Shown here: positions 1 through 64,000 of the stretch, piece after piece
How the letters are laid out: each line of letters opens with the position of its first letter
How positions within the stretch are numbered: the first letter of the stretch is position 1
From: Flectonema sp. DT1601
Taxonomy: Eukaryota
Reading direction: 5' to 3'
Assembly (NCBI GenBank): GCA_964019425.1
Contig: OZ025785.1
Coordinates: 1-64,000 of the forward strand
DNA: 64,000 bases
Notes under the pieces: model-generated
Database searches by the model: none
The model's input: the letters and a program-made list of their open reading frames with translations, nothing else
What the model was told of the DNA's origin: nothing
Program-made: the position numbers and the translations under genes

Positions 1-3000
1 AGGGAGGGTTGCCTGTCACAGGCGATCTCGGCCCTAGACGCGCCGCCGCCAGCAGAACGAACCGAGAAGGTGCTGGAGCAGATGCGCACCCTACACCCGA
101 GGGCGAGCGGACCCCCATCGGCCACGGCAGGGCAGGAGGTGCAGATAGCAGAGGTGGAGCTGCTAGCATGCCTACGCTCCTTCCACAGGGGGTCGAGTGG
201 AGGGCCTTCGGGCCTCGCGCCGCAACACCTGAAGGACGTGGTGGAGCGGGGTGAGGTGCCGGGGCTGGTAGCCTCGATCACGGAGGTGGTGAGGATTCTG
301 GCGAACGGGAGGGCGCCGCGGGAAGTAGCGCCGCTGCTGGCGGGGGCGAACCTGACGGCGCTGGAGAAAGAAGGGAAGCCGGGGGAGCACCGGCCAGTCG
401 CGGTGGGGGAAACATGGAGGCGGCTGGTGGCGAAGATCCTGTGCGGGGCATACAGGTCCCAGGCGAGGAGCTCGTTGCTAGAAGTGAGACAACTGGGAGT
501 AGCGGTGTCGGGGGGAGTGGAGGCGGCGGTGCACACCCTGCATGAGTTCCGCGCGGAGCACGCGCTCTCGTCACAGAAAGTGTTCGTGAAGATAGACTTC
601 TCGAACGCCTTCAACTGCGTGAAGAGGGGGGCGTTCCTGGATTCGACGAGGGATACCCTGCTGGAGAGCTGGGTCAGCTGGTGTTACGGAGCGCCGACGT
701 GGTTGCTATTTGGGGACGAGAGGCTGAGCTCGGAGGAGGGTGCTCAGCAGGGGGATCCGTTGGGTCCCTTGCTGTTCTCGTTGGCAATCAAGCCGGCGCT
801 GCAGAAGGTGTTAGAGGCGAAGCCGGAGTTGGCGTGCTTCTACCTGGACGATGGGCTGGTGGCGGGCACCCTGGAACAGGTGGACAAGGCCCTCCAAATC
901 CTGCAGAAGGAGACGGCGGAGCTGGGGCTGACGCTGAGGCCGGACAAGTGCCAGACACACGTGCTCGACTCAGCCCAGAACACCCTGCCCATGGGGTGGG
1001 GGTTGGAGGGGATGAGACCCCCACTGTACAACGGGGACTTCCTGGGGGCACCGTTCGGGACGGATGAACACTGCCAGGAGTTCGTCGACAGGAAGGTGGC
1101 GCAGCTGGAGAAGAAAGCGGAGCTGCTAGCAGACCTGCAGGACCGGCAGGTGGCCATGGTGCTCCTAAGGCAATGCATGGGCTTCTGCAAGGTGACCCAC
1201 CTGATGCGATGCTGCACGCATGGGAAAATGGACACCTCGATGCGGAAGGTGGACGAGCTGATGAGGTCCACGGCGAGCCGAGTGTTGGGCCTGACACTGG
1301 AGGGGCCAAAGTGGATGCAGGCACAACTGCCGACCCGGATGGGGGGATTGGGGCTGCGGTCATGTGCAGAGCACAGGGGAGCAGCACTACTGGGATCCCT
1401 GGAGTTAGTCCAAGGGGTGAGCAAGTCACTATGGGAGGGGTTCAAGGGTGTGCTGATGCCAGCACTGAAGAAGGGGTTGAACCTCGCCCTCCCGGAGGAG
1501 CTAAGGATAGAAGAAGACGGGCCCGGGCCGAACCCCCAGAGACTGTCCTCGGCGAAACTGGACCAGGTCAAGAGAGACTGCCTGCTGGCGGGGGCGGATG
1601 ACCCGCGCGATAAAGGGAGGCTGCTCTCTCTGCGCATGGATAAGGCGAGCGCATGGCTGCAACAAGCAGATGAAGAGTGCGCGATGGACCCAGAGACGTT
1701 CAGGATCGCATGTGGGATGCGATTGGGCGCAGCGCTGTTCGCAGAAGGGGCAGTATGCAGGATATGCTCAGGCCCGCAGGATAGGCAGGGATACCATGCC
1801 TCGATCTGCATCAAGAACGGGCACGTGCACCAGCGACACGAGAGGGTGAAGGAGGAGTTCATCTCCATCTTTAAGCAGGCGGGATTGCCGCTGCTGAGAG
1901 AACCCAGCCACCTACTGGGACCCAACAAGCAGAGACCGGGGGACTGGTACTGCCAAGAGGGGCTGAGGGAGGGGAGAGGCAGAGCCTTCGACATCACGGT
2001 GGTAAACCCGGGGAAAATTAAAGTATATAAAACCCCGGGGCAAGCCGCGAGAGAAGCAGAGTCCCTGAAAGGGAACAAGTACGCGGAGCAGTGCACGAAA
2101 CACGGGATTAATTTCTCGACAATCGCGCTGGAAGCGTACGGAGGGATGGGACGGGAAGCTGTGGGGACCCTGAAGAAGTTGGTGCAGATCTGCGCAACGA
2201 ACTCGACGGTGCCACACCGGGAGATCGCGGGGGAGATGGCGAGGAGGATCTCGACATCGGTGGTAGTGGCGACGGCGGAAGCACTGAGAGCGAGGGAGGC
2301 GTCGGTGGCGATGGACTCGGTGAACCCATTGCCAAGGACGAAACCGCCGCCCGAGATGACGGAGAAGCCGACACCACAAGAGAGAGAACCAAGACCGAGA
2401 GCGGAAACGGAAGAGATCCAGCAGCCGGAAGCAATGTTGCAGTCGGCAGGACCGAACCCGACGATGAGTGGTTTGCCGAACATCGGGAACTCCTGCTACC
2501 TCAACGCGTCCGTACAGTGCCTGCTGAAGGGCACGGCACTGACACAAGTGCTGACGGGGAAGGAGGAAGTGGGGATGTCGGGCCTCCTGAGTGGAGTGGT
2601 CAAAGGGAGTGGGGAGTGCCTGGAGAAGCTGTCCAAGATGTTCGACCCGCTACAAGACAGGCGGCAGGGGGAGGTAGTAGGAACCCTGACGTCCATAGTA
2701 GACGCCCTGTTGGAGGAGAAGAAAGAGGAGTGCGAACCGTTGTTCTCGGCAGTACAGCTGAAACAGCTGGTCTGCACGGGATGTGCGGACGCCTCCGGAT
2801 CGACGGATGAGTTGACGCTGATCCCACTGTGTGGCCGTACACCACAAGTGAGGCTTCAGCCGACGAAGGAGAGAGTCGAGCGGTCCTGCGAGAAGCTGTG
2901 CGGCAGCAATGAGGCCACGTTGGAAGAGAGTTTCGCCTCGCTCCCAAGCTCCTTGATCTTCCAGAGAGACAAGCAGGACACGCAAGGGTCCTTGGGATGG

Positions 3001-6000
3001 GAAGAGCGCTTCCAGGTGCAGGTCGGGGAGAGGGTGATGACGTACCAGCAAACGGGAGCGATCGCACACCTCGGGAGTGACAACGCGGGGCACTACGTGT
3101 CATACACGTGGGACGGAGTAGGCTGGCAGAAGCAAGACGACAAGGCAATAAGCCAAGTGTCGACAGAGGAGATCCACGGTACGAGACCAGTAGTAGTGGT
3201 CTACTCGAGGGTAGAGGGATCGACCCAAGAGGACGTCGGGGTGCCGGTGAGATGGATTCCGGTGGCGAACAAGGACCGGATGGAGGTACGCGAGGCACCG
3301 CCGTCGGAGGAGGACACCGCGGGGTACACGTCCAGGGAAGAGGCGGAGTGTGTCCTCCGGACGCGAGTAATAGGGGGGCAGGCACAGCGCAAGCTGCTCC
3401 TACTGGTATCGAGCGTCTGGAACGCGGAGATGGAGAAGCTGGGGGCGGCGGCATGCCTGATACACATGGGAACGCTCGACAGGAGGTTCACGTGGTCGGG
3501 CTGCCTACCGACATGGGACGAAGCGACGGCGGAGTACGTGGCAGCGCTGCTAGGGCTCAACGCGATCAGGGAGAGATCGCAACTGCTGGGGGGTGAGACA
3601 CAGATCGAGGTGGTCACACCGCAGCAGGGGTGGGGAGTCGAGCAGCAGGAGGCGCTGAAGTTGGTAGCGCTCCCGTCGGTGATAGAACACCAGGTGACGG
3701 AAAGCCCCCGAGGGGTGGAGAACCTGGCCCTCTGGGAAGCGGAGTCGGCGGCGTGGGACGAGCCGGTGGAGCTCTCGGAGGACGGGCTCGACTACCTGGT
3801 GATCGAGCTGGAGATGAATCTGGGGCTGTCCCATTTGAGGGGAAAGACGGCGGAACCGGTTGAATCCCAGTCGCTCCCGGGAGGGTCGACGGCGTCAGGC
3901 GAAGACAGACCACGAGCCGAAGCGCCGGCCCAGGAGGAAGCGCGGACGACGGACGCACAAGGAGCGGAAGCAGTAGGGCTGAGAGACGAGCCAGCACAGG
4001 AAGTGGGACAACCCGAGGAAAAAGAGCACCCACCCCCCGACCCCCCGTCGAAGGAGGAGAAGCTGTATGCGGTGGCGGTGGGATGGAAACCGGGAGTGTA
4101 TGCATCGTGGGAGGAGGCGAAGGCACAGACGGAAGGGTGCCCGAATGCGACACACCAGAGTTTCTCCTCCAGGAAGGAGGCGGACAGGTTTGTAGAGAGG
4201 TGGCAGCCGGAGACCAGGGAACCGACCCGGGCCACGGAGGGAGTCAGCCCACGTAAGTGGTACGCAGTGGCGAGGGGCAGGGCGGTAGGCCTGTTCCAAT
4301 GCTGGAACGAGGCGAACTCGATGGTGTCAGGCTACGCGGCGGCGAGACACAAGAGTTTCGCAAGCAAGGGGGAGGCGGAGGGATACCTCCGAACCCACCT
4401 GCTGGGGGAGGTGGTGGGGGAAGTAGGGACGAGGTACACCTTGGTGTACGCGTGCGAGGTAGACCCGGTAACGGGCCGTCTGGGGGCGGCGGCGAGCTGG
4501 CTGGACACACACCGGTTCGAGGTGTTGGGCACATGGTCAGCTGGCCTGCCAGCGGGAGACACACACGGGGGGCGATACTTCGCAGCCCTGGTGGGGCTGG
4601 TAGCGGCCAAGGCGTGTGGAGGCCTCGTCCCAGCGGAGGCATCCCTGCTGCTGCGAGGAAGCACGACACACTGGTCGACGGACCAGAGAGAGGTGCTGGA
4701 GGAGGCGGATTTGATGGGGAGGCGTACGACGCTGGTGGAGATGCCAGAGGGGATGAGAACACACGCGACGGAGGAGGCGGAAAAAGCGGCGAAAGAGGGC
4801 TCGACCTCAGTGACGGAAGCCGTGATGAAGGTTTTCACAGAGGGGGCAACGAACTGCCTGGGACACGGGACACGGACGGGGAGTCCCTTCACGGTGCGGT
4901 GGGAGGGAAGACAACTGCGTCTGGAACCCCGGTACACGGAAGGGGGGACGGGATCGTCAGGCGGCCGAGAGTCGGTGGAAGGAGAAGACGCGAGGGTGGA
5001 GGGCCGAGACGAGCAGAGCCCGGTCCCAACCCCGAAGGGGGCTGTACAAAGGGTAGAGGCGGGAGTCCTGGAGTTGAGCTCGGAAGGGTCGGAGGGAGAT
5101 GACGATAGATCATCCTCCCCAGCGACAGGGCAGGACGAAGGGAACGGTTCCATGTCGGGAGGCTCCTTGGGGAGTCCAGGGACGTCGGACATGGAAGCGG
5201 AAGAACAGACGGACGAAAGGGACCAGTCCGTAGACCCGTCGGCAGCAGAAACCTCAGGCGAAAACCATCACCTGGCCGAGGACCTGCAAGCCGAGAAGGG
5301 GGACGAGCTGGACGAGACGTCCCACCACTCAGGAGAGCCACCGTCGTCAGACGGCATGGACGGAGTGGAGGGGTTGGAGGACCTGGAAGACTCACAGTCG
5401 GAGATGGAAGTCGACGGAGAAAATGTGACGGAAGGGTCAGTAGTCCAGTACGTCGAGGAGACGTCAGAGGACGTGGTCCAAGTGGCAGAGTCGGACACAG
5501 AGGAGGAGGGATCGTCAGACTCCCAAATGACCATGACGGTCGATGAACAGGAATGGGAAGAGGGAGCGGCGCCCGAGGGGAACGCAGGTCAGATGGCCTG
5601 GATGCTGGGACTACACCCAGAAGGGGGGAACGCGGAAACACGACGGGAGGGCCAATCGGAGCCCCTTTCAAAGCTGGTGAACTCAGGCGAAACAAAACCA
5701 ATGGCCGAGAGATCCAGTTTGGGGGCGAAGATGGGACCACGCGCAGTGGGTAGTGACGGGAGCGGGGAAGACGCAGAGAGATCGCCGGGCACGGTGTCGA
5801 CACCGAGCACGAGAGGGAGGACGAAGTACAGAAAGGGAATGGAGGAGGAGAGGGAGGAGTGTGTGTCGCCGAAGACAAATACGGGAAGGGGACGCACGAG
5901 AGGCCGGAAGGCAAAGACGGGGGCAAAGGGGGCCGGAAAGGAGGACCCAAGTCCGCAGGTGTTGCAGGCGGAAATGGGAGAGTCCACCCCGAGCTCAGGT

Positions 6001-6432
6001 GAACGGCAGGCGAGGAGGAGGTACAGGAAGGGAGAAGAGAGGGAGAGGATAGAGGTTCTCTCCCCAGACCCGAGCAGGAAAGCGAAGAGGAAGAGACGCA
6101 AGCAGAAGGAACCGGAGCCAGTGGAGGGCACCACGAGGGAACAGGCGCCGCGGAGTTACAACAGGAAACCCACACTGCGTCGGGTAGGTAAGGGAGACAC
6201 ACCCGACACAATGGGGTACGCACACGGGCCCCCGGGCTCCCTGACCTCGTTCACGGACGCGGGCGTACGCCCGGAGCCGGCGGAACGAGACGGACAAGGT
6301 GTGGCAGGAGCAGAGTTGGTCACAAGGTCGTCGTCACAGAGTGAGAAAAGCACCCAAGGAGAGATGAGGGAGAGAGAAGGGGATCCAACGCGAAGGGTCC
6401 TGGACTTCTCGTCGAAAGGGGGAAGGCGCTAG
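1..6432 (+). CDS. Retrotransposon polyprotein (5'-open): RT, zinc knuckle, RLE, USP/UCH peptidase C19, RNase H-like fold, two RNase H1 hybrid-binding (Cauli_VI-like) domains, second RNase H-like fold, acidic/basic disordered tail
   Basis: Frame is open from base 1. RT motifs: RPVAVGE..RRLVAK, DFSNAFN, QQGDPLGPLLF, YLDDG (841), QLPTRMGGLGL. CxxC..H...C at ~1756-1809. RLE motifs: RH, RPGD, FDITV, E..K, F..IALEAYGG. USP Cys box GLPNIGNSCYLNASVQCL (~2470) and His box HLGSDNAGHYVSY..QDD (~3067-3141). Two YAVAxG..G.Y..W.E...G...H.SF...EA motifs (~4060-4200, ~4255-4392). Confidence 0.9.
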   Translation, partial: REGCLSQAISALDAPPPAERTEKVLEQMRTLHPRASGPPSATAGQEVQIAEVELLACLRSFHRGSSGGPSGLAPQHLKDVVERGEVPGLVASITEVVRILANGRAPREVAPLLAGANLTALEKEGKPGEHRPVAVGETWRRLVAKILCGAYRSQARSSLLEVRQLGVAVSGGVEAAVHTLHEFRAEHALSSQKVFVKIDFSNAFNCVKRGAFLDSTRDTLLESWVSWCYGAPTWLLFGDERLSSEEGAQQGDPLGPLLFSLAIKPALQKVLEAKPELACFYLDDGLVAGTLEQVDKALQILQKETAELGLTLRPDKCQTHVLDSAQNTLPMGWGLEGMRPPLYNGDFLGAPFGTDEHCQEFVDRKVAQLEKKAELLADLQDRQVAMVLLRQCMGFCKVTHLMRCCTHGKMDTSMRKVDELMRSTASRVLGLTLEGPKWMQAQLPTRMGGLGLRSCAEHRGAALLGSLELVQGVSKSLWEGFKGVLMPALKKGLNLALPEELRIEEDGPGPNPQRLSSAKLDQVKRDCLLAGADDPRDKGRLLSLRMDKASAWLQQADEECAMDPETFRIACGMRLGAALFAEGAVCRICSGPQDRQGYHASICIKNGHVHQRHERVKEEFISIFKQAGLPLLREPSHLLGPNKQRPGDWYCQEGLREGRGRAFDITVVNPGKIKVYKTPGQAAREAESLKGNKYAEQCTKHGINFSTIALEAYGGMGREAVGTLKKLVQICATNSTVPHREIAGEMARRISTSVVVATAEALRAREASVAMDSVNPLPRTKPPPEMTEKPTPQEREPRPRAETEEIQQPEAMLQSAGPNPTMSGLPNIGNSCYLNASVQCLLKGTALTQVLTGKEEVGMSGLLSGVVKGSGECLEKLSKMFDPLQDRRQGEVVGTLTSIVDALLEEKKEECEPLFSAVQLKQLVCTGCADASGSTDELTLIPLCGRTPQVRLQPTKERVERSCEKLCGSNEATLEESFASLPSSLIFQRDKQDTQGSLGWEERFQVQVGERVMTYQQTGAIAHLGSDNAGHYVSYTWDGVGWQKQDDKAISQVSTEEIHGTRPVVVVYSRVEGSTQEDVGVPVRWIPVANKDRMEVREAPPSEEDTAGYTSREEAECVLRTRVIGGQAQRKLLLLVSSVWNAEMEKLGAAACLIHMGTLDRRFTWSGCLPTWDEATAEYVAALLGLNAIRERSQLLGGETQIEVVTPQQGWGVEQQEALKLVALPSVIEHQVTESPRGVENLALWEAESAAWDEPVELSEDGLDYLVIELEMNLGLSHLRGKTAEPVESQSLPGGSTASGEDRPRAEAPAQEEARTTDAQGAEAVGLRDEPAQEVGQPEEKEHPPPDPPSKEEKLYAVAVGWKPGVYASWEEAKAQTEGCPNATHQSFSSRKEADRFVERWQPETREPTRATEGVSPRKWYAVARGRAVGLFQCWNEANSMVSGYAAARHKSFASKGEAEGYLRTHLLGEVVGEVGTRYTLVYACEVDPVTGRLGAAASWLDTHRFEVLGTWSAGLPAGDTHGGRYFAALVGLVAAKACGGLVPAEASLLLRGSTTHWSTDQREVLEEADLMGRRTTLVEMPEGMRTHATEEAEKAAKEGSTSVTEAVMKVFTEGATNCLGHGTRTGSPFTVRWEGRQLRLEPRYTEGGTGSSGGRESVEGEDARVEGRDEQSPVPTPKGAVQRVEAGVLELSSEGSEGDDDRSSSPATGQDEGNGSMSGGSLGSPGTSDMEAEEQTDERDQSVDPSAAETSGENHHLAEDLQAEKGDELDETSHHSGEPPSSDGMDGVEGLEDLEDSQSEMEVDGENVTEGSVVQYVEETSEDVVQVAESDTEEEGSSDSQMTMTVDEQEWEEGAAPEGNAGQMAWMLGLHPEGGNAETRREGQSEPLSKLVNSGETKPMAERSSLGAKMGPRAVGSDGSGEDAERSPGTVSTPSTRGRTKYRKGMEEEREECVSPKTNTGRGRTRGRKAKTGAKGAGKEDPSPQVLQAEMGESTPSSGERQARRRYRKGEERERIEVLSPDPSRKAKRKRRKQKEPEPVEGTTREQAPRSYNRKPTLRRVGKGDTPDTMGYAHGPPGSLTSFTDAGVRPEPAERDGQGVAGAELVTRSSSQSEKSTQGEMREREGDPTRRVLDFSSKGGRR

Positions 6433-7164
6433 GGACTCCACGAAGGAGGTCTCAAGAGCCGAGGAAAAGACAGAGCCAAGACCCCAGAGCCAACCCAAAA
6501 CACATGGTAGAGGACGAGGGAGAACAAGAGCGGGAGCGAGGTTAGAAACGTGACCAAAGCCCCCGCGAAGCAGGAGACACAACCTGCAACCAGACCCCCC
6601 CAAAAAAAAAAAAAAACCCCGGTCAACGAGGCAAACTCGGACCAAAACATGCTTTTCACCCCCCCCAGGAAACACCGACCAGTGGAGCCAAAGGCCGCAC
6701 ACATATTATAAAAATCAAAGGCCGCCCCCCAACCCAAGAAAAGGATGAAAAACTTTCAAGCGAAAAAACTTGACGTCCGTACGCCCCAGAGATCAAAGGA
6801 CGGACGACTCACACCCCCTTCTTTCGCCCCATTTTATTTACTGGTACAGCGACAAATGTAAAGCTGGGTAGACGACGAATTATCTTTTGTGCACAGAGAC
6901 AAGGGATCCATGAGAACAAAGGATCAAGAGAAGAAGGGCACATTCCCCATCCCAAACCCAGAAACATGAGAACTCATTAAATTGAAGGGTCATGTCTTTT
7001 CAAGTCGAAAAATGCTTAAATGCTGAAGAAGACTGTCGTCCCCAGCTCGCGGGTTTTCCCTGTCGCTGTATGGCGAGACAACGATCAGAGTCAGTAGAAA
7101 GATTGTACAAATTTGTTGTATAATGAGAAAGGACAAAGAAAGTAGTTTCCATTTTATCTTCCCG

Positions 7165-7201
<37 letters not shown>
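1..7201 (+). mobile_element. CRE-clade-like non-LTR retrotransposon (RT + CCHC + restriction-like endonuclease, long C-terminal extension); 5' end lies outside the window
   Basis: One long ORF to 6432, a ~730-nt 3' UTR (6433-7164) and a 37-nt poly(A) at 7165-7201. Strong G+A strand bias unlike the AT-rich host DNA. The 3' UTR is repeated at 8357-8913. Confidence 0.92.
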
Positions 7202-7205
<4 letters not shown>

Positions 7206-7206
7206 C

Positions 7207-7288
7207 GGCGAGATGGCCGAGCGGTCTAAGGCGTTGCGTTAAGGCCGCAATCTCTTCGGAGGCGTGGGTTCAAACCCCACTCTCGTCA
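7207..7288 (+). tRNA. trnL-AAG: tRNA-Leu (anticodon AAG)
   Basis: Acceptor stem GGCGAGA/TCTCGTC+A, D-arm TGGCCGAGCGGTCTAAGG, anticodon stem TTGCG/CGCAA with loop TTAAGGC, long variable arm, T-arm GTGGGTTCAAACCCCAC, followed by a TTTT Pol III terminator. Confidence 0.95.
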
Positions 7289-7310
7289 ATTTTGCAATAC
7301 AAACAATAAC

Positions 7311-7690
7311 AGAATCCATGTCCTATTGTAGTCAGCTTCTGAAAAACCGGAAACATCGATAGAGGCGGGAACTCAATAAACCTGTTTCCCTTAAAGGAAT
7401 AAAAAACATCAATCAGTGTCAAATACTTTGGTGGAAGGACATAACTTCAATTTGATGTGAGTCAACCTGCTGAAGAATGATAATTAAACTGCCCAGCTTT
7501 TGACGGTAGTGTAGTGGACTACCGTGGCTGTAACGGGTAACGGGGAATTAGGGTTCGATTCCGGAGAGGGAGCCTGAGAAACGGCTACTCAGACATTGTA
7601 CGTTGCTTGGACACCAGGCAGCTGCAGCACTTGAATCGAATGCTCAACTCCATTCAATATTTCTTTCTGTGTCCCAACTCATCCTGTACT
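7311..7690 (-). pseudogene. Heavily deleted relic of the LRR gene family (one LRR piece plus pieces of its upstream region)
   Basis: 7311-7375 matches LRR repeat DNA (tcctattgtagtcagcttctgaaaaaccggaaacatcgat). 7441-7490 and 7592-7682 match the LRR upstream region (e.g. gacaccaggcagctgcagcac...gtgtcccaactcat, cf. 16887-16962). Confidence 0.7.
7489..7588 (+). rRNA. ~100-bp fragment of 18S rRNA (not a full gene)
   Basis: Contains the conserved SSU stretch TAACGGGTAACGGGGAATTAGGGTTCGATTCCGGAGAGGGAGCCTGAGAAACGGCTAC; flanks are not rDNA. Confidence 0.9.
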
Positions 7691-8356
7691 TCCCTTCTCT
7701 TTTATTTTTATTCAGAAACAACAATCAAGACATAATGTAAATCTGAAAGGAAAGGAATGACATCAACGATAAATAAATAAAAAGATACAATCTGGTAACC
7801 GTTCACTTAATAGTTGACATCATTCGAATGGTGTTTTTGATTCAAATGACATTTGACATCCTGGTGAGGTTCCGTAAGAGATTTATTACGAAGTTCTAAA
7901 GAATAGTGCATTGCCATATCTGGAATGCATTTTTAGGTGTAAAGGAAAATAAAAAAGTTCAACCTAATTAATTGGCTTTTTTGCTGTCACTAGAAGTCAG
8001 AAACCTATCCTTTGTGTGTTACTCAAAATTCCACAGGGGGGTGTGCCCAATATAGGGGGGTAGTACTTGGACCACTGCCTACTATATTGCTTGGACAACC
8101 CCTACTTACTGGTAACTTACTTAGGCATGGGACACAGTTACTAAGGCGAGACAACTTTCATAAGGCATTTCAATGGAGGACGCAGTCGGTCATGGAAGTC
8201 ATAACCAACTTAGTTAATATGTGACTCGTCTACTGACACGGCTAACATAGCTGGCTAAGCTTCGTCTCGGTGCGGAGCCCCTGAAGAACCTCAGGGAACT
8301 TTTAGGGCAGCCACGCTATGCTGAGGACAGTGATGAGTTTGAGGATGGTTTAAAAA

Positions 8357-8913
8357 AAACTCGGACCAGAACATGCTTTTCACCCCCCCCCAGGAAACAC
8401 CGACCAGTGGAGCCAAAGGCCGCACGCATATTATAAAAATCAAAGGCCTCCCCCCAACCCAAGAAAAGGATGAAAAACTTTCAAGCGAAAAAACTTGACG
8501 TCCGTACGCCCCAGAGACCAAAGGACGGACGACTCACACCCCCTTCTTTCGCCCCATTTTATTTACTGGTACAGCGACAAATGTAAAGCTGGGTAGACGA
8601 CGAATTATCTTTTGTGCACAGAGACAAGGGATCCATGAGAACAAAGGATCAAGAGAAGAAGTGCACATTCCCCATCCCAAACCCAGAAACATGAGAACTC
8701 ATTAAATTGAAGGACATGTCTTTTCAAGTCGAAAAAATGCTTAAATGCTGAAGAAGACTGTCGTCCCCAGCTCGCGGGTTTTCCCTGTCGCTGTATGTCG
8801 AGACAACGATCAGAGTCAGTAGAAAGATTGTACTAATTAACAGTATAATGAAAAAGGACGAAGAGAGTAGTTTCCATTTTATCTTCCCGAAAAAAAAAAA
8901 AAAAAAAAAAAAA
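8357..8913 (+). mobile_element. 5'-truncated copy of the CRE-like element (3' UTR + poly(A) only)
   Basis: Near-identical to ~6633-7201 with scattered substitutions and indels; ends ATTTTATCTTCCCG + A24 (8890-8913). Confidence 0.92.
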
Positions 8914-9136
8914 CACACAATGCTATTCTATTTAACACTAATTTGATTCTTTTTCAACGCTGCTATTTGTTATTTTCATTAAGAAAATGTTTTCTTTCAT
9001 TATCATTTGAAAACATCCAACTTGCAAGGTATCAGTTGTTTTTGTGATTTCAATTCTCTGTTAAGACATGATAGCTGACAATAGTAGTAAAAAGAACCAA
9101 TCATTGAAATAATATTTTCCGTACGAAATAACATTT

Positions 9137-11764
9137 TTAATTAGATTTGAACATCTCACAAGACGTCGTTGGAGTGATTTGGCCAACGTTACCTCCCACC
9201 ACAGAGAATTTACCTTTCTCTCCCAAATAGTATTGCAATTCCAACTTGCCGTCTCTTTTACGCCACACTCGAAGGTTATCAGATGCTGTTACTATAACAT
9301 TGCCATCAGATGAAACAGCGAAAGCGCGTACCTTCTTAGAATGGCCTTCTAATGTGTGTTTTACTACACCCTCAGAAGACACCAAAGTGATCCCTTTTCC
9401 ATCAAAAGCTACAAAGTCATCGTTTCGAAGTCTAATCGGGAGGATGGAATCATAATGCAGAGAACATCCGACGGCTTCACCTGTTCCTGCCTTCCATTGA
9501 AAGACTTTACCATCGGAACTCCCAACAAGAAACTTCCCGCACTCCGAGAATGTGACGGCATCAACACTCTGCTCAGGTATCGTTAACTTATGTTTCAACG
9601 TGTCTGGTGAGAGAAGCAACACGTTCTTCCGAGTGGCACATGCTACGTTCCCTGCTGTGCATGCGATGTCCACAATTTCCCCAACTGAAGAACTGCTCTT
9701 ACTCTTAGGCTGCAAGGTTTCGTTGAGGACTTCCAGTTTGTCTTTAGCTCCAACGAAGATTGACAACGATCCCCCCTCCTGGTAGGCAGCCATACATGAA
9801 TAGGAAATATTATTCCTTGTATCGACTGTGGTCCAATCATCTGTTGAGAATAATTTGATTTCACTTCGTGTCATAGTGACGAGGTACGATGAACAGAGAG
9901 AGACAGAGACGACAGAAGGATCTTCTGAATTACTGCTGGCCCGCAGTCGACGGAGTTGAGCACCAGTTCGAAATTTCCAAATTATGACAAGGCCACCTTC
10001 ACAGCCGCTTGCAAGCAGTTCTGAATAAATTGAAACGTGAGTGACATTCTGCTTGTGCCCTTGGTGGTGTACTGGTAAATAATCATCTTCACGTGTGTTC
10101 CACAATCGAACAGTGCGATCATTGTCGCTGTATCCCGAAGTGGTAATATATTCACCATTACTTGAGTATCTTATTGACATTACTTTACATCCATGTCCAT
10201 GAAGTTTTTTGACGGGCTGCTTCGTTTGCAACCTAATTATTTCAACCTCATTGTCACCTCCCGACGCTACGTAATTCCCACAAGTCGAAAGTGCCAGCCC
10301 ACCGGCTTTCCCTAAAAAGTTCGTCCGCGGTTTGTACTCTTTATCCCAAATGTGAATGGTGAACACACTCGCATTTTCGCTCACCGAAGCAAAACTGATT
10401 TCATTGTTACTAACTCCCATCGGAAGAACTGCAATTTGCTGCGGAATACCAGAATCAATAACAGAATCAGTTATGATGAGTTCCTCATACGAATCCTCTC
10501 TTCGCCTCCATATCACGATTTCTTTACCCTGTGCACAAACTAAGTCACCCGATGAAGTGTATTTTATACTCTTTGCCGTTCCTCCCCTTTTTCTTGGGAT
10601 TCTCTCATGATTTCCCCAAAATAGTTTTTGTTGATCATCCTTGACATCCCACACCATGACAGACGGCTTGCCTCCGTACTTTAGAGCAACTGCCAAGTGC
10701 GCATCATCAGGTGAGAAGACTAGGTCGTTAAGTAAGATATCCCCCTCTTCATGTTTAAGACAATTATACTTCCCTTCTTGGAATGGACTCCAGATAACCA
10801 CTCTCGCAGAATGATTATTAGTACCTGCATGAGAGCAAGTAGCAAGTAGAATGTTTTTATCATCTTTCGCACTGTTACAAGCAATTCCACTTATAAACAA
10901 CGGATGGTACTCACTCAGATTTATCTTCTTAACAACTTTCCCAGTAGCTGATGAGTACAATCCGACATGATTATTGAAAGCGGCGACGATGTATTCGCTG
11001 GATGACGTGAATATCGATTTCACTTTTGCATCAGTCACACTAATCGGAGGTACCCTCATATCAAACGTCGGATTATGAATTTCTGAATAGTCAAAATCGC
11101 AACGCATCATAAGGCACCTCTTGAAGTCACAATTGATGAGAAACGATCCTTCAAAATTCACTTCAACTAAACAACCACCACAAAAACTCACATCCTCCAG
11201 GTGCAGACCGGACAAATCTTCACCAAATAACGTGCAACCTGAAGAGACTAACAACGACAATGCGTTGCTGGCGATGGTACGTTCCTTCTCAACTTCCTTC
11301 TCAACTTTGGATGTCTTAACCAGAGGAAGTAATTTCTTACTCAACTCGTCGTGGTTTCCAATACTTTGTTGAATGAGTTTGTGCTGTTCTAAGATTCCTG
11401 GCTGGGTTTTCGAAAAGCGTAATTTCGACAGCATCTCCCTCAACTCATCTTCACCACATTTGGCAATGTGACTGGCAATTAGATATTCAGCCAACGTTTT
11501 GTGATGAAATCTTACAACACCCATCTCGTAGTACACGGGCAGAAATATCACCAGTCTCTCGAACTCGGCTATCTCTTTGTCGTCTTTGAAATAGTTTGAC
11601 GCCTTTCCTCCCCAGTGCCCCTGTTGCAGCATACGACACGCCAGCATCTCTGCCATGCGTTTCACATCCGCAGATTTTATTAGTTTTTCTTTCTTTTCAT
11701 CTTCCAACTGTTTCTTAATAAATCCATCGATAAACGCTTTGTAAACCGTGGATTTACTTGTCAC
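9137..11764 (-). CDS. Last exon of an NLR-like STAND protein: NACHT-associated helical/winged-helix region, pentapeptide repeats, WD40 propellers
   Basis: RFHHKTLAEYL motif; DLSGLHLEDVSFCGGCLVEVNFEGSFL pentapeptide-like run; WD40 motifs GHGCKV..DRTVRLWN, GHKQNV..IIWK, GHSKKV..LRVW. Acceptor AAACAG|GTG at 11765/11764. Confidence 0.85.
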   Translation of the reverse strand: MTSKSTVYKAFIDGFIKKQLEDEKKEKLIKSADVKRMAEMLACRMLQQGHWGGKASNYFKDDKEIAEFERLVIFLPVYYEMGVVRFHHKTLAEYLIASHIAKCGEDELREMLSKLRFSKTQPGILEQHKLIQQSIGNHDELSKKLLPLVKTSKVEKEVEKERTIASNALSLLVSSGCTLFGEDLSGLHLEDVSFCGGCLVEVNFEGSFLINCDFKRCLMMRCDFDYSEIHNPTFDMRVPPISVTDAKVKSIFTSSSEYIVAAFNNHVGLYSSATGKVVKKINLSEYHPLFISGIACNSAKDDKNILLATCSHAGTNNHSARVVIWSPFQEGKYNCLKHEEGDILLNDLVFSPDDAHLAVALKYGGKPSVMVWDVKDDQQKLFWGNHERIPRKRGGTAKSIKYTSSGDLVCAQGKEIVIWRRREDSYEELIITDSVIDSGIPQQIAVLPMGVSNNEISFASVSENASVFTIHIWDKEYKPRTNFLGKAGGLALSTCGNYVASGGDNEVEIIRLQTKQPVKKLHGHGCKVMSIRYSSNGEYITTSGYSDNDRTVRLWNTREDDYLPVHHQGHKQNVTHVSIYSELLASGCEGGLVIIWKFRTGAQLRRLRASSNSEDPSVVSVSLCSSYLVTMTRSEIKLFSTDDWTTVDTRNNISYSCMAAYQEGGSLSIFVGAKDKLEVLNETLQPKSKSSSSVGEIVDIACTAGNVACATRKNVLLLSPDTLKHKLTIPEQSVDAVTFSECGKFLVGSSDGKVFQWKAGTGEAVGCSLHYDSILPIRLRNDDFVAFDGKGITLVSSEGVVKHTLEGHSKKVRAFAVSSDGNVIVTASDNLRVWRKRDGKLELQYYLGEKGKFSVVGGNVGQITPTTSCEMFKSN

Positions 11765-11841
11765 CTGTTTGTTGATTTTGACTTTAGCTGTAACCTCCTT
11801 GCATTGATCAAAAGAAACCACCAGTATAGAATTACACATAC

Positions 11842-12567
11842 CCCTTCGTGATGAGCCTTGATCGCCATATAGAGGAGCTGTGGGCTGCTCAGCTCATCCC
11901 AAACTCCTCGTTGCTTCAGGTTCTCAACATTTTTCTGATCCACATCTTCGTTGTGCGATATCATTTTTTCTCCAAACTCGTCCTTCTGTTCGGCACTAAA
12001 AGGACGCAGATAGTAAGAATTAGCATTCCTAAGGAGATCTTTCGGAGTGAGTTCTCGTCGGATGAAATTTTCAGTTCTGCTCGTGAGGATAACCCACGAT
12101 TTTGACAACAGCAACGGGTTGAGTTTCAGTAAGTCGGTACCGGAGTCACCGACAACGTTTGCAGTTCCTTCATCAAAGGAATCAAGAACTATAACAACAG
12201 TGTAGGTGAATAGTTGTTTGATATCACAATCAGGTGGAAGCATATGCTTCACGATGTACTTGTCGATAGCATGCGGCTCGAATGCATTTCCGACACTTCC
12301 CATCGACACAAATATTGGGAAGTATTTCTCACTCAATTCTCTAATTAGTTTGACCCCCGCAGAAGTCTTCCCCCCTCCAGCCTCTGACTGCAGTACGAGT
12401 GGGGGTCGGTCGTCACTCTCAAGAAGGTCTTTAATCAATTCAGTTAAGCTGATGTCTTCAATTCTACATAAAGTTGGATCGACGTAACAACATTCGAATT
12501 TTTTAAAAACGAATTCGGCAAGAATAAACCACGCTTGACGCATGTGCTCCAACTGCTCCGATCTAGT
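11842..12567 (-). CDS. NACHT NTPase exon of the NLR-like protein
   Basis: Walker A QSEAGGGKTS (~12390-12361), Walker B VVIVLDSFDE, sensor ILTSR, LRPFS, SPQLL. Donor GGG|GTATGT at 11842/11841 joins in phase 0 to the WD40 exon. The 5' boundary (CCACAG|ACT) is inferred. Confidence 0.8.
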
Positions 12568-12654
12568 CTGTGGTGGTTTACTTTCTTGTCTACCAACTAA
12601 AAAAACCAAAAATAAGGGACTGCAATAATAAACCGAGAAATTTGATGGAAGGTT

Positions 12655-13001
12655 CGGTAAACAATACACTCCTACAAAACATAGAGAACGTTCTAGTGTT
12701 TGATGCTCTTCGAGGAATATTTGTTGCAATTTTCGCAGAAAGCGGGTTTGCTTCATATAAAGATGGTCTGCGATAATAGAGTGAAGCCCATCCACATTCT
12801 CCTCCGTAAACCTTCTCCAGATGATTGATGTAAGAAAAAGTGCTTGAATTGAAGTTACGCATCCTTTGCTAATTCTTCATCACCAGAAACTCATCCAGTT
12901 TAAAAATAATGGCAACTGTCGATTCCCTGTCCTCTGTTTTGAGGAGCCATCAGAGGTTCATGGCGGTAAACAATACACTCCTACAAAACATGGAGAACGT
13001 T
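12655..13001. repeat. 38-bp direct repeat enclosing a ~270-bp insert that carries an inverted LRR-gene 5' fragment
   Basis: cggtaaacaatacactcctacaaaacat(a/g)gagaacgtt at 12655-12692 and 12964-13001. 12844-12965 is the LRR upstream region plus the codons for MATVDSLSSVLRSHQRFMA on the + strand. Confidence 0.85.
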
Positions 13002-13058
13002 TGTATGTATTCCCATAGGCGCAATGTTTCTTGTTTAACATTATTCACAAGCATGTTA

Positions 13059-15023
13059 TTATAAAGAAAAAGTTAAATTACACACCTTAACGAAATTAGT
13101 AATCCGCTCAATGCTTTGCAAAATGATGATGTCATTGGTGCATCCGAAAATTCGCAACGTGCTGGGATTGTACACCCACAAGACTCGGAAGGTGGCATCA
13201 GGCCCGAACAATGACTCTTGCTCACTTTTTCCATAAACGGATAGCGGAGCGATATTCGGAGCAAAACCGAAGACCGCTAACAAACAAGAACGTTCGCTTC
13301 CCATAAAACAGTTCGTGGCATCCACTTTCCGTGAAGTTGAAAAGAAATGATTAAACGACTTTATTTCACCTACTTCGAAATTATTTGCAGAAAATCGGTT
13401 GTCTCCCCTCCACAGTAAGTGGTGCTCTGAAGGAAATCTCTGCAATGCCTTCTGTAAATGATAAATAAGTGGTCTGAGATAGTCGACGTATTTTTTATTT
13501 TCATCATCTGTCTCGTTCAGTGCGAGGCCGTACATTGATTCCTTAATCTTAGAAGCGACGTAAAACTCTTGCGAAGTGTAACAAACGGTAGCGATTAACA
13601 TCTCCAAGGCATCTGCTGGATCGCTGCCTATCAGACTAGCCATCCAAGGCGTAATTTCATTATTCTCCAAGTTTTTCCCAAATGTTGTTATCTTTTTTTG
13701 AATTTGCCTAACTACGTTGGCAAACTGATTTCGTTTCCACTTGAGGGGTGACAAGGGTGAACTGATTCCCTCTTCCTCGTTGGTAAACCATTTTATAATT
13801 TCGTTTTTCTTGGGAACGTAGTCGTCACTGAGAAAGTGATACACCCCACAGTTTGCAAATCTTTCTGAACTACACTGACGTGCACCACCCTCTTCGGGAC
13901 TGTCGTATTCTGGCGCTTTTAGGCTTTTTTTTTCATTCCACTCTTTAATAAGTTTCTTTAAGATTCTGATGTTTTTTCCATACGACTTTAACAGTTCCTT
14001 CAACACCTCTACTGACAACCCTCCTTGAGCTCCGTTGACTAAAGGCGTTTCTTTTGATGAGTTCTCCTGTACTTTTGATTGTTCATCCATGTTTTTAATC
14101 AGTAATTGAGTCATGGCATTGTGACCACACCAACAAGATCCATGAAGACTGTTTGATCCTTCGGGAGTTGTTATTTTCAGGTCGTCCTTTACGGTTTCAG
14201 AGCTCTTAAGCCATTTCTCCATCAAGTCATGATTACCACTTCTGGCAACAATGTAAATCATAGGCCACTTAGACTTCCCAAAACATCTGCCGCTGGGGAT
14301 CTCCATTTTCTTAAAATCTTCCCAGGAAACATATTCAATAAGGGAAGGCATCATTCTGTAACAGGATTTTTGTTCATCGCTCTCATCGTTGTTCAGAACT
14401 ATGTCGAGTGCTCGTGCGCATTTGATTTTTTTATCTTCCTTACTCAGTTTGCTTAGAAGTATCTGAAGACATTCGCAATCACTTTTTTCTAAAGAGTAGA
14501 CCACAGTTGAGACGTTAATCTCACCGCCAATTAGATTCAAAACCGTTTCCATCAACTTCGGGAAGTATCTGACTACGATATTTAATAATTCTTTCATAGT
14601 CTCGCTGTTATCCTTAAACTTATCAATCGCCCCATCATGTCTACCATACTTCGCAATGTGACTGGCAATTAGATATTCAGCCAACGTTTTGTGATGAAAT
14701 CTTACAACACCCATCTCGTAGTACACGGGCAGAAATATCACCAGTCTCTCGAACTGCTCGGCTATCTCTTTGTTGTCTTTGAAAAAACTCGACGCCTTTC
14801 CTTCCCAGTGCCCTTGTTGCAGCATACGACACGCCAGCATCTCTGCCATGCGTTTCACATCCGCAATTTTTTCTGGTTCTTCTTTTTCGTCAGACAGCTG
14901 TTTCTTAAGCTGTTTCTTAATAAACCCGTCGATGAACTCTTCGTAATCTGCGGACGTACTTGTCACCTGTTCGTAACAATACTGGCGCTCCACTAGTTGC
15001 ATAGCATCGAGGTGCTCTGTCAT
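13059..15023 (-). CDS. Ankyrin-repeat + R-S-E-class ADP-ribosyltransferase protein with an N-terminal NACHT-associated helical segment; probably the first exon(s) of the NLR-like gene
   Basis: ART motifs LWRG (~13409), FFSTS (~13340), SEQESLF (~13223). Ankyrin-like IVARSGNHDL, SLHGSCWCGHNAMTQLLI, TPLVNGAQGG. N-terminus is nearly identical to the start of the WD40 exon. Candidate donor AAG|GTGTGT at 13086/13085. Confidence 0.85.
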   Translation of the reverse strand: MTEHLDAMQLVERQYCYEQVTSTSADYEEFIDGFIKKQLKKQLSDEKEEPEKIADVKRMAEMLACRMLQQGHWEGKASSFFKDNKEIAEQFERLVIFLPVYYEMGVVRFHHKTLAEYLIASHIAKYGRHDGAIDKFKDNSETMKELLNIVVRYFPKLMETVLNLIGGEINVSTVVYSLEKSDCECLQILLSKLSKEDKKIKCARALDIVLNNDESDEQKSCYRMMPSLIEYVSWEDFKKMEIPSGRCFGKSKWPMIYIVARSGNHDLMEKWLKSSETVKDDLKITTPEGSNSLHGSCWCGHNAMTQLLIKNMDEQSKVQENSSKETPLVNGAQGGLSVEVLKELLKSYGKNIRILKKLIKEWNEKKSLKAPEYDSPEEGGARQCSSERFANCGVYHFLSDDYVPKKNEIIKWFTNEEEGISSPLSPLKWKRNQFANVVRQIQKKITTFGKNLENNEITPWMASLIGSDPADALEMLIATVCYTSQEFYVASKIKESMYGLALNETDDENKKYVDYLRPLIYHLQKALQRFPSEHHLLWRGDNRFSANNFEVGEIKSFNHFFSTSRKVDATNCFMGSERSCLLAVFGFAPNIAPLSVYGKSEQESLFGPDATFRVLWVYNPSTLRIFGCTNDIIILQSIERITNFVKVCNLTFSL

Positions 15024-15200
15024 TTTGTTTTCCTGTAGAATTATTGTAATACGAATTAAAAGAACGGCAGTCTAAATAGAGCATCGCAGGGCTAATTCTG
15101 GTCCCTACTGGTTTCGCACACATAACGTTATTTACTCCAAGGGCCGGTTAATTAATATACAACTAATTCTGATAGCCAGCTGGTAATAATAAAATGATGG

Positions 15201-16709
15201 TTACGATGACCTCTCACTTATCGAATGACAGATCCAACTGTAGACGACATCACTGCATTCTCTTAATCCTTTGACACTGTTCTTAGTTAGTTTTGTATTC
15301 TCTAAGAAACAATATCCCATCATAGTCAGCCCCCGAAGACCCGAAACATCGATGGAGGTGAGGGACTCACAGTTACTTATAAAGTAATCGCCAACCCTCG
15401 TAACTTCACCCAAGGAAGACAAATCCACGCTAGTCAGAGACTTTGAATTTTTTAAGAACCCAAGTCCTATTGTATTCAGCTTCCGAAAACCGGATACATC
15501 GATAGAGGTCAGGGACTCACAGTTACTAATAAAGTTATTATCAATGCTTCTAACTTCACTCAAGGAAGACAAATCCACGCTAGTCAGACACTTTGAACCA
15601 TGCAAGAACCCATGCCTTATTTTAGTGAGCTTCTGAAAACCGGAAACATCGATGGAGGTGAGTGACTCACAGTTACTCATAAAGTCATCGCCAACACTCG
15701 TTACCTTACTCAGACAGGATAAATCCACGTGAGTCAGAGACTGCAAGTTGTTCAAGAATTCGCAGGGGATGGCCGTCACATTGTGAAAAGAAGTGAAATC
15801 GATTGACGTCAGCGAGTCACAACTGTCTGACAGGAACTCTTGCTCAAATGCAGTGCAACGGCTGCAGTTGGTGAATGACAACCGACGGATAGAAGACGGA
15901 AGCATCTCAATACAATCACTAGAAAGGGTGCCTTCATCGTCGATATATTCTGAGGCATCGAGGACACACAACATGTCGGGATTTAGTCCGAACAAATTGT
16001 CAATTCGAGTACGAAGATGTGAAGTTCTCAACTCCTCCGCAGTCACAACACGTTCATACCGAGGCCATTTGTATGTTCTTTTCACAGTACCCCAGTTGCT
16101 CGAATCTTCCAGCTCACGGAGGATCTGGGCACCCCATGAGGTGTTGTCAAATTGGGATTTGACTTCTTCCTTCGACGAATGGGAGAGTCTCGGCCAGTCC
16201 AGCAACAGGAAGAGTTCCTTCCTGAGTTGGGCTGGGACACCCTCCTCTGTTTCACCCATGCCCAAGTAACCAATTTGAAGTGTGTTGAAATACTCATCCT
16301 CGTTCAGCATCCAAGGGAAGCAGGTGGACGAGAATACATTCCTCAGGTCATCTTCGACCAACTCCAACTTCCCGTCCCCCTTGAGATCAGCTTTAACAAA
16401 CCCGATATCGGCACACTTCATGTCAGGATGCAAGGAAAGGGTTCCCAGTAATCGCGAGCTTCCTTCCACCAACTTCGCCGACTCCTTCTCCCTCGCCACC
16501 CGGTGTACTTCCTTGTACGTCGTCAATTCAGTCGCAGCCTCAGCATCCGTCATTCCAACCATGATCTCCTCCGACGATCTGAGAACTTCTGAAAAGCTGT
16601 CCATCAGCGCCCCCGACTCTTCCTTCCGACTCACCACTTCCACGAGCAGCTTCGCCATGAACCTCTGATGGCTCCTCAAAACAGAGGACAGGGAATCGAC
16701 AGTTGCCAT
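15201..16709 (-). CDS. LRR protein (25-aa alternating repeats, BspA/LRR_5-like), 502 aa, diverged paralog
   Basis: Shared ~270-aa N-terminal region, repeats LTSIDVSGFxKLTxI.xxFL / LTSVDLSSLxEV.x.xxFI, C-terminal cap TKLT..VKGL.ECSDVV. Confidence 0.85.
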   Translation of the reverse strand: MATVDSLSSVLRSHQRFMAKLLVEVVSRKEESGALMDSFSEVLRSSEEIMVGMTDAEAATELTTYKEVHRVAREKESAKLVEGSSRLLGTLSLHPDMKCADIGFVKADLKGDGKLELVEDDLRNVFSSTCFPWMLNEDEYFNTLQIGYLGMGETEEGVPAQLRKELFLLLDWPRLSHSSKEEVKSQFDNTSWGAQILRELEDSSNWGTVKRTYKWPRYERVVTAEELRTSHLRTRIDNLFGLNPDMLCVLDASEYIDDEGTLSSDCIEMLPSSIRRLSFTNCSRCTAFEQEFLSDSCDSLTSIDFTSFHNVTAIPCEFLNNLQSLTHVDLSCLSKVTSVGDDFMSNCESLTSIDVSGFQKLTKIRHGFLHGSKCLTSVDLSSLSEVRSIDNNFISNCESLTSIDVSGFRKLNTIGLGFLKNSKSLTSVDLSSLGEVTRVGDYFISNCESLTSIDVSGLRGLTMMGYCFLENTKLTKNSVKGLRECSDVVYSWICHSISERSS

Positions 16710-17242
16710 TTTCTTAAACTGGATGAGTTTCTGGTGATGAAGAATTAATTCAAAGGATACGTAACTTCAATTCAAGAATGAAGGAAAACTGCTTGTGAGT
16801 CAACTTCCCACTTGTCTGGAAACCACCTGAAGAATATCAGCGTGTGATGAATTAAAACTCCGACTTCGATACCATTGTACGCAAGAGACACCAGGCAGCT
16901 GCAGCACTCGAATTGAATGCTCAACTCAATTTTAATATTTCTTTCTTTGTGTCCCAACTCATATGAAGGCAGCTGTACTGCCCTTGGCTGTTGAAGTAAA
17001 CAAACAATTACACAACTCACAAAAGGGATGAATAACATATCAACGGGAAGCTGTGTCCTGACTTCACTAAATGAATACATTTTGTTTTCTACTGTTGTAG
17101 TGATTCTCAAAGGGAAACCCATGCTGAGTGCAGGATTTCAGGTCTTTTAGAGGATGAAGCAGCGAGTCCTTTAAAATCATTCCAACGACATCACTGCAAT
17201 CTTCCAATCCCTTGAAATCTTTCTCAGTCAGTTTTGTATGAC

Positions 17243-18383
17243 TACTAAGATGATGAAAGTGGATGAACCAAACTAAAGTGTTGGATGTGATATTACAACA
17301 ATCGGACAACAAATTAAATAAGCAGATGGATCCTTTGATTCGACTTAGTCAGTTTCGATAAAATTATTTTCCCCCAAAATTCACACCAAAATTACAGCAA
17401 TCTTGATAAAACCCAAAAATTAAAATCGTACACCGCGAACAAAGTGATTTGATACAGAAATAGACAAAAAGTAATATATTCTATTCTGTTGGTTTTATTT
17501 ATTTTATTTGTTCATGTTTTTTGTAATAAAGAGAATAATCGAACCTGTCCATTAAACCTTGCCCCATAGATACGGCTGCGAGTCTTGAAGAATATCATGA
17601 GGAGCTTTGTTCATCTTCATAACGGCTCGTTGCAGAAATTTCAATTCGTGAGACCCTGAGAAGGGATCTTTATCCTTTATGTACTGTCCTTGGCTGTTGA
17701 AGTAAATAAACAATTACACAACTTACTAGAGGATGAATCATAGATCAATTACATAAAGAATATAATTGAGCCTTTGATGTTATTCAGTAATTCCTGAGGG
17801 GTGAGGTATAATAAGGGTTAAAGAATCACTTGCATAAAGCTAGGCGCTGTTAGTCAGAAATCAGAAAACTCTTTACAAACACACACAAAATGTTGTTACT
17901 TTTTCAGTAGCATCCCTAATTAGAAAAACCACATACATATTCGGTTAAATCTGTTACTATGCCAGCCAGACAACAGCCAGGATATTAATTTCTCACACAG
18001 TCGCATCCGCAGCGTGGTACCGCAACAAGGAGCACACACTGCACGTTAAATGTCTACCCCGAATAAGAAAATAAAAGAGAAAAACTGTCGCGGGATTGTC
18101 ATGTACGGTGACTAACAGCCGCGCAGTTGCCTGGAGAGGTAAGCAAAGTTAAATATCGGTCCAGGCTAAGGTTGCAGTGAAACTACTGTGCCGGTGTAAG
18201 GATCGGCTTTCTGAGCGTTTGTGGGGACCCACTCGACATCGGTTGGACACATTGATGTCATCCAACACCTTCCTCATCACTTTGATTGTTCGATGGAATT
18301 GATTCTTAATTTCCTCCTCCTCGTCAATGATATGCGAGCTTTCAACAGATTGACAGATGAACAGCAGCTGACAAAACTATTGA
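17243..18383. repeat. Mosaic intergenic block duplicated in pieces at ~20923-22074
   Basis: Direct matches: ~17243-17349 with ~20923-21029, ~17620-17830 with ~21041-21250, ~18000-18219 with ~21251-21470, ~18239-18384 with ~21921-22074. Confidence 0.8.
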
Positions 18384-18730
18384 AAATCAAAATGCCAATT
18401 GACAACAATAATAATCACAAGTACCATGACTAATAACAATCAGCTACCTTCTGATTTCCACAGTTAGAGGTTACGGTATATTTTATGGAGTAGAATTTCT
18501 TTCAAATGTTATCAGAAGTTGATGACATACTTTAAGCCAAAATTTTGGGTCAAGTTCGAGTTCTGGTGGACAACTTTTTTTTGTAGGGAGTTGGCGTTTT
18601 CGCAAACTATTTTTGTAGAATAGAAGAGGTGTTCCCATAATAACAAAAAGAATCGTCAAACTCCACACGTACCTCAGAATTTTTGTTTTGATTGTGCGCA
18701 ACTGGTACAAAATCCTAATAAAGGAATAGG

Positions 18731-20638
18731 TTAGTTAGTCTCAGTATTGGGTTGGTAGGTACAAAATAATAAAGCAGTGACTAAATAAAGCAAGATGATA
18801 AGCTTGTTACAACCTAAAACCAACCGGAAGAAGGTGTTGATCTTATATTTAAAAATATATTCAACTTCCCTTTTAACGACATCACTGCACTCCCCCAACC
18901 CCCTGACAACTTTCTTAGTCAGTTTTGTTTCCTTCAGGAAACTTCCTCCTATTTTGCTCACCTTCTTCAAACCGGAAACATCGATGGAGGTGAGGGACTC
19001 ACAGTTATTAATAAAGTAATCGCCAACACTCGTAACTTCAGTCAAAGAAGACAAGTCTACGCAAGTCAGACACTTTGAATTATACAAGAATCCATCTCCT
19101 ATTTTAGTCAGCTTCTTCAAACCGGAAACATCGATGGAGGTGAGGGACTCACAGCCTCTAATAAAGTCATCGCCAACACTCGTTACTTCACTCAAGGAAG
19201 ACAAGTCTACGCTAGTCAGAGACTTTGAATTATGCAAGAATCCACTTCCTATTGTAGTCAGTTTCTGAAAACCTGAAACATCGATGGAGGTGAGGGACTC
19301 ACAGTTATAAATAAAGTCATCGCCAACCCTAGTAACTTCACTCAAGGAAGACAAGTCTACGCTAGTCAGAGACTTTGAATTATGCAAGAATCCGCTTCCT
19401 ATTTTAGTCAGTTTCTGAAAACCGGAAACATCGATGGAGGTGAGGGACTCACAGTTATAAATAAAGTAATTGCCAACACTCGTTGCTTCACTCAAGGAAG
19501 ACAAATTTACGCTAGTCAGAGACTTTGAATTATGCAAGAATCCATCTCCTATTTTAGTCAGTTTCTGAAAACCGGAAACATCGATGGAGATGAGGGACTC
19601 ACAGTTGCTAACAAAGTCGTCTCCAACACTTGTTACTTTACTCAGACAGGATAAATTAACGTGAGTCAGAGACTTCAAGTTGTTCAAGAACTTGCTGGGG
19701 ATGATCGTCACATTGTGCAAAGAAGTGAAATCGATTGACGTCAGCGAGTCACAACTGTCTGACAGGAACTCTTGCTCAAATGCAGTGCAACGGCTGCAGT
19801 TGGTGATTGACAACCGACGGATGGAAGGTGGCAGCATGTCACAATCACCAGAAAGGGTGCCTTCATCGTCGATATATTCTGAGGCATCGAAGACATACAA
19901 CATGTCGGGATTTTGTGTGAACAAAGCGTCAATTCGAGTATGAAGATGTGAAGTTTTCAACTCCTCCGCAGTCACAACACGTTCAGACCGAGGCAATTTG
20001 TATGTTCTTTTCACAGTACCCCAGTTGTTCGAATCTTCCAGCTCACGGAGGATCTCGGCACCCCATGAGGTGTTGTCAAATTGGGATTTCACTTCTTCCT
20101 TCGACGAATGGGAGAGTCTCGGCCAGTCCAGCAACAGGAAGAGTTCCTTCCTGAGTTGGGCTGGGACACCCTCCTCTGTTTCACCCATGCCCAAGTAACC
20201 AATTTGAAGTGTGTTGAAATACTCATCCTCGTTCAGCAGCCGAGGGAAGCAGGTGGACGAGAATACATTCCTCAGGTCATCTTCGACCAACTCCAACTTC
20301 CCGTCCCCCTTGAGATCAGCTTTAACAAACCCGATATCGGCACACTTCATGTCAGGATGCAAGGAAAGGGTTCCCAGTAATCGCGAGCTTCCTTCCACCA
20401 ACTTCGCCGACTCCTTCTCCCTCGCCACCCGGTGTACTTCCTTGTACGTCGTCAATTCAGTCGCAGCCTCAGCATCCGTCATTCCAACCATGATCTCCTC
20501 CGACGATCTGAGAACGTCAGAAAAGCTGTCCATCAGCGCCCCCGACTCTTCCTTCCGACTCACTACTTCCACGAGCAGCTTCGCCATGAACCTCTGATGG
20601 CTCCTCAAAACAGAGGACAGGGAATCGACAGTTGCCAT
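18731..20638 (-). CDS. LRR protein, 635 aa, diverged paralog with more repeats and a hydrophobic C-terminal stretch
   Basis: Same N-terminal region; 150-bp DNA periodicity; cap followed by LIILLYLVTALLFC. Confidence 0.85.
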   Translation of the reverse strand: MATVDSLSSVLRSHQRFMAKLLVEVVSRKEESGALMDSFSDVLRSSEEIMVGMTDAEAATELTTYKEVHRVAREKESAKLVEGSSRLLGTLSLHPDMKCADIGFVKADLKGDGKLELVEDDLRNVFSSTCFPRLLNEDEYFNTLQIGYLGMGETEEGVPAQLRKELFLLLDWPRLSHSSKEEVKSQFDNTSWGAEILRELEDSNNWGTVKRTYKLPRSERVVTAEELKTSHLHTRIDALFTQNPDMLYVFDASEYIDDEGTLSGDCDMLPPSIRRLSITNCSRCTAFEQEFLSDSCDSLTSIDFTSLHNVTIIPSKFLNNLKSLTHVNLSCLSKVTSVGDDFVSNCESLISIDVSGFQKLTKIGDGFLHNSKSLTSVNLSSLSEATSVGNYFIYNCESLTSIDVSGFQKLTKIGSGFLHNSKSLTSVDLSSLSEVTRVGDDFIYNCESLTSIDVSGFQKLTTIGSGFLHNSKSLTSVDLSSLSEVTSVGDDFIRGCESLTSIDVSGLKKLTKIGDGFLYNSKCLTCVDLSSLTEVTSVGDYFINNCESLTSIDVSGLKKVSKIGGSFLKETKLTKKVVRGLGECSDVVKREVEYIFKYKINTFFRLVLGCNKLIILLYLVTALLFCTYQPNTETN

Positions 20639-21700
20639 TTTCTTAAACTGGATGAGTTTCTGGTGATGAAGAATTAATTCAAGATGCGTAACTTCAATTC
20701 AAGAATGAAGGAAACTGCTGTGAGTCAACTTCCCACTTGTCTGGAAACCACCTGAAGAATATCAGCGTGTGATGAATTAAAACTCCGACTTCGATACCAT
20801 TGTACGCAAGAGACACCAGGCTGCTGCAGCACTCGAATTGAATGCTCAACTTGATTCTAATATTTCCTTCTCGATGTCCCGATTCACACAGATGCCCACA
20901 GCACCAAAGAGAACCCGTCTCTTACTAAGATGATGCAAGTGGATGAACCAAACTAAAGTGTTGGATGTGATATTACAACAATCGGACAACAAATTAAATA
21001 AGCAGATGGATCCTTTGATTCGACTTAGTGTAATATATTCTAACGGCTCGTTGCAGAAATTTCAATTCGTGAGACCCTGAGAAGGGATCTTTATCCTTTA
21101 TGTACTGTCCTTGGCTGTTGAAGTAAATAAACAATTACACAACTCACTAGAAGATGAATCATAGATCAATTACATAAAAAATATAATTGAGCCTTTGATC
21201 TTATTCAGTAATTCCTGAGGGGTGAGGTATAATAAGAGTTAAATAATCACGTCGCATCCCCAGCGTGGTACCGCAACAAGGAGCACACACTGCACGTTAA
21301 ATGTCTACCCCGAATAAGAAAATAAAAGAGAAAAACTGTCGCGGGATTGTCATGTACGGTGACTAACAGCCGCGCAGTTGCCCGGAGAGGTAAGCAAAGT
21401 TAAATATCGGTCCAGGCTAAGGTTGCAGTGAAACTACTGTGCCGGTGTAAGGATCGGCTTTCTAAGCGTTCGTTGATCTAAGACATCTGTCTTGTGTACA
21501 AAAGTGTATTCTTGTTATTTTTAGCTATTTCTATTATGTGAGTCTCTCCGTAGACTTCGATGTAAAAACCCGATTCGTGGTTGTTGGATATCTAATTCGG
21601 GAATTCTCTTTATTATTTTTTTTTCAATTAAAAAAAAGTCAAAAATAATTTAAAATAAAACATCACCATCACCAGATCTATCAATATGAAGTACATCACA

Positions 21701-21831
21701 ATTCCTTTCGGATTCAGGCTTGGGATGTTCCCTGTTCACTCGCCGTTACTGGGAGAATCGCTGTTGCTTTCTTTTCCTGTGCTGAGTGATATGCTTAAGT
21801 TCAGCACGTAGATCTTCAACTGCTGAGGTCG
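21701..21831 (-). rRNA. ~130-bp fragment of the 5' end of 28S (LSU) rRNA
   Basis: Reverse complement reads GACCTCAG...GCTGAACTTAAGCATATCACTCAGCACAGGAAAAGAAAGCAAC...CAGTAACGGCGAGTGAA, the conserved LSU 5' end. Confidence 0.88.
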
Positions 21832-22249
21832 GTAAGAAGTGAGTCGCAATCACATTGGCCTCCCGTAACCACATCAAAATATATGAGATCCTCTTATCCT
21901 CTTATAATAATTCTTAATAATCGGTTGGACACATTGATGTCATCCAACACCTTCCTCATCACTTTGATTGTTCGATCTTTTAGTGGAATTGATTCTTAAT
22001 TTCCTCCTTCTCGTCAATGATATGCGAGCTTTCAACAGATTGACAGATGAACAGCAGCTGACAAAACTATTGAACGTCCGAGTGGTAAGTTAAGGAAGTC
22101 ATCAATGTAGCAGCAGGAGTTCCGAATACGGTATTTTCAATTCGAATAATTACTTTCAGTGAGTACAGTGACGGGAGCTAATTATTTACCAACTGGCTGA
22201 AGGTGGTCATCTCATATTTTAGAATAATATTATATTTAACTTCCGAAAT

Positions 22250-22579
22250 TCCTTCTTAACGAAATCACTACATTCATACAATCCCCTGACAACTTTCTTA
22301 GTCAGTTTTGTTTCCTTCAGGAAACTTCTTCCTATTTTACTCACCTTCTTCAAACTGGAAACATCGAGTTGTTCAAGAACTTGCTGGGGATGGCCGTCAC
22401 ATTGTGCAAAGAAGTGAAATTGATTGACGTCAGCGAGTCACAACTGTCTGACAGGAACTCTTGCTCAAAAGCAGTGCAACGGCTGCAGTTGGTGAATGAC
22501 AACCGACGGATGCAAGACGGAAGCATCTCAACACAATCACTAGAAAGGGTGCCTTCATCGTCGATATATTCTGAGGCAT
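22250..22579 (-). pseudogene. LRR gene fragment with an internal deletion joining the first repeats to the terminal repeat/cap
   Basis: 22368-22579 matches ASEYIDDEGTL...KFLNN; 22250-22367 matches the terminal repeat and cap DNA; no 5' end. Confidence 0.8.
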
Positions 22580-24125
22580 GTACTTTTCCTTGGCTTGTTA
22601 AGATTGTCATGGCAATGTTTAGGCTGGCAGAGCATACTGAACAGTAATAACCGAATAGGTCAGCTGTTGCAAAAAAGAGAAAGCGTGGGAGGAATAGAAA
22701 AGAAAGAAAAAAAAAGAAAACAAAGCCCGCGACCTAGAGATGGCGTTAAGAACCTCTCGTGTCAAAGAAAAACAACCAAAGAATGTTATAAAAGGGGTTT
22801 GGGGGAAGTACGCGACCTAAACAATCAAATGTTGTGAAGAACGAGACCTTGTCCTGAAGAATTTCAGGAAGGAGAATACTCGTTTAGCTTAACAGGGAAT
22901 ACTTTAATAGTTTTGAAATTTTATTATTTCTTGATTTTTCAATTTCGGGAAATTTTTTGTGTTGTGATCCGACATTACATTAACATTGAGGAATTGGAGG
23001 TTTGACCTTTTTTTTTTCTTTTTTTTCTGTATTTTTGTTTTTTCAAAATGAAAAATACAGAAATACAAATAAAATAAAAAAGAACAAGCCTTAACTAAGA
23101 TTTATATTTTGACGTCAACCACAGTGAGTGCCAACTCTGGAATCTGTAGTGGTTTTTAAGAAAGCAGATTAATTTAGTTGATGACACTCTCATAGTTTCT
23201 GAATGGTAATTTTATTCTCTTCTCAACCCAACTCTATTCTAAATGCTAAAAAAAATCAGCGATCGACATTCTGTCAACATTCTCTCTTCATCAGCACAAC
23301 AAGTATTTATTATTATGTTTCCTTTCATCAGTTTCTTAACAACAAAACCAAAGAATTCACTTATTCGGTCCATCAAGACGAATATAAAAAAATAACAAAA
23401 TGTTGAAACTTCTAACTGGGATTGCTCTGTTAGTCTTCTGGTTCGGGTTCTTCATCGCTGGAGTTGATTACACGAATGACGGTAACGGCCCGACCACGCC
23501 TCCGTCTGTTAGGAGCCTAAAGATGGTTCTAAGAACCTCTCGCGTTATGCTGCCACGATCCTCAATTGGGTTGGTAGGTACAAAATAATAAAGCAGTGAC
23601 TAAATAAAGCAAGATGATAAGCTTGTTACAACCTAAAACCAACTGGAAGAAGGTGTTGATCTTATATTTAAAAATATATTCAACTTCCCTTTTAACGACA
23701 TCACTGCACTCCTCCAATCCCCCGACGACTTTCTTAGTCAGTTTTGTTCCTTCAGGAAACTTCTTCCTATTTCGGTCACCATCTTCAAACTGGAAACATC
23801 GATGGAGGTGAGGGACTCACAGCTATTAATAAAGTGATCGCCAACACTCGTAACTTCACTCAAGGAAGACAAATCCACGCTAGTCAGAGACCTTGAATTA
23901 TGCAAGAACCCATGCCTTACTTTAGTGAGCTTCTGAAAACCGGAAACATCGATGGAGGTGAGGGACTCACAGTTACTAATAAAGTCATCACCAATGCTCG
24001 TAACTTCACTCAGAGAAGACATATCCACGCTAGTCAGACTCTTTGAATAACCTAAGAATCCACTTCCTATTTTAGTCACCTTCTTCAAACCGGAAACATC
24101 GATGGAGGTGAGGGACTCACAGTCA

Positions 24126-24832
24126 AAAAAAAAAAAAATAACCAGTGTTTAGGGGTTTGAATCCCATGGATCCCGTCGCTCAGGCGGTCCGGTGGAGAAC
24201 CGGGTAGGGCACTGTGAACGAGTTGCGGTCCAGGTGGCGTCGGAAGGCCACCGCACCAACAGATTTGTTTCTTCGCACAACAGTAGCTTGGAGACCGTAA
24301 GAGACCCAAGGTGGTTCACAACCGCTCGAACAACCGCGTGTGAAGGAACAAGATTGAAAAGAAAAGAATATAAGAAAAGAAATGCCACACACAAAAAACG
24401 ACGTAGTAAAGCAGAGAGGTAGGGGGAGGGATGGCCTCTTTCTCCACACATTGCATGGGAGCTCCCCGAGTAACTCGCGGGGCTGATACTGTTAATACAT
24501 TTCAGGCGACCTGAACTTATAATCCCCCCATGCGTGAAAAGACTAAACGGGGGAAGTTTGAAGGAAATGGGGGTAAAGGGAAATCATGCCACTAAGGAAA
24601 AAATAAAAACCCGGTGGCCCCTGTGAGCTCTGGGTGCCTGAGTATCCCGGGCCGGATCACCTGACCTTCTGCTATGTTGTCCTTTTTTTTTTTTTTAAAG
24701 GTTAGGCTACGGAGGAAAATAAAACGGGGGTAAAAGAATACACAGCAACAACAATACGTCAGCACTCTAGTTACACACAAGGTGCATCCAGGTAACACCA
24801 CGAGGAGGCGCGCTATCCGAGTTTCGTTACCC
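24126..24832 (-). mobile_element. ~700-bp non-autonomous retroposon (SINE/RIME-like) with a 5' HDV-like ribozyme and a T-rich 3' tail
   Basis: 20-bp target-site duplication aggtgagggactcacagtca at 24106-24125 and 24833-24852; no convincing ORF; sense-strand 3' end ...CACTGGTTA-Tn. Confidence 0.88.
24760..24832 (-). ncRNA. HDV-like self-cleaving ribozyme
   Basis: Minus strand: P1 GGGTAAC/GTTACCT (G1-U wobble), P2 TAGCGC/GTGCTG, P3 GCC/GGT, L3 TCCTCGT, J1/4 GG (P1.1), P4 TGCAC/GTGTA, J4/2 ACTAGA containing the candidate catalytic C. Confidence 0.85.
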
Positions 24833-26573
24833 AGGTGAGGGACTCACAGTCATGAATAAAGTAATCTCCCACACTTGTTACTTCACTCAAGGAAGACAAA
24901 TCTACGCTAGTCAGAGACTTTGAATTATACAAGAATCCATCTCCTATTTTAGTCAGCTTCTTCAAACCGGAAACATCGATGGAGGTTAGGGACTCGCAGT
25001 TATAAATAAAGCAATTGCCAACACTCGTTACTTACTCAGGGAAGATAAATTAACGTGAGTCAGAGACTTCAGGTTGTTCAAGAACTTGCTAGGGATGGCC
25101 GTCACATTGTACAAAGAAGTGAAATCGATTGACGTCAGCGAGTCACAACCGTCTGACAGGAACACTTGCTCAAAAGCAGTGCAACGGCTGCAGTTGGTGA
25201 ATGACAACCGACGGATAGAAGACGGAAGCATCTCAATACAATCACTAGAAAGGGTGCCTTCATCGTCGATATATTCTGAGGCATCGAGGACACACAACAT
25301 GTCGGGATTTAGTCCGAACAAATTGTCAATTCGAGTACGAAGATGTGAAGTTCTCAACTCCTCCGCAGTCACAACACGTTCATACCGAGGCCATTTGTAT
25401 GTTCTTTTCACAGTACCCCAGTTGCTCGAATCTTCCAGCTCACGGAGGATCTCGGCACCCCATGAGGTGTTGTCAAATTGGGATTTGACTTCTTCCTTCG
25501 ACGAATGGGAGAGTCTCGGCCAGTCCAGCAACAGGAAGAGTTCCTTCCTGAGTTGGGCTGGGACACCCTCCTCTGTTTCACCCATGCCCAAGTAACCAAT
25601 TTGAAGTGTGTTGAAATACTCATCCTCGTTCAGCATCCAAGGGAAGCAGGTGGACGAGAATACATTCCTCAGGTCATCTTCGACCAACTCCAACTTCCCG
25701 TCCCCCTTGAGATCAGCTTTAACAAACCCGATATCGGCACACTTCATGTCAGGATGCAAGGAAAGGGTTCCCAGTAATCGCGAGCTTCCTTCCACCAACT
25801 TCGCCGACTCCTTCTCCCTCGCCACCCGGTGTACTTCCTTGTACGTCGTCAATTCAGTCGCAGCCTCAGCATCCGTCATTCCAACCATGATCTTCTCCGA
25901 CGATCTGAGAACTTCTGAAAAGCTGTCCATCAGCGCCCGACTCCTCCTTCCGACTCACCACTTCCACGAGCAGCTTCGCCATGAACCTCTGATGGCTCCT
26001 CAAAACAGAGGACAGGGAATCGACAGTTGCCATTATTTTTAACTGGATGAGTTTCTGGTGATGAAGAATTAATTCAAAGGATACGTAACTTCAATTCAAG
26101 AATGAAGGAAACTGCTTGTGAGTCAACTTCCCACTTGTCTGGAAACCACTTGAAAATTATCAGCGTGTGATGAATTACTTCGATACCATTGTACATAAGA
26201 GACACCAAGGCAGCTGCAGCACTCGAATTGAATGCTCAACTCGATTCTAATATTTCTTTCTTTGTGTCCCAACTCATATGAAGGCAGCTGTACTGTCCTT
26301 GGCTGTTGAAGTAAACAAACAATTACACAACTCACAAAAGGGATGAATAACATATCAACGGGAAGCTGTGTCCTGACTTCACTAAATGAATACATTTTGT
26401 TTTCTACTGTTGTAGTGATTCTCAAAGGGAAAACCATGCTGAGTGCAGGATTTCAGGTCTTTTAGAGGATGAAGCAGCGAGTCCTTTAAAATCATTCCAA
26501 CGACATCACTGCAATCTTCCAATCCCTTGAAATCTTTCTCAGTCAGTTTTGTATGAAATAAATAATTTTAGAG

Positions 26574-28208
26574 TTACTTTCTCATTGCGCTTATCTCCAT
26601 TCGCGTAACATCACTACAGGAAGACAAATCTACGCTAGTCAGAGACTTTGAATTACGCAAGAATCCATATCCTATTTTAGTCAGCTTCCGAAAACCGGAA
26701 ACATCGATGGAGGTGAGGGACTCACAGTTACTAATAAAGTTATTGCTAACACTCGTAACTTCTCTCAAGGAAGACAAATCCACGCTAGTCAGACGCTTTG
26801 AATTAAACAAGAAAAAGCTTCCTATTTTAGTCAACTTTTGAAAACCGGAAACATCGATGGAGGTGAGGGACTCACAGTTACTCATAAAGTCATCGCCAAT
26901 GCTCGTGACTTCACTCAAGGAAGACAAATCCACGCTAGTCAGACACTTTGAACCATGTAAGAACCCATGCCTTATTTGAGTCAGCTTCTGAAGACCTGAA
27001 ACATCGATGGAGGTTAGTGACTCACAGTTATAAATAAAGTAATTGCCAACACTCGTAACTTCACTCAAGGAAGACAAGTCTACGCTAGTCAGACACTTTG
27101 AATTATACAAGAATCCATCTCCTATTTTAGTGAGCTTCTGAAAACCGGAAACATCGATGGAGATGAGGGACTCACAGTTTCTAATAAAGTGATCGCCAAC
27201 ACTCGTTACTTCCCTCAGACCGGATAAATTAACGTGAGTCAGAGACTTCAAGTTGTTCAAGAACTTGCTGGGGATGGCCGTCACATTGTACAAAGAAGTG
27301 AAATCGATTGACGTCAGCGAAAAACAACTGTCTGACAGGAACTCTTGCTCAAAAGCAGTGCAACGGCCGCAGTTGGTGAATGACAACCGACGGATAGAAG
27401 ACGGAAGCATCTCAACACAATCACTAAAAAGGGTGCCTTCATCGTCGATATATTCTGAGGCATCGAAGACACACAACATGTCGGGATTTTGTGTGAACAA
27501 AATGTCAATTCGAGTACGAAGATGTGAAGTCTTCAACTCCTCCGCAGTCACAACACGTTCAGGCCTCTTGTATGTTCTTTTCACAGTACCCCAGTTGTTC
27601 GAATCTTCCAGCTCACGGAGGATCTCGGCACCCCATGAGGTGTTGTCAAATTGGGATTTCACTTCTTCCTTCGACGAATGGGAGAGTCTCGGCCAGTCCA
27701 GCAACAGGAAGAGTTCCTTCCTGAGTTGGGCTGGGACACCCTCCTCTGTTTCACCCATGCCCAAGTAACCAATTTGAAGTGTGTTGAAATACTCATCCTC
27801 GTTCAGCATCCGAGGGAAGCAGGTGGACGAGAATACATTCCTCAGGTCATCTTCGACCAACTCCAACTTCCCGTCCCCCTTGAGATCAGCTTTAACAAAC
27901 CCGATATCGGCACACTTCATGTCAGGATGCAAGGAAAGGGTTCCCAGTAATCGCGAGCTTCCTTCCACCAACTTCGCCGACTCCTTCTCCCTCGCCACCC
28001 GGTGTACTTCCTTGTACGTCGTCAATTCAGTCGCAGCCTCAGCATCCGTCATTCCATCCATGATCTCCTCCGACGATCTGAGAACGTCAGAAAAGCTGTC
28101 CATCAGCGCCCCCGACTCCTCCTTCCGACTCACCACTTCCACGAGCAGCTTCGCCATGAACCTCTGATGGCTCCTCAAAACAGAGGACAGGGAATCGACA
28201 GTTGTCAT
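26574..28208 (-). CDS. LRR protein, 544 aa
   Basis: Intact ORF of the same family; ends MEISAMRK like the tandem copies. Confidence 0.85.
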   Translation of the reverse strand: MTTVDSLSSVLRSHQRFMAKLLVEVVSRKEESGALMDSFSDVLRSSEEIMDGMTDAEAATELTTYKEVHRVAREKESAKLVEGSSRLLGTLSLHPDMKCADIGFVKADLKGDGKLELVEDDLRNVFSSTCFPRMLNEDEYFNTLQIGYLGMGETEEGVPAQLRKELFLLLDWPRLSHSSKEEVKSQFDNTSWGAEILRELEDSNNWGTVKRTYKRPERVVTAEELKTSHLRTRIDILFTQNPDMLCVFDASEYIDDEGTLFSDCVEMLPSSIRRLSFTNCGRCTAFEQEFLSDSCFSLTSIDFTSLYNVTAIPSKFLNNLKSLTHVNLSGLREVTSVGDHFIRNCESLISIDVSGFQKLTKIGDGFLYNSKCLTSVDLSSLSEVTSVGNYFIYNCESLTSIDVSGLQKLTQIRHGFLHGSKCLTSVDLSSLSEVTSIGDDFMSNCESLTSIDVSGFQKLTKIGSFFLFNSKRLTSVDLSSLREVTSVSNNFISNCESLTSIDVSGFRKLTKIGYGFLRNSKSLTSVDLSSCSDVTRMEISAMRK

Positions 28209-29711
28209 TATTTTAAACTGGATGAGTTTCTGGTGATGAAGAATTAATTCAAGATGCGTAACTTCAATTCAAGAATGAAGGAAAACTGCTTGTGAGTCAA
28301 CTTCCCACTTGTCTGGAAACCACCTGAAGAATATCAGCGTGTGATGAATTAAAACTCCGACTTCGATACCATTGTACACAAGAGACACCAGGCAGCTGCA
28401 GTACTCGAATTGAATGCTCAACTCGATTCTAATATTTCTTTCTTTGTGTCCCAACTCATATGAAGGCAGCTGTACTGTCCTTGGCTGTTGAAGTAAACAA
28501 ACAATTACACAACTCACAAAAGGGATGAATAACATATCAACGGGAAGCTGTGTCCTGACTTCACTAAATTAATACATTTTGTTTTCTCCTGTTGTAGTGA
28601 TTCTTTGATTGTCTCACAGGCTGCTTCCTGAAACGAAAAACTACAAATCCCAATTCCCTCTCTTCATTTCTTTTAGTTCTTTCTTCTTTTTTTTTTTTAT
28701 TTGTTTTTCTTTTTTTGAACCAAAACGAGGGTTTATATCTTCGTTGTGGCATAACAATCCACTACTGGTATTCCCCAAATGCAAATATTTTGAAGAAATA
28801 TATAAAAATATTTATTATAGTGAGCGCCGCATAGAATATTACTTTTGTTGTTTGTACATTATACGTTTTTATATTTTGTTTTTGGTTTCTCTCTTGCTCT
28901 TCCCGCACACTCTCTCTCCTCTCTCTCTCTCTCTTTTCTTTAGAAAGCAGTAATAAAAATAGACAAAGAAAGAAATTCTGTATTGGCTTTATTTGAGTTT
29001 ACGTTTTTTTTTAATTTTTGGTAACCGTATATCAGTGCATACTCATAATGACTGCAGCATCCCAACAGGAACTACAAACATTGTTAAGGAGAAAGAACAA
29101 AACAAAACACAGCAGGTGTGGGAGAATAGTCGTAGAGTGGGAGAACTTCTCTCACAAGAAGGGTTTGTCACCTAAATCCTCACAACTACCACCTGTAAAA
29201 TTAAATCAGAACATTTTTCTTTTTTATAAAATGATTGTTAATCTGTACTTTACTTTATAGGCTTGTTTCCGTTTGCGTATAAAACAACGACAACGATTAC
29301 AGTATCTTATTCTCTTGTTGAATGGGATAGGAATAACACAAAAATATCTTTTTCTTCTTTTCAAAGGTGCGCATGCGTGTTGTTTAAAAAAAAGAATTGG
29401 CTTTATCTTCAACTATACAGAAAATAATGATAACACTGATTTGTTTGTTTGTGCACGAAACCGTGAACCGACTTAAACTGATAAAGCTAAAGGAGGTTTA
29501 CGTGTGCTGCCAACATTCTTTTTCGTTCTTACAATACTTGTTAAATGCAAAAAAAAAAAAAAAAGAGAAAACCATGCTGAGTGCAGGATTTCAGGTCTTT
29601 TAGAGGATGAAGCAGCGAGTCCTTTAAAATCATTCCAACGACATCACTGCAATCTTTCAATCCCTTGAAATCTTTCTCAGTCAGTTTGGTATGAAACAAA
29701 TAATTTTAGAG

Positions 29712-31499
29712 TTACTTTCTCATTGCGCTTATCTCCATTCGCGCAACTTCACTACAGGAAGACAAGTCTACGCTAGTCAGAGACTTTGAATTACTCAAGA
29801 ATCCATATCTTCCAATTTTAGTCAGCTTCTTCAAACCGGAAACATCGATGGAGGTGAGGGACTCACAGTTACTAATAAAGTTACTGTCAACACTCCTAAC
29901 GTCTATCCAGGAAGACAAGTCTACGCTAGTCAGAGACTTTGAATTATGCAAGAATGAATATCCTATTGTAGTCAGCTTCCGAAAACCGGAAACATCGATG
30001 GAGGTGAGGGACTCACAGTTACTAATAAAGTTACTGCCAACACTCCTAACGTCTATCCAGGAAGACAAGTCTACGCTAGTCAGAGACTTTGAATTATACA
30101 AGAAAAAACTTCTTATTGAAGTCAACTTTTGAAAACCGGAAACATCGATGGAGGTGAGGGACTCACAGTTACTAATAAAGGCATCGCCAACACTCGTTAC
30201 TTCACTCAAGGAAGACAAATCCACGCTAGTCAGAGACTTTGAATGATCTAAGAATGCATGTCCTACTGTAGTCAACTTCTGAAGACCTGAAACATCGATG
30301 GAGGTGAGAGACCCACAGCTAATAATAAACCAATCGCCAATGCACGTTACTTCACTCAAGGAAGACAAATCCACGCTAGTCAGAGACTTTGATTTATGCA
30401 AGAATCCTTTTGCTATTTTAGTCAGCTTCTGAAAACCGGAAACATCGATGGAGGTGAGGGACTCACAGTTGCTAACAAAGTAATCGCTAATGCTCGTTAC
30501 TTCCCTCAGACAGGATAAATTAACGTGAGTCAGAGACTTCGAGTTGCTCAAGAAGTAGCTGGGGATGATCGTCACATTGTGCAAAGAAGTGAAATCGATT
30601 GACGTCAGCGAGTCACAACCGTCTGACAGGAACTCTTGCTCAAATGCAGTGCAACGGCTGCAGTTGGTGAATGACAACCGCCGGATGCAAGACGGAAGCA
30701 TCTTAACACAATCACTAGAAAGGGTGCCTTCATCGTCGATATATTCTGAGGCATCGAAGACACACAACATGTCGGGATTTAGTCCGAACAAATTGTCAAT
30801 TCGAGTACGAAGATGTGAAGTCTTCAACTCCTCCGCAGTCACAACACGTTCAGACCTCTTGTATATTCTTTTCACAGTACCCCAGTTGTTCGAATCTTCC
30901 AGCTCACGGAGGATCTCGGCACCCCATGAGGTGTTGTCAAATTGGGATTTCACTTCTTCCTTCGACGAATGGGAGAGTCTCGGCCAGTCCAGCAACAGGA
31001 AGAGTTCCTTCCTGAGTTGGGCTGGGACACCCTCCTCTGTTTCACCCATGCCCAAGTAACCAATTTGAAGTGTGTTGAAATACTCATCCTCGTTCAGCAT
31101 CCGAGGGAAGCAGGTGGACGAGAATACATTCCTCAGGTCATCTTCGACCAACTCCAACTTCCCGTCCCCCTTGAGATCAGCTTTAACAAACCCGATATCG
31201 GCACACTTCATGTCAGGATGCAAGGAAAGGGTTCCCAGTAATCGCGAGCTTCCTTCCACCAACTTCGCCGACTCCTTCTCCCTCGCCACCCGGTGTACTT
31301 CCTTGTACGTCGTCAATTCAGTCGCAGCCTCAGCATCCGTCATTCCATCCATGATCTCCTCCGACGATCTGAGAACGTCAGAAAAGCTGTCCATCAGCGC
31401 CCCCGACTCCTCCTTCCGACTCACCACTTCCACGAGCAGCTTCGCCATGAACCTCTGATGGCTCCTCAAAACAGAGGACAGGGAATCGACAGTTGTCAT
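29712..31499 (-). CDS. LRR protein, 595 aa (tandem copy 1)
   Basis: Intact ORF, alternating 25-aa LRRs. Confidence 0.88.
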   Translation of the reverse strand: MTTVDSLSSVLRSHQRFMAKLLVEVVSRKEESGALMDSFSDVLRSSEEIMDGMTDAEAATELTTYKEVHRVAREKESAKLVEGSSRLLGTLSLHPDMKCADIGFVKADLKGDGKLELVEDDLRNVFSSTCFPRMLNEDEYFNTLQIGYLGMGETEEGVPAQLRKELFLLLDWPRLSHSSKEEVKSQFDNTSWGAEILRELEDSNNWGTVKRIYKRSERVVTAEELKTSHLRTRIDNLFGLNPDMLCVFDASEYIDDEGTLSSDCVKMLPSCIRRLSFTNCSRCTAFEQEFLSDGCDSLTSIDFTSLHNVTIIPSYFLSNSKSLTHVNLSCLREVTSISDYFVSNCESLTSIDVSGFQKLTKIAKGFLHKSKSLTSVDLSSLSEVTCIGDWFIISCGSLTSIDVSGLQKLTTVGHAFLDHSKSLTSVDLSSLSEVTSVGDAFISNCESLTSIDVSGFQKLTSIRSFFLYNSKSLTSVDLSSWIDVRSVGSNFISNCESLTSIDVSGFRKLTTIGYSFLHNSKSLTSVDLSSWIDVRSVDSNFISNCESLTSIDVSGLKKLTKIGRYGFLSNSKSLTSVDLSSCSEVARMEISAMRK

Positions 31500-33002
31500 T
31501 ATTTTAAACTGGATGAGTTTCTGGTGATGAAGAATTAATTCAAGATGCGTAACTTCAATTCAAGAATGAAGGAAAACTGCTTGTGAGTCAACTTCCCACT
31601 TGTCTGGAAACCACCTGAAGAATATCAGCGTGTGATGAATTAAAACTCCGACTTCGATACCATTGTACACAAGAGACACCAGGCAGCTGCAGTACTCGAA
31701 TTGAATGCTCAACTCGATTCTAATATTTCTTTCTTTGTGTCCCAACTCATATGAAGGCAGCTGTACTGTCCTTGGCTGTTGAAGTAAACAAACAATTACA
31801 CAACTCACAAAAGGGATGAATAACATATCAACGGGAAGCTGTGTCCTGACTTCACTAAATTAATACATTTTGTTTTCTCCTGTTGTAGTGATTCTTTGAT
31901 TGTCTCACAGGCTGCTTCCTGAAACGAAAAACTACAAATCCCAATTCCCTCTCTTCATTTCTTTTAGTTCTTTCTTCTTTTTTTTTTTTATTTGTTTTTC
32001 TTTTTTTGAACCAAAACGAGGGTTTATATCTTCGTTGTGGCATAACAATCCACTACTGGTATTCCCCAAATGCAAATATTTTGAAGAAATATATAAAAAT
32101 ATTTATTATAGTGAGCGCCGCATAGAATATTACTTTTGTTGTTTGTACATTATACGTTTTTATATTTTGTTTTTGGTTTCTCTCTTGCTCTTCCCGCACA
32201 CTCTCTCTCCTCTCTCTCTCTCTCTTTTCTTTAGAAAGCAGTAATAAAAATAGACAAAGAAAGAAATTCTGTATTGGCTTTATTTGAGTTTACGTTTTTT
32301 TTTAATTTTTGGTAACCGTATATCAGTGCATACTCATAATGACTGCAGCATCCCAACAGGAACTACAAACATTGTTAAGGAGAAAGAACAAAACAAAACA
32401 CAGCAGGTGTGGGAGAATAGTCGTAGAGTGGGAGAACTTCTCTCACAAGAAGGGTTTGTCACCTAAATCCTCACAACTACCACCTGTAAAATTAAATCAG
32501 AACATTTTTCTTTTTTATAAAATGATTGTTAATCTGTACTTTACTTTATAGGCTTGTTTCCGTTTGCGTATAAAACAACGACAACGATTACAGTATCTTA
32601 TTCTCTTGTTGAATGGGATAGGAATAACACAAAAATATCTTTTTCTTCTTTTCAAAGGTGCGCATGCGTGTTGTTTAAAAAAAAGAATTGGCTTTATCTT
32701 CAACTATACAGAAAATAATGATAACACTGATTTGTTTGTTTGTGCACGAAACCGTGAACCGACTTAAACTGATAAAGCTAAAGGAGGTTTACGTGTGCTG
32801 CCAACATTCTTTTTCGTTCTTACAATACTTGTTAAATGCAAAAAAAAAAAAAAAAGAGAAAACCATGCTGAGTGCAGGATTTCAGGTCTTTTAGAGGATG
32901 AAGCAGCGAGTCCTTTAAAATCATTCCAACGACATCACTGCAATCTTTCAATCCCTTGAAATCTTTCTCAGTCAGTTTGGTATGAAACAAATAATTTTAG
33001 AG

Positions 33003-34790
33003 TTACTTTCTCATTGCGCTTATCTCCATTCGCGCAACTTCACTACAGGAAGACAAGTCTACGCTAGTCAGAGACTTTGAATTACTCAAGAATCCATATC
33101 TTCCAATTTTAGTCAGCTTCTTCAAACCGGAAACATCGATGGAGGTGAGGGACTCACAGTTACTAATAAAGTTACTGTCAACACTCCTAACGTCTATCCA
33201 GGAAGACAAGTCTACGCTAGTCAGAGACTTTGAATTATGCAAGAATGAATATCCTATTGTAGTCAGCTTCCGAAAACCGGAAACATCGATGGAGGTGAGG
33301 GACTCACAGTTACTAATAAAGTTACTGCCAACACTCCTAACGTCTATCCAGGAAGACAAGTCTACGCTAGTCAGAGACTTTGAATTATACAAGAAAAAAC
33401 TTCTTATTGAAGTCAACTTTTGAAAACCGGAAACATCGATGGAGGTGAGGGACTCACAGTTACTAATAAAGGCATCGCCAACACTCGTTACTTCACTCAA
33501 GGAAGACAAATCCACGCTAGTCAGAGACTTTGAATGATCTAAGAATGCATGTCCTACTGTAGTCAACTTCTGAAGACCTGAAACATCGATGGAGGTGAGA
33601 GACCCACAGCTAATAATAAACCAATCGCCAATGCACGTTACTTCACTCAAGGAAGACAAATCCACGCTAGTCAGAGACTTTGATTTATGCAAGAATCCTT
33701 TTGCTATTTTAGTCAGCTTCTGAAAACCGGAAACATCGATGGAGGTGAGGGACTCACAGTTGCTAACAAAGTAATCGCTAATGCTCGTTACTTCCCTCAG
33801 ACAGGATAAATTAACGTGAGTCAGAGACTTCGAGTTGCTCAAGAAGTAGCTGGGGATGATCGTCACATTGTGCAAAGAAGTGAAATCGATTGACGTCAGC
33901 GAGTCACAACCGTCTGACAGGAACTCTTGCTCAAATGCAGTGCAACGGCTGCAGTTGGTGAATGACAACCGCCGGATGCAAGACGGAAGCATCTTAACAC
34001 AATCACTAGAAAGGGTGCCTTCATCGTCGATATATTCTGAGGCATCGAAGACACACAACATGTCGGGATTTAGTCCGAACAAATTGTCAATTCGAGTACG
34101 AAGATGTGAAGTCTTCAACTCCTCCGCAGTCACAACACGTTCAGACCTCTTGTATATTCTTTTCACAGTACCCCAGTTGTTCGAATCTTCCAGCTCACGG
34201 AGGATCTCGGCACCCCATGAGGTGTTGTCAAATTGGGATTTCACTTCTTCCTTCGACGAATGGGAGAGTCTCGGCCAGTCCAGCAACAGGAAGAGTTCCT
34301 TCCTGAGTTGGGCTGGGACACCCTCCTCTGTTTCACCCATGCCCAAGTAACCAATTTGAAGTGTGTTGAAATACTCATCCTCGTTCAGCATCCGAGGGAA
34401 GCAGGTGGACGAGAATACATTCCTCAGGTCATCTTCGACCAACTCCAACTTCCCGTCCCCCTTGAGATCAGCTTTAACAAACCCGATATCGGCACACTTC
34501 ATGTCAGGATGCAAGGAAAGGGTTCCCAGTAATCGCGAGCTTCCTTCCACCAACTTCGCCGACTCCTTCTCCCTCGCCACCCGGTGTACTTCCTTGTACG
34601 TCGTCAATTCAGTCGCAGCCTCAGCATCCGTCATTCCATCCATGATCTCCTCCGACGATCTGAGAACGTCAGAAAAGCTGTCCATCAGCGCCCCCGACTC
34701 CTCCTTCCGACTCACCACTTCCACGAGCAGCTTCGCCATGAACCTCTGATGGCTCCTCAAAACAGAGGACAGGGAATCGACAGTTGTCAT
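33003..34790 (-). CDS. LRR protein, 595 aa (tandem copy 2)
   Basis: Same protein as copy 1. Confidence 0.88.
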   Translation of the reverse strand: MTTVDSLSSVLRSHQRFMAKLLVEVVSRKEESGALMDSFSDVLRSSEEIMDGMTDAEAATELTTYKEVHRVAREKESAKLVEGSSRLLGTLSLHPDMKCADIGFVKADLKGDGKLELVEDDLRNVFSSTCFPRMLNEDEYFNTLQIGYLGMGETEEGVPAQLRKELFLLLDWPRLSHSSKEEVKSQFDNTSWGAEILRELEDSNNWGTVKRIYKRSERVVTAEELKTSHLRTRIDNLFGLNPDMLCVFDASEYIDDEGTLSSDCVKMLPSCIRRLSFTNCSRCTAFEQEFLSDGCDSLTSIDFTSLHNVTIIPSYFLSNSKSLTHVNLSCLREVTSISDYFVSNCESLTSIDVSGFQKLTKIAKGFLHKSKSLTSVDLSSLSEVTCIGDWFIISCGSLTSIDVSGLQKLTTVGHAFLDHSKSLTSVDLSSLSEVTSVGDAFISNCESLTSIDVSGFQKLTSIRSFFLYNSKSLTSVDLSSWIDVRSVGSNFISNCESLTSIDVSGFRKLTTIGYSFLHNSKSLTSVDLSSWIDVRSVDSNFISNCESLTSIDVSGLKKLTKIGRYGFLSNSKSLTSVDLSSCSEVARMEISAMRK

Positions 34791-36293
34791 TATTTTAAAC
34801 TGGATGAGTTTCTGGTGATGAAGAATTAATTCAAGATGCGTAACTTCAATTCAAGAATGAAGGAAAACTGCTTGTGAGTCAACTTCCCACTTGTCTGGAA
34901 ACCACCTGAAGAATATCAGCGTGTGATGAATTAAAACTCCGACTTCGATACCATTGTACACAAGAGACACCAGGCAGCTGCAGTACTCGAATTGAATGCT
35001 CAACTCGATTCTAATATTTCTTTCTTTGTGTCCCAACTCATATGAAGGCAGCTGTACTGTCCTTGGCTGTTGAAGTAAACAAACAATTACACAACTCACA
35101 AAAGGGATGAATAACATATCAACGGGAAGCTGTGTCCTGACTTCACTAAATTAATACATTTTGTTTTCTCCTGTTGTAGTGATTCTTTGATTGTCTCACA
35201 GGCTGCTTCCTGAAACGAAAAACTACAAATCCCAATTCCCTCTCTTCATTTCTTTTAGTTCTTTCTTCTTTTTTTTTTTTATTTGTTTTTCTTTTTTTGA
35301 ACCAAAACGAGGGTTTATATCTTCGTTGTGGCATAACAATCCACTACTGGTATTCCCCAAATGCAAATATTTTGAAGAAATATATAAAAATATTTATTAT
35401 AGTGAGCGCCGCATAGAATATTACTTTTGTTGTTTGTACATTATACGTTTTTATATTTTGTTTTTGGTTTCTCTCTTGCTCTTCCCGCACACTCTCTCTC
35501 CTCTCTCTCTCTCTCTTTTCTTTAGAAAGCAGTAATAAAAATAGACAAAGAAAGAAATTCTGTATTGGCTTTATTTGAGTTTACGTTTTTTTTTAATTTT
35601 TGGTAACCGTATATCAGTGCATACTCATAATGACTGCAGCATCCCAACAGGAACTACAAACATTGTTAAGGAGAAAGAACAAAACAAAACACAGCAGGTG
35701 TGGGAGAATAGTCGTAGAGTGGGAGAACTTCTCTCACAAGAAGGGTTTGTCACCTAAATCCTCACAACTACCACCTGTAAAATTAAATCAGAACATTTTT
35801 CTTTTTTATAAAATGATTGTTAATCTGTACTTTACTTTATAGGCTTGTTTCCGTTTGCGTATAAAACAACGACAACGATTACAGTATCTTATTCTCTTGT
35901 TGAATGGGATAGGAATAACACAAAAATATCTTTTTCTTCTTTTCAAAGGTGCGCATGCGTGTTGTTTAAAAAAAAGAATTGGCTTTATCTTCAACTATAC
36001 AGAAAATAATGATAACACTGATTTGTTTGTTTGTGCACGAAACCGTGAACCGACTTAAACTGATAAAGCTAAAGGAGGTTTACGTGTGCTGCCAACATTC
36101 TTTTTCGTTCTTACAATACTTGTTAAATGCAAAAAAAAAAAAAAAAGAGAAAACCATGCTGAGTGCAGGATTTCAGGTCTTTTAGAGGATGAAGCAGCGA
36201 GTCCTTTAAAATCATTCCAACGACATCACTGCAATCTTTCAATCCCTTGAAATCTTTCTCAGTCAGTTTGGTATGAAACAAATAATTTTAGAG

Positions 36294-38081
36294 TTACTTT
36301 CTCATTGCGCTTATCTCCATTCGCGCAACTTCACTACAGGAAGACAAGTCTACGCTAGTCAGAGACTTTGAATTACTCAAGAATCCATATCTTCCAATTT
36401 TAGTCAGCTTCTTCAAACCGGAAACATCGATGGAGGTGAGGGACTCACAGTTACTAATAAAGTTACTGTCAACACTCCTAACGTCTATCCAGGAAGACAA
36501 GTCTACGCTAGTCAGAGACTTTGAATTATGCAAGAATGAATATCCTATTGTAGTCAGCTTCCGAAAACCGGAAACATCGATGGAGGTGAGGGACTCACAG
36601 TTACTAATAAAGTTACTGCCAACACTCCTAACGTCTATCCAGGAAGACAAGTCTACGCTAGTCAGAGACTTTGAATTATACAAGAAAAAACTTCTTATTG
36701 AAGTCAACTTTTGAAAACCGGAAACATCGATGGAGGTGAGGGACTCACAGTTACTAATAAAGGCATCGCCAACACTCGTTACTTCACTCAAGGAAGACAA
36801 ATCCACGCTAGTCAGAGACTTTGAATGATCTAAGAATGCATGTCCTACTGTAGTCAACTTCTGAAGACCTGAAACATCGATGGAGGTGAGAGACCCACAG
36901 CTAATAATAAACCAATCGCCAATGCACGTTACTTCACTCAAGGAAGACAAATCCACGCTAGTCAGAGACTTTGATTTATGCAAGAATCCTTTTGCTATTT
37001 TAGTCAGCTTCTGAAAACCGGAAACATCGATGGAGGTGAGGGACTCACAGTTGCTAACAAAGTAATCGCTAATGCTCGTTACTTCCCTCAGACAGGATAA
37101 ATTAACGTGAGTCAGAGACTTCGAGTTGCTCAAGAAGTAGCTGGGGATGATCGTCACATTGTGCAAAGAAGTGAAATCGATTGACGTCAGCGAGTCACAA
37201 CCGTCTGACAGGAACTCTTGCTCAAATGCAGTGCAACGGCTGCAGTTGGTGAATGACAACCGCCGGATGCAAGACGGAAGCATCTTAACACAATCACTAG
37301 AAAGGGTGCCTTCATCGTCGATATATTCTGAGGCATCGAAGACACACAACATGTCGGGATTTAGTCCGAACAAATTGTCAATTCGAGTACGAAGATGTGA
37401 AGTCTTCAACTCCTCCGCAGTCACAACACGTTCAGACCTCTTGTATATTCTTTTCACAGTACCCCAGTTGTTCGAATCTTCCAGCTCACGGAGGATCTCG
37501 GCACCCCATGAGGTGTTGTCAAATTGGGATTTCACTTCTTCCTTCGACGAATGGGAGAGTCTCGGCCAGTCCAGCAACAGGAAGAGTTCCTTCCTGAGTT
37601 GGGCTGGGACACCCTCCTCTGTTTCACCCATGCCCAAGTAACCAATTTGAAGTGTGTTGAAATACTCATCCTCGTTCAGCATCCGAGGGAAGCAGGTGGA
37701 CGAGAATACATTCCTCAGGTCATCTTCGACCAACTCCAACTTCCCGTCCCCCTTGAGATCAGCTTTAACAAACCCGATATCGGCACACTTCATGTCAGGA
37801 TGCAAGGAAAGGGTTCCCAGTAATCGCGAGCTTCCTTCCACCAACTTCGCCGACTCCTTCTCCCTCGCCACCCGGTGTACTTCCTTGTACGTCGTCAATT
37901 CAGTCGCAGCCTCAGCATCCGTCATTCCATCCATGATCTCCTCCGACGATCTGAGAACGTCAGAAAAGCTGTCCATCAGCGCCCCCGACTCCTCCTTCCG
38001 ACTCACCACTTCCACGAGCAGCTTCGCCATGAACCTCTGATGGCTCCTCAAAACAGAGGACAGGGAATCGACAGTTGTCAT
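36294..38081 (-). CDS. LRR protein, 595 aa (tandem copy 3)
   Basis: Same protein as copy 1. Confidence 0.88.
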   Translation of the reverse strand: MTTVDSLSSVLRSHQRFMAKLLVEVVSRKEESGALMDSFSDVLRSSEEIMDGMTDAEAATELTTYKEVHRVAREKESAKLVEGSSRLLGTLSLHPDMKCADIGFVKADLKGDGKLELVEDDLRNVFSSTCFPRMLNEDEYFNTLQIGYLGMGETEEGVPAQLRKELFLLLDWPRLSHSSKEEVKSQFDNTSWGAEILRELEDSNNWGTVKRIYKRSERVVTAEELKTSHLRTRIDNLFGLNPDMLCVFDASEYIDDEGTLSSDCVKMLPSCIRRLSFTNCSRCTAFEQEFLSDGCDSLTSIDFTSLHNVTIIPSYFLSNSKSLTHVNLSCLREVTSISDYFVSNCESLTSIDVSGFQKLTKIAKGFLHKSKSLTSVDLSSLSEVTCIGDWFIISCGSLTSIDVSGLQKLTTVGHAFLDHSKSLTSVDLSSLSEVTSVGDAFISNCESLTSIDVSGFQKLTSIRSFFLYNSKSLTSVDLSSWIDVRSVGSNFISNCESLTSIDVSGFRKLTTIGYSFLHNSKSLTSVDLSSWIDVRSVDSNFISNCESLTSIDVSGLKKLTKIGRYGFLSNSKSLTSVDLSSCSEVARMEISAMRK

Positions 38082-38373
38082 TATTTTAAACTGGATGAGT
38101 TTCTGGTGATGAAGAATTAATTCAAGATGCGTAACTTCAATTCAAGAATGAAGGAAAACTGCTTGTGAGTCAACTTCCCACTTGTCTGGAAACCACCTGA
38201 AGAATATCAGCGTGTGATGAATTAAAACTCCGACTTCGATACCATTGTACACAAGAGACACCAGGCAGCTGCAGTACTCGAATTGAATGCTCAACTCGAT
38301 TCTAATATTTCTTTCTTTGTGTCCCAACTCATATGAAGGCAGCTGTACTGTCCTTGGCTGTTGAAGTAAACAA

Positions 38374-41300
38374 GTTAGTTAGTTAGTTAGCGAGTCCGAC
38401 ATACAATCGAGTACCGGTTAGCTAGACACAACAGGGTGGAACGGTTAACCACCTGTGAGTCCCCAATACTACGACTTTATGTCAAACCTAATCCCTGAGA
38501 GGATCACTTTTTTAGCTCCAGCGAGGAATTCTAATGTTCGAGAGACCCGAATTCCTCAATGCTTCGGCCTTGACCGGTTCGCTAGCAAATTAACAGAGTT
38601 TGGGGAGGGGAAAGGAAGATGATAATGATAATGATAAAACGAAGAAAACAAAATAAAATAAAATAAAAAAAAAAAATAAAATAAAATAAAATAAAATAAA
38701 ATAAATCAATAAATAAACAAAATAAAGGAAGGGGATAGAGAATTCAGATCTGTTGAATAATAGTAATCCTGGATGATTTTGACTGCTACTGATGTTGATT
38801 TAAGTGAATACTGCCAAAGTCACATGCCAAGGGATATATCGATATAGGACCTAGTAGGAGGTCCACGGACCCTGTGGTCAAACCATTTGGGATCAATTCT
38901 TTTGTAGTCGGCGTAGTGGATCTTATTCAAAAGATCTGTGAATTGCGTTCCCACGATACCGAGGTAGCAATACAGTTCCACTGTCCATAGATGTTCATGT
39001 ATCTCCTTGATATCGGTGCAGTCGTATGCTTGCGTGATGGCCTGCATGACTTCGGTCGTGTCATTCGGGGATAACTTTGGAAGTTTGGAGTACCTGTTGA
39101 GGTGCCACAGTAGTTTCTGTCTTGGTATGGCTACACGTAGCGGGAAACTCATTAAGTAGATGTTCAACTCCTTCAGCATGGCGGCCAAAAATGGTTGGTT
39201 GTCGGTTTCGAAGAAGGTATGATGATGCTGGCCTACATTTTCCGTATTATCTATCGGAAGAATTGGGAAGAACTTTCGAACTATCGGACTCACTCCCTTG
39301 CACTTAGAGAGGAGGTGGTGTGCATCTGTTTCGGTGTGATCACAGAATTGGCAATCGGTTAGGCCCAAACCTGGCAGCTTAACTAATTTGTGGTGGCCAG
39401 TGCGTATTTGTGCAATACTCACTTCGTCCTCCCGAGAGATTTCAGGATGAAACTTCTGTACTCTCCCAGCTGACGTAGCTAAGCAGTGTACGTGCATTGT
39501 GTCGCGGGATCTGAGCCATTCTCTTCTCACCTGGCTGATTATGGAACATTGGGCCATGCGGTAGTCGAACTCAACTTCCGTGAGCGGCAGGTCGGAAGCC
39601 GCCGCTTTGGAGGCTAGGTTGTCCGCCAATTCATTCCCTATCACACCACAGTGTGAGGGTACAAATTGAACTGATATCGGACGGTTAAGTGAGGATATCA
39701 GTTTAAATATCTCGCTGTTAGTACGCGAGGATTGGCATAGGTAGCCTTTAGCCAGGCTACTTAGCGACGACTGGCTGTCCGATATGACGTGAACGCGGCC
39801 ATATGGGAGCCGTGCTGAGTTCTCGCGGATGAGATCAAGGGCTGAGATTAGTGCGCGCTGTTCGGCGTTGTAAATCATGAGTGACGGATGGTAGCGTTGT
39901 TGCTTCTTGTAGCACTTGTTCCGGACGACGAGTACTGCTGCGTTGCCACAGTGGTAATTGCCATCCTTGTCCTCAAAATACGAAGCATCAGTGTATACTC
40001 TGGCAACTGCCGGCGGAAGAGACTCCAACGAAGCGATGGCAAATTTGAGGTTGAGTCCCGAGTCCTGTGACTTTCTGAAATCTCTGTTAGGTATAATTGT
40101 TACGTTGGGTGGTGTTAACCACGGTGCTTGGTAATGTTGTAAATACATCTGCGATCTAAGTCGGGGTGTTGGATAGCGTCTAGATGAACGCGAGGCTGAA
40201 GCTTCCCACGGAGTCTCCTCTTTGTTGCCTTTGAAGAGACCCCATGTCGGTAGATTATCATTGTATCGCTGGAATCGTTCATAGCACAGTGCTAGGGACT
40301 TAGTTAGATGTTGCTGAAACGGTAGAATATCTGACTCAACTGATACTGCTGAGGTCGACGCCGATTGGGAGCAGCCCGTTAGTCTCAACATGAGTTTCCT
40401 GTGGACCGTGCTTACGTGTGTCCATGATTTCTCGCGGAGGAATGGGGCGTATGCGGCAAGGCCGTGGAATGCCCTAGCTAGTACCAAACCATTCACCAGT
40501 TGTCTCAAAGTTTCCGTCTTGATCCTGAAGGATGAGATCATCTTTAGAAGACCAATTCCACGCTTCAGTGTGCTTTCCATTTTGTTCAATTGTGGAATAA
40601 AGGAGAGACGGTCGTCGATCAACACACCCAGATATCTCGCTTGTTCCACGCGCCTAAGAGGCTTGGCTGTAGTCATCGTTAGTGCCTTCTTACTCACTCT
40701 GCTTCGAAATTCTGAACGAGTCGACACCTTCCTTCCGTTTACAGTTAGGGGAAAGGTTGTTCCTCCATCGCGATTCAGTTGTGCTCCAGGTCCTATGTCT
40801 AAATCATCTAAAAGGTCCATCGGACTCGAAATGGACTCCAGTTTTATAGTTGATGGAAGATACAGTCTAGGGAATCTACAGAGCCCCCTGCCAGGGTCAA
40901 ACCGTGTGCCAATGGCTAGAAACTCCGTCTTCTCTATTGACAGACTCATTTCTGAGTCTACTAGCCAGCCCTCCACTTGCCGTATTGCCTCATTGGCTTT
41001 ATCCTCCAGATCACCAACTTTCGTACTGCTAACAAATATTGATAGGTCGTCAGCATATAGAAGCTTCAGATCGGCACTCTTGATCGACTGTGGTAGGGAG
41101 TTGACGTATAGTCTGAAGAGGAGAGGTCCAAGGATGCTACCTTGCGGGACACCTTTGTTACATTTGACCCTCTTCGAGAAGGATTCGCCATATTGCAGAC
41201 GGGCCGACCGGTGAGTTAAGAAATCGGAGATCCATCTAACGAAAGGCAACGGTAGGAGTGGTTTGAGTCTTGCGATTAACTTATTATGATTAACATTATC

Positions 41301-41882
41301 AAATGCACCTGAGATGTCAAAGAACAGCAAAACCCCACATCTGTTAAAATCGCTTCTTACTTCGGATGCTGCATTTGTTAAGACTGCAATGTTTTCTTCA
41401 GTAGTCCTGCCTGGGACGAAACCAGCTTGATTGGGGTCAAGGTTACCTTCCAAAATGTGCTCCAGCCGCCGGAGGATCAGAGATTCAATGAATTTAGCCA
41501 CAGTTGATGTCATCGAAATAGGACGGTACGACGATGGTTCCACTGGATCTTTTCCATTCCCTTTGAGAAATGGAATTACGTTTGCTTCTTTAAAACAATC
41601 TGGCAGAATGCCGCGCTGTAGTGACCAGTTGGCAATCCTGAGTAGGACCTCCTTCATCCCGGTTCCTAAGTGTAGAATCATGTTATTCGTGATTGCGTCA
41701 GGTCCCGCACTATCGGTCTTCCTGAGCGAGTGGAGAACGGCCTGGGCTTCTTCCAAAGAGAAGGGTTTACACTCAGGGATTTCGAGGTCTTCTGGTTTTA
41801 CTGTTGGGGACTGTGATCTGCCTACATCGTTACTTGAGGGGAAAAAACGTTCCAACAGCGTCTTCAGCGGGGCTTGTGGTTT
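38374..41882 (-). mobile_element. 5'-truncated Ingi/I-group non-LTR retrotransposon (RT + RNase H + zinc finger) with a (CTAA)n tail
   Basis: 3509-bp insert in the array spacer; tail reads gttagttagttagttag on + at 38374-38390; 187-bp flanking duplication at 38187-38373 and 41883-42069; no APE domain present. Confidence 0.92.
38820..41882 (-). CDS. Reverse transcriptase-RNase H ORF of the Ingi-like element (5'-truncated; in frame with a spacer ATG at 42104)
   Basis: SAGPDAI, YRPISMTS, QAGF, DISGAFD, GVPQGSILGP, YADD (~41057-41046), YLGV. RNase H residues YTDAS, NAE, ISDS, SHCGVIGNELAD. CQFC..H...C. Confidence 0.9.
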   Translation of the reverse strand, partial: KPQAPLKTLLERFFPSSNDVGRSQSPTVKPEDLEIPECKPFSLEEAQAVLHSLRKTDSAGPDAITNNMILHLGTGMKEVLLRIANWSLQRGILPDCFKEANVIPFLKGNGKDPVEPSSYRPISMTSTVAKFIESLILRRLEHILEGNLDPNQAGFVPGRTTEENIAVLTNAASEVRSDFNRCGVLLFFDISGAFDNVNHNKLIARLKPLLPLPFVRWISDFLTHRSARLQYGESFSKRVKCNKGVPQGSILGPLLFRLYVNSLPQSIKSADLKLLYADDLSIFVSSTKVGDLEDKANEAIRQVEGWLVDSEMSLSIEKTEFLAIGTRFDPGRGLCRFPRLYLPSTIKLESISSPMDLLDDLDIGPGAQLNRDGGTTFPLTVNGRKVSTRSEFRSRVSKKALTMTTAKPLRRVEQARYLGVLIDDRLSFIPQLNKMESTLKRGIGLLKMISSFRIKTETLRQLVNGLVLARAFHGLAAYAPFLREKSWTHVSTVHRKLMLRLTGCSQSASTSAVSVESDILPFQQHLTKSLALCYERFQRYNDNLPTWGLFKGNKEETPWEASASRSSRRYPTPRLRSQMYLQHYQAPWLTPPNVTIIPNRDFRKSQDSGLNLKFAIASLESLPPAVARVYTDASYFEDKDGNYHCGNAAVLVVRNKCYKKQQRYHPSLMIYNAEQRALISALDLIRENSARLPYGRVHVISDSQSSLSSLAKGYLCQSSRTNSEIFKLISSLNRPISVQFVPSHCGVIGNELADNLASKAAASDLPLTEVEFDYRMAQCSIISQVRREWLRSRDTMHVHCLATSAGRVQKFHPEISREDEVSIAQIRTGHHKLVKLPGLGLTDCQFCDHTETDAHHLLSKCKGVSPIVRKFFPILPIDNTENVGQHHHTFFETDNQPFLAAMLKELNIYLMSFPLRVAIPRQKLLWHLNRYSKLPKLSPNDTTEVMQAITQAYDCTDIKEIHEHLWTVELYCYLGIVGTQFTDLLNKIHYADYKRIDPKWFDHRVRGPPTRSYIDISLGM

Positions 41883-43280
41883 TGGAAACCACCTGAAGAA
41901 TATCAGCGTGTGATGAATTAAAACTCCGACTTCGATACCATTGTACACAAGAGACACCAGGCAGCTGCAGTACTCGAATTGAATGCTCAACTCGATTCTA
42001 ATATTTCTTTCTTTGTGTCCCAACTCATATGAAGGCAGCTGTACTGTCCTTGGCTGTTGAAGTAAACAAACAATTACACAACTCACAAAAGGGATGAATA
42101 ACATATCAACGGGAAGCTGTGTCCTGACTTCACTAAATTAATACATTTTGTTTTCTCCTGTTGTAGTGATTCTTTGATTGTCTCACAGGCTGCTTCCTGA
42201 AACGAAAAACTACAAATCCCAATTCCCTCTCTTCATTTCTTTTAGTTCTTTCTTCTTTTTTTTTTTTATTTGTTTTTCTTTTTTTGAACCAAAACGAGGG
42301 TTTATATCTTCGTTGTGGCATAACAATCCACTACTGGTATTCCCCAAATGCAAATATTTTGAAGAAATATATAAAAATATTTATTATAGTGAGCGCCGCA
42401 TAGAATATTACTTTTGTTGTTTGTACATTATACGTTTTTATATTTTGTTTTTGGTTTCTCTCTTGCTCTTCCCGCACACTCTCTCTCCTCTCTCTCTCTC
42501 TCTTTTCTTTAGAAAGCAGTAATAAAAATAGACAAAGAAAGAAATTCTGTATTGGCTTTATTTGAGTTTACGTTTTTTTTTAATTTTTGGTAACCGTATA
42601 TCAGTGCATACTCATAATGACTGCAGCATCCCAACAGGAACTACAAACATTGTTAAGGAGAAAGAACAAAACAAAACACAGCAGGTGTGGGAGAATAGTC
42701 GTAGAGTGGGAGAACTTCTCTCACAAGAAGGGTTTGTCACCTAAATCCTCACAACTACCACCTGTAAAATTAAATCAGAACATTTTTCTTTTTTATAAAA
42801 TGATTGTTAATCTGTACTTTACTTTATAGGCTTGTTTCCGTTTGCGTATAAAACAACGACAACGATTACAGTATCTTATTCTCTTGTTGAATGGGATAGG
42901 AATAACACAAAAATATCTTTTTCTTCTTTTCAAAGGTGCGCATGCGTGTTGTTTAAAAAAAAGAATTGGCTTTATCTTCAACTATACAGAAAATAATGAT
43001 AACACTGATTTGTTTGTTTGTGCACGAAACCGTGAACCGACTTAAACTGATAAAGCTAAAGGAGGTTTACGTGTGCTGCCAACATTCTTTTTCGTTCTTA
43101 CAATACTTGTTAAATGCAAAAAAAAAAAAAAAAGAGAAAACCATGCTGAGTGCAGGATTTCAGGTCTTTTAGAGGATGAAGCAGCGAGTCCTTTAAAATC
43201 ATTCCAACGACATCACTGCAATCTTTCAATCCCTTGAAATCTTTCTCAGTCAGTTTGGTATGAAACAAATAATTTTAGAG

Positions 43281-45068
43281 TTACTTTCTCATTGCGCTTA
43301 TCTCCATTCGCGCAACTTCACTACAGGAAGACAAGTCTACGCTAGTCAGAGACTTTGAATTACTCAAGAATCCATATCTTCCAATTTTAGTCAGCTTCTT
43401 CAAACCGGAAACATCGATGGAGGTGAGGGACTCACAGTTACTAATAAAGTTACTGTCAACACTCCTAACGTCTATCCAGGAAGACAAGTCTACGCTAGTC
43501 AGAGACTTTGAATTATGCAAGAATGAATATCCTATTGTAGTCAGCTTCCGAAAACCGGAAACATCGATGGAGGTGAGGGACTCACAGTTACTAATAAAGT
43601 TACTGCCAACACTCCTAACGTCTATCCAGGAAGACAAGTCTACGCTAGTCAGAGACTTTGAATTATACAAGAAAAAACTTCTTATTGAAGTCAACTTTTG
43701 AAAACCGGAAACATCGATGGAGGTGAGGGACTCACAGTTACTAATAAAGGCATCGCCAACACTCGTTACTTCACTCAAGGAAGACAAATCCACGCTAGTC
43801 AGAGACTTTGAATGATCTAAGAATGCATGTCCTACTGTAGTCAACTTCTGAAGACCTGAAACATCGATGGAGGTGAGAGACCCACAGCTAATAATAAACC
43901 AATCGCCAATGCACGTTACTTCACTCAAGGAAGACAAATCCACGCTAGTCAGAGACTTTGATTTATGCAAGAATCCTTTTGCTATTTTAGTCAGCTTCTG
44001 AAAACCGGAAACATCGATGGAGGTGAGGGACTCACAGTTGCTAACAAAGTAATCGCTAATGCTCGTTACTTCCCTCAGACAGGATAAATTAACGTGAGTC
44101 AGAGACTTCGAGTTGCTCAAGAAGTAGCTGGGGATGATCGTCACATTGTGCAAAGAAGTGAAATCGATTGACGTCAGCGAGTCACAACCGTCTGACAGGA
44201 ACTCTTGCTCAAATGCAGTGCAACGGCTGCAGTTGGTGAATGACAACCGCCGGATGCAAGACGGAAGCATCTTAACACAATCACTAGAAAGGGTGCCTTC
44301 ATCGTCGATATATTCTGAGGCATCGAAGACACACAACATGTCGGGATTTAGTCCGAACAAATTGTCAATTCGAGTACGAAGATGTGAAGTCTTCAACTCC
44401 TCCGCAGTCACAACACGTTCAGACCTCTTGTATATTCTTTTCACAGTACCCCAGTTGTTCGAATCTTCCAGCTCACGGAGGATCTCGGCACCCCATGAGG
44501 TGTTGTCAAATTGGGATTTGACTTTTTCCTTCCCCGAGGAGGAGAGTCTCGGCCAGTCCAGCAGCAGGAAGAGTTCCTTCCTGAGTTGGGGTGAGACACC
44601 CTCCTCTGTTTCACCCATGCCCAAGTAACCAATTTGAAGTGTGTTGAAATACTCATCCTCGTTCAGCATCCGAGGGAAGCAGGTGGACGAGAATACATTC
44701 CTCAGGTCATCTTCGACCAACTCCAACTTCCCGTCCCCCTTGAGATCAGCTTTAACAAACCCGATATCGGCACACTTCATGTCAGGATGCAAGGAAAGGG
44801 TTCCCAGTAATCGCGAGCTTCCTTCCACCAACTTCGCCGACTCCTTCTCCCTCGCCACCCGGTGTACTTCCTTGTACGTCGTCAATTCAGTCGCAGCCTC
44901 AGCATCCGTCATTCCATCCATGATCTCCTCCGACGATCTGAGAACGTCAGAAAAGCTGTCCATCAGCGCCCCCGACTCCTCCTTCCGACTCACCACTTCC
45001 ACGAGCAGCTTCGCCATGAACCTCTGATGGCTCCTCAAAACAGAGGACAGGGAATCGACAGTTGTCAT
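43281..45068 (-). CDS. LRR protein, 595 aa (tandem copy 4, variant VSPQ..SSSGKEKV)
   Basis: Intact ORF; differs from copies 1-3 in a short N-terminal tract. Confidence 0.88.
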   Translation of the reverse strand: MTTVDSLSSVLRSHQRFMAKLLVEVVSRKEESGALMDSFSDVLRSSEEIMDGMTDAEAATELTTYKEVHRVAREKESAKLVEGSSRLLGTLSLHPDMKCADIGFVKADLKGDGKLELVEDDLRNVFSSTCFPRMLNEDEYFNTLQIGYLGMGETEEGVSPQLRKELFLLLDWPRLSSSGKEKVKSQFDNTSWGAEILRELEDSNNWGTVKRIYKRSERVVTAEELKTSHLRTRIDNLFGLNPDMLCVFDASEYIDDEGTLSSDCVKMLPSCIRRLSFTNCSRCTAFEQEFLSDGCDSLTSIDFTSLHNVTIIPSYFLSNSKSLTHVNLSCLREVTSISDYFVSNCESLTSIDVSGFQKLTKIAKGFLHKSKSLTSVDLSSLSEVTCIGDWFIISCGSLTSIDVSGLQKLTTVGHAFLDHSKSLTSVDLSSLSEVTSVGDAFISNCESLTSIDVSGFQKLTSIRSFFLYNSKSLTSVDLSSWIDVRSVGSNFISNCESLTSIDVSGFRKLTTIGYSFLHNSKSLTSVDLSSWIDVRSVDSNFISNCESLTSIDVSGLKKLTKIGRYGFLSNSKSLTSVDLSSCSEVARMEISAMRK

Positions 45069-46571
45069 TATTTTAAACTGGATGAGTTTCTGGTGATGAA
45101 GAATTAATTCAAGATGCGTAACTTCAATTCAAGAATGAAGGAAAACTGCTTGTGAGTCAACTTCCCACTTGTCTGGAAACCACCTGAAGAATATCAGCGT
45201 GTGATGAATTAAAACTCCGACTTCGATACCATTGTACACAAGAGACACCAGGCAGCTGCAGTACTCGAATTGAATGCTCAACTCGATTCTAATATTTCTT
45301 TCTTTGTGTCCCAACTCATATGAAGGCAGCTGTACTGTCCTTGGCTGTTGAAGTAAACAAACAATTACACAACTCACAAAAGGGATGAATAACATATCAA
45401 CGGGAAGCTGTGTCCTGACTTCACTAAATTAATACATTTTGTTTTCTCCTGTTGTAGTGATTCTTTGATTGTCTCACAGGCTGCTTCCTGAAACGAAAAA
45501 CTACAAATCCCAATTCCCTCTCTTCATTTCTTTTAGTTCTTTCTTCTTTTTTTTTTTTATTTGTTTTTCTTTTTTTGAACCAAAACGAGGGTTTATATCT
45601 TCGTTGTGGCATAACAATCCACTACTGGTATTCCCCAAATGCAAATATTTTGAAGAAATATATAAAAATATTTATTATAGTGAGCGCCGCATAGAATATT
45701 ACTTTTGTTGTTTGTACATTATACGTTTTTATATTTTGTTTTTGGTTTCTCTCTTGCTCTTCCCGCACACTCTCTCTCCTCTCTCTCTCTCTCTTTTCTT
45801 TAGAAAGCAGTAATAAAAATAGACAAAGAAAGAAATTCTGTATTGGCTTTATTTGAGTTTACGTTTTTTTTTAATTTTTGGTAACCGTATATCAGTGCAT
45901 ACTCATAATGACTGCAGCATCCCAACAGGAACTACAAACATTGTTAAGGAGAAAGAACAAAACAAAACACAGCAGGTGTGGGAGAATAGTCGTAGAGTGG
46001 GAGAACTTCTCTCACAAGAAGGGTTTGTCACCTAAATCCTCACAACTACCACCTGTAAAATTAAATCAGAACATTTTTCTTTTTTATAAAATGATTGTTA
46101 ATCTGTACTTTACTTTATAGGCTTGTTTCCGTTTGCGTATAAAACAACGACAACGATTACAGTATCTTATTCTCTTGTTGAATGGGATAGGAATAACACA
46201 AAAATATCTTTTTCTTCTTTTCAAAGGTGCGCATGCGTGTTGTTTAAAAAAAAGAATTGGCTTTATCTTCAACTATACAGAAAATAATGATAACACTGAT
46301 TTGTTTGTTTGTGCACGAAACCGTGAACCGACTTAAACTGATAAAGCTAAAGGAGGTTTACGTGTGCTGCCAACATTCTTTTTCGTTCTTACAATACTTG
46401 TTAAATGCAAAAAAAAAAAAAAAAGAGAAAACCATGCTGAGTGCAGGATTTCAGGTCTTTTAGAGGATGAAGCAGCGAGTCCTTTAAAATCATTCCAACG
46501 ACATCACTGCAATCTTTCAATCCCTTGAAATCTTTCTCAGTCAGTTTGGTATGAAACAAATAATTTTAGAG

Positions 46572-48359
46572 TTACTTTCTCATTGCGCTTATCTCCATTC
46601 GCGCAACTTCACTACAGGAAGACAAGTCTACGCTAGTCAGAGACTTTGAATTACTCAAGAATCCATATCTTCCAATTTTAGTCAGCTTCTTCAAACCGGA
46701 AACATCGATGGAGGTGAGGGACTCACAGTTACTAATAAAGTTACTGTCAACACTCCTAACGTCTATCCAGGAAGACAAGTCTACGCTAGTCAGAGACTTT
46801 GAATTATGCAAGAATGAATATCCTATTGTAGTCAGCTTCCGAAAACCGGAAACATCGATGGAGGTGAGGGACTCACAGTTACTAATAAAGTTACTGCCAA
46901 CACTCCTAACGTCTATCCAGGAAGACAAGTCTACGCTAGTCAGAGACTTTGAATTATACAAGAAAAAACTTCTTATTGAAGTCAACTTTTGAAAACCGGA
47001 AACATCGATGGAGGTGAGGGACTCACAGTTACTAATAAAGGCATCGCCAACACTCGTTACTTCACTCAAGGAAGACAAATCCACGCTAGTCAGAGACTTT
47101 GAATGATCTAAGAATGCATGTCCTACTGTAGTCAACTTCTGAAGACCTGAAACATCGATGGAGGTGAGAGACCCACAGCTAATAATAAACCAATCGCCAA
47201 TGCACGTTACTTCACTCAAGGAAGACAAATCCACGCTAGTCAGAGACTTTGATTTATGCAAGAATCCTTTTGCTATTTTAGTCAGCTTCTGAAAACCGGA
47301 AACATCGATGGAGGTGAGGGACTCACAGTTGCTAACAAAGTAATCGCTAATGCTCGTTACTTCCCTCAGACAGGATAAATTAACGTGAGTCAGAGACTTC
47401 GAGTTGCTCAAGAAGTAGCTGGGGATGATCGTCACATTGTGCAAAGAAGTGAAATCGATTGACGTCAGCGAGTCACAACCGTCTGACAGGAACTCTTGCT
47501 CAAATGCAGTGCAACGGCTGCAGTTGGTGAATGACAACCGCCGGATGCAAGACGGAAGCATCTTAACACAATCACTAGAAAGGGTGCCTTCATCGTCGAT
47601 ATATTCTGAGGCATCGAAGACACACAACATGTCGGGATTTAGTCCGAACAAATTGTCAATTCGAGTACGAAGATGTGAAGTCTTCAACTCCTCCGCAGTC
47701 ACAACACGTTCAGACCTCTTGTATATTCTTTTCACAGTACCCCAGTTGTTCGAATCTTCCAGCTCACGGAGGATCTCGGCACCCCATGAGGTGTTGTCAA
47801 ATTGGGATTTGACTTTTTCCTTCCCCGAGGAGGAGAGTCTCGGCCAGTCCAGCAGCAGGAAGAGTTCCTTCCTGAGTTGGGGTGAGACACCCTCCTCTGT
47901 TTCACCCATGCCCAAGTAACCAATTTGAAGTGTGTTGAAATACTCATCCTCGTTCAGCATCCGAGGGAAGCAGGTGGACGAGAATACATTCCTCAGGTCA
48001 TCTTCGACCAACTCCAACTTCCCGTCCCCCTTGAGATCAGCTTTAACAAACCCGATATCGGCACACTTCATGTCAGGATGCAAGGAAAGGGTTCCCAGTA
48101 ATCGCGAGCTTCCTTCCACCAGCTTCGCCGACTCCTTCTCCCTCGCCACCCGGTGTACTTCCTTGTACGTCGTCAATTCAGTCGCAGCCTCAGCATCCGT
48201 CATTCCATCCATGATCTCCTCCGACGATCTGAGAACGTCAGAAAAGCTGTCCATCAGCGCCCCCGACTCCTCCTTCCGACTCACCACTTCCACGAGCAGC
48301 TTCGCCATGAACCTCTGATGGCTCCTCAAAACAGAGGACAGGGAATCGACAGTTGTCAT
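46572..48359 (-). CDS. LRR protein, 595 aa (tandem copy 5)
   Basis: Same protein as copy 4. Confidence 0.88.
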   Translation of the reverse strand: MTTVDSLSSVLRSHQRFMAKLLVEVVSRKEESGALMDSFSDVLRSSEEIMDGMTDAEAATELTTYKEVHRVAREKESAKLVEGSSRLLGTLSLHPDMKCADIGFVKADLKGDGKLELVEDDLRNVFSSTCFPRMLNEDEYFNTLQIGYLGMGETEEGVSPQLRKELFLLLDWPRLSSSGKEKVKSQFDNTSWGAEILRELEDSNNWGTVKRIYKRSERVVTAEELKTSHLRTRIDNLFGLNPDMLCVFDASEYIDDEGTLSSDCVKMLPSCIRRLSFTNCSRCTAFEQEFLSDGCDSLTSIDFTSLHNVTIIPSYFLSNSKSLTHVNLSCLREVTSISDYFVSNCESLTSIDVSGFQKLTKIAKGFLHKSKSLTSVDLSSLSEVTCIGDWFIISCGSLTSIDVSGLQKLTTVGHAFLDHSKSLTSVDLSSLSEVTSVGDAFISNCESLTSIDVSGFQKLTSIRSFFLYNSKSLTSVDLSSWIDVRSVGSNFISNCESLTSIDVSGFRKLTTIGYSFLHNSKSLTSVDLSSWIDVRSVDSNFISNCESLTSIDVSGLKKLTKIGRYGFLSNSKSLTSVDLSSCSEVARMEISAMRK

Positions 48360-49862
48360 TATTTTAAACTGGATGAGTTTCTGGTGATGAAGAATTAATT
48401 CAAGATGCGTAACTTCAATTCAAGAATGAAGGAAAACTGCTTGTGAGTCAACTTCCCACTTGTCTGGAAACCACCTGAAGAATATCAGCGTGTGATGAAT
48501 TAAAACTCCGACTTCGATACCATTGTACACAAGAGACACCAGGCAGCTGCAGTACTCGAATTGAATGCTCAACTCGATTCTAATATTTCTTTCTTTGTGT
48601 CCCAACTCATATGAAGGCAGCTGTACTGTCCTTGGCTGTTGAAGTAAACAAACAATTACACAACTCACAAAAGGGATGAATAACATATCAACGGGAAGCT
48701 GTGTCCTGACTTCACTAAATTAATACATTTTGTTTTCTCCTGTTGTAGTGATTCTTTGATTGTCTCACAGGCTGCTTCCTGAAACGAAAAACTACAAATC
48801 CCAATTCCCTCTCTTCATTTCTTTTAGTTCTTTCTTCTTTTTTTTTTTTATTTGTTTTTCTTTTTTTGAACCAAAACGAGGGTTTATATCTTCGTTGTGG
48901 CATAACAATCCACTACTGGTATTCCCCAAATGCAAATATTTTGAAGAAATATATAAAAATATTTATTATAGTGAGCGCCGCATAGAATATTACTTTTGTT
49001 GTTTGTACATTATACGTTTTTATATTTTGTTTTTGGTTTCTCTCTTGCTCTTCCCGCACACTCTCTCTCCTCTCTCTCTCTCTCTTTTCTTTAGAAAGCA
49101 GTAATAAAAATAGACAAAGAAAGAAATTCTGTATTGGCTTTATTTGAGTTTACGTTTTTTTTTAATTTTTGGTAACCGTATATCAGTGCATACTCATAAT
49201 GACTGCAGCATCCCAACAGGAACTACAAACATTGTTAAGGAGAAAGAACAAAACAAAACACAGCAGGTGTGGGAGAATAGTCGTAGAGTGGGAGAACTTC
49301 TCTCACAAGAAGGGTTTGTCACCTAAATCCTCACAACTACCACCTGTAAAATTAAATCAGAACATTTTTCTTTTTTATAAAATGATTGTTAATCTGTACT
49401 TTACTTTATAGGCTTGTTTCCGTTTGCGTATAAAACAACGACAACGATTACAGTATCTTATTCTCTTGTTGAATGGGATAGGAATAACACAAAAATATCT
49501 TTTTCTTCTTTTCAAAGGTGCGCATGCGTGTTGTTTAAAAAAAAGAATTGGCTTTATCTTCAACTATACAGAAAATAATGATAACACTGATTTGTTTGTT
49601 TGTGCACGAAACCGTGAACCGACTTAAACTGATAAAGCTAAAGGAGGTTTACGTGTGCTGCCAACATTCTTTTTCGTTCTTACAATACTTGTTAAATGCA
49701 AAAAAAAAAAAAAAAGAGAAAACCATGCTGAGTGCAGGATTTCAGGTCTTTTAGAGGATGAAGCAGCGAGTCCTTTAAAATCATTCCAACGACATCACTG
49801 CAATCTTTCAATCCCTTGAAATCTTTCTCAGTCAGTTTGGTATGAAACAAATAATTTTAGAG

Positions 49863-51650
49863 TTACTTTCTCATTGCGCTTATCTCCATTCGCGCAACTT
49901 CACTACAGGAAGACAAGTCTACGCTAGTCAGAGACTTTGAATTACTCAAGAATCCATATCTTCCAATTTTAGTCAGCTTCTTCAAACCGGAAACATCGAT
50001 GGAGGTGAGGGACTCACAGTTACTAATAAAGTTACTGTCAACACTCCTAACGTCTATCCAGGAAGACAAGTCTACGCTAGTCAGAGACTTTGAATTATGC
50101 AAGAATGAATATCCTATTGTAGTCAGCTTCCGAAAACCGGAAACATCGATGGAGGTGAGGGACTCACAGTTACTAATAAAGTTACTGCCAACACTCCTAA
50201 CGTCTATCCAGGAAGACAAGTCTACGCTAGTCAGAGACTTTGAATTATACAAGAAAAAACTTCTTATTGAAGTCAACTTTTGAAAACCGGAAACATCGAT
50301 GGAGGTGAGGGACTCACAGTTACTAATAAAGGCATCGCCAACACTCGTTACTTCACTCAAGGAAGACAAATCCACGCTAGTCAGAGACTTTGAATGATCT
50401 AAGAATGCATGTCCTACTGTAGTCAACTTCTGAAGACCTGAAACATCGATGGAGGTGAGAGACCCACAGCTAATAATAAACCAATCGCCAATGCACGTTA
50501 CTTCACTCAAGGAAGACAAATCCACGCTAGTCAGAGACTTTGATTTATGCAAGAATCCTTTTGCTATTTTAGTCAGTTTCTGAAAACCGGAAACATCGAT
50601 GGAGGTGAGGGACTCACAGTTGCTAACAAAGTAATCGCTAATGCTCGTTACTTCCCTCAGACAGGATAAATTAACGTGAGTCAGAGACTTCGAGTTGCTC
50701 AAGAAGTAGCTGGGGATGATCGTCACATTGTGCAAAGAAGTGAAATCGATTGACGTCAGCGAGTCACAACCGTCTGACAGGAACTCTTGCTCAAATGCAG
50801 TGCAACGGCTGCAGTTGGTGAATGACAACCGCCGGATGCAAGACGGAAGCATCTTAACACAATCACTAGAAAGGGTGCCTTCATCGTCGATATATTCTGA
50901 GGCATCGAAGACACACAACATGTCGGGATTTAGTCCGAACAAATTGTCAATTCGAGTACGAAGATGTGAAGTCTTCAACTCCTCCGCAGTCACAACACGT
51001 TCAGACCTCTTGTATATTCTTTTCACAGTACCCCAGTTGTTCGAATCTTCCAGCTCACGGAGGATCTCGGCACCCCATGAGGTGTTGTCAAATTGGGATT
51101 TGACTTTTTCCTTCCCCGAGGAGGAGAGTCTCGGCCAGTCCAGCAGCAGGAAGAGTTCCTTCCTGAGTTGGGGTGAGACACCCTCCTCTGTTTCACCCAT
51201 GCCCAAGTAACCAATTTGAAGTGTGTTGAAATACTCATCCTCGTTCAGCATCCGAGGGAAGCAGGTGGACGAGAATACATTCCTCAGGTCATCTTCGACC
51301 AACTCCAACTTCCCGTCCCCCTTGAGATCAGCTTTAACAAACCCGATATCGGCACACTTCATGTCAGGATGCAAGGAAAGGGTTCCCAGTAATCGCGAGC
51401 TTCCTTCCACCAGCTTCGCCGACTCCTTCTCCCTCGCCACCCGGTGTACTTCCTTGTACGTCGTCAATTCAGTCGCAGCCTCAGCATCCGTCATTCCATC
51501 CATGATCTCCTCCGACGATCTGAGAACGTCAGAAAAGCTGTCCATCAGCGCCCCCGACTCCTCCTTCCGACTCACCACTTCCACGAGCAGCTTCGCCATG
51601 AACCTCTGATGGCTCCTCAAAACAGAGGACAGGGAATCGACAGTTGTCAT
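49863..51650 (-). CDS. LRR protein, 595 aa (tandem copy 6)
   Basis: Same protein as copy 4. Confidence 0.88.
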   Translation of the reverse strand: MTTVDSLSSVLRSHQRFMAKLLVEVVSRKEESGALMDSFSDVLRSSEEIMDGMTDAEAATELTTYKEVHRVAREKESAKLVEGSSRLLGTLSLHPDMKCADIGFVKADLKGDGKLELVEDDLRNVFSSTCFPRMLNEDEYFNTLQIGYLGMGETEEGVSPQLRKELFLLLDWPRLSSSGKEKVKSQFDNTSWGAEILRELEDSNNWGTVKRIYKRSERVVTAEELKTSHLRTRIDNLFGLNPDMLCVFDASEYIDDEGTLSSDCVKMLPSCIRRLSFTNCSRCTAFEQEFLSDGCDSLTSIDFTSLHNVTIIPSYFLSNSKSLTHVNLSCLREVTSISDYFVSNCESLTSIDVSGFQKLTKIAKGFLHKSKSLTSVDLSSLSEVTCIGDWFIISCGSLTSIDVSGLQKLTTVGHAFLDHSKSLTSVDLSSLSEVTSVGDAFISNCESLTSIDVSGFQKLTSIRSFFLYNSKSLTSVDLSSWIDVRSVGSNFISNCESLTSIDVSGFRKLTTIGYSFLHNSKSLTSVDLSSWIDVRSVDSNFISNCESLTSIDVSGLKKLTKIGRYGFLSNSKSLTSVDLSSCSEVARMEISAMRK

Positions 51651-53153
51651 TATTTTAAACTGGATGAGTTTCTGGTGATGAAGAATTAATTCAAGATGCG
51701 TAACTTCAATTCAAGAATGAAGGAAAACTGCTTGTGAGTCAACTTCCCACTTGTCTGGAAACCACCTGAAGAATATCAGCGTGTGATGAATTAAAACTCC
51801 GACTTCGATACCATTGTACACAAGAGACACCAGGCAGCTGCAGTACTCGAATTGAATGCTCAACTCGATTCTAATATTTCTTTCTTTGTGTCCCAACTCA
51901 TATGAAGGCAGCTGTACTGTCCTTGGCTGTTGAAGTAAACAAACAATTACACAACTCACAAAAGGGATGAATAACATATCAACGGGAAGCTGTGTCCTGA
52001 CTTCACTAAATTAATACATTTTGTTTTCTCCTGTTGTAGTGATTCTTTGATTGTCTCACAGGCTGCTTCCTGAAACGAAAAACTACAAATCCCAATTCCC
52101 TCTCTTCATTTCTTTTAGTTCTTTCTTCTTTTTTTTTTTTATTTGTTTTTCTTTTTTTGAACCAAAACGAGGGTTTATATCTTCGTTGTGGCATAACAAT
52201 CCACTACTGGTATTCCCCAAATGCAAATATTTTGAAGAAATATATAAAAATATTTATTATAGTGAGCGCCGCATAGAATATTACTTTTGTTGTTTGTACA
52301 TTATACGTTTTTATATTTTGTTTTTGGTTTCTCTCTTGCTCTTCCCGCACACTCTCTCTCCTCTCTCTCTCTCTCTTTTCTTTAGAAAGCAGTAATAAAA
52401 ATAGACAAAGAAAGAAATTCTGTATTGGCTTTATTTGAGTTTACGTTTTTTTTTAATTTTTGGTAACCGTATATCAGTGCATACTCATAATGACTGCAGC
52501 ATCCCAACAGGAACTACAAACATTGTTAAGGAGAAAGAACAAAACAAAACACAGCAGGTGTGGGAGAATAGTCGTAGAGTGGGAGAACTTCTCTCACAAG
52601 AAGGGTTTGTCACCTAAATCCTCACAACTACCACCTGTAAAATTAAATCAGAACATTTTTCTTTTTTATAAAATGATTGTTAATCTGTACTTTACTTTAT
52701 AGGCTTGTTTCCGTTTGCGTATAAAACAACGACAACGATTACAGTATCTTATTCTCTTGTTGAATGGGATAGGAATAACACAAAAATATCTTTTTCTTCT
52801 TTTCAAAGGTGCGCATGCGTGTTGTTTAAAAAAAAGAATTGGCTTTATCTTCAACTATACAGAAAATAATGATAACACTGATTTGTTTGTTTGTGCACGA
52901 AACCGTGAACCGACTTAAACTGATAAAGCTAAAGGAGGTTTACGTGTGCTGCCAACATTCTTTTTCGTTCTTACAATACTTGTTAAATGCAAAAAAAAAA
53001 AAAAAAGAGAAAACCATGCTGAGTGCAGGATTTCAGGTCTTTTAGAGGATGAAGCAGCGAGTCCTTTAAAATCATTCCAACGACATCACTGCAATCTTTC
53101 AATCCCTTGAAATCTTTCTCAGTCAGTTTGGTATGAAACAAATAATTTTAGAG

Positions 53154-54941
53154 TTACTTTCTCATTGCGCTTATCTCCATTCGCGCAACTTCACTACAGG
53201 AAGACAAGTCTACGCTAGTCAGAGACTTTGAATTACTCAAGAATCCATATCTTCCAATTTTAGTCAGCTTCTTCAAACCGGAAACATCGATGGAGGTGAG
53301 GGACTCACAGTTACTAATAAAGTTACTGTCAACACTCCTAACGTCTATCCAGGAAGACAAGTCTACGCTAGTCAGAGACTTTGAATTATGCAAGAATGAA
53401 TATCCTATTGTAGTCAGCTTCCGAAAACCGGAAACATCGATGGAGGTGAGGGACTCACAGTTACTAATAAAGTTACTGCCAACACTCCTAACGTCTATCC
53501 AGGAAGACAAGTCTACGCTAGTCAGAGACTTTGAATTATACAAGAAAAAACTTCTTATTGAAGTCAACTTTTGAAAACCGGAAACATCGATGGAGGTGAG
53601 GGACTCACAGTTACTAATAAAGGCATCGCCAACACTCGTTACTTCACTCAAGGAAGACAAATCCACGCTAGTCAGAGACTTTGAATGATCTAAGAATGCA
53701 TGTCCTACTGTAGTCAACTTCTGAAGACCTGAAACATCGATGGAGGTGAGAGACCCACAGCTAATAATAAACCAATCGCCAATGCACGTTACTTCACTCA
53801 AGGAAGACAAATCCACGCTAGTCAGAGACTTTGATTTATGCAAGAATCCTTTTGCTATTTTAGTCAGCTTCTGAAAACCGGAAACATCGATGGAGGTGAG
53901 GGACTCACAGTTGCTAACAAAGTAATCGCTAATGCTCGTTACTTCCCTCAGACAGGATAAATTAACGTGAGTCAGAGACTTCGAGTTGCTCAAGAAGTAG
54001 CTGGGGATGATCGTCACATTGTGCAAAGAAGTGAAATCGATTGACGTCAGCGAGTCACAACCGTCTGACAGGAACTCTTGCTCAAATGCAGTGCAACGGC
54101 TGCAGTTGGTGAATGACAACCGCCGGATGCAAGACGGAAGCATCTTAACACAATCACTAGAAAGGGTGCCTTCATCGTCGATATATTCTGAGGCATCGAA
54201 GACACACAACATGTCGGGATTTAGTCCGAACAAATTGTCAATTCGAGTACGAAGATGTGAAGTCTTCAACTCCTCCGCAGTCACAACACGTTCAGACCTC
54301 TTGTATATTCTTTTCACAGTACCCCAGTTGTTCGAATCTTCCAGCTCACGGAGGATCTCGGCACCCCATGAGGTGTTGTCAAATTCGGATTTGACTTTTT
54401 CCTTCCCCGAGGAGGAGAGTCTCGGCCAGTCCAGCAGCAGGAAGAGTTCCTTCCTGAGTTGGGGTGAGACACCATCCTCTGAAGTAGTCAGGCTCAAGTA
54501 ACCAATTCGAACTGTCTCGAAATACTCATCCTCATTCAGAATCCGAGGGAAGCAGGTGGACGAGAATACATTCCTCAGGTCATCTTCGACCGGCTCCAAC
54601 TTCCCCTCCCCCTTGAGATCAGCTTTAACAAACCCGATATCGGCACACTTCATGTCAGGATGCAAGGAAAGGGTTCCCAGTAATCGCGAGCTTCCTTCCA
54701 CCAGCTTCGCCGACTCCTTCTCCCTCGCCACCCGGTGTACTTCCTTGTACGTCGTCAATTCAGTCGCAGCCTCAGCATCCGTCATTCCATCCATGATCTC
54801 CTCCGACGATCTGAGAACGTCAGAAAAGCTGTCCATCAGCGCCCCCGACTCCTCCTTCCGACTCACCACTTCCACCAGCAGCTTCGCCATGAACCTCTGA
54901 TGGCTCCTCAAAACAGAGGACAGGGAATCGACAGTTGTCAT
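53154..54941 (-). CDS. LRR protein, 595 aa (tandem copy 7, most diverged N-terminal tract)
   Basis: EGKLEPV..RILNEDEYFETVRIGYLSLTTSEDGVSPQ variant. Confidence 0.88.
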   Translation of the reverse strand: MTTVDSLSSVLRSHQRFMAKLLVEVVSRKEESGALMDSFSDVLRSSEEIMDGMTDAEAATELTTYKEVHRVAREKESAKLVEGSSRLLGTLSLHPDMKCADIGFVKADLKGEGKLEPVEDDLRNVFSSTCFPRILNEDEYFETVRIGYLSLTTSEDGVSPQLRKELFLLLDWPRLSSSGKEKVKSEFDNTSWGAEILRELEDSNNWGTVKRIYKRSERVVTAEELKTSHLRTRIDNLFGLNPDMLCVFDASEYIDDEGTLSSDCVKMLPSCIRRLSFTNCSRCTAFEQEFLSDGCDSLTSIDFTSLHNVTIIPSYFLSNSKSLTHVNLSCLREVTSISDYFVSNCESLTSIDVSGFQKLTKIAKGFLHKSKSLTSVDLSSLSEVTCIGDWFIISCGSLTSIDVSGLQKLTTVGHAFLDHSKSLTSVDLSSLSEVTSVGDAFISNCESLTSIDVSGFQKLTSIRSFFLYNSKSLTSVDLSSWIDVRSVGSNFISNCESLTSIDVSGFRKLTTIGYSFLHNSKSLTSVDLSSWIDVRSVDSNFISNCESLTSIDVSGLKKLTKIGRYGFLSNSKSLTSVDLSSCSEVARMEISAMRK

Positions 54942-55957
54942 TATTTTAAACTGGATGAGTTTCTGGTGATGAAGAATTAATTCAAGATGCGTAACTTCAA
55001 TTCAAGAATGAAGGAAAACTGCTTGTGAGTCAACTTCCCACTTGTCTGGAAACCACCTGAAGAATATCAGCGTGTGATGAATTAAAACTCCGACTTCGAT
55101 ACCATTGTACACAAGAGACACCAGGCAGCTGCAGTACTCGAATTGAATGCTCAACTCGATTCTAATATTTCTTTCTTTGTGTCCCAACTCATATGAAGGC
55201 AGCTGTACTGTCCTTGGCTGTTGAAGTAAACAAACAATTACACAACTCACAAAAGGGATGAATAACATATCAACGGGAAGCTGTGTCCTGACTTCACTAA
55301 ATTAATACATTTTGTTTTCTCCTGTTGTAGTGATTCTTTGATTGTCTCACAGGCTGCTTCCTGAAACGAAAAACTACAAATCCCAATTCCCTCTCTTCAT
55401 TTCTTTTAGTTCTTTCTTCTTTTTTTTTTCTTTTTTTGTTTTTCTTTTTTTGAACCAAAACGAGGGTTTATATCTTCGTTGTGGCATAACAATCCACTAC
55501 TGGTATTCCCCAAATGCAAATATTTTGAAGAAATATATAAAAATATTTATTATAGTGAGCGCCGCATAGAATATTACTTTTGTTGTTTGTACATTATACG
55601 TTTTTATATTTTGTTTTTGGTTTCTCTCTTGCTCTTCCCGCACACTCTCTCTCCTCTCTCTCTCTCTCTTTTCTTTAGAAAGCAGTAATAAAAATAGACA
55701 AAGAAAGAAATTCTGTATTGGCTTTATTTGAGTTTACGTTTTTTTTAATTTTTGGTAACCGTATATCAGTGCATACTCATAATGACTGCAGCATCCCAAC
55801 AGGAACTACAAACATTGTTAAGGAGAAAGAACAAAACAAAACACAGCAGGTGTGGGAGAATAGTCGTAGAGTGGGAGAACTTCTCTCACAAGAAGGGTTT
55901 GTCACCTAAATCCTCACAACCAGCACCATCAGCATCGGTTTCCGTTTTTTTTTTTTT

Positions 55958-56169
55958 ATTTTAAACAACACGCATGCTCACCTTTGAAAAGAAGAAAAAG
56001 ATATGTTTGTGTTATTCCTATCCCATTCAACAAGAGAATAAGATACTGTAATCGTTGTCGTTGTTTTGTACGCAAACGGAAACAAGCCTATAAAGTAAAG
56101 TACAGATTAACAATCATTTTATATTTAAAAAAAAAAAAAAAAAAAAATGTTCTGGTTTTTTTTTTACAG
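55958..56169. repeat. Inverted copy of part of the array spacer at the array's right boundary
   Basis: Reverse complement of ~29193-29390 (and equivalents); the same peptide appears on + here (KRRKRY.CVIPIPFNK) and on - in the units. Confidence 0.85.
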
Positions 56170-57307
56170 CGCGGGGGGTTACAGATCCATTTTTAGGGGA
56201 TGAAGCAGTGAGGAAGGAGTGGGTGTGGAACATTAACATTCCTGATATAAATGGGAAGGGGAAGGAAGGTTCTATTGAGAAGCAGAAAATAAACAAACCG
56301 ACCAACATGTCATCTTTCTTTAATATCACTCCAGAGAGAGAGAGAGAAACAGAGAGAGAACAATGACTTATAGACACATCATGTGTGTTGCATTTTTTCT
56401 TCTTTTTTTTTTTTTTTTTTTGTCAATTTGAGAAAAAAAAAAAACATGAAGAAAAAAAAAACCTTTATCGAAGTATTCGTACTGAACGTACGAACATCTT
56501 AGCGGGTCTTTTGTTTTTCTTTCCTTTCTTTTCAATTTGCTGTTTCTTCACAATATCTGTGCGCGTCATCTAAGATGATTACAAACATTCCAATAAAAGA
56601 CTCCACCTTTTTAAGTCTTCAGATGATGGAAACAGAGCGAAAGAATCTCAAAAAGACGTTTCTTCTGATAAGGTGGCAGCCTCAGCTTCAGGTTTTACAG
56701 ACGCTGTCAAAGAAATAAGGAAATGAGAAGATTTTTTTTTTTTTTTTTGCTCGGCTTTATTTTATTTTATTTTATTTTATTTTATTTTATTTTATTTTAT
56801 TTTATTTTCTAACACAATAACATCAAGCAGACCGTTCTTTTTGTCAACAGGAAAGCCGAGCTGCTTGTTCCCAGACAGATCAAACTTAAAAATATATAAA
56901 TAGTTTTTTTTTTTTTTTTCATGTATTCCACTGTCGAGACAGGAAGTTGCTTAAAAAAAAAGAAAAGAAAAAAAAGAAACAAATCCAAAGCTGGAGCCTG
57001 CCGCGAAACTTTTTTTTTTTTTTTCAGTAATTCTTTGGTTGTTTTGTACCATACATAACATAACGAAAAATAAAGATGCTTTTTTTTTTTTTTCTTAAAC
57101 ACTCTTTGGTAGGAATTTTTTTTTTTTTTTTTTTTTTCCCCCCTCACCACTTACCTTTTTTTTACTCACACAAACCAACCTTCTTTTTTGAATCAAGCAA
57201 CCATCATGTTAGCTAAATTAGTACTCAGGTATTGATATCTGTACTGTACTTCCTCTTCTCAAGAGGAGAAATAAAAAAAATAAAAAACAGAGGTTCTGTA
57301 GTCTCTG

Positions 57308-57347
<40 letters not shown>

Positions 57348-58373
57348 CATAAAGTATTATCAACCTCTCTCTGATTAGTGTCCATATGAAGGAAAAGCAA
57401 ATTGGAATGAAAAAAAAAACGGAGCCACTTTTCGTAGCCATTCACCCGATCCAACTTGTTCATCATGGCGCACGTATAAAAAAAAACTTGAGATTCTGAA
57501 CAAAATGATGTCCCGAAAAACAATAAACAAAATTACAAATTTTCAGGTCGTAAACTCCATCTGTCGGCCTGCTTATTGAATCAATAATCCCTAAGGCTGT
57601 CCTCACCTCCAACATATCTGAGATCTCGTTCAGAAGACTGTTCAGCCACAAACACTCCCTTTCATTAAAAAAAAAGTTTTTTTTTTTTTTTTTACATTCT
57701 CATTAATAGATAAGACACAGAAAGAAAAAAAGAAAAAAATCGGAGCCGGAAAAAAAAAAGTCTAACACAAAAATAACTCACTTTCCGGCCAATGCGCGAT
57801 ATCACTAACGGAAAGAGATCGGAGCCGAAATGGGAAAGAAGGGGTGTGGGTGGTTACTTGATACTGTAATTAAATATAAAACAACTACTTTAACAGTCGG
57901 AACCAGAGGTTGTAAAAAAAGACCAACAGCTGGGTACGTGGAATGATAATTACTATTTGAAAAACCAGTCAGACTAAAGCCTTATATATATTTTGTTATA
58001 TCGCAGACAGTGGCACAGGAAAAATAGATAACATTTTGACCGTATAAACGGCTCTTAATCTGAATGGTTTTTCTTCTCCACCTTCGTCGGTGCAAAAAAA
58101 GAAAATTTTTTGTTTTATCAACAATCAGATTCCCTCTCATAGTAGTGGTTCCACCAGAGAAAAGGGATTCCTTTTTTTTTTTTTTTTTTTTTCATTGGAG
58201 AGGGAGGAAAGTTGTATCTTACCCACAAAACACACACACAATACTTTTTTTTATTATTACTGTTGGCTACCGATATTTTGTAAAAAATACTCTCCTTCCC
58301 CTTTTTTCGACTACATACGAAGTAGAACTTTTTTGTTATTATTTAGTGTTCAGCAGTTCTTCGCAGAAGGCAA

Positions 58374-61300
58374 CTACACGTCTGAAGTCCAATCGGAAGA
58401 GCTCTCAGAGGCGGACTCATCCATGGCCATGGGGATGTTATGAAGCTCCCCCATACCTGCTCTCCTCAAAATAGAACCAATTGTACGAGGTTCTTGTCTG
58501 TTTGTTTGTTTGTTTGTTTGTTTGTTTGTTTGTTTGTTTGTTTGTTTGTTTGTTTGTTTGTTTGTTTGTTTGTTTGTTTGTTTGTTTGTTTGTTTGTTTG
58601 TTTGTTTGTTTGTTTGTTTGTTTGTTTGTTTGTTTGTTTGTTTGTTTGTTTGTTTGTTTGTTTGTTTGTTTGTTTGTTTGTTTGTTTGTTTGTTTGTTCG
58701 TTTGCTTGTTTGTTCGTTCGTCAACAATAATAATATAAAAAAAAACATACTTATAGAAATTAGGAGACCCCCCTGGAGGTGGTGACTCGCGATTATCTCC
58801 ATCACGAGACTTGTAATGTTGAGGTGGTGATCCATATGTTGATGCCAAAGCGTTATTAAGAGTACTACTAGTAACAGTATTATTTAATGTGTTACTACTA
58901 AGGTTTACAGTGCTACTCAGAGATACATGTTGTGATAACTGCGCATGAGAAGGAGGTGGAACAGAGCTGTTGAGATGCTGAACTGAAAGCGGACGAGGTT
59001 GCTGAGAAACTGCTTTGGAATTCCACGCCCCCTGCATGTTCCTAGCAGATAATCCCATTCCACCACGTGAACTCAGGTTTGGTTTTAATTTTGGTGCTTC
59101 GCCTATCGACTCTTCTTGAGTCTTCTGCAATGCGAGTTTTGGAACTGCTATTTGACCAGAACTTCCCAAAACGAGTCTCGGTGATGTCCTCGGTTGCATT
59201 AGCGGAACATTAGCTGGGTCTTTACCACCCAATACACTTAACCATTCTTCACACTTTAATGTGTATTTATGATCTGGTCCATAAGCCTTTCTGTGACTTA
59301 TCAACGCAAGTTGAAAATATTTCACTGCCTGTTCCTGTTTTTGTTCATGTTCATAGGCGACAGCAATCTCAAAATATTTTTTAGCGACTTCCTCAGAAGC
59401 ATCAGTGTGCTCCATGGTTAACTGTTCTAAAGTACATTTATGATACTGAGACATAATGTTTAATTTCTTATAGCAGGGGGCTAACATCTCTGTTAGGACC
59501 ATCACAGCAGAGTCGCTGTGTTTGCCGTAGCTGTCTCTGAATATGCTGTAGGCCGATTCGAAACTCTTTCTGCAGAGATCAAGTCTACCTTTATGGCTGT
59601 GAATTTGACCTAAACAAATAGCGATATCCGCAATCTCTGGGGCATCTACTCCGTGAGATGTCTTCACGATCTCCAAAGCTCTTTCAAAATCTCGAGCGCT
59701 CTCTTCATATCGACACAGAGTGCAGGCTGTCCGTGCTCTCTGTTCCAGTAGCCTTCCAAGAGACTCGTCTTCCGAACCAAGTTCTTGTTCTGTTTTTTCA
59801 ATTGCTCTCGTGTAGTGACTGATGGCTTCTTCAAACTTTCCTTCTTGTTGGTAGTACTCTGCCATTGTACTGTCGATTTCTATAAAGACTACGTTGGCTG
59901 TTCCTTCGACACTCTCACCAGCTTCTAATTTCTTCTGAAGAATGCTGTACGATCTGTAGTAGTAATTAGCTGCCTGACGAAGTTCTTTGAGAGATCTAAA
60001 ATAAGATCCGAGGAGGATGTTCGCGTCAGCATGAGCTACTGATGAGGGGTCGGTTAGTTGAATCATTTGATTTCGACATTCTAAGAGTTCTTTTTGACGT
60101 ATTCCTGAAGATTGTGATTCCCATCTTTGATAAATTAATGAAAGCAACGCCAACATCGGTAACGCTGTTTCCGGTGGTGTTCTTCTTCCCTCAATGTAAT
60201 CCTGAAGGACATTCTCCATTGCTGGAAACTCTGATATATCAATACCATCTTCATCAGTATCTAACCAAGAACACTTCGTATGACTCGGTAGCTCTACTCC
60301 TTTCATGACGGGTTTTAGCTCTACTTCAGCTACTCTGGAATCAGTAGCCAGGACGATGGTTGCTCCGCATATTTCTGAAATTCGTTTAATCACTTTTTCC
60401 GCAGGCGGAAGAGTGTATTTCTTAGGACCACCAAACTTACTATAAATCTTCTTACACAGAAAGCTTGGATTATCAATCACTGCTTGCACTGCAGCCTTCG
60501 CAATCATTGTCGATTCTGCATAGTTATGACCATGCATGTGGTCATTTAAATAGGCAGAGAATGTCCTCGCAAACATCTCACTGATGACGGCTTCGACAGC
60601 AACTGGAACGTTTGTTGTTTTGTCTCTAACTGTTCTCCAATCACCATCATCAGACCATTCCATTAGATGACCTAATACAGTTCCGAGGTAGCGGAGGTTT
60701 ATTCCTTTTGAGTGAAGTGATTCTGAGAGATGATCTCCATCGAGGGGAGGTTTTCGTAATAAATTTGATGCGAATTGCGGAACTACATCTTTCATCAAAG
60801 ACTCCACAACTAAAGTATCCGTCAGTGAGATGTCTTCAGTCAAGTCTCCTTCCAAACTTTCTGATGAGAGCCCATCGCTATTCAAACCTTTTACTGAAAG
60901 CTGATCTCTTCGTATCTTACGCAACAGCTCAGGTCTAAATCGTTGGTATCCACAAGCAAATGTATAAACATGAGAGTTGACGTGATGTTTTGGTTTCGCA
61001 TGTAAAACTGTTTCATTCAACTCAATTGACAACGCAAACGTCGCAGTGGAGTCATCGACTGATCTGCTGATTCTGGAGTCGATCATTTTACTTAAAATTT
61101 CTAAAATCTTTTCCGGATCTTTAATTGTGAACCCCATACTATCTTGAATAGGATCCCAGTTGTACTTCTTAAGACAGAGAGGAGCAACATACTCGATTGG
61201 TTGATCTAAGAAATCCTGAAATATTTCAGTTGAGTTTGACGTATTCCTCAGTAACACTTTTAAACTTCTGGCGACCATTTCCATACAAAGTTGGTCAACT

Positions 61301-63009
61301 CTGTGGACTACAAAAGGAGATTCAGAATGGTATCTAATTAGTGTGTCGCAGGCATCTTTTAACGACCTCATTGGTATTCCAAAATGGTGAAATACTTCGC
61401 TAGTCTTTTCCTTGCCGTCTATTAGGAGTTGCATTGCTTCTTCGCATACAAACCAACTGCAGAATTTTAATAAAACTTCTTCGTGGAGGTATTTATGAAG
61501 GTCTTCACGGATGTCGTCTTGATCCATTTTTGAATAGGTGTTTGGATTTATATTTCTCCGATAGCTGTTCACTAATTCTGGTCTAAACAATCGAGAATCA
61601 ATTTGAAGCGCTGGAAGCATCGGCAACAACCGACTGGCTTGAGTAACGTAATGACGTCCATCATTACCGTGAAATGCTTCTGTTGTTGCTGATCCACTTT
61701 TAATTAAGCTCATCGAGGCAGATCGATGTTGTCGTAATCTGAGATCACACGATATAATATTCATAATGCCTTCGATACCAACATTGGAGATGTACTCTCT
61801 TTTGTTTGCAGGAGCGTCTCTATCTTGCGGTCCTAAAATCAATCCATGCTTCGTATCAATTGGAACAGCAGCAACAACGTCAACTCTGTTACCGAGATAG
61901 CAAACAGTGCAGTGAAGAGGAGCGTGTAGCTGCATGATATTACCTGATCGGATGCATGCAAAACCATTAGACTCGTGTCTGCACATCTTACCTGCGAGTT
62001 CTCTAGAGCCGTAAAACCCGATATTAGTTTCACTATTTTGATATTGCAGTAGTAGGTTACCTCTTCGAACATGACCATTTCTTGCCGTGTGATAACTTTC
62101 TTGGATGTAGTCGACGGCTGCTTCGAGAGCTTCTTTCTCAAAGTCTGAAATAATATTTTGAAGAGTTCTCTCTCTTTCACTCATACTCGATGGTTGAAGT
62201 GATAACTGCTCCCAAGACTTCTGAAACAACTCATTATGATCGATGGAATTCTTTAAAATCCCTTCCTTACCAGCACTCACATTCCAACGAGCAGGTTTAC
62301 TAAAAGTTACGAAGTCAACGGGACGCTTTCCTAAAGGACTCTTAGCACCACTCATATCCAAATGATGGTCTCGTAGATCATGAAGCACATGTCTGTAGTG
62401 AGAGAATAGGGGATGGTTTTCTGAGGCGTCGAACTCCCTTTCAGTTCGTTCTGATATTTTCCTGTACATAAACTCATCCCTGCGAGTCTTTATCCTCTCC
62501 CATCCAAGTGGAGGAGGAAGGCTTGCAAACTGTTTTATTATATACGACAGGTGTACTTCATTCCTGGGATCCATCCCTAGTTTTATCGCTAATTCTATTT
62601 GTGCAGTACTGAGAGGTGTGCAAGATGACGCTAGTGGGACAGAGACGTCATCGATCATCGGCTCTGATATTTGTATACTGTAATCAAGATTAGTAGTTCC
62701 ACAAAACCTTGGATTCGGTCCCTGCTGATCGATCCCAATGACCTCACTCAGCGACAGGGATATCATCTTCACATCGCTGTCGTTTAATTTGAACTTATCT
62801 CTTCCTCCTCTTGCAGACCCAGGTACAGTCAATGCATTTAAATTATGAGCACTCCGTCTTGTTGATTCCAGTGATGGGTCAACATGATTAGCACCTCCCT
62901 TTGATCTCCTGGTGTCATTTAAACCACCTGCTTGTGACTGAGACTTAGCGGGCTTCGAGACCGCTTTGTTACCAGCTTGTTGGCTGGGCTTGGCATTTGT
63001 GCATCCCAT
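58374..63009 (-). CDS. CLU (clustered-mitochondria)-domain / TPR protein; predicted exons 63009-58751 and 58497-58374
   Basis: CLU-like motifs APLHCTVCYLGNRV, GNDGRHYV...SRLLP, RLFRPELV. Two CLU-central-like H..GI..R.L...EM.AR segments. TPR helices in the C-terminal third. WW-like LPPPLGWE. N-terminal MGC acylation motif. Intron AA|GTATGT...(AAAC)nAG|A restores frame into QEPRTIGS...TSDV*. Confidence 0.8.
58499..58697. repeat. (TTTG)n / (CAAA)n microsatellite, intronic
   Basis: About 200 bp of perfect tetranucleotide repeat ending at the predicted acceptor AG. Confidence 0.95.
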
Positions 63010-64000
63010 TAAAGGGCCTGCCCTGAGATGAGATGGAATACATGAAAAGTGATAACATTATGAAGAATATATTAAAAAGGGGGAAGATAGCAGCAGCATA
63101 TTGACATCACATGACATGAAGGAATAGATTAATCAATAATAAGTAAACAAAAACTGAAAAAGGTCTCATCAAAAAAAAAAAAAAGAAAAAAAAACAACAA
63201 CAACAGCCACAACACGAAATTCAGAAACTAAGTAACGGACATGGATGGGGATTGACTGGTGAGGAGCTTTCCTTTTTTTTTTTTTTTTTTTAGTTAATTT
63301 TTTTTTTTTCCGAAAGTCAAACCACATCTAAACACACTACCATTCCTGCAGAAGAGGCGTGTGTCCCCTTCCTCCCTTCCCCCACCTGATAACCAAAATC
63401 AGGTTGCAGAACTTATTAATCGCACAAAAAAAAAAAAAAAAAGTTTTCTTTTTTTTTTATTAAAATAAAAAAAGAGGTGAGGATTACTGCAGGCAAATTA
63501 TTCATCTTTTTAAACGGCATGAATACTGACACTCTCCCCTTCCCCCCCTCTCCTTTTCCCCTTTTTTTCTTCTTTTTATTCTTGCCACTGGATCTTATTT
63601 GTGGCTGCGATATAACCACTAGTGTTACATATTAAAAAAGGGAACGAGAGGAAAAAAAAAAAGAAGAAAAAGAAATGAAAAAAAAAAAGAATTTAATTTT
63701 AAACAAGGAATTCCTATAGACTGCTTCTGTTTACCCTTTTAAAACAAGAAAAAAAAGGCACATGACTTGAGAGGTGTCTCTCATCTAAATACGATTATCA
63801 TGAAGGCCGTCAAAATGATTTCCCTTTTTTTTTTTTTTTTTTCCCCATCATTCCCCCTCTCTTTTTTAAGAGAAAAAACGATCGACCTGGAGAGGGGGGA
63901 TAAATCGATGGGCTCTCCCCCCTCTCCAATCTCAACCCGATAATAGCTTCACTGTTAATGATTAGTAAGTTGGATTTGGGAAAAAAAAGAAGCCAAACTT

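Follow-up and report, generated by a model that had tools for sequence, protein, structure and literature searches.

We found that a CRE-like non-LTR retrotransposon of Flectonema sp. DT1601 encodes a USP (peptidase C19) deubiquitinase-type domain downstream of its restriction-like endonuclease (RLE), with the predicted catalytic triad present. The domain is a constant component of an element with multiple copies and no one-off chimera. Judged from sequence, the USP is probably a tethered deubiquitinase that would clear ubiquitin off the element's own protein complex, shielding it from host ubiquitin-driven destruction, a reading to which we give a probability of about 0.5. The element likely employs an OTU and a USP as a pair, serving the trimming of its own protein and the removal of host ubiquitin tags.

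The element lies at the start of the window (the whole 64,000-nucleotide stretch of contig OZ025785.1 that was analysed), where a CRE-like ORF occupies a single open frame (+1, bases 1–6432, stop at 6430–6432, 2143 residues) whose 5′ part lies beyond the window; all features given here are on the forward (+) strand. Full-length copies (98% identical) are 2836–2840 residues long and add the missing N-terminal part, giving the order leader, PxxLxGG site, zinc finger, OTU, second zinc finger, reverse transcriptase (RT), CCHC knuckle, RLE, USP, two hybrid-binding domains and acidic tail. Within the window, the RT core (PF00078, aa 123–321, bases 367–963, YLDD at 841–852) is followed by the CCHC zinc knuckle (1756–1809) and the RLE (1933–2310), which carries RPGD, the D of FDITVVNP and KGNKY, which we take to be the named RLE motifs; these are kept in relatives and span 1933–2082, upstream of the USP. 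A Pro/Glu-rich linker (2311–2469) containing no PxxLxGG site leads into the USP (2470–3213). The same frame then continues for ∼1070 residues (∼1370 past the RLE), comprising one copy of an internally repeated domain (3325–4038), two RNase H1 N-terminal RNA:DNA hybrid-binding domains (PF01693, Cauli_VI; Pfam E 1.8e-27) at 4060–4191 and 4255–4392, the second matching human RNase H1 (3bsu, E 1.6e-7), a second copy of the repeated domain (4357–5019, BLASTP E 9e-11 to the first), and a low-complexity tail, acidic then basic, with no Pfam match (5020–6429). At the local base composition, an open run of 1373 codons past the RLE would arise by chance with a probability of ∼2e-20. The sequence-only reading had described neither this long frame past the USP nor the hybrid-binding domains, the OTU and the exchangeable C-terminal slot described below; its interpretation is supported in part. 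By eye, the repeated domain resembled an RNase H; this assignment was dropped, as a PDB match was absent and the probability against the window's LINE RNase H was 1.3%. Seven long ORFs showed no 2A-like skip motif.

The USP assignment is carried by a Pfam UCH match (PF00443) over aa 824–1068 (bases 2470–3204), which covers model positions 2–254 of 254 and scores 54.6 bits vs a cut-off of 23.9 (E 7.3e-12 in the whole ORF, 1.6e-14 for the domain alone), bearing out the proposal that one frame runs from RT-CCHC-RLE into a C19 domain. All 43 matched PDB sequences are USP-family enzymes. The Cys box GLPNIGNSCY (2470–2499) aligns with those of USP15, Ubp8 and USP8 and holds Asn827 (2479–2481) and Cys832 (2494–2496), presumably the oxyanion Asn and the catalytic Cys. 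The His box HLGSDNAGHY (3067–3096) and WQKQDDK (3124–3144) supply His1031 (3091–3093) and Asp1046/Asp1047 (3136–3141), which align with solved USPs, completing a predicted Cys832-His1031-Asp1046 triad. Between the boxes lie finger-type Cys pairs, CTGC (2773–2784) and CEKLC (2887–2901), kept in the sister family and putatively binding zinc. Each motif named in the sequence-only reading was thus located. Its description of the domain as catalytically intact held for the triad and failed for the ubiquitin-binding Q-x-D-x-x-E box, which is degenerate here (QGEVVG, 2665–2682; RQGEVVG vs QQDSQE in USP8). A loose form of this pattern occurs in 65 of the 76 cellular hits that have both boxes, common though not universal, and with its loss here the domain may bind ubiquitin weakly or differently; we read it as a caveat for ubiquitin binding and no defining loss of USP membership.

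Two AlphaFold models had low confidence (mean pLDDT 37.8 and 40.4), and the Foldseek rows shown are USP-fold chains at TM-scores of only 0.17–0.25 with a poor query model. The best sequence matches among 1.84 billion representatives are cellular USPs (E ∼1e-9 for a single domain, ∼30% identity). With an E limit of 0.001 the USP query gave 310 hits, and none of the best 150 carried RT, RLE, OTU or hybrid-binding profiles; the element family was not among the hits, so the library is uninformative on its spread. The USP sequence is compact and forms a long branch in the USP tree.

The domain is not missing from the other copies in our sample, an absence that would have spoken against the proposal. 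The Asn, Cys, His and two Asp residues are kept in all five listed own-family proteins that span the USP (a sixth listed copy is broken, and the His box is lost in one listed copy, P0008), and RT to USP is continuous in four of those five. The copies differ at 4–5 of 250 residues in the USP, 0 of 199 in the RT and 2–8 of 503 in the low-complexity tail; USP and tail alike differ little, and the copies are too young to reveal selection. We take the element to have spread recently. In public sequencing data, parts of the element are found on contigs from two runs, one contig spanning 2470–2669 with one difference; no listed contig of these runs bridges the RLE–USP junction, and the data show presence only. 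Among the runs listed as containing the sequence, none was an RNA run.

Two further families place a USP after the RLE. In a sister family (P0005, 26 members), whose USP is 27.7% identical to the window USP, the order is OTU-RT-RLE-degenerate USP-intact USP-two hybrid-binding domains and the triad is kept. In Diplonema papillatum (P0076/P0156, 38 members; KAJ9436113.1, KAJ9438409.1) it is OTU-RT-RLE-USP with no hybrid-binding domains, the USP is 20.0% identical, and Cys, His and Asp are kept in 5/5 listed members spanning the domain. Both retain more of the Q-x-D-x-x-E box (QQDAHG in the sister family, QCDLGE in Diplonema). In another seven families an OTU occupies this slot past the RLE, its Cys and His recognisable in the alignment, so the C-terminal slot, as read from these alignments, is exchangeable between USP and OTU. 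Lying C-terminal to the RLE, the USP is a fixed component of the element; its triad persists across three deeply diverged families, and it is rare among relatives. The concern that many CRE-like elements might share the architecture was not borne out in our sample, as USP, OTU and hybrid-binding domains occurred in 0/80 other CRE-like metagenome loci, and a stop falls ≤65 residues past the RLE in 54 of the 59 metagenome CRE-like loci with a closed RLE end. PF00443 is listed for two of the best 120 profile hits. A USP-only query found no match among 2524 candidate proteins of 448–2000 residues, which is weak evidence, and a metagenome scan with a single RLE-USP protein confirmed 0 of 166 pattern matches. 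In RT trees, which left out the named trypanosomatid CRE elements and an outgroup clade, a quick analysis joins the ten deubiquitinase families at SH-aLRT 98 and a careful one at only 53/6.6 alone, or 94/89 together with a long-branch non-deubiquitinase row, so that support is moderate. The USP tree shows no single origin of the element USPs, and monophyly of the three USP families is not rejected (p-AU 0.071), so the order of USP and OTU loss or replacement is only suggestive.

At the other end of the protein, the OTU of the full-length copy P0009 (aa 327–413) scores 48.3 bits vs a 23.3 cut-off in Pfam and has Cys and His motifs. A PxxLxGG string, located beyond the window, precedes the OTU by ≤150 residues in all seven testable families and occurs in none of 179 control ORFs (0/111 non-deubiquitinase relatives and 0/68 locus ORFs), counts to be read with the facts that the pattern was defined after viewing the same sequences, that the families are related and that many controls have no full N-terminus. 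It resembles the ubiquitin tail and is a candidate self-cleavage site. LxGG-like strings also lie downstream of the USP, neither conserved nor Pro-bearing. Polyprotein processing, one of the roles first suggested for the USP, gains a candidate site, but the task falls more likely to the N-terminal OTU, since USP-less families keep the same PxxLxGG site.

In the mechanism we favour, the OTU (or a host deubiquitinase) would cut a hydrophobic leader after LxGG in the manner of viral protease/deubiquitinases. The USP would stay attached to the RT-endonuclease, as no PxxLxGG site lies between RLE and USP, and its slot would be kept for deubiquitinase activity as such, given that an OTU takes this place in related families. 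The USP would act on the ribonucleoprotein of the element itself, which the hybrid-binding domains would keep on the RNA:cDNA intermediate. A more elaborate version, which we put forward only tentatively, is an RNA-virus-like polyprotein in a protist CRE-like lineage, in which the OTU frees a membrane-targeting leader at PxxLxGG, an exchangeable C-terminal deubiquitinase (ancestrally USP, later OTU) counters ubiquitin defence, and captured RNase H1 domains aim it at the insertion intermediate.

The same hybrid-binding domains could instead hold the USP at the RNA:cDNA hybrid so that it acts on chromatin or DNA-repair signalling of the host where the element inserts, with ubiquitylated histones or clamp proteins as examples of substrates. 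Two families have the tandem pair downstream of the USP, chromatin-acting USPs such as SAGA Ubp8 are among the top matches in both sequence and fold, and a DNA-repair role has been proposed for transposon OTU and Ulp1 in the available text of PMC2836005. We nevertheless consider this rather unlikely, because the USP matches are generic, with scores that barely differ among USPs, the domains are missing in the D. papillatum family, and Pfam shows no chromatin reader domain. That the fold has departed from ubiquitin, and now cleaves the element's polyprotein or a different ubiquitin-like modifier, or binds without cutting, is likewise unlikely. The degenerate box, the compact, long-branch sequence, the downstream LxGG-like strings and the additional degenerate USP copy retained by the sister family would all fit. 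Against these stand the fuller boxes of the sister and Diplonema USPs, the lack of conservation and of Pro in the downstream strings, and the presence of the single conserved candidate site in USP-less families, while the replacement of USP by OTU in the slot argues for a shared ubiquitin-directed job.

Neutral baggage, meaning a piece of a host gene captured recently or once and now decaying, or an assembly chimera, is largely refuted and very improbable. It draws on own-family copies too alike to reveal selection, on the unbridged junction in the two public runs and on a USP tree compatible with independent captures. However, four other predicted family proteins are continuous over the junction, and the same order and triad recur in families 20–28% identical in the USP, including a second named species. 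There is no close cellular USP among the 1.84 billion representatives, and third-codon GC (USP 0.76, element 0.79, four other window ORFs 0.35–0.55) shows that USP codon usage fits the element and not the other window ORFs, which also counts against baggage. The tethered deubiquitinase acting on the element's own complex remains our preferred reading.

The element has the single ORF with RT, then CCHC, then RLE that marks the CRE clade, and its nearest named relative was auto-annotated by NCBI as 'SLACS 132 kDa protein'; solved R2 proteins match weakly (best E 2.2e-6). N-terminal zinc fingers were seen by eye in the full-length copies P0009 and P0017, beyond the window. With SLACS, CZAR and CRE1/2, as described in the available text of PMC12278014, it shares the single ORF, zinc fingers, RT, RLE and poly(A) end, and differs in adding the N-terminal OTU and, past the RLE, the USP and hybrid-binding domains; the main text of that source contains neither the word protease nor ubiquitin.

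Protease cargo on transposons is already known, as Ulp1, Josephin and OTU and as C19 on one DNA transposase. Among non-LTR elements, the available parts of the sources describe N-terminal Ulp1 in NeSL and Utopia-1_TSP (PMC4640811), Josephin in Dualen/RandI (10.1101/2021.04.23.441226) and an N-terminal OTU in a Symbiodinium ORF2p (PMC13405545). These likewise fuse a ubiquitin- or SUMO-type cysteine protease to the RT protein, but in those parts each has one protease class, N-terminal where placed and never USP, whereas here two classes flank RT-RLE. A Josephin-like C-terminal extension is described for a Penelope-like element (10.1101/2021.04.23.441226). As far as the available text of PMC2836005 goes, Ginger1 carries C-terminal OTU or Ulp1, never both, an exchangeable slot like the present one, Helitron carries OTU and Mutator Ulp1, and Trichomonas XP_001314237.1 (transposase plus peptidase C19) is the one printed case we found of C19 on a transposon protein; all of these are DNA transposons, with no processing site described there. 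A literature search, separate from Repbase, found no USP in any retrotransposon, including in the available text of PMC9940879, PMC6338049, PMC6431247 and PMC10318531. The closest working parallels are viral: USP-like coronavirus PLpro cuts LXGG (PMC7464072), and the TYMV OTU protease cuts its polyprotein and also removes ubiquitin from its own polymerase (PMC5695851), so that PLpro and the TYMV/arterivirus OTUs, in the portions of these sources available, resemble the present element in having a deubiquitinase within a replicase polyprotein and a ubiquitin-tail-like site. Viral cleavage and deubiquitination are demonstrated, whereas here they are predicted, and the comparison is a works-like model with no kinship claimed. 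A host threat of the proposed kind is described in mammals, where L1-ORF1p is ubiquitylated and degraded via TEX19.1-UBR2 (PMC5570191).

The reason why so many transposons carry ubiquitin/SUMO proteases has been a matter of guesswork ever since the first cases, and this lineage makes the question testable. It offers a small enzyme for which the catalytic mutant is clear, a predicted cleavage site, a natural swap of two unrelated deubiquitinase folds within one slot, and representatives in D. papillatum, a model species that can be cultured. If the reading is true, self-processing and combat against ubiquitin signalling, both known from RNA viruses, extend to a simple target-primed retrotransposon, and the USP family gains a compact, divergent member.

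The 3′ poly(A) tail typical of the CRE clade is represented by an A15 tract (6602–6616), a candidate end of the element past which GC falls from 0.59 to 0.46, or by an A37 tract (at 7165) that ends a 585-base unit (6617–7201). A tRNA-Leu(AAG) gene (7207–7288) begins five bases past the A37 tract and is a possible insertion target; we do not claim tRNA targeting, as there is one junction only and no tRNA follows a second poly(A) copy. A spliced-leader RNA gene, the insertion target of trypanosomatid CRE members, was not seen at this single 3′ junction, Rfam's three window matches being rRNA pieces and one tRNA. The second copy (8357–8913) is 96.8% identical to 6633–7188 and ends in an A24 tail, and the 585-base unit is either what remains of the 3′ UTR together with the poly(A) tail or an independent short element that has inserted into the tail.

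Frame +1 of the window runs without a stop codon across bases 1–6432 and encodes the protein of a non-LTR retrotransposon, which we class as CRE-like from its architecture and NCBI's automatic name for a relative. Pfam matches in this ORF (+ strand) place a reverse transcriptase (RT) at residues 123–321, a ubiquitin-specific protease domain (USP; UCH, PF00443) at residues 824–1068 (bases 2470–3204; E = 7.3e-12 within the ORF, or 1.6e-14 when the domain is taken by itself), along with a pair of RNase H1 N-terminal hybrid-binding domains (HBDs). All 43 PDB sequence matches to the USP domain are themselves USPs, with the Cys and His boxes aligned, and the catalytic residues Cys832, His1031 and Asp1046 are all present, bearing out the sequence-only reading that a retrotransposon ORF carries a USP with its Cys, His and Asp. 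The Q-x-D-x-x-E box is absent from the window's USP, with QGEVVG lying opposite QQDSQE of USP8; a loose pattern for this box is matched by 65 of the 76 cellular matches having both boxes. Two structure predictions of the region (pLDDT 37.8 and 40.4) gave no usable model, so the fold assignment rests on sequence profiles; a Foldseek search with the second of these poor models returned USP-fold chains at low TM-scores. Codon usage in the USP is like that of the element and unlike that of four other ORFs in the window. The USP-bearing retrotransposon ORF is a real feature. A duplicated domain without fold assignment (3325–4038 and 4357–5019, +) lies on both sides of the HBDs, and a similar pair may be present in the sister family described below.

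A search with residues 100–1075 scored three proteins among 7989 candidates, one of which stands for a cluster of 35 members of the element's own family, 15 of them listed. Twelve of these 15 were compared domain by domain, the other three being C-terminal fragments. The USP proved to be fixed in the family, as a check of further copies had been proposed to establish: the five proteins spanning it keep the catalytic residues (5/5), the copy P0008 retains the Cys box and stops ahead of the His box, and six stop short of the domain, with intact copies over-represented because the compared copies are predicted proteins. RT through USP is uninterrupted in four. The full-length copies P0009 and P0017 (2840 and 2836 residues, 98% identical) add, beyond the window edge, an N-terminal leader followed by a deubiquitinase of the OTU class (E = 1.9e-12) with a zinc finger on either side. 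Residue differences within the family number 0/199 in the RT, 4/52 and 7–8/70 in linkers, and 4–5/250 in the USP against 2–8/503 in the tail; the copies are too young for selection to show.

In a sister family (P0005, 26 members), with an RT and restriction-like endonuclease (RLE) 31% identical to those of the own family, the ORF runs from OTU through RT and RLE to a degenerate USP-like domain, which is followed by an intact USP, sharing 27.7% identity with that of the window, and then by two HBDs. A profile search gave 703 matches, among the best 120 of which PF00443 is listed for two, the own family and P0076, a Diplonema papillatum protein automatically named SLACS protein. Judged by this closest named relative alone, the element's host is likely a euglenozoan protist. 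Full-length members of the P0076 family (3163 residues) read OTU-RT-RLE-USP. Their USP shares 20.0% identity with that of the window, and its Cys, His and Asp are retained in 5/5 spanning members among the 15 of 38 listed. Seven further families have an OTU C-terminal to the RLE, six with another before the RT and the seventh cut short on the N-terminal side of the RT. The architecture, which might have been common among CRE-like elements, is rare: of the same best 120 matches, an RLE is matched in 119 and the protein stops no more than 100 residues past it in 101, and profile matching of the best 80 of 384 confirmed CRE-like metagenome loci found a USP, OTU or HBD in none (0/80), with 54 of 59 closed RLE ends stopping within 65 residues. 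This control could reveal such a USP, since the window and sister-family domains detect one another at E ~1e-13 at its database size. Among other CRE-like proteins, P0034, P0095 and P0108 have an Sgf11-type zinc finger match ahead of the RT, and P0140 has a C-terminal MLLE domain.

A quick RT tree (42 rows) joined the ten families with a USP and/or OTU at SH-aLRT 98; within this group the OTU-RT-OTU families nested together, and the three USP families fell outside that nested cluster. A more careful tree, built on 30 rows after leaving out 12 of the 42, supported the group of ten at 94/89 only when one long-branch row with neither domain was included (53/6.6 without it), and joined the sister family to the seven OTU families at 96/89; neither tree contained a named trypanosomatid CRE. 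N-terminal and C-terminal OTUs separate (86/91). An ancestral USP replaced once by an OTU is favoured, not shown, because support in the RT trees is mixed, joining the three USP families is not rejected (p-AU 0.071) and the USP tree lacks resolution.

Passages of earlier papers describe Ulp1 in NeSL and one Utopia (PMC4640811), Josephin in Dualen (10.1101/2021.04.23.441226), ORF2p-like proteins with Josephin and OTU (PMC13405545), and OTU or Ulp1 in Ginger1, Helitron and Mutator, with C19 on a single Trichomonas transposase (PMC2836005). Among the papers that full-text searches brought up, none was on a USP in a retrotransposon, on two deubiquitinase classes in one retrotransposon ORF or on a processing site of the kind described next; Repbase, subscription papers and most supplements lie outside these searches and may hold annotation.

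The motif P-x-x-[L/M]-x-G-G, similar to the ubiquitin C-terminus, occurs within 150 residues ahead of the N-terminal OTU in 7/7 families with sequence covering this stretch. The other three do not extend that far, and one of these begins at MRGG. The motif was defined post hoc and its bearers are related, and it arises in 0.6–2% of shuffled 150-residue windows. It is absent from 111 relatives without either deubiquitinase (110,231 residues) and 68 locus ORFs (65,419 residues), many of these controls being 5'-incomplete, and from the RLE–USP interval of every family. From sequence, it is a candidate processing site; cited passages report cleavage of LXGG by coronavirus PLpro (PMC7464072) and of a putative RLIGG by an arterivirus OTU protease (PMC5695851). 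The cutter would more likely be the OTU or a host enzyme than the USP, because the motif is retained in families without a USP. Leaders N-terminal to it contain hydrophobic stretches. In the sister-family proteins P0025 and P0027, the N-terminal 1300 residues hold a long tandem 29-residue repeat upstream of the motif, preceded by a signal-peptide-like start.

Beyond the architecture, its multiple copies, the conserved triad and the rarity among relatives, all observed directly, the window's USP is quite probably an active cysteine protease. We put at about 0.5 the joint reading that it would deubiquitinate, would stay attached to the RT-RLE protein and would shield the element's own complex. 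Passages on two systems supply a rationale, not proof, for such self-protection in the Flectonema host: the TYMV enzyme strips ubiquitin off its own polymerase (PMC5695851), and mammalian hosts ubiquitylate L1-ORF1p, leading to its degradation (PMC5570191). Substrates among chromatin or repair factors are a tentative and rather doubtful alternative to self-protection; altered specificity is unlikely, and neutral capture is very improbable.

Past the stop codon, 169 bases of element-like composition lead to A15 (6602–6616) and, by composition and repeat comparison, a unit of 585 bases that has a lower GC content and terminates in A37 (6617–7201, +). An intact-looking tRNA-Leu(AAG) follows 5 bases later (7207–7288, +), and from this one junction tRNA-adjacent targeting is possible. 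Repeat comparison places a second copy (96.8%), with no tRNA behind, at 8357–8913 (+). The poly(A)-tailed unit (560–585 bases) is either the 3' UTR of the retrotransposon or a short element in its own right, in which case it may be non-autonomous and insert into A-tracts; both copies sit after an A-run.

The stretch past the tRNA is a mosaic that includes short pieces of a leucine-rich-repeat gene repeat, and isolated 18S and 28S rRNA gene fragments lie at 7335–7622 (+) and 21729–21808 (-). A NACHT ORF overlapped in a different frame by a pentapeptide and WD40 ORF (9137–12876, -) reads as a split or spliced NLR-like gene; beside it, an ORF with ankyrin repeats and a weak ADP-ribosyltransferase match (13059–15071, -) has one segment in common with it. 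The leucine-rich-repeat gene array (15201–55927, -) holds, between 26.6 and 55.9 kb, a 3.29-kb unit repeated in tandem at ~99% identity. Inserted in the array is a second LINE, presumably Ingi-like, with RT and RNase H in a single 1105-residue frame (38820–42137, -).

What the first reader, a model, noticed from the sequence alone, without database searches (positions are those of the whole stretch)
3390..4800. Tandem RNA:DNA hybrid-binding domains between two degenerate RNase H-like folds in the same ORF
Seen: two RNase H1 N-terminal/caulimovirus-VI-type motifs (KLYAVAVGWKPGVYASWEEAKAQ.., KWYAVARGRAVGLFQCWNEA..). They are flanked by two related segments (LLLLVSSV..KLGAAAC..WSGCL..TAEYVAALLGL; YTLVYACE..RLGAAAS..WSAGL..GRYFAALVGL). 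These resemble the RNase HI-like pattern D...G.G....AEY.A...GL but lack the first catalytic Asp. Inference: a non-cutting hybrid/R-loop-binding module that could hold the TPRT intermediate or guide the element to R-loop-rich loci such as tRNA genes.
Basis: partly seen in the sequence, partly recalled or inferred. Interest (0 to 1): 0.7.

Follow-up and report, generated by a model that had tools for sequence, protein, structure and literature searches.

The report
Retrotransposon carrying a disarmed RNase H1
A retrotransposon's single large protein ends in a likely captured cellular RNase H1 that has lost its RNA-cutting residues but kept two RNA:DNA-hybrid-binding-type domains, which would let it grip, rather than destroy, the hybrid it makes while copying itself into the genome.

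Summary
The stretch lies in the C-terminal extension of a multicopy non-LTR retrotransposon ORF of the restriction-like-endonuclease type (full length 2,840 aa: OTU, RT, endonuclease, USP, then this module). Two Pfam Cauli_VI hybrid-binding domains (HBDs) are real. The two flanks are related (score 113; best of 5,000 shuffles 60). The downstream flank models at pLDDT 79 as a type 1 RNase H (Foldseek probability 1.00; Z 13.6). It lacks the first Asp, the helix-A Glu and, by the better register, the third Asp. Sister element families carry USP-HBD-HBD plus one dead RNase H, the layout of cellular RNase H1. So the 'sandwich' is a tandem duplicate of a captured, inactivated RNase H1. Between families the HBDs are about 50% identical and the dead folds about 28%, so the HBD pair is the likely working part. 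Most likely it clamps the element's own RNA:cDNA hybrid (inferred, untested). Guidance to tRNA-gene R-loops is not shown: 1 of 2 element 3' ends in the window abuts a tRNA gene. Four literature searches found no HBD-bearing non-LTR element. New variant; seen in what appears to be one assembly.

The parts
1..6432 (+). Single ORF of a non-LTR retrotransposon, 5' part outside the window; full-length family members are 2836-2840 aa with an N-terminal OTU domain
   Evidence: P0167 and P0175
367..963 (+). Reverse transcriptase core, YLDD intact
   Evidence: Pfam RVT_1 aa 123-321, E 5.5e-17; best PDB sequence hits are R2 proteins; YLDD at aa 281
1756..2310 (+). Zinc knuckle (CRIC..H..C) and restriction-like endonuclease (RPGDW..FDIT); end approximate
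   Evidence: motifs located, motif reading recalled; 59% identical to sister families; no Pfam hit
2470..3204 (+). USP/UCH-type cysteine protease with Cys box (GNSCYLN) and His box (GHYVSY..QDD)
   Evidence: Pfam UCH aa 824-1068, E 7.3e-12; motifs
3247..3372 (+). Probable eroded HBD remnant that begins the first copy of the duplicated unit
   Evidence: weak: 7 of 3,000 shuffles against HBD2, not significant against the other three HBDs; 49 of 2,000 against an HBD profile; sits where sister families have HBD1
3382..3783 (+). Dead RNase H fold A: Ser1137 for the first Asp, Glu1178 kept, Thr1206/Pro1207 at the third Asp, Glu1248 for the last Asp
   Evidence: homology to B (alignment A3); columns; its own single-sequence model was uninformative
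4060..4191 (+). HBD1: Trp (human W43) kept, Gln-Ser at human K59-K60
   Evidence: human residues from PMC6846478 passage
4255..4392 (+). HBD2: Trp kept, Lys-Ser at human K59-K60, net charge +5
4423..4800 (+). Dead RNase H fold B: Ala1484 or Cys1485 for the first Asp, Arg1525 for the Glu, Gly1553/Ser1554 at the third Asp, Glu1594 for the last Asp; no basic protrusion in the model
   Evidence: AlphaFold2 pLDDT 78.9 from a 4-row alignment with no RNase H rows; Foldseek; VIA-align Z 13.6; ESM Atlas
4918..6429 (+). Acidic then basic low-complexity tail; start approximate
   Evidence: sequence; barely alignable to sister families
6433..7201 (+). 3' UTR and poly(A) tail (7165-7201)
   Evidence: sequence; second copy of its last ~560 bases at 8357-8913
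7207..7288 (+). tRNA-Leu(AAG) gene beginning 5 bases after the poly(A)
   Evidence: ARAGORN, Rfam
8357..8913 (+). Short second copy of the element's 3' end with its own poly(A), not followed by a tRNA gene
   Evidence: 96.8% identical over 558 bases

Best explanation
This is the tail of a non-LTR retrotransposon protein that likely captured a whole cellular RNase H1 (two hybrid-binding domains plus the nuclease fold), lacks the nuclease's catalytic residues, and likely uses the two retained binding domains to clamp its own RNA:cDNA hybrid during target-primed reverse transcription. Shown here: two HBDs; an RNase H fold for flank B; loss of the catalytic set; the layout RT-endonuclease-USP-HBD-HBD-dead fold in sister families; a second dead fold in this family. 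Inferred: capture from a cellular RNase H1; that flank A is a tandem duplicate of the unit whose HBDs eroded; that the dead folds serve as folded spacers rather than binders; that the HBDs bind hybrid, HBD2 more strongly than HBD1; that binding tethers the protein to the growing hybrid over a template of about 9 kb and shields it from early cutting, leaving RNA removal to host RNase H. I put the history (capture, then inactivation) at about 0.9, hybrid binding by the HBD pair at about 0.75, and the whole statement at 0.5.
For: Fold: pLDDT 78.9, order b1-b2-b3-aA-b4-a-b5-aE; all 40 listed Foldseek rows are RNase H structures or RTs that contain one, probability 1.00; VIA-align top rows RNase H1, Z 13.6, rmsd 3.4, 119 aligned; 3 of 4 listed ESM Atlas clusters carry RNase H-clan families. 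Catalysis: none of the 4 dead domains has the first Asp and 3 of 4 lack the Glu, while an intact RNase H of another element in this window scores Pfam E 2.3e-9 and keeps D-E-D-H-D. Layout: P0209 runs RT..USP-HBD-HBD-dead fold; many natural RNase H1 hits have two or more HBDs before the nuclease. Constraint: identity to sister families RT 69%, endonuclease 59%, HBDs 49-54%, USP 27-30%, dead folds 27-33%; 0 changes in 97 HBD residues against 8 in 269 dead-fold residues between this copy and P0167. Trp43 kept in 6 of 6 HBDs of three families. Isolated HBDs and HBD pairs bind hybrid (PMC7888926 passages; PMC7657459 section 22). Host RNase H can finish a non-LTR insertion (PMC6068448 abstract).
Against: No binding data. 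HBD1 has Gln-Ser at K59-K60 (Gln in 21 of 310 natural HBDs). The module lies 800-1,300 residues downstream of the RT, behind a protease, so it need not act at the RT. Most elements of this type insert without any such module (PMC4640811 sections 3 and 9). In Drosophila a second HBD weakens binding. Sequence support for the RNase H origin is weak alone (hhalign P 0.02-0.03 against the pooled set, not significant against the bacterial-type set; no RNase H hit in PDB sequences). Flank A's own model gave ferredoxin-like matches at pLDDT 41. The third-Asp register is ambiguous: mafft placed a Glu of B in that column and gapped two rows, one sister family has Asp at the hhalign column, and B has a Glu one or two places after the first-Asp position. 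All three families appear to come from one assembly.
Confidence: 0.5

Rival explanations
1. The HBD pair reads host R-loops and brings the element's particle to R-loop-rich loci such as tRNA genes, where the endonuclease cuts just upstream of the gene.
For: The poly(A) ends 5 bases before the only tRNA gene in 64 kb. R-loops form on yeast tRNA genes, and a model of R-loop-aided Ty1 targeting is proposed in PMC4214602 (passages). An engineered HBD pair maps R-loops in cells (PMC7888926 passages).
Against: The second 3' end in the window is not at a tRNA gene (1 of 2). A 5-base offset suggests sequence or Pol III factor recognition rather than a diffuse R-loop (inference). In wild-type yeast, tRNA R-loops are low. 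Target-specific elements of this type lack HBDs (PMC4640811 section 9).
Confidence: 0.17
2. The HBDs bind double-stranded RNA or hybrid outside the insertion step, for example structured element RNA or silencing intermediates, and work with the neighbouring USP and OTU proteases as a counter-defence arm.
For: The module is fused directly behind a USP with intact Cys and His boxes in all three families. Related elements carry OTU or USP domains at varied positions (P0153, P0179, P0155). [quoted passage not shown]
Against: Isolated HBDs bind dsRNA weakly or not at all. No evidence here on host silencing.
Confidence: 0.18
3. The module is a decaying passenger: a once-active captured RNase H1 that is no longer needed and is being lost slowly.
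For: The first unit's HBD is eroded. The dead folds are saturated in distance (about 3 substitutions per site between A, B and the sister domain). HBD1 lacks a binding lysine.
Against: HBDs stay 49-54% identical while adjacent linkers cannot be aligned and the dead folds fall to about 28%. The frame is open through the module in three families. The dead folds keep 19 invariant columns and still fold confidently.
Confidence: 0.1
4. The folds still cut RNA through a shifted or composite active site built from the remaining acidic residues.
For: A Glu is invariant at the last-Asp position and an Asp at the start of helix A in 4 of 4 domains. A keeps the helix-A Glu; B has a Glu near the first-Asp position.
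Against: No domain has the first Asp; the extra acids are not shared between domains; sister families have a single domain, so no composite site is conserved.
Confidence: 0.05

Closest known systems
Cellular RNase H1 with two HBDs (Drosophila RNase H1, PMC7657459; unnamed hits such as P0050)
   Same: HBD-HBD-RNase H order; PF01693 domains; RNase H fold
   Different: Catalytic set lost; no basic protrusion in the model; fused inside a retrotransposon ORF behind a USP; nuclease fold present twice in this family
Oomycete Utopia and Dualen/RandI elements with RNase H (PMC4640811 section 9; PMC5348765 passages)
   Same: Restriction-like-endonuclease non-LTR element that gained an RNase H; some relatives also carry a cysteine protease
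   Different: Utopia's RNase H lies upstream of the RT and is shown with the five conserved residues; no HBD is mentioned in the passages read. Here it lies downstream of the endonuclease and USP, is inactive and keeps HBDs
Degenerate RNase H of 'dual' RNase H retroelements (retroviral connection/tether; Tat, Chronos, Archon; PMC5348765 passages)
   Same: An RNase H fold that lost D-E-D-R/H-D and is retained
   Different: There a second, active RNase H replaces it next to the RT; here both folds are dead, far from the RT, and no active RNase H was found in the 2840-aa protein
Engineered R-loop sensors: 2xHBD and catalytically inactive RNase H1 (PMC7888926 passages)
   Same: Tandem HBDs without cutting activity
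   Different: Artificial; this would be a natural counterpart inside a mobile element
Caulimovirus P6/TAV (PMC5670102 passages)
   Same: A reverse-transcribing element that carries the PF01693 motif without an RNase H catalytic domain
   Different: Separate viral gene, not fused to the RT; described as binding double-stranded RNA

Membership tests
RNase H1 hybrid-binding domain (Pfam PF01693) | Profile score above the curated cut-off | tested here: met
   95.8 bits against 21, 2 stretches
RNase H1 hybrid-binding domain (Pfam PF01693) | Trp at human W43 | tested here: met
   both HBDs; 6 of 6 across three families
RNase H1 hybrid-binding domain (Pfam PF01693) | Basic residues at human K59-K60 | tested here: inconclusive
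   HBD2 Lys-Ser (Ser at 60 in 80 of 310 natural HBDs); HBD1 Gln-Ser
RNase H1 hybrid-binding domain (Pfam PF01693) | Binds RNA:DNA hybrid | not testable with these tools
   needs EMSA or interferometry
Type 1 RNase H | RNase H fold, flank B | tested here: met
Type 1 RNase H | RNase H fold, flank A | tested here: inconclusive
   own model pLDDT 41 with ferredoxin-like matches Z under 7; assigned by homology to B
Type 1 RNase H | Catalytic set D-E-D-H/R-D | tested here: not met
   first Asp absent in 4 of 4 domains, Glu in 3 of 4, last Asp is Glu in 4 of 4; third-Asp register ambiguous
Type 1 RNase H | Pfam RNase_H score | tested here: not met
   no hit for A or B; the intact RNase H at window 38820-42137 scores 38 bits
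Type 1 RNase H | Nuclease activity on hybrid | not testable with these tools
   needs an assay
Restriction-like-endonuclease non-LTR retrotransposons (R2 superfamily) | RT followed by zinc knuckle and PD..D-type endonuclease in one ORF | tested here: met
   Pfam RVT_1; R2 proteins best PDB hits; motifs located, motif pattern recalled
Restriction-like-endonuclease non-LTR retrotransposons (R2 superfamily) | 3' poly(A) and multiple copies | tested here: met
   poly(A) 7165-7201; 35 cluster members on many contigs, which are protein pieces, not a copy count
Restriction-like-endonuclease non-LTR retrotransposons (R2 superfamily) | Insertion at a fixed multicopy target | tested here: inconclusive
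   1 of 2 3' ends abuts a tRNA gene
CRE clade | RT phylogeny with named CRE elements | not tested
   no named CRE sequences were on hand; the resemblance of the RT motifs is recalled
RNase H-bearing Utopia | Intact archaeal-like RNase H upstream of the RT | tested here: not met
   full-length P0167 has OTU, not RNase H, upstream of the RT
Dual RNase H retroelements (connection/tether type) | Degenerate RNase H paired with a second, active RNase H | tested here: not met
   both folds lack the catalytic set; no Pfam RNase H in P0167

The most novel reading that the evidence does not exclude
A retrotransposon lineage turned a captured host RNase H1 into a natural non-cutting R-loop reader, fused to a deubiquitinase, that steers its insertion to the 5' edge of tRNA genes: target choice by nucleic-acid structure rather than by DNA sequence or host protein tethering.
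Probability: 0.15. Interest if true: 0.88.

Novelty: new variant of a known kind. Interest (0 to 1): 0.55.

Why it matters
How non-LTR elements manage the RNA:cDNA hybrid, and why some gain an RNase H while most do not, is open. The gains described in the papers read keep the nuclease active. Here the reverse seems to have been selected: binding domains kept, nuclease disarmed. That suggests holding or shielding the hybrid can matter more than cutting it. The module is small, separable and easy to assay, and R2-type proteins are being engineered for gene insertion, where a hybrid clamp could aid long templates. Limits: no binding data, and one apparent host assembly.

Tried and rejected
No whole genome is held, so other insertion sites could not be read. 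Single-sequence model of flank A: pLDDT 41, ferredoxin-like matches Z 6.7 or less, rejected as uninformative; the ESM Atlas could not be reached for flank A in six tries. Profile of the dead folds against PDB sequences: 3 chance hits, no RNase H. An RNase H profile scored each dead domain near zero bits. Flank B alone found no homologue among longer proteins. Metagenome scans: 339 pattern matches, 0 confirmed; 0 matches to the 3' end. Sequencing runs: no RNA holder listed; contigs of 3 runs covered the element in pieces and gave no 3' junction. Donor of the RNase H1: the tree put the dead folds on a very long branch with support 59 and nearest natural HBDs were mixed, so unresolved. Which fold is the older copy: A, B and the sister domain are equidistant (24-29%), so duplication in this family and loss in the sisters cannot be told apart. 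The intact RNase H of the other element in the window is not a clear donor (best score 36, reached by 10 of 500 shuffles). No DNA-level similarity between the two units. Earlier scan notes: nothing returned. Literature: searches listed no non-LTR element with an HBD or a dead RNase H1; searches listed none on CRE-type elements with OTU/USP; Repbase and subscription journals were not searchable, and no supplements were read.

Full report
Setting. Window 1-6432 is one open frame of 2143 aa, cut at its 5' end. Pfam finds a reverse transcriptase (aa 123-321), a USP-type protease (aa 824-1068) and two Cauli_VI stretches. A zinc knuckle and a PD..D-type endonuclease motif follow the RT (located; the motif pattern is recalled), and the best solved relatives of this part are R2 proteins. 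A 3' UTR ends in poly(A) at 7165-7201, five bases before tRNA-Leu(AAG). The protein cluster has 35 members on many long contigs; two are full length, 2836 and 2840 aa, with an N-terminal OTU domain. This is a multicopy non-LTR retrotransposon of the restriction-like-endonuclease type in an unidentified eukaryote. Its RT motifs look CRE-like from recall; I did not test the clade.

The observation. Both hybrid-binding domains (HBDs) are real: 95.8 bits against a cut-off of 21, and HBD2 matches the human RNase H1 HBD. The flanks A and B are homologous: 29% over 142 aa, score 113 against a maximum of 60 in 5,000 shuffles.

Are the flanks RNase H folds? Sequence alone is weak. There is no Pfam hit and no RNase H among PDB sequences. 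Against a pooled alignment of 34 natural RNase H domains (picked by hand from 54 motif-bearing proteins among the 151 then held), hhalign gives P 0.025, above all 100 column shuffles, and a collinear global alignment of 135 columns at P 0.03; the bacterial-type subset gives nothing significant. Structure is clear for B. With a four-row alignment holding only A, B and two sister domains, AlphaFold2 gave pLDDT 78.9, four of five models agreeing, with the order b1-b2-b3-aA-b4-a-b5-aE. All 40 listed Foldseek rows are RNase H structures or RTs containing one, at probability 1.00. VIA-align ranks Halobacterium RNase H1 first (Z 13.6, rmsd 3.4, 119 aligned), then two more RNases H1 at Z 13.2 and 12.4, with Argonautes from Z 9.3. 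The ESM Atlas gave RNase H-clan clusters at 0.89-0.90 in 3 of 4 listed rows, a lead-level score. A's own single-sequence model was poor (pLDDT 41; ferredoxin-like matches), so A is assigned by homology to B.

Catalysis. The conserved set is D-E-D-H/R-D (PMC4640811, section 9 read); E. coli-style labels below are recalled. In the 34 natural domains the columns are D 34, E 34, D 34, H 34 and D 33 of 34; the first is fixed by my selection. In the four dead domains the first Asp is Ser, Cys or Ala, Ser and Ser; the Glu survives only in A; the last Asp is Glu in all four. The third Asp is Pro in A and Ser in B by the hhalign register, which fits the end of strand 4 in the model; mafft instead put a Glu of B there and gapped the sisters, and one sister family has Asp at that column. 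B also has a Glu one or two places after the first-Asp position, not shared by the others. As a control, another element in this window has an RNase H with all five residues and a Pfam hit. The folds are very likely inactive.

The conserved unit. A search of 1.84 billion representatives returned 1,201 hits, of which 150 were listed; besides HBD matches, only P0006 scored clearly against the dead folds. A profile of the dead folds found three clusters, of 22, 7 and 16 members. They form two sister families with the order RT, endonuclease, repeats, USP, HBD, HBD, one dead fold (P0209, P0194, P0187). HBD-HBD-RNase H is the layout of many cellular RNases H1 (PMC7657459 abstract). In this family a weak HBD remnant precedes A where the sisters have HBD1 (7 of 3,000 shuffles against HBD2, not significant against the other three HBDs; 49 of 2,000 against a profile). 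The sandwich is thus best read as two tandem copies of a captured RNase H1 unit. Whether this family duplicated it or the sisters lost a copy is unresolved, as all distances are saturated. The donor is also unresolved.

Which part works? Identity to sister families is RT 69%, endonuclease 59%, HBDs 49-54%, USP 27-30%, dead folds 27-33%, linkers not alignable. Against P0167 the HBDs differ at 0 of 97 residues and the dead folds at 8 of 269. Human W43, K59 and K60 matter for hybrid binding (PMC6846478 passage). Trp is kept in 6 of 6 HBDs; HBD2 has Lys-Ser, a common natural state, and HBD1 has Gln-Ser, seen for Gln in 21 of 310 natural HBDs. The dead folds here are acidic (-9 and -5), though natural domains range from -14 to +10 and the sister domains are neutral. 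The model has a single helix between strands 4 and 5, so no basic protrusion, an element described as substrate-binding (PMC8387031 and PMC9719913 passages). All four have Asp at the column where 22 of 34 natural domains have Thr and none has Asp; that this Thr lines the phosphate pocket is recalled. I infer that the HBD pair binds and the dead folds are folded spacers.

Mechanism. Isolated HBDs and an engineered pair bind hybrid with nanomolar affinity and little dsRNA (PMC7888926 passages; PMC7657459 section 22, which also reports that a second HBD weakens binding). The hybrid that this protein is certain to meet is its own RNA:cDNA. A non-cutting clamp would tether the protein to a long template and could delay host RNase H, which can complete a LINE-1 insertion (PMC6068448, abstract only). 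This step is inference; I give the whole account 0.5. Rivals are counter-defence with the USP and OTU proteases (0.18), R-loop guidance to tRNA genes (0.17), decay (0.1) and a shifted active site (0.05). On guidance, one 3' end abuts the only tRNA gene in the window and a second, short copy does not; no further junction could be read.

Novelty. RNase H gains by non-LTR elements are known, including Utopia and Dualen, and degenerate RNase H folds are known beside an active one in retroviruses and some LTR elements (PMC4640811 sections 3 and 9; PMC5348765 passages). Searches listed no non-LTR element with HBDs or a wholly inactive RNase H1; I saw listings only for most of those papers, Repbase and subscription journals were out of reach, and no supplements were read. 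PMC5670102, PMC4214602 and PMC13580325 were seen as passages; the 1998 paper on the motif was seen only as a reference title. Verdict: a real feature, a new variant of a known kind, interest 0.55.

Noticed in passing
P0167 aa 327-413; window 2470-3204; P0153, P0179, P0155: The full-length element carries two unrelated deubiquitinase-type proteases (OTU before the RT, USP after the endonuclease); related RT proteins carry OTU or USP at other positions, suggesting repeated gains.
   Followed up: partly
window 7165-7288: The element's poly(A) ends 5 bases before a tRNA-Leu(AAG) gene; possible tRNA-upstream target, one junction only.
   Followed up: partly
window 8357-8913: A ~560-base second copy of the element's 3' end with its own poly(A), 96.8% identical; a truncated insertion or a short dependent element. 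It begins just after an internal A-run of the 3' UTR (6602-6616).
   Followed up: partly
window 38820-42137 (-): A second RT element with an intact RNase H (Pfam RVT_1 and RNase_H), interrupting a tandem gene array.
   Followed up: partly
window ~28300-55200 (-): A tandem array with a period of 3,291 bases, each unit with a 615-aa leucine-rich-repeat ORF (seven seen); looser relatives at 15201-16766, 18731-20698 and 26574-28268.
   Followed up: no
window 9137-12876 (-): NACHT and WD40 ORFs that overlap in different frames; an NLR-like gene, either split by an intron or frameshifted.
   Followed up: no
window 7335-7622 (+) and 21729-21808 (-): Short fragments of eukaryotic small- and large-subunit rRNA outside any rDNA unit.
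   Followed up: no
P0209 aa ~640-1200; P0194 aa ~400-900: Sister families have long Pro/Thr-rich tandem repeats between the endonuclease and the USP, and a Cys-rich B-box-like motif near the C-terminus, both absent from this element.
   Followed up: no
P0003, P0004, P0007: Proteins made almost wholly of six or more HBD-like repeats with acidic linkers and no RNase H motif: natural multi-HBD proteins of unknown role.
   Followed up: no
window 58438-63057 (-): A 1539-aa CLU/eIF3-p135/TPR protein gene.
   Followed up: no

Follow-up and report, generated by a model that had tools for sequence, protein, structure and literature searches.

A probably spliced gene of Flectonema sp. DT1601 predicted to encode an NLR-like protein with an arginine ADP-ribosyltransferase effector

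Three long minus-strand open reading frames (13059-15071, 11761-12876 and 9137-11893) in the 64,000-nucleotide stretch of Flectonema sp. DT1601 DNA that we analysed (the window) very probably encode one protein of 1,763 residues with the domain order ankyrin-ART-NACHT-pentapeptide-WD40, assembled through predicted splicing. We favour, with a probability of roughly 0.6, the reading that this protein is an NLR-like STAND receptor with arginine mono-ADP-ribosylation as its output. If true, this would add arginine ADP-ribosylation to the effector classes of STAND proteins, and the protein would represent a previously undescribed type of immune or cell-death receptor.

Gene model, relatives and splice junctions

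A sequence-only reading of the region had proposed that two phase-0 introns join the three ORFs into a product of 646 + 242 + 875 = 1763 aa. Recomputing the exon codon counts gave the same model, with all three exons stop-free. The features of the gene and its surroundings are listed below.

13086-15023, minus strand: exon 1, 646 codons, comprising leader, winged-helix copy, ankyrin-like region, linker and ART
11842-12567, minus strand: exon 2, 242 codons, NACHT NTPase
9137-11764, minus strand: exon 3, 875 codons plus stop, comprising winged helix, helical part, pentapeptide repeats and WD40
12568-13085, minus strand: predicted intron A, 518 nt, phase 0, AAG/GTGTGT...CCACAG/ACT
11765-11841, minus strand: predicted intron B, 77 nt, phase 0, GGG/GTATGT...AAACAG/GTG, acceptor alternatively at 11798 or 11795
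15033-15078, minus strand: candidate spliced-leader (SL) acceptor, pyrimidine tract with AG at 15034-15033, 9 nt 5' of the ATG
14635-14974, minus strand: winged-helix copy, a copy of 11445-11772 with 86% nucleotide identity, in frame, residues 20-124
13968-14597, minus strand: ankyrin-like region, Pfam Ank_2 at residues 258-352, homology to Flectonema neradi from about residue 143
13179-13595, minus strand: ART domain of the R-S-E class, with R539 at 13409-13407, S562 at 13340-13338 and E601-Q-E603 at 13223-13215
12655-13001, no strand assigned: insertion in intron A, 309 nt, between direct repeats of 38 nt (12655-12692 and 12964-13001)
15201-55001, minus strand: LRR gene array, a co-oriented tandem directly upstream of the gene

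Exon 1 matches the Pfam profiles Ank_2 (E 2.7e-6) and ART (E 0.001; 18.8 bits, below the cut-off of 22.3), exon 2 matches NACHT (PF05729, E 3.2e-7; 30.8 bits, above the cut-off of 26.7), and exon 3 matches Pentapeptide_4 (E 5e-4, below the cut-off) and WD40 (E 6.5e-26). Residues 20-124 do not belong to the ankyrin part named in the sequence-only reading and are instead the winged-helix copy. Upstream of the AG at 15034-15033, 20 of 30 nucleotides are pyrimidines, and this AG likely serves as the SL site.

Used as a query, the NACHT exon found one match among 1509 longer candidate proteins, P0001, a 1703-aa transcript prediction from F. neradi with an ART match above the Pfam cut-off. Residues 190-1000 of P0001 in turn retrieved four of 7989 candidates, namely P0001 itself, P0006 (1920 aa), P0007 (1788 aa) and P0008, a distant 2028-aa ENA protein with Ank_2, ART, NACHT and a weak pentapeptide match and no WD40 match. 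P0001, P0006 and P0007 are unannotated transcript predictions from the diplonemid F. neradi (EukProt EP01060); each of these paralogues carries Ank, ART, NACHT (37-39 bits), pentapeptide and WD40 within a single ORF, and they align colinearly with the three window ORFs at 30-46% identity (tblastn). An ART-NACHT-WD40 combination in relatives, which the sequence-only reading had proposed to look for, is therefore present in three paralogous transcripts, and together with the phase-0 introns and the stop-free 1763 codons it upholds the joining of the three ORFs into one protein.

The 14 relative sequences are P0008 and the members of three clusters of F. neradi paralogues (5, 1 and 7 sequences, isoforms included); they correspond to about four independent genes, the close relatives all coming from one species. 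Two of the seven sequences in the largest cluster are forms of 917-919 aa that end after NACHT. The ANK-ART part as a query, a weak test, matched none of 3153 candidates among longer proteins. DNA-pattern scans, which reach close relatives only, found nothing in 252 and 215 stretches of metagenome contigs, in 59 of viral contigs or in 28 of prokaryote genomes, and tblastn, with the same reach, gave no match in phages.

The splice signals fit those of the group and, like the relatives, point to a probable host among the diplonemids or the euglenozoans near them. In a study of six diplonemids, three Diplonemidae are described with G/GTATG donors, along with A-rich 3' intron ends (PMC12621601). 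The donor of intron B is an exact G/GTATG and that of intron A, G/GTGTG, is one base off. Only two GGT[AG]TGT words occur on the minus strand of 9137-15023, and they are the donors of introns A and B; both acceptors rank within the top four in A+C content among 137 YAG sites. The RNA structure of intron A showed nothing unusual (z -1.2).

Of 351 donor-acceptor pairs examined for junction A, which connects ART to NACHT, 70 are in frame and stop-free, and among these the proposed pair ranked first by similarity to the relatives; the spacing after splicing departs by 0-1 residue from that in the three F. neradi paralogues, in agreement with the phase-0 junction first proposed. Junction B ranked eighth, tied with the seventh, among 20 such pairs (54 examined), the model falls 4 residues short of the three paralogues here, and with the donor unchanged an acceptor at 11798 or 11795 scores equal to 11765. 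Because of this homology rank and the tied acceptors, the exact ends of junction B rest on splice signals. The existence of an intron between 11841 and about 11765 is well supported, with a 3' end less certain than junction A. Such an intron accounts for the apparent frameshift, as had been suggested, and given the consensus donor and the one-ORF relatives, a genetic-code or frameshift cause of the break at 11841-11765 is needless. Judging from the splice signals and the relatives, we are confident that cis-splicing takes place at this locus.

Predicted catalytic, switch and sensor domains

The ART domain contains R539 in WRGD, S562 in FSTS and E601-Q-E603, together an R-S-ExE motif. All 10 rows of alignment A3, which took in nine of the 14 relative sequences, keep the arginine, the serine and the two glutamates, and E-x-E is kept in all 14, so that the earlier description of the R-S-E motifs as intact holds. 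Identity to the F. neradi paralogues is 37-49% in the ART region, compared with 14-18% in the linker just before it, as expected under selection for catalysis. R-S-EXE is described as the signature of arginine specificity, while enzymes with QXE act on other residues, on DNA or on water (PMC3102197); from the motif, arginine mono-ADP-ribosylation of a protein is predicted. We consider it likely that the ART domain is catalytically active and arginine-specific.

The ESM Atlas places the ART region with eukaryotic ART clusters (score of the best match 0.97), Rotifera being the commonest named phylum. For a low-confidence model of the domain (pLDDT 57), every Foldseek match listed was an R-S-E ART (TM about 0.3, best E 1.1e-4), and VIA-align of the same model against an ART toxin domain gave a middling fit (rmsd 2.8 over 82 residues, Z at most 6.8). 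A phmmer search of the PDB with the ART part returned nothing significant. A single-sequence AlphaFold model was discarded at pLDDT 33.

STAND NTPases follow the consensus GxxxxGK[ST] for Walker A and hhhhD[GS]hDE for Walker B. Both motifs had been called intact. Walker B is kept as VIVLDSFDE (core LDSFDE, within 12195-12169); Walker A, SEAGGGKTS at 12387-12361, has Ser in place of the first Gly and retains the remaining motif. All 13 F. neradi sequences have Ala at this position, and P0008 has Gly. Exon 2 also contains a sensor-1-like LTSR within 12090-12076. Further on come the helical-domain Pro motif SPQLL (residues 874-878) and, in exon 3, the winged-helix motif FHHKTLAEY (residues 974-982, 11509-11483), the His of which presumably resembles that of the NLRC4 H443 motif. 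Twelve of the 14 relatives have the winged-helix motif, and the two without it are the truncated forms. The NACHT profile, Walker A with its Ser substitution, Walker B, the Pro motif and the winged-helix His are thus all present as features of a NACHT-type STAND NTPase, and we think it probable that this switch controls the ART domain.

Pentapeptide repeats at about 11203-11060 are followed by some 640 aa of WD40 propeller reaching to the C-terminus, a length that likely corresponds to two propellers. The WD40 repeats are degenerate, and 9137-11764 holds no high-identity tandem repeats. As a lead only, the part of P0007 from ART to pentapeptide lies nearest to bacterial NACHT-pentapeptide clusters in the ESM Atlas (score 0.87).

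The variation among the F. neradi sequences is unevenly spread. In one cluster, compared over five full-length sequences, it falls mostly in the N-terminus, the ankyrin region, ART and the first part of WD40, with 15.9 (ART) and 16.3 (first WD40 part) variable columns per 100 compared with 0-3.8 in NACHT, WHD and pentapeptide, whereas another cluster varies chiefly in the linker. The pattern hints at diversification and is not a selection test, because Trinity isoforms can be chimeric.

N-terminal winged-helix copy and genomic neighbourhood

The sequence-only reading did not mention two features of the gene, a second winged-helix segment at its N-terminus and an insertion within intron A. Residues 20-124 repeat the gene's own post-NACHT winged-helix segment, including FHHKTLAEY. 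The two copies share 77 identical codons and differ by 9 silent and 14 replacement changes; their longest identical run is 103 nt, and the indels between them keep the frame. P0001, P0006 and P0007 are without an N-terminal winged-helix copy, and their homology with the window protein resumes near window residue 143, corresponding to about their residue 60, which indicates that the family N-terminus has been replaced. A duplicate of the gene's own winged helix would thereby stand in place of the family's first 50-60 residues, and the window copy may differ from the family in this respect. The 64-kb window contains no second NACHT exon upstream, so the duplicate does not represent the end of another, intact gene on that side.

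There are hints, from a weak signal, that the duplicate was made from spliced RNA. When the sequence immediately 5' of it was compared with the end of exon 2, the similarity ranked third of 5713 for a length of 57 nt, sixth for 27 nt, 28th for 70 nt and 62nd for 40 nt, and the sequence was nearer to the exon 2 end than to the intron B end at two of the four lengths tested. That the copy takes in the acceptor region of intron B found no support beyond about 9 nt.

The insertion in intron A carries, in inverted orientation, 123-125 nt (12843-12965, 94-96% identity) copied from the LRR genes at their 5' end, and intron A would measure 209 nt without the 309-nt insertion. The neighbourhood contains rRNA pieces, LRR fragments, one broken LRR copy and an RT-RNase H retroelement, the window holding one SSU and one LSU rRNA scrap of eukaryotic type. 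Given the rRNA scraps, the LRR scraps and the RT-RNase H retroelement nearby, RNA-templated insertion is a plausible source of the insertion in the intron. On present sequence, the gene is tied to the LRR array physically, by rearranged DNA, which is no sign of a functional link.

Proposed mechanism, alternatives and known systems

Effector-NACHT-repeat proteins of bacteria and fungi are described as functioning in defence or cell death (10.1101/2022.07.19.500537; PMC12881547). If the Flectonema protein works as bNACHT, Avs and HNWD proteins do (10.1101/2022.07.19.500537; PMC13276650; PMC12881547), its resting form would be closed and ADP-bound. Binding of a cue by the WD40/pentapeptide part would open the protein, the opened receptor would oligomerise, and ART would be released or clustered. 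The freed ART could then modify an essential host or invader protein, and the ankyrins may aim or restrain it. On this architecture, we lean towards a role in defence or cell death. More tentatively, and with less than even odds, euglenozoans may own a family of NLR-like immune receptors with arginine ADP-ribosylation as output, in which ART loops and sensor diversify and a second winged-helix lock, acquired at the N-terminus by RNA templating, tunes the switch.

STAND-WD40 proteins have non-immune roles too, and architecture alone gives no function. The same single spliced protein might act as a signalling switch that reversibly ADP-ribosylates arginine in a specific partner on an internal cue, with no part in death or defence. 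Vertebrate ARTC enzymes are described as regulating besides killing (PMC3102197), and the ankyrin region beside ART could target one substrate. We regard this reading as unlikely in view of the several F. neradi paralogues, with their patchy variation in ART and the first WD40 part (chimeric isoforms being possible), and of the position of the gene within a fast-rearranging LRR array.

A split of the locus into two mRNAs appears less likely still. The ANK-ART mRNA would then end past 13059, and the NACHT-WD40 mRNA would receive its own SL within intron A, either exclusively or competing with cis-splicing. SL addition is described as general in Diplonema (PMC10161547), and a pyrimidine-rich AG at 12597 inside intron A (20/30, equal to the likely SL site) could accept the leader; the GTGTG donor, one base from GTATG, and the 309-nt insertion inside the intron also fit such a split. 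The single ORFs of the relatives, however, argue for one transcript, as do the first rank of junction A among 70 pairs with its spacing kept and an intron A donor whose word type is found just twice in 5.9 kb. That the family is real and the window copy is a decaying, recently scrambled and non-functional member that lost its true N-terminus is the least probable reading, since, despite the self-copy at the N-terminus and surroundings full of captured rRNA and LRR scraps with a broken LRR copy, its 1763 codons run without stop or frameshift, the catalytic and switch motifs are kept, and the indels that separate the two winged-helix copies are in frame.

The preferred reading, an NLR-like receptor with an ART output, bears on several questions. 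In 2010, unicellular eukaryotes were described as apparently without arginine-specific ARTs (PMC3102197), and diplonemids are ranked among the most abundant marine protists (PMC10161547). The family can be cloned and offers a concrete way to ask whether defence or suicide triggered by receptors takes place in single-celled eukaryotes, and genes of this type hide as broken ORFs where introns go uncalled.

Among the matches listed from literature open without subscription, we found no description of an ART-NACHT-WD40 protein. In the main texts, a survey of fungal NLR effectors (PMC9815663) has no occurrence of ADP-ribosyl, and the D. papillatum genome paper (PMC10161547) none of NLR or NACHT; the supplements of both could list such fusions. 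The effector list of the bNACHT preprint (section 12; 10.1101/2022.07.19.500537) is without ART and its main text without "ADP-ribosyl", though the supplements could list such proteins. PADLOC gave weak Ankyrin/HEAT matches only (E 0.001-0.008) and no defence family, and the NCBIfam defence families had no match in five proteins.

Known STAND outputs include TIR and SIR2 NADases, nucleases, proteases, pore formers and adaptors. Fungal HNWD proteins (HET-E, HET-D and HET-R of Podospora) share the intracellular effector-NACHT-WD40 order, and the known cases are described as leading to cell death (PMC12881547). In the window protein, by contrast, the effector is an R-S-ExE ART placed after ankyrins and not HET or TIR (neither of which has a Pfam match at E 0.1), pentapeptides precede WD40, and the WD40 repeats are degenerate. 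The bNACHT and Avs proteins have the same tripartite layout and the winged-helix His, and pentapeptide and propeller sensors occur among them, but the window gene is eukaryotic with introns. NACHT-WD40 proteins of the TeTIR/TEP1 type likewise place an NAD+-using enzyme just upstream of NACHT and WD40 after it (10.64898/2026.09.21.753143); their enzymes are TIR-fold NADases, whereas an ART-fold transferase is predicted here. With the arginine-specific ARTC enzymes (vertebrate ART1/ART2, Tre1, Vis, ExoS, SpvB, XopAI), the domain shares R-S-ExE and, by the low-confidence model, may resemble them in catalytic-core fold, at 11-21% identity; those are ecto-enzymes or delivered toxins, unlike an ART within a large cytosolic STAND protein. 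The order effector-NOD-repeat in one polypeptide is found in the relatives and, through predicted splicing, at the window locus, with pentapeptide and WD40 at the C-terminus in place of the LRR of a strict NLR (NOD-LRR). General apoptosis effectors are described as including ART domains (PMC8195603), and an ART-like domain with LRRs is already on record (PMC7955679). Because these and TeTIR are known, the logic of the proposed receptor is not new; its predicted type of effector would be.

Domain variation among relatives and the intron insertion

Two of the transcript-derived relatives from F. neradi, P0010 and P0012, are 917-919 residues long and end soon after the NACHT domain, lacking both the winged helix and the WD40 repeats; they represent either sensor-less forms or assembly ends. 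Within the 309-nt insertion of the predicted 518-nt intron in the gene under study, the 150-nt stretch at 12693-12842 has two open frames, and a search for matches across the rest of the window returned none. A degenerate internal duplicate of NACHT lies N-terminal to the intact domain at about residues 655-800 of P0006, another F. neradi relative, which indicates that domain self-duplication is recurrent in the ANK-ART-NACHT-pentapeptide-WD40 family.

The upstream LRR array

About 11 LRR gene copies in the same orientation occupy window 15201-55001. Eight units of 3291 nt share mutual identities of 98.6-99.7%, a near-identity reflecting either recent expansion or a long-read assembly artefact. 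The first 280 residues of the copies gave no match in a Pfam search. The array also contains an 80-nt scrap from the 5' end of a eukaryotic LSU rRNA (21729-21808, minus strand) and an ORF of 1105 codons encoding RT and RNase H (38820-42137, minus strand), which is a non-LTR retroelement inserted immediately upstream of one LRR copy.

The window ends

Positions 1-7000, with a GC content of 55-65% and strong G and A skews, are possibly a decayed mobile element; none of the 12 ORFs tested there had a Pfam match. A direct duplication of 558 nt (97% identity) is found at 6633-7188 and 8357-8913, both copies bearing a terminal A run on the plus strand. A tRNA-Leu(AAG), immediately preceded by a poly(A) run, is followed by three fragments:

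7207-7288, tRNA-Leu(AAG)
7311-7375, LRR scrap
next, SSU rRNA scrap
7610-7682, scrap of LRR upstream DNA, last in the series

At the right end, the minus-strand ORF at 58438-63057 (1539 codons) combines CLU, eIF3_p135 and TPR domains.

Follow-up and report, generated by a model that had tools for sequence, protein, structure and literature searches.

The locus

The window—the whole 64-kb stretch of DNA that was analysed, positions 1 to 64,000 of contig OZ025785.1 from Flectonema sp. DT1601—contains 18S and 28S rRNA fragments, a tRNA-Leu gene, an array of LRR genes and two LINE-like elements. The LRR genes form a tandem array of near-identical members of the BspA type, with 150-bp internal repeats, on the minus strand. 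Between 28600 and 55100, a 3291-bp unit is repeated in tandem in near-identical form, and every unit has a 615-aa ORF of the BspA LRR type; a 183-nt piece of this unit recurs, inverted, at 55952–56134. One LRR gene copy is interrupted by a short insertion, the element with which we are concerned here. The parts of this locus, listed along the reading direction of the host gene, are:

24833..26040 (end approximate), minus strand: 5' half of the interrupted BspA-type LRR gene copy, with frame breaks near 25030 and 25950
24833..24851, minus strand: TSD, 5' copy, 19 bp
24125..24832, minus strand (that of the host gene): 708-nt non-coding, retroposon-like insertion, from BLAST, ORF and TIR checks
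24683..24696, minus strand: internal A14 run, element nt 137–150
24125..24138, minus strand: 3' tail, T14 in the sense of the ribozyme
24106..24124, minus strand: TSD, 3' copy, 19 bp
23600..24124 (start approximate), minus strand: 3' half of the interrupted LRR gene copy, Pfam LRR_5, E 4.8e-13

When the element and one copy of the TSD are removed, a continuous BspA-type LRR frame results (...DYFIHDCESLTSIDVSG...), and the restored sequence can be aligned with a paralog right through the junction, at 92.6%. The TSD copies are an exact 19-bp repeat, 18 bp of it by BLAST match and the 19th base by inspection, or 20 bp if the adjoining T is included. Repetitive though the host is, we take this repeat for a true duplication, because a GAC codon precedes the shared LRR core in only two of 39 core matches, the pair flanking the element, and because removal restores the frame. 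The host copy has further frame breaks, one near 23745 in the 3' half and those near 25030 and 25950 in the 5' half, the latter two independent of the insertion; because of them, it must be either a pseudogene or a copy that carries assembly indels.

The element has the traits of a non-LTR retroposon: a TSD is present, and coding capacity (the longest ATG ORF is 100 aa), terminal inverted repeats and LTRs are absent. Its ends are complementary at only six of 30 positions, and the absence of terminal inverted repeats speaks against a MITE or other DNA transposon. A Pol III SINE, with a head derived from tRNA, 7SL or 5S RNA, was also considered and rejected, the small-RNA head with its A and B boxes not being found: Rfam models gave no tRNA, 5S or SRP match to the element at E up to 10, ARAGORN found no tRNA in it, and its sense strand has no B-box pattern. 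No poly(A) adjoins a TSD on either strand. The body of the element has no canonical hammerhead core, no Rfam match of note and, among sense 100-nt windows, none with z below -1.6. BLAST found no second copy within the 64-kb window.

The two LINE-like elements differ from each other in kind. One (1–7201, plus strand) is a 5'-open non-LTR element. Its single 2143-aa ORF encodes an RT, two RNase H1 N-terminal domains, a ubiquitin C-terminal hydrolase domain and, by eye, an RLE-like motif. The element stops, with an A37 tail, 5 nt short of the tRNA-Leu gene (7207–7288), and a 3' fragment of it lies at 8357–8915 (96.6%). Both the domain set and the possible tRNA-gene targeting look unusual. The other (38374–41882, minus strand) is a 5'-truncated LINE with RT and RNase H, a (TAAC)n tail and, on its two sides, an exact 187-bp duplication of host DNA; its relatives are 43–75% identical, and three of the best four have an APE-type endonuclease domain.

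Short, isolated 18S and 28S rRNA fragments lie amid LRR-gene debris at 7335–7622 (plus strand) and 21729–21808 (minus strand); thousands of scattered 28S pieces have been described in a diplonemid (PMC10161547). A (TTGT)56 microsatellite at 58494–58718, within the 3' part of a CLU/TPR reading frame, is probably an intron. For the CLU/TPR gene, the best cluster in the Atlas consists mostly of Euglenozoa (0.94); a sequence search returned four hits, no named close relative among them, and an Atlas search with the RT pointed to no lineage. The host lineage is probably euglenozoan, as are the trypanosomatid hosts of NARTc, RIME and SIDER.

A predicted ribozyme at the 5' end

The first 73 nt of the element can be folded as an HDV-like ribozyme, a nested double pseudoknot, on the minus strand:

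24760..24832, minus strand: HDV-like ribozyme fold, 73 nt, predicted cleavage between 24833 and 24832
24794..24808, minus strand: P3/L3/P1' core, identical at 15 of 15 positions to the primer motif for the Drosophila R2 catalytic region
24788..24789, minus strand: G44 and G45, the 3' side of P1.1
24773..24787, minus strand: P4 hairpin, weak
24766..24772, minus strand: J4/2, with the putative catalytic C at 24770 (C63)

Numbered from G1 (24832), P1 consists of 7 bp (nt 1–7/37–43) and begins with a G1-U43 wobble; J1/2 is 10 nt long; P2 has 6 bp (18–23/68–73); P3 has 3 bp (24–26/34–36) and is closed by L3, UCCUCGU (27–33); P1.1 has 2 bp (C28 and C29 with G44 and G45); and P4 has 6 bp (46–51/55–60). 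J4/2 runs C63-U-A-G-A into P2, and so contains both the putative catalytic C and the constrained A before P2 that HDV-like ribozymes require (PMC3774820). The 15-nt core is the motif used, in the methods of PMC3414825, to prime on the conserved catalytic region of Drosophila R2 ribozymes; it occurs exactly once in the window and in none of 100 shuffles. Core identity among such ribozymes can be convergent (PMC3774820).

A strict HDV descriptor, run over both strands of the 64-kb window, has one match, exactly 24832–24760. On dinucleotide shuffles, 69 of 1467 have any match, a mean of 0.053 per shuffled window. A loose descriptor gives two matches in the window against a shuffle mean of 0.61. 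Other measures are less kind to the fold. Its plain MFE has a z of +0.45, an unremarkable value of the sort common for pseudoknots. The scan of the whole window with Rfam does not list the ribozyme; the alignment to HDV-F-prausnitzii (RF02682), a model that holds only P1 and P3 as pairs, starts at 24832 and scores 15.5 bits against a gathering threshold of 44 (E 3.7). P4 is worth -3.1 kcal/mol, three of its six pairs are G-U, and in the pseudoknot-free ensemble its pair probability is 0.01–0.02; in active R2 ribozymes, P4 is described as highly variable or absent (PMC3774820). A GCAC/GUGC misfold competes for the 3' strand of P2. Lastly, the target bases U-1 and C-2 can lengthen P1 onto G44 and G45 (probability 0.26–0.51), and P1 extension of this kind is reported to lower activity in L1Tc (PMC3185411).

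The initial annotation had drawn this double pseudoknot, had placed the TSD against its cleavage site, and had read the whole as a full-length short element that starts at the ribozyme's G1. All of this stands. Every helix can form at 24760–24832 on the minus strand, as the sole match of the strict descriptor; the last base of the exact 19-bp TSD is the base directly 5' of G1; and the element is, from its sequence, full-length, non-coding and flanked by a TSD. Structure prediction confirms 24832–24760 as an HDV-like ribozyme fold whose helices can all form and whose self-cleavage is predicted. Some SIDER folds looked adequate, according to PMC4035085, and did not cleave.

Copies in public sequencing runs

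Six public sequencing runs, here X1 to X6, were found by the words of the element. X1–X4, which share words with it, were compared with the element, and X1, X3, X5 and X6 with positions 22700–26100. Two runs among X1–X4 are marine metatranscriptomes, and only one of these, X4, holds a real piece of the element.

X1 is the most informative. Four contigs of depth 2–2.8 account for ~94% of the length of the element at ~99% identity, covering 24133–24839 except for 24580–24618; three are 98–100% alike to the element, and one has 21 gap positions. No single contig spans the whole element, and the two junctions are on separate contigs, at depth about 2. The 5' flank reads GKGFLSYCPQL and the 3' flank CPQLTSLDL. 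With 17 of 18 bases in agreement, they look like a near-perfect private TSD that ends at G1. The copies of this TSD differ at -2 before G1, and it is the 5' copy that shares the window's base there; the mismatch may be an error, or donor flank that was carried along, each side being one depth-2 contig. X1 is the one run among X1–X4 with a 5' junction, and it places the boundary at G1 within about 2 nt. That other copies begin at G1, as the initial annotation expected, is borne out to this extent, by one further 5' junction with a TSD of its own. The ribozyme-headed element of that annotation is upheld; what it missed are the T tail on the sense strand and the target register in LRRs that the copies share.

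The X1 copy has also lost 11 nt between short repeats, and J4/2 and the catalytic C with them. The contig with gaps (221 window bases, 206 record bases, 21 gaps) leaves seven unlisted deleted bases, which probably lie in the A run. In the window copy the internal A run is as long as the terminal T run, at 14 bases each; to judge from two cases, their lengths may change together and the runs may pair with each other.

The other runs add less. X4 has a 157-nt piece of the 3' end (97%) with the flank CPQITSLDL, on a contig from an RNA library that runs 101 nt beyond the tail into LRR sequence. The T tail is about T6 in X1 and X4 versus T14 in the window. X3 has one 151-nt internal piece, without a junction. 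X2 was rejected as a source of copies, its only matches being of 35–37 nt at 24290–24329 with unrelated flanks. A 36-nt stretch in that interval is matched by many short contigs, in two marine metatranscriptomes and with unrelated flanks, possibly by chance likeness to a conserved gene family. The contigs of X5 and X6, two runs labelled with the organism of X1, leave the element uncovered, and the window's LRR gene is not covered at 80% in the contigs of X1, X3, X5 or X6, an absence that proves nothing. Metagenome contigs gave no match to the ribozyme-core pattern; the 20-mer of the 3' end matched five loci there, all rejected as chance (20–21 nt, unrelated flanks, four of the five the same sequence). 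Viral contigs gave no match in either scan.

The internal A14 run raised the prospect that the insertion is composite, a 150-nt A-tailed mini element with a passenger behind it. We set this aside because a contig of X1 spans the A14 run and X1 shares the T-tailed 3' end.

A shared register in leucine-rich repeats

The junctions fall at C-E-S-L-T^S in the window and C-P-Q-L-T^S in X1, and the X4 site reads C-P-Q-I-T-S: three 3' and two 5' junctions in one C-x-x-[LI]-T-S register. Each 3' junction is 2–4 nt ahead of the Cys codon of this motif, in sense, and CTGT stands next to the tail at all three sites. Rich in LRRs as the window is, it offers such junctions at 50 sites, only ~0.2% of positions. 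The 30-nt 3' flanks of X1 and X4 are identical to the window's at only 19 and 15 of 30 positions, respectively, and the X1 and X4 insertions are therefore not at the window's locus; the TSDs of the window and X1 agree at 13 of 18 bases. Because their flanks are 26/30 alike, X1 and X4 may themselves stem from one insertion; the flank is more diverged than the element between them (Fisher p 0.024). The junction contigs have a depth of 2–3 and, since the runs were found by the element's words, two to three sites have been sampled. That junctions in further LRR sequences keep to this register suggests that site-specific insertion has happened repeatedly, and judging from these sequences it is likely that the element is aimed at a protein-coding repeat, the LRR.

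Comparison with known systems

A short non-autonomous element headed by a ribozyme is, in itself, a known kind of element; NARTc, RIME, SIDER and the R2 SIDEs are all of this kind. The R2 SIDEs and R2/R1 hybrid SIDEs of Drosophila are non-autonomous, have a 5' HDV-like ribozyme with the same 15-nt core, and occupy a fixed site in a co-transcribed multicopy gene, as the present element does; the hybrids even have a TSD, of 14 bp versus 19 bp here (PMC3414825). Identity of the core with R2 may be convergent, if the account in PMC3774820 applies. R2 SIDEs target 28S rDNA, whereas the element targets an LRR coding repeat, and they derive from the ends of known R2 and R1 elements (PMC3414825), whereas it has no parent among the two LINE-like elements of the window. 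We do not count it as an R2 SIDE: its target is an LRR coding repeat, not the 28S R2/R1 site.

The trypanosomatid elements of the L1Tc/ingi group resemble it in other ways. NARTc, RIME and SIDER are short and non-coding, their first base is the ribozyme's +1, and they are freed from host co-transcripts; the hallmark of the group is the 76–79 bp Pr77 signature (PMC4035085, PMC3820030, PMC12278014). They end in poly(dA) (PMC3820030), in contrast to T14, T6 and T6 here, and they have a conserved 12-bp TSD and cleave before C1, where the element has 19–20 bp and a G1-U wobble (PMC4035085, PMC3820030, PMC12278014). Lacking both the 3' poly(dA) and the 12-bp TSD, the element is not assigned to L1Tc/ingi. 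Several ribozymes of R2 SIDEs and Pr77 elements are described as active in vitro (PMC4035085, PMC3414825).

In its choice of target the element recalls ingi/RIME, which have a hot spot in the RHS genes: there they hit a single position within a protein-coding multigene family and make pseudogenes (PMC7563717). That hot spot is one site per gene, downstream of an ATP/GTP-binding motif, whereas the element's site is a recurring LRR unit with up to five sites per gene (PMC7563717, for RHS). The element's register is kept across LRR subfamilies that are 50–63% identical over 30 nt.

Plant p-SINEs and Au-like SINEs are Pol III elements with tRNA-derived heads. They, too, end in a T tract, for which a poly(U)-recognizing partner is only proposed, and the cited sections of PMC3747384 describe neither a ribozyme head nor a fixed target for them. 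EhSINE1 of Entamoeba is a non-coding protist element of ~550 nt with TSDs that are often 18–24 bp and T-rich surroundings; it has no specific recognition site, and a ribozyme is not described in the sections cited (PMC2996970). Diplonemid retrotransposons are listed in PMC10161547, whose cited part gives no rigorous census of non-coding elements. In the literature searched, which lay largely outside subscription journals and wholly outside supplements, Repbase and Dfam, there was no report of a ribozyme-headed element with a T tail, nor of any non-LTR element targeted to LRRs. The combination of T tail and LRR targeting on a ribozyme-headed element, of which that literature gave no report, would thus be a new variant.

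Proposed mechanism and alternatives

The drawable fold, the contact of G1 with the TSD, the orientation along the host strand, the variable T run at the 3' end and the shared register can all be read directly from the sequences. They are best accommodated, and we think probably so, by a non-autonomous non-LTR retroposon headed by a predicted HDV-like ribozyme, with a partner LINE that copies the element into one shared codon position of LRRs. Transcription would read through from the host LRR gene; sense insertion into an expressed tandem gene family would thus give the element its promoter, in the way that R2 SIDEs rely on 28S. Self-cleavage at 24833/24832 would then free the element from the host transcript, leaving a 5'-OH on G1. 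A sequence-preferring endonuclease would nick the non-coding strand 3–4 nt ahead of the Cys codon and, 19–20 nt further on, the coding strand. Target-primed reverse transcription would start on the 3' U tract, such that the cDNA begins with A, and second-strand synthesis would leave the TSD. The partner LINE would supply the enzyme, its endonuclease preferring the LRR codon pattern. Neither of the two LINE-like elements in the window shares the element's ends (best E 0.39, within the window). That the element is, more specifically, a parasite of a LINE system with site specificity, one that recognizes poly(U) at the 3' end and targets an LRR codon pattern across divergent subfamilies, is a tentative proposal, to which we would not yet commit.

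The proposed role of the ribozyme is weakened by the X1 copy, which lacks J4/2 and the catalytic C and yet keeps the same 5' end. It could be that the retroposon is as described and that an internal promoter sets its 5' end, the ribozyme being a poorly active relic from a parent LINE. The weak P4 and the flank-driven extension of P1 would fit such a relic, and there is a precedent in Pr77, which is a promoter in its DNA form and a ribozyme besides, and in the inactive SIDER folds (PMC4035085). Against this, the core positions of the window copy are all intact and match the R2 core, active R2 ribozymes may have a variable P4 or none (PMC3774820), and the X1 deletion, sitting between short repeats, can post-date insertion. 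We regard the relic as unlikely, though it deserves to be kept in mind.

The target register invites a different question: whether it is set by an enzyme or by RNA. A read-through transcript that retained donor LRR flank behind a DNA-encoded U tract could anneal to a nicked LRR repeat, in the same register, and prime copying there. This would account for the T tail and the fixed register together, it suits the CTGT beside the tail at all three sites, and the X4 contig, from an RNA library, does continue 101 nt past the tail into LRR sequence. X4 may be DNA, however; the TSDs of the window and X1 agree at only 13/18 bases, each copy keeping its own target sequence; and the fixed stagger of 19–20 bp is not explained by annealing itself. 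Targeting by RNA seems to us improbable on balance, a little more so than the relic.

It might also be that nothing is targeted, and that one old insertion reached other LRR paralogs through recombination or gene conversion. In favor of this, the host genes stand in tandem, are near-identical and have 150-bp repeats, and the X1 and X4 flanks are 26/30 alike. Conversion would bring the donor's flank with it, though, and the window and X1 differ on both sides within 6–8 bases of the element; each, moreover, has its own TSD around elements that are ~99% identical. We consider this very unlikely. An intron-like insert—its donor the GT at element nt 3, its acceptor an AG in the TSD, with the T run for a polypyrimidine tract, and removal in frame in the window with a net gain of 12 nt, or four codons—can be given hardly any credence, the acceptor being GAG, neither of the two other 3' flanks having an AG in its first 30 nt, and the host copy having other frame breaks. 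A chance fold or an assembly artefact, to which the MFE z of +0.45 and the Rfam score under gathering might be thought to point, can be dismissed for practical purposes in the face of the descriptor and motif statistics, the position at the edge of the TSD, and the presence of the element in other runs with other flanks.

Significance

Site-specific non-LTR elements are reportedly in development as gene-insertion tools, and the targets known to us are mostly RNA genes and simple repeats. If the same register is found in LRRs that are 50–63% alike, the partner enzyme would have a new and tolerant specificity. If the partner is indeed a LINE system specific for poly(U) and LRRs, this would be a retroposon aimed at a protein motif, instead of rDNA, spliced-leader genes, tRNA genes or telomeres, and its transcripts would escape by ribozyme from each host mRNA. 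Priming on a U tail, hypothesized only for plant poly(T) SINEs (PMC3747384, in the part cited), would gain an instance. Short retroposons with a ribozyme head would gain a marine protist as host, one that is probably a euglenozoan but not a trypanosomatid. For the host, finally, the element would be a direct means of losing or reshuffling members of a tandem LRR gene family, and the BspA-type LRR repertoire would be pruned or rearranged in the process.
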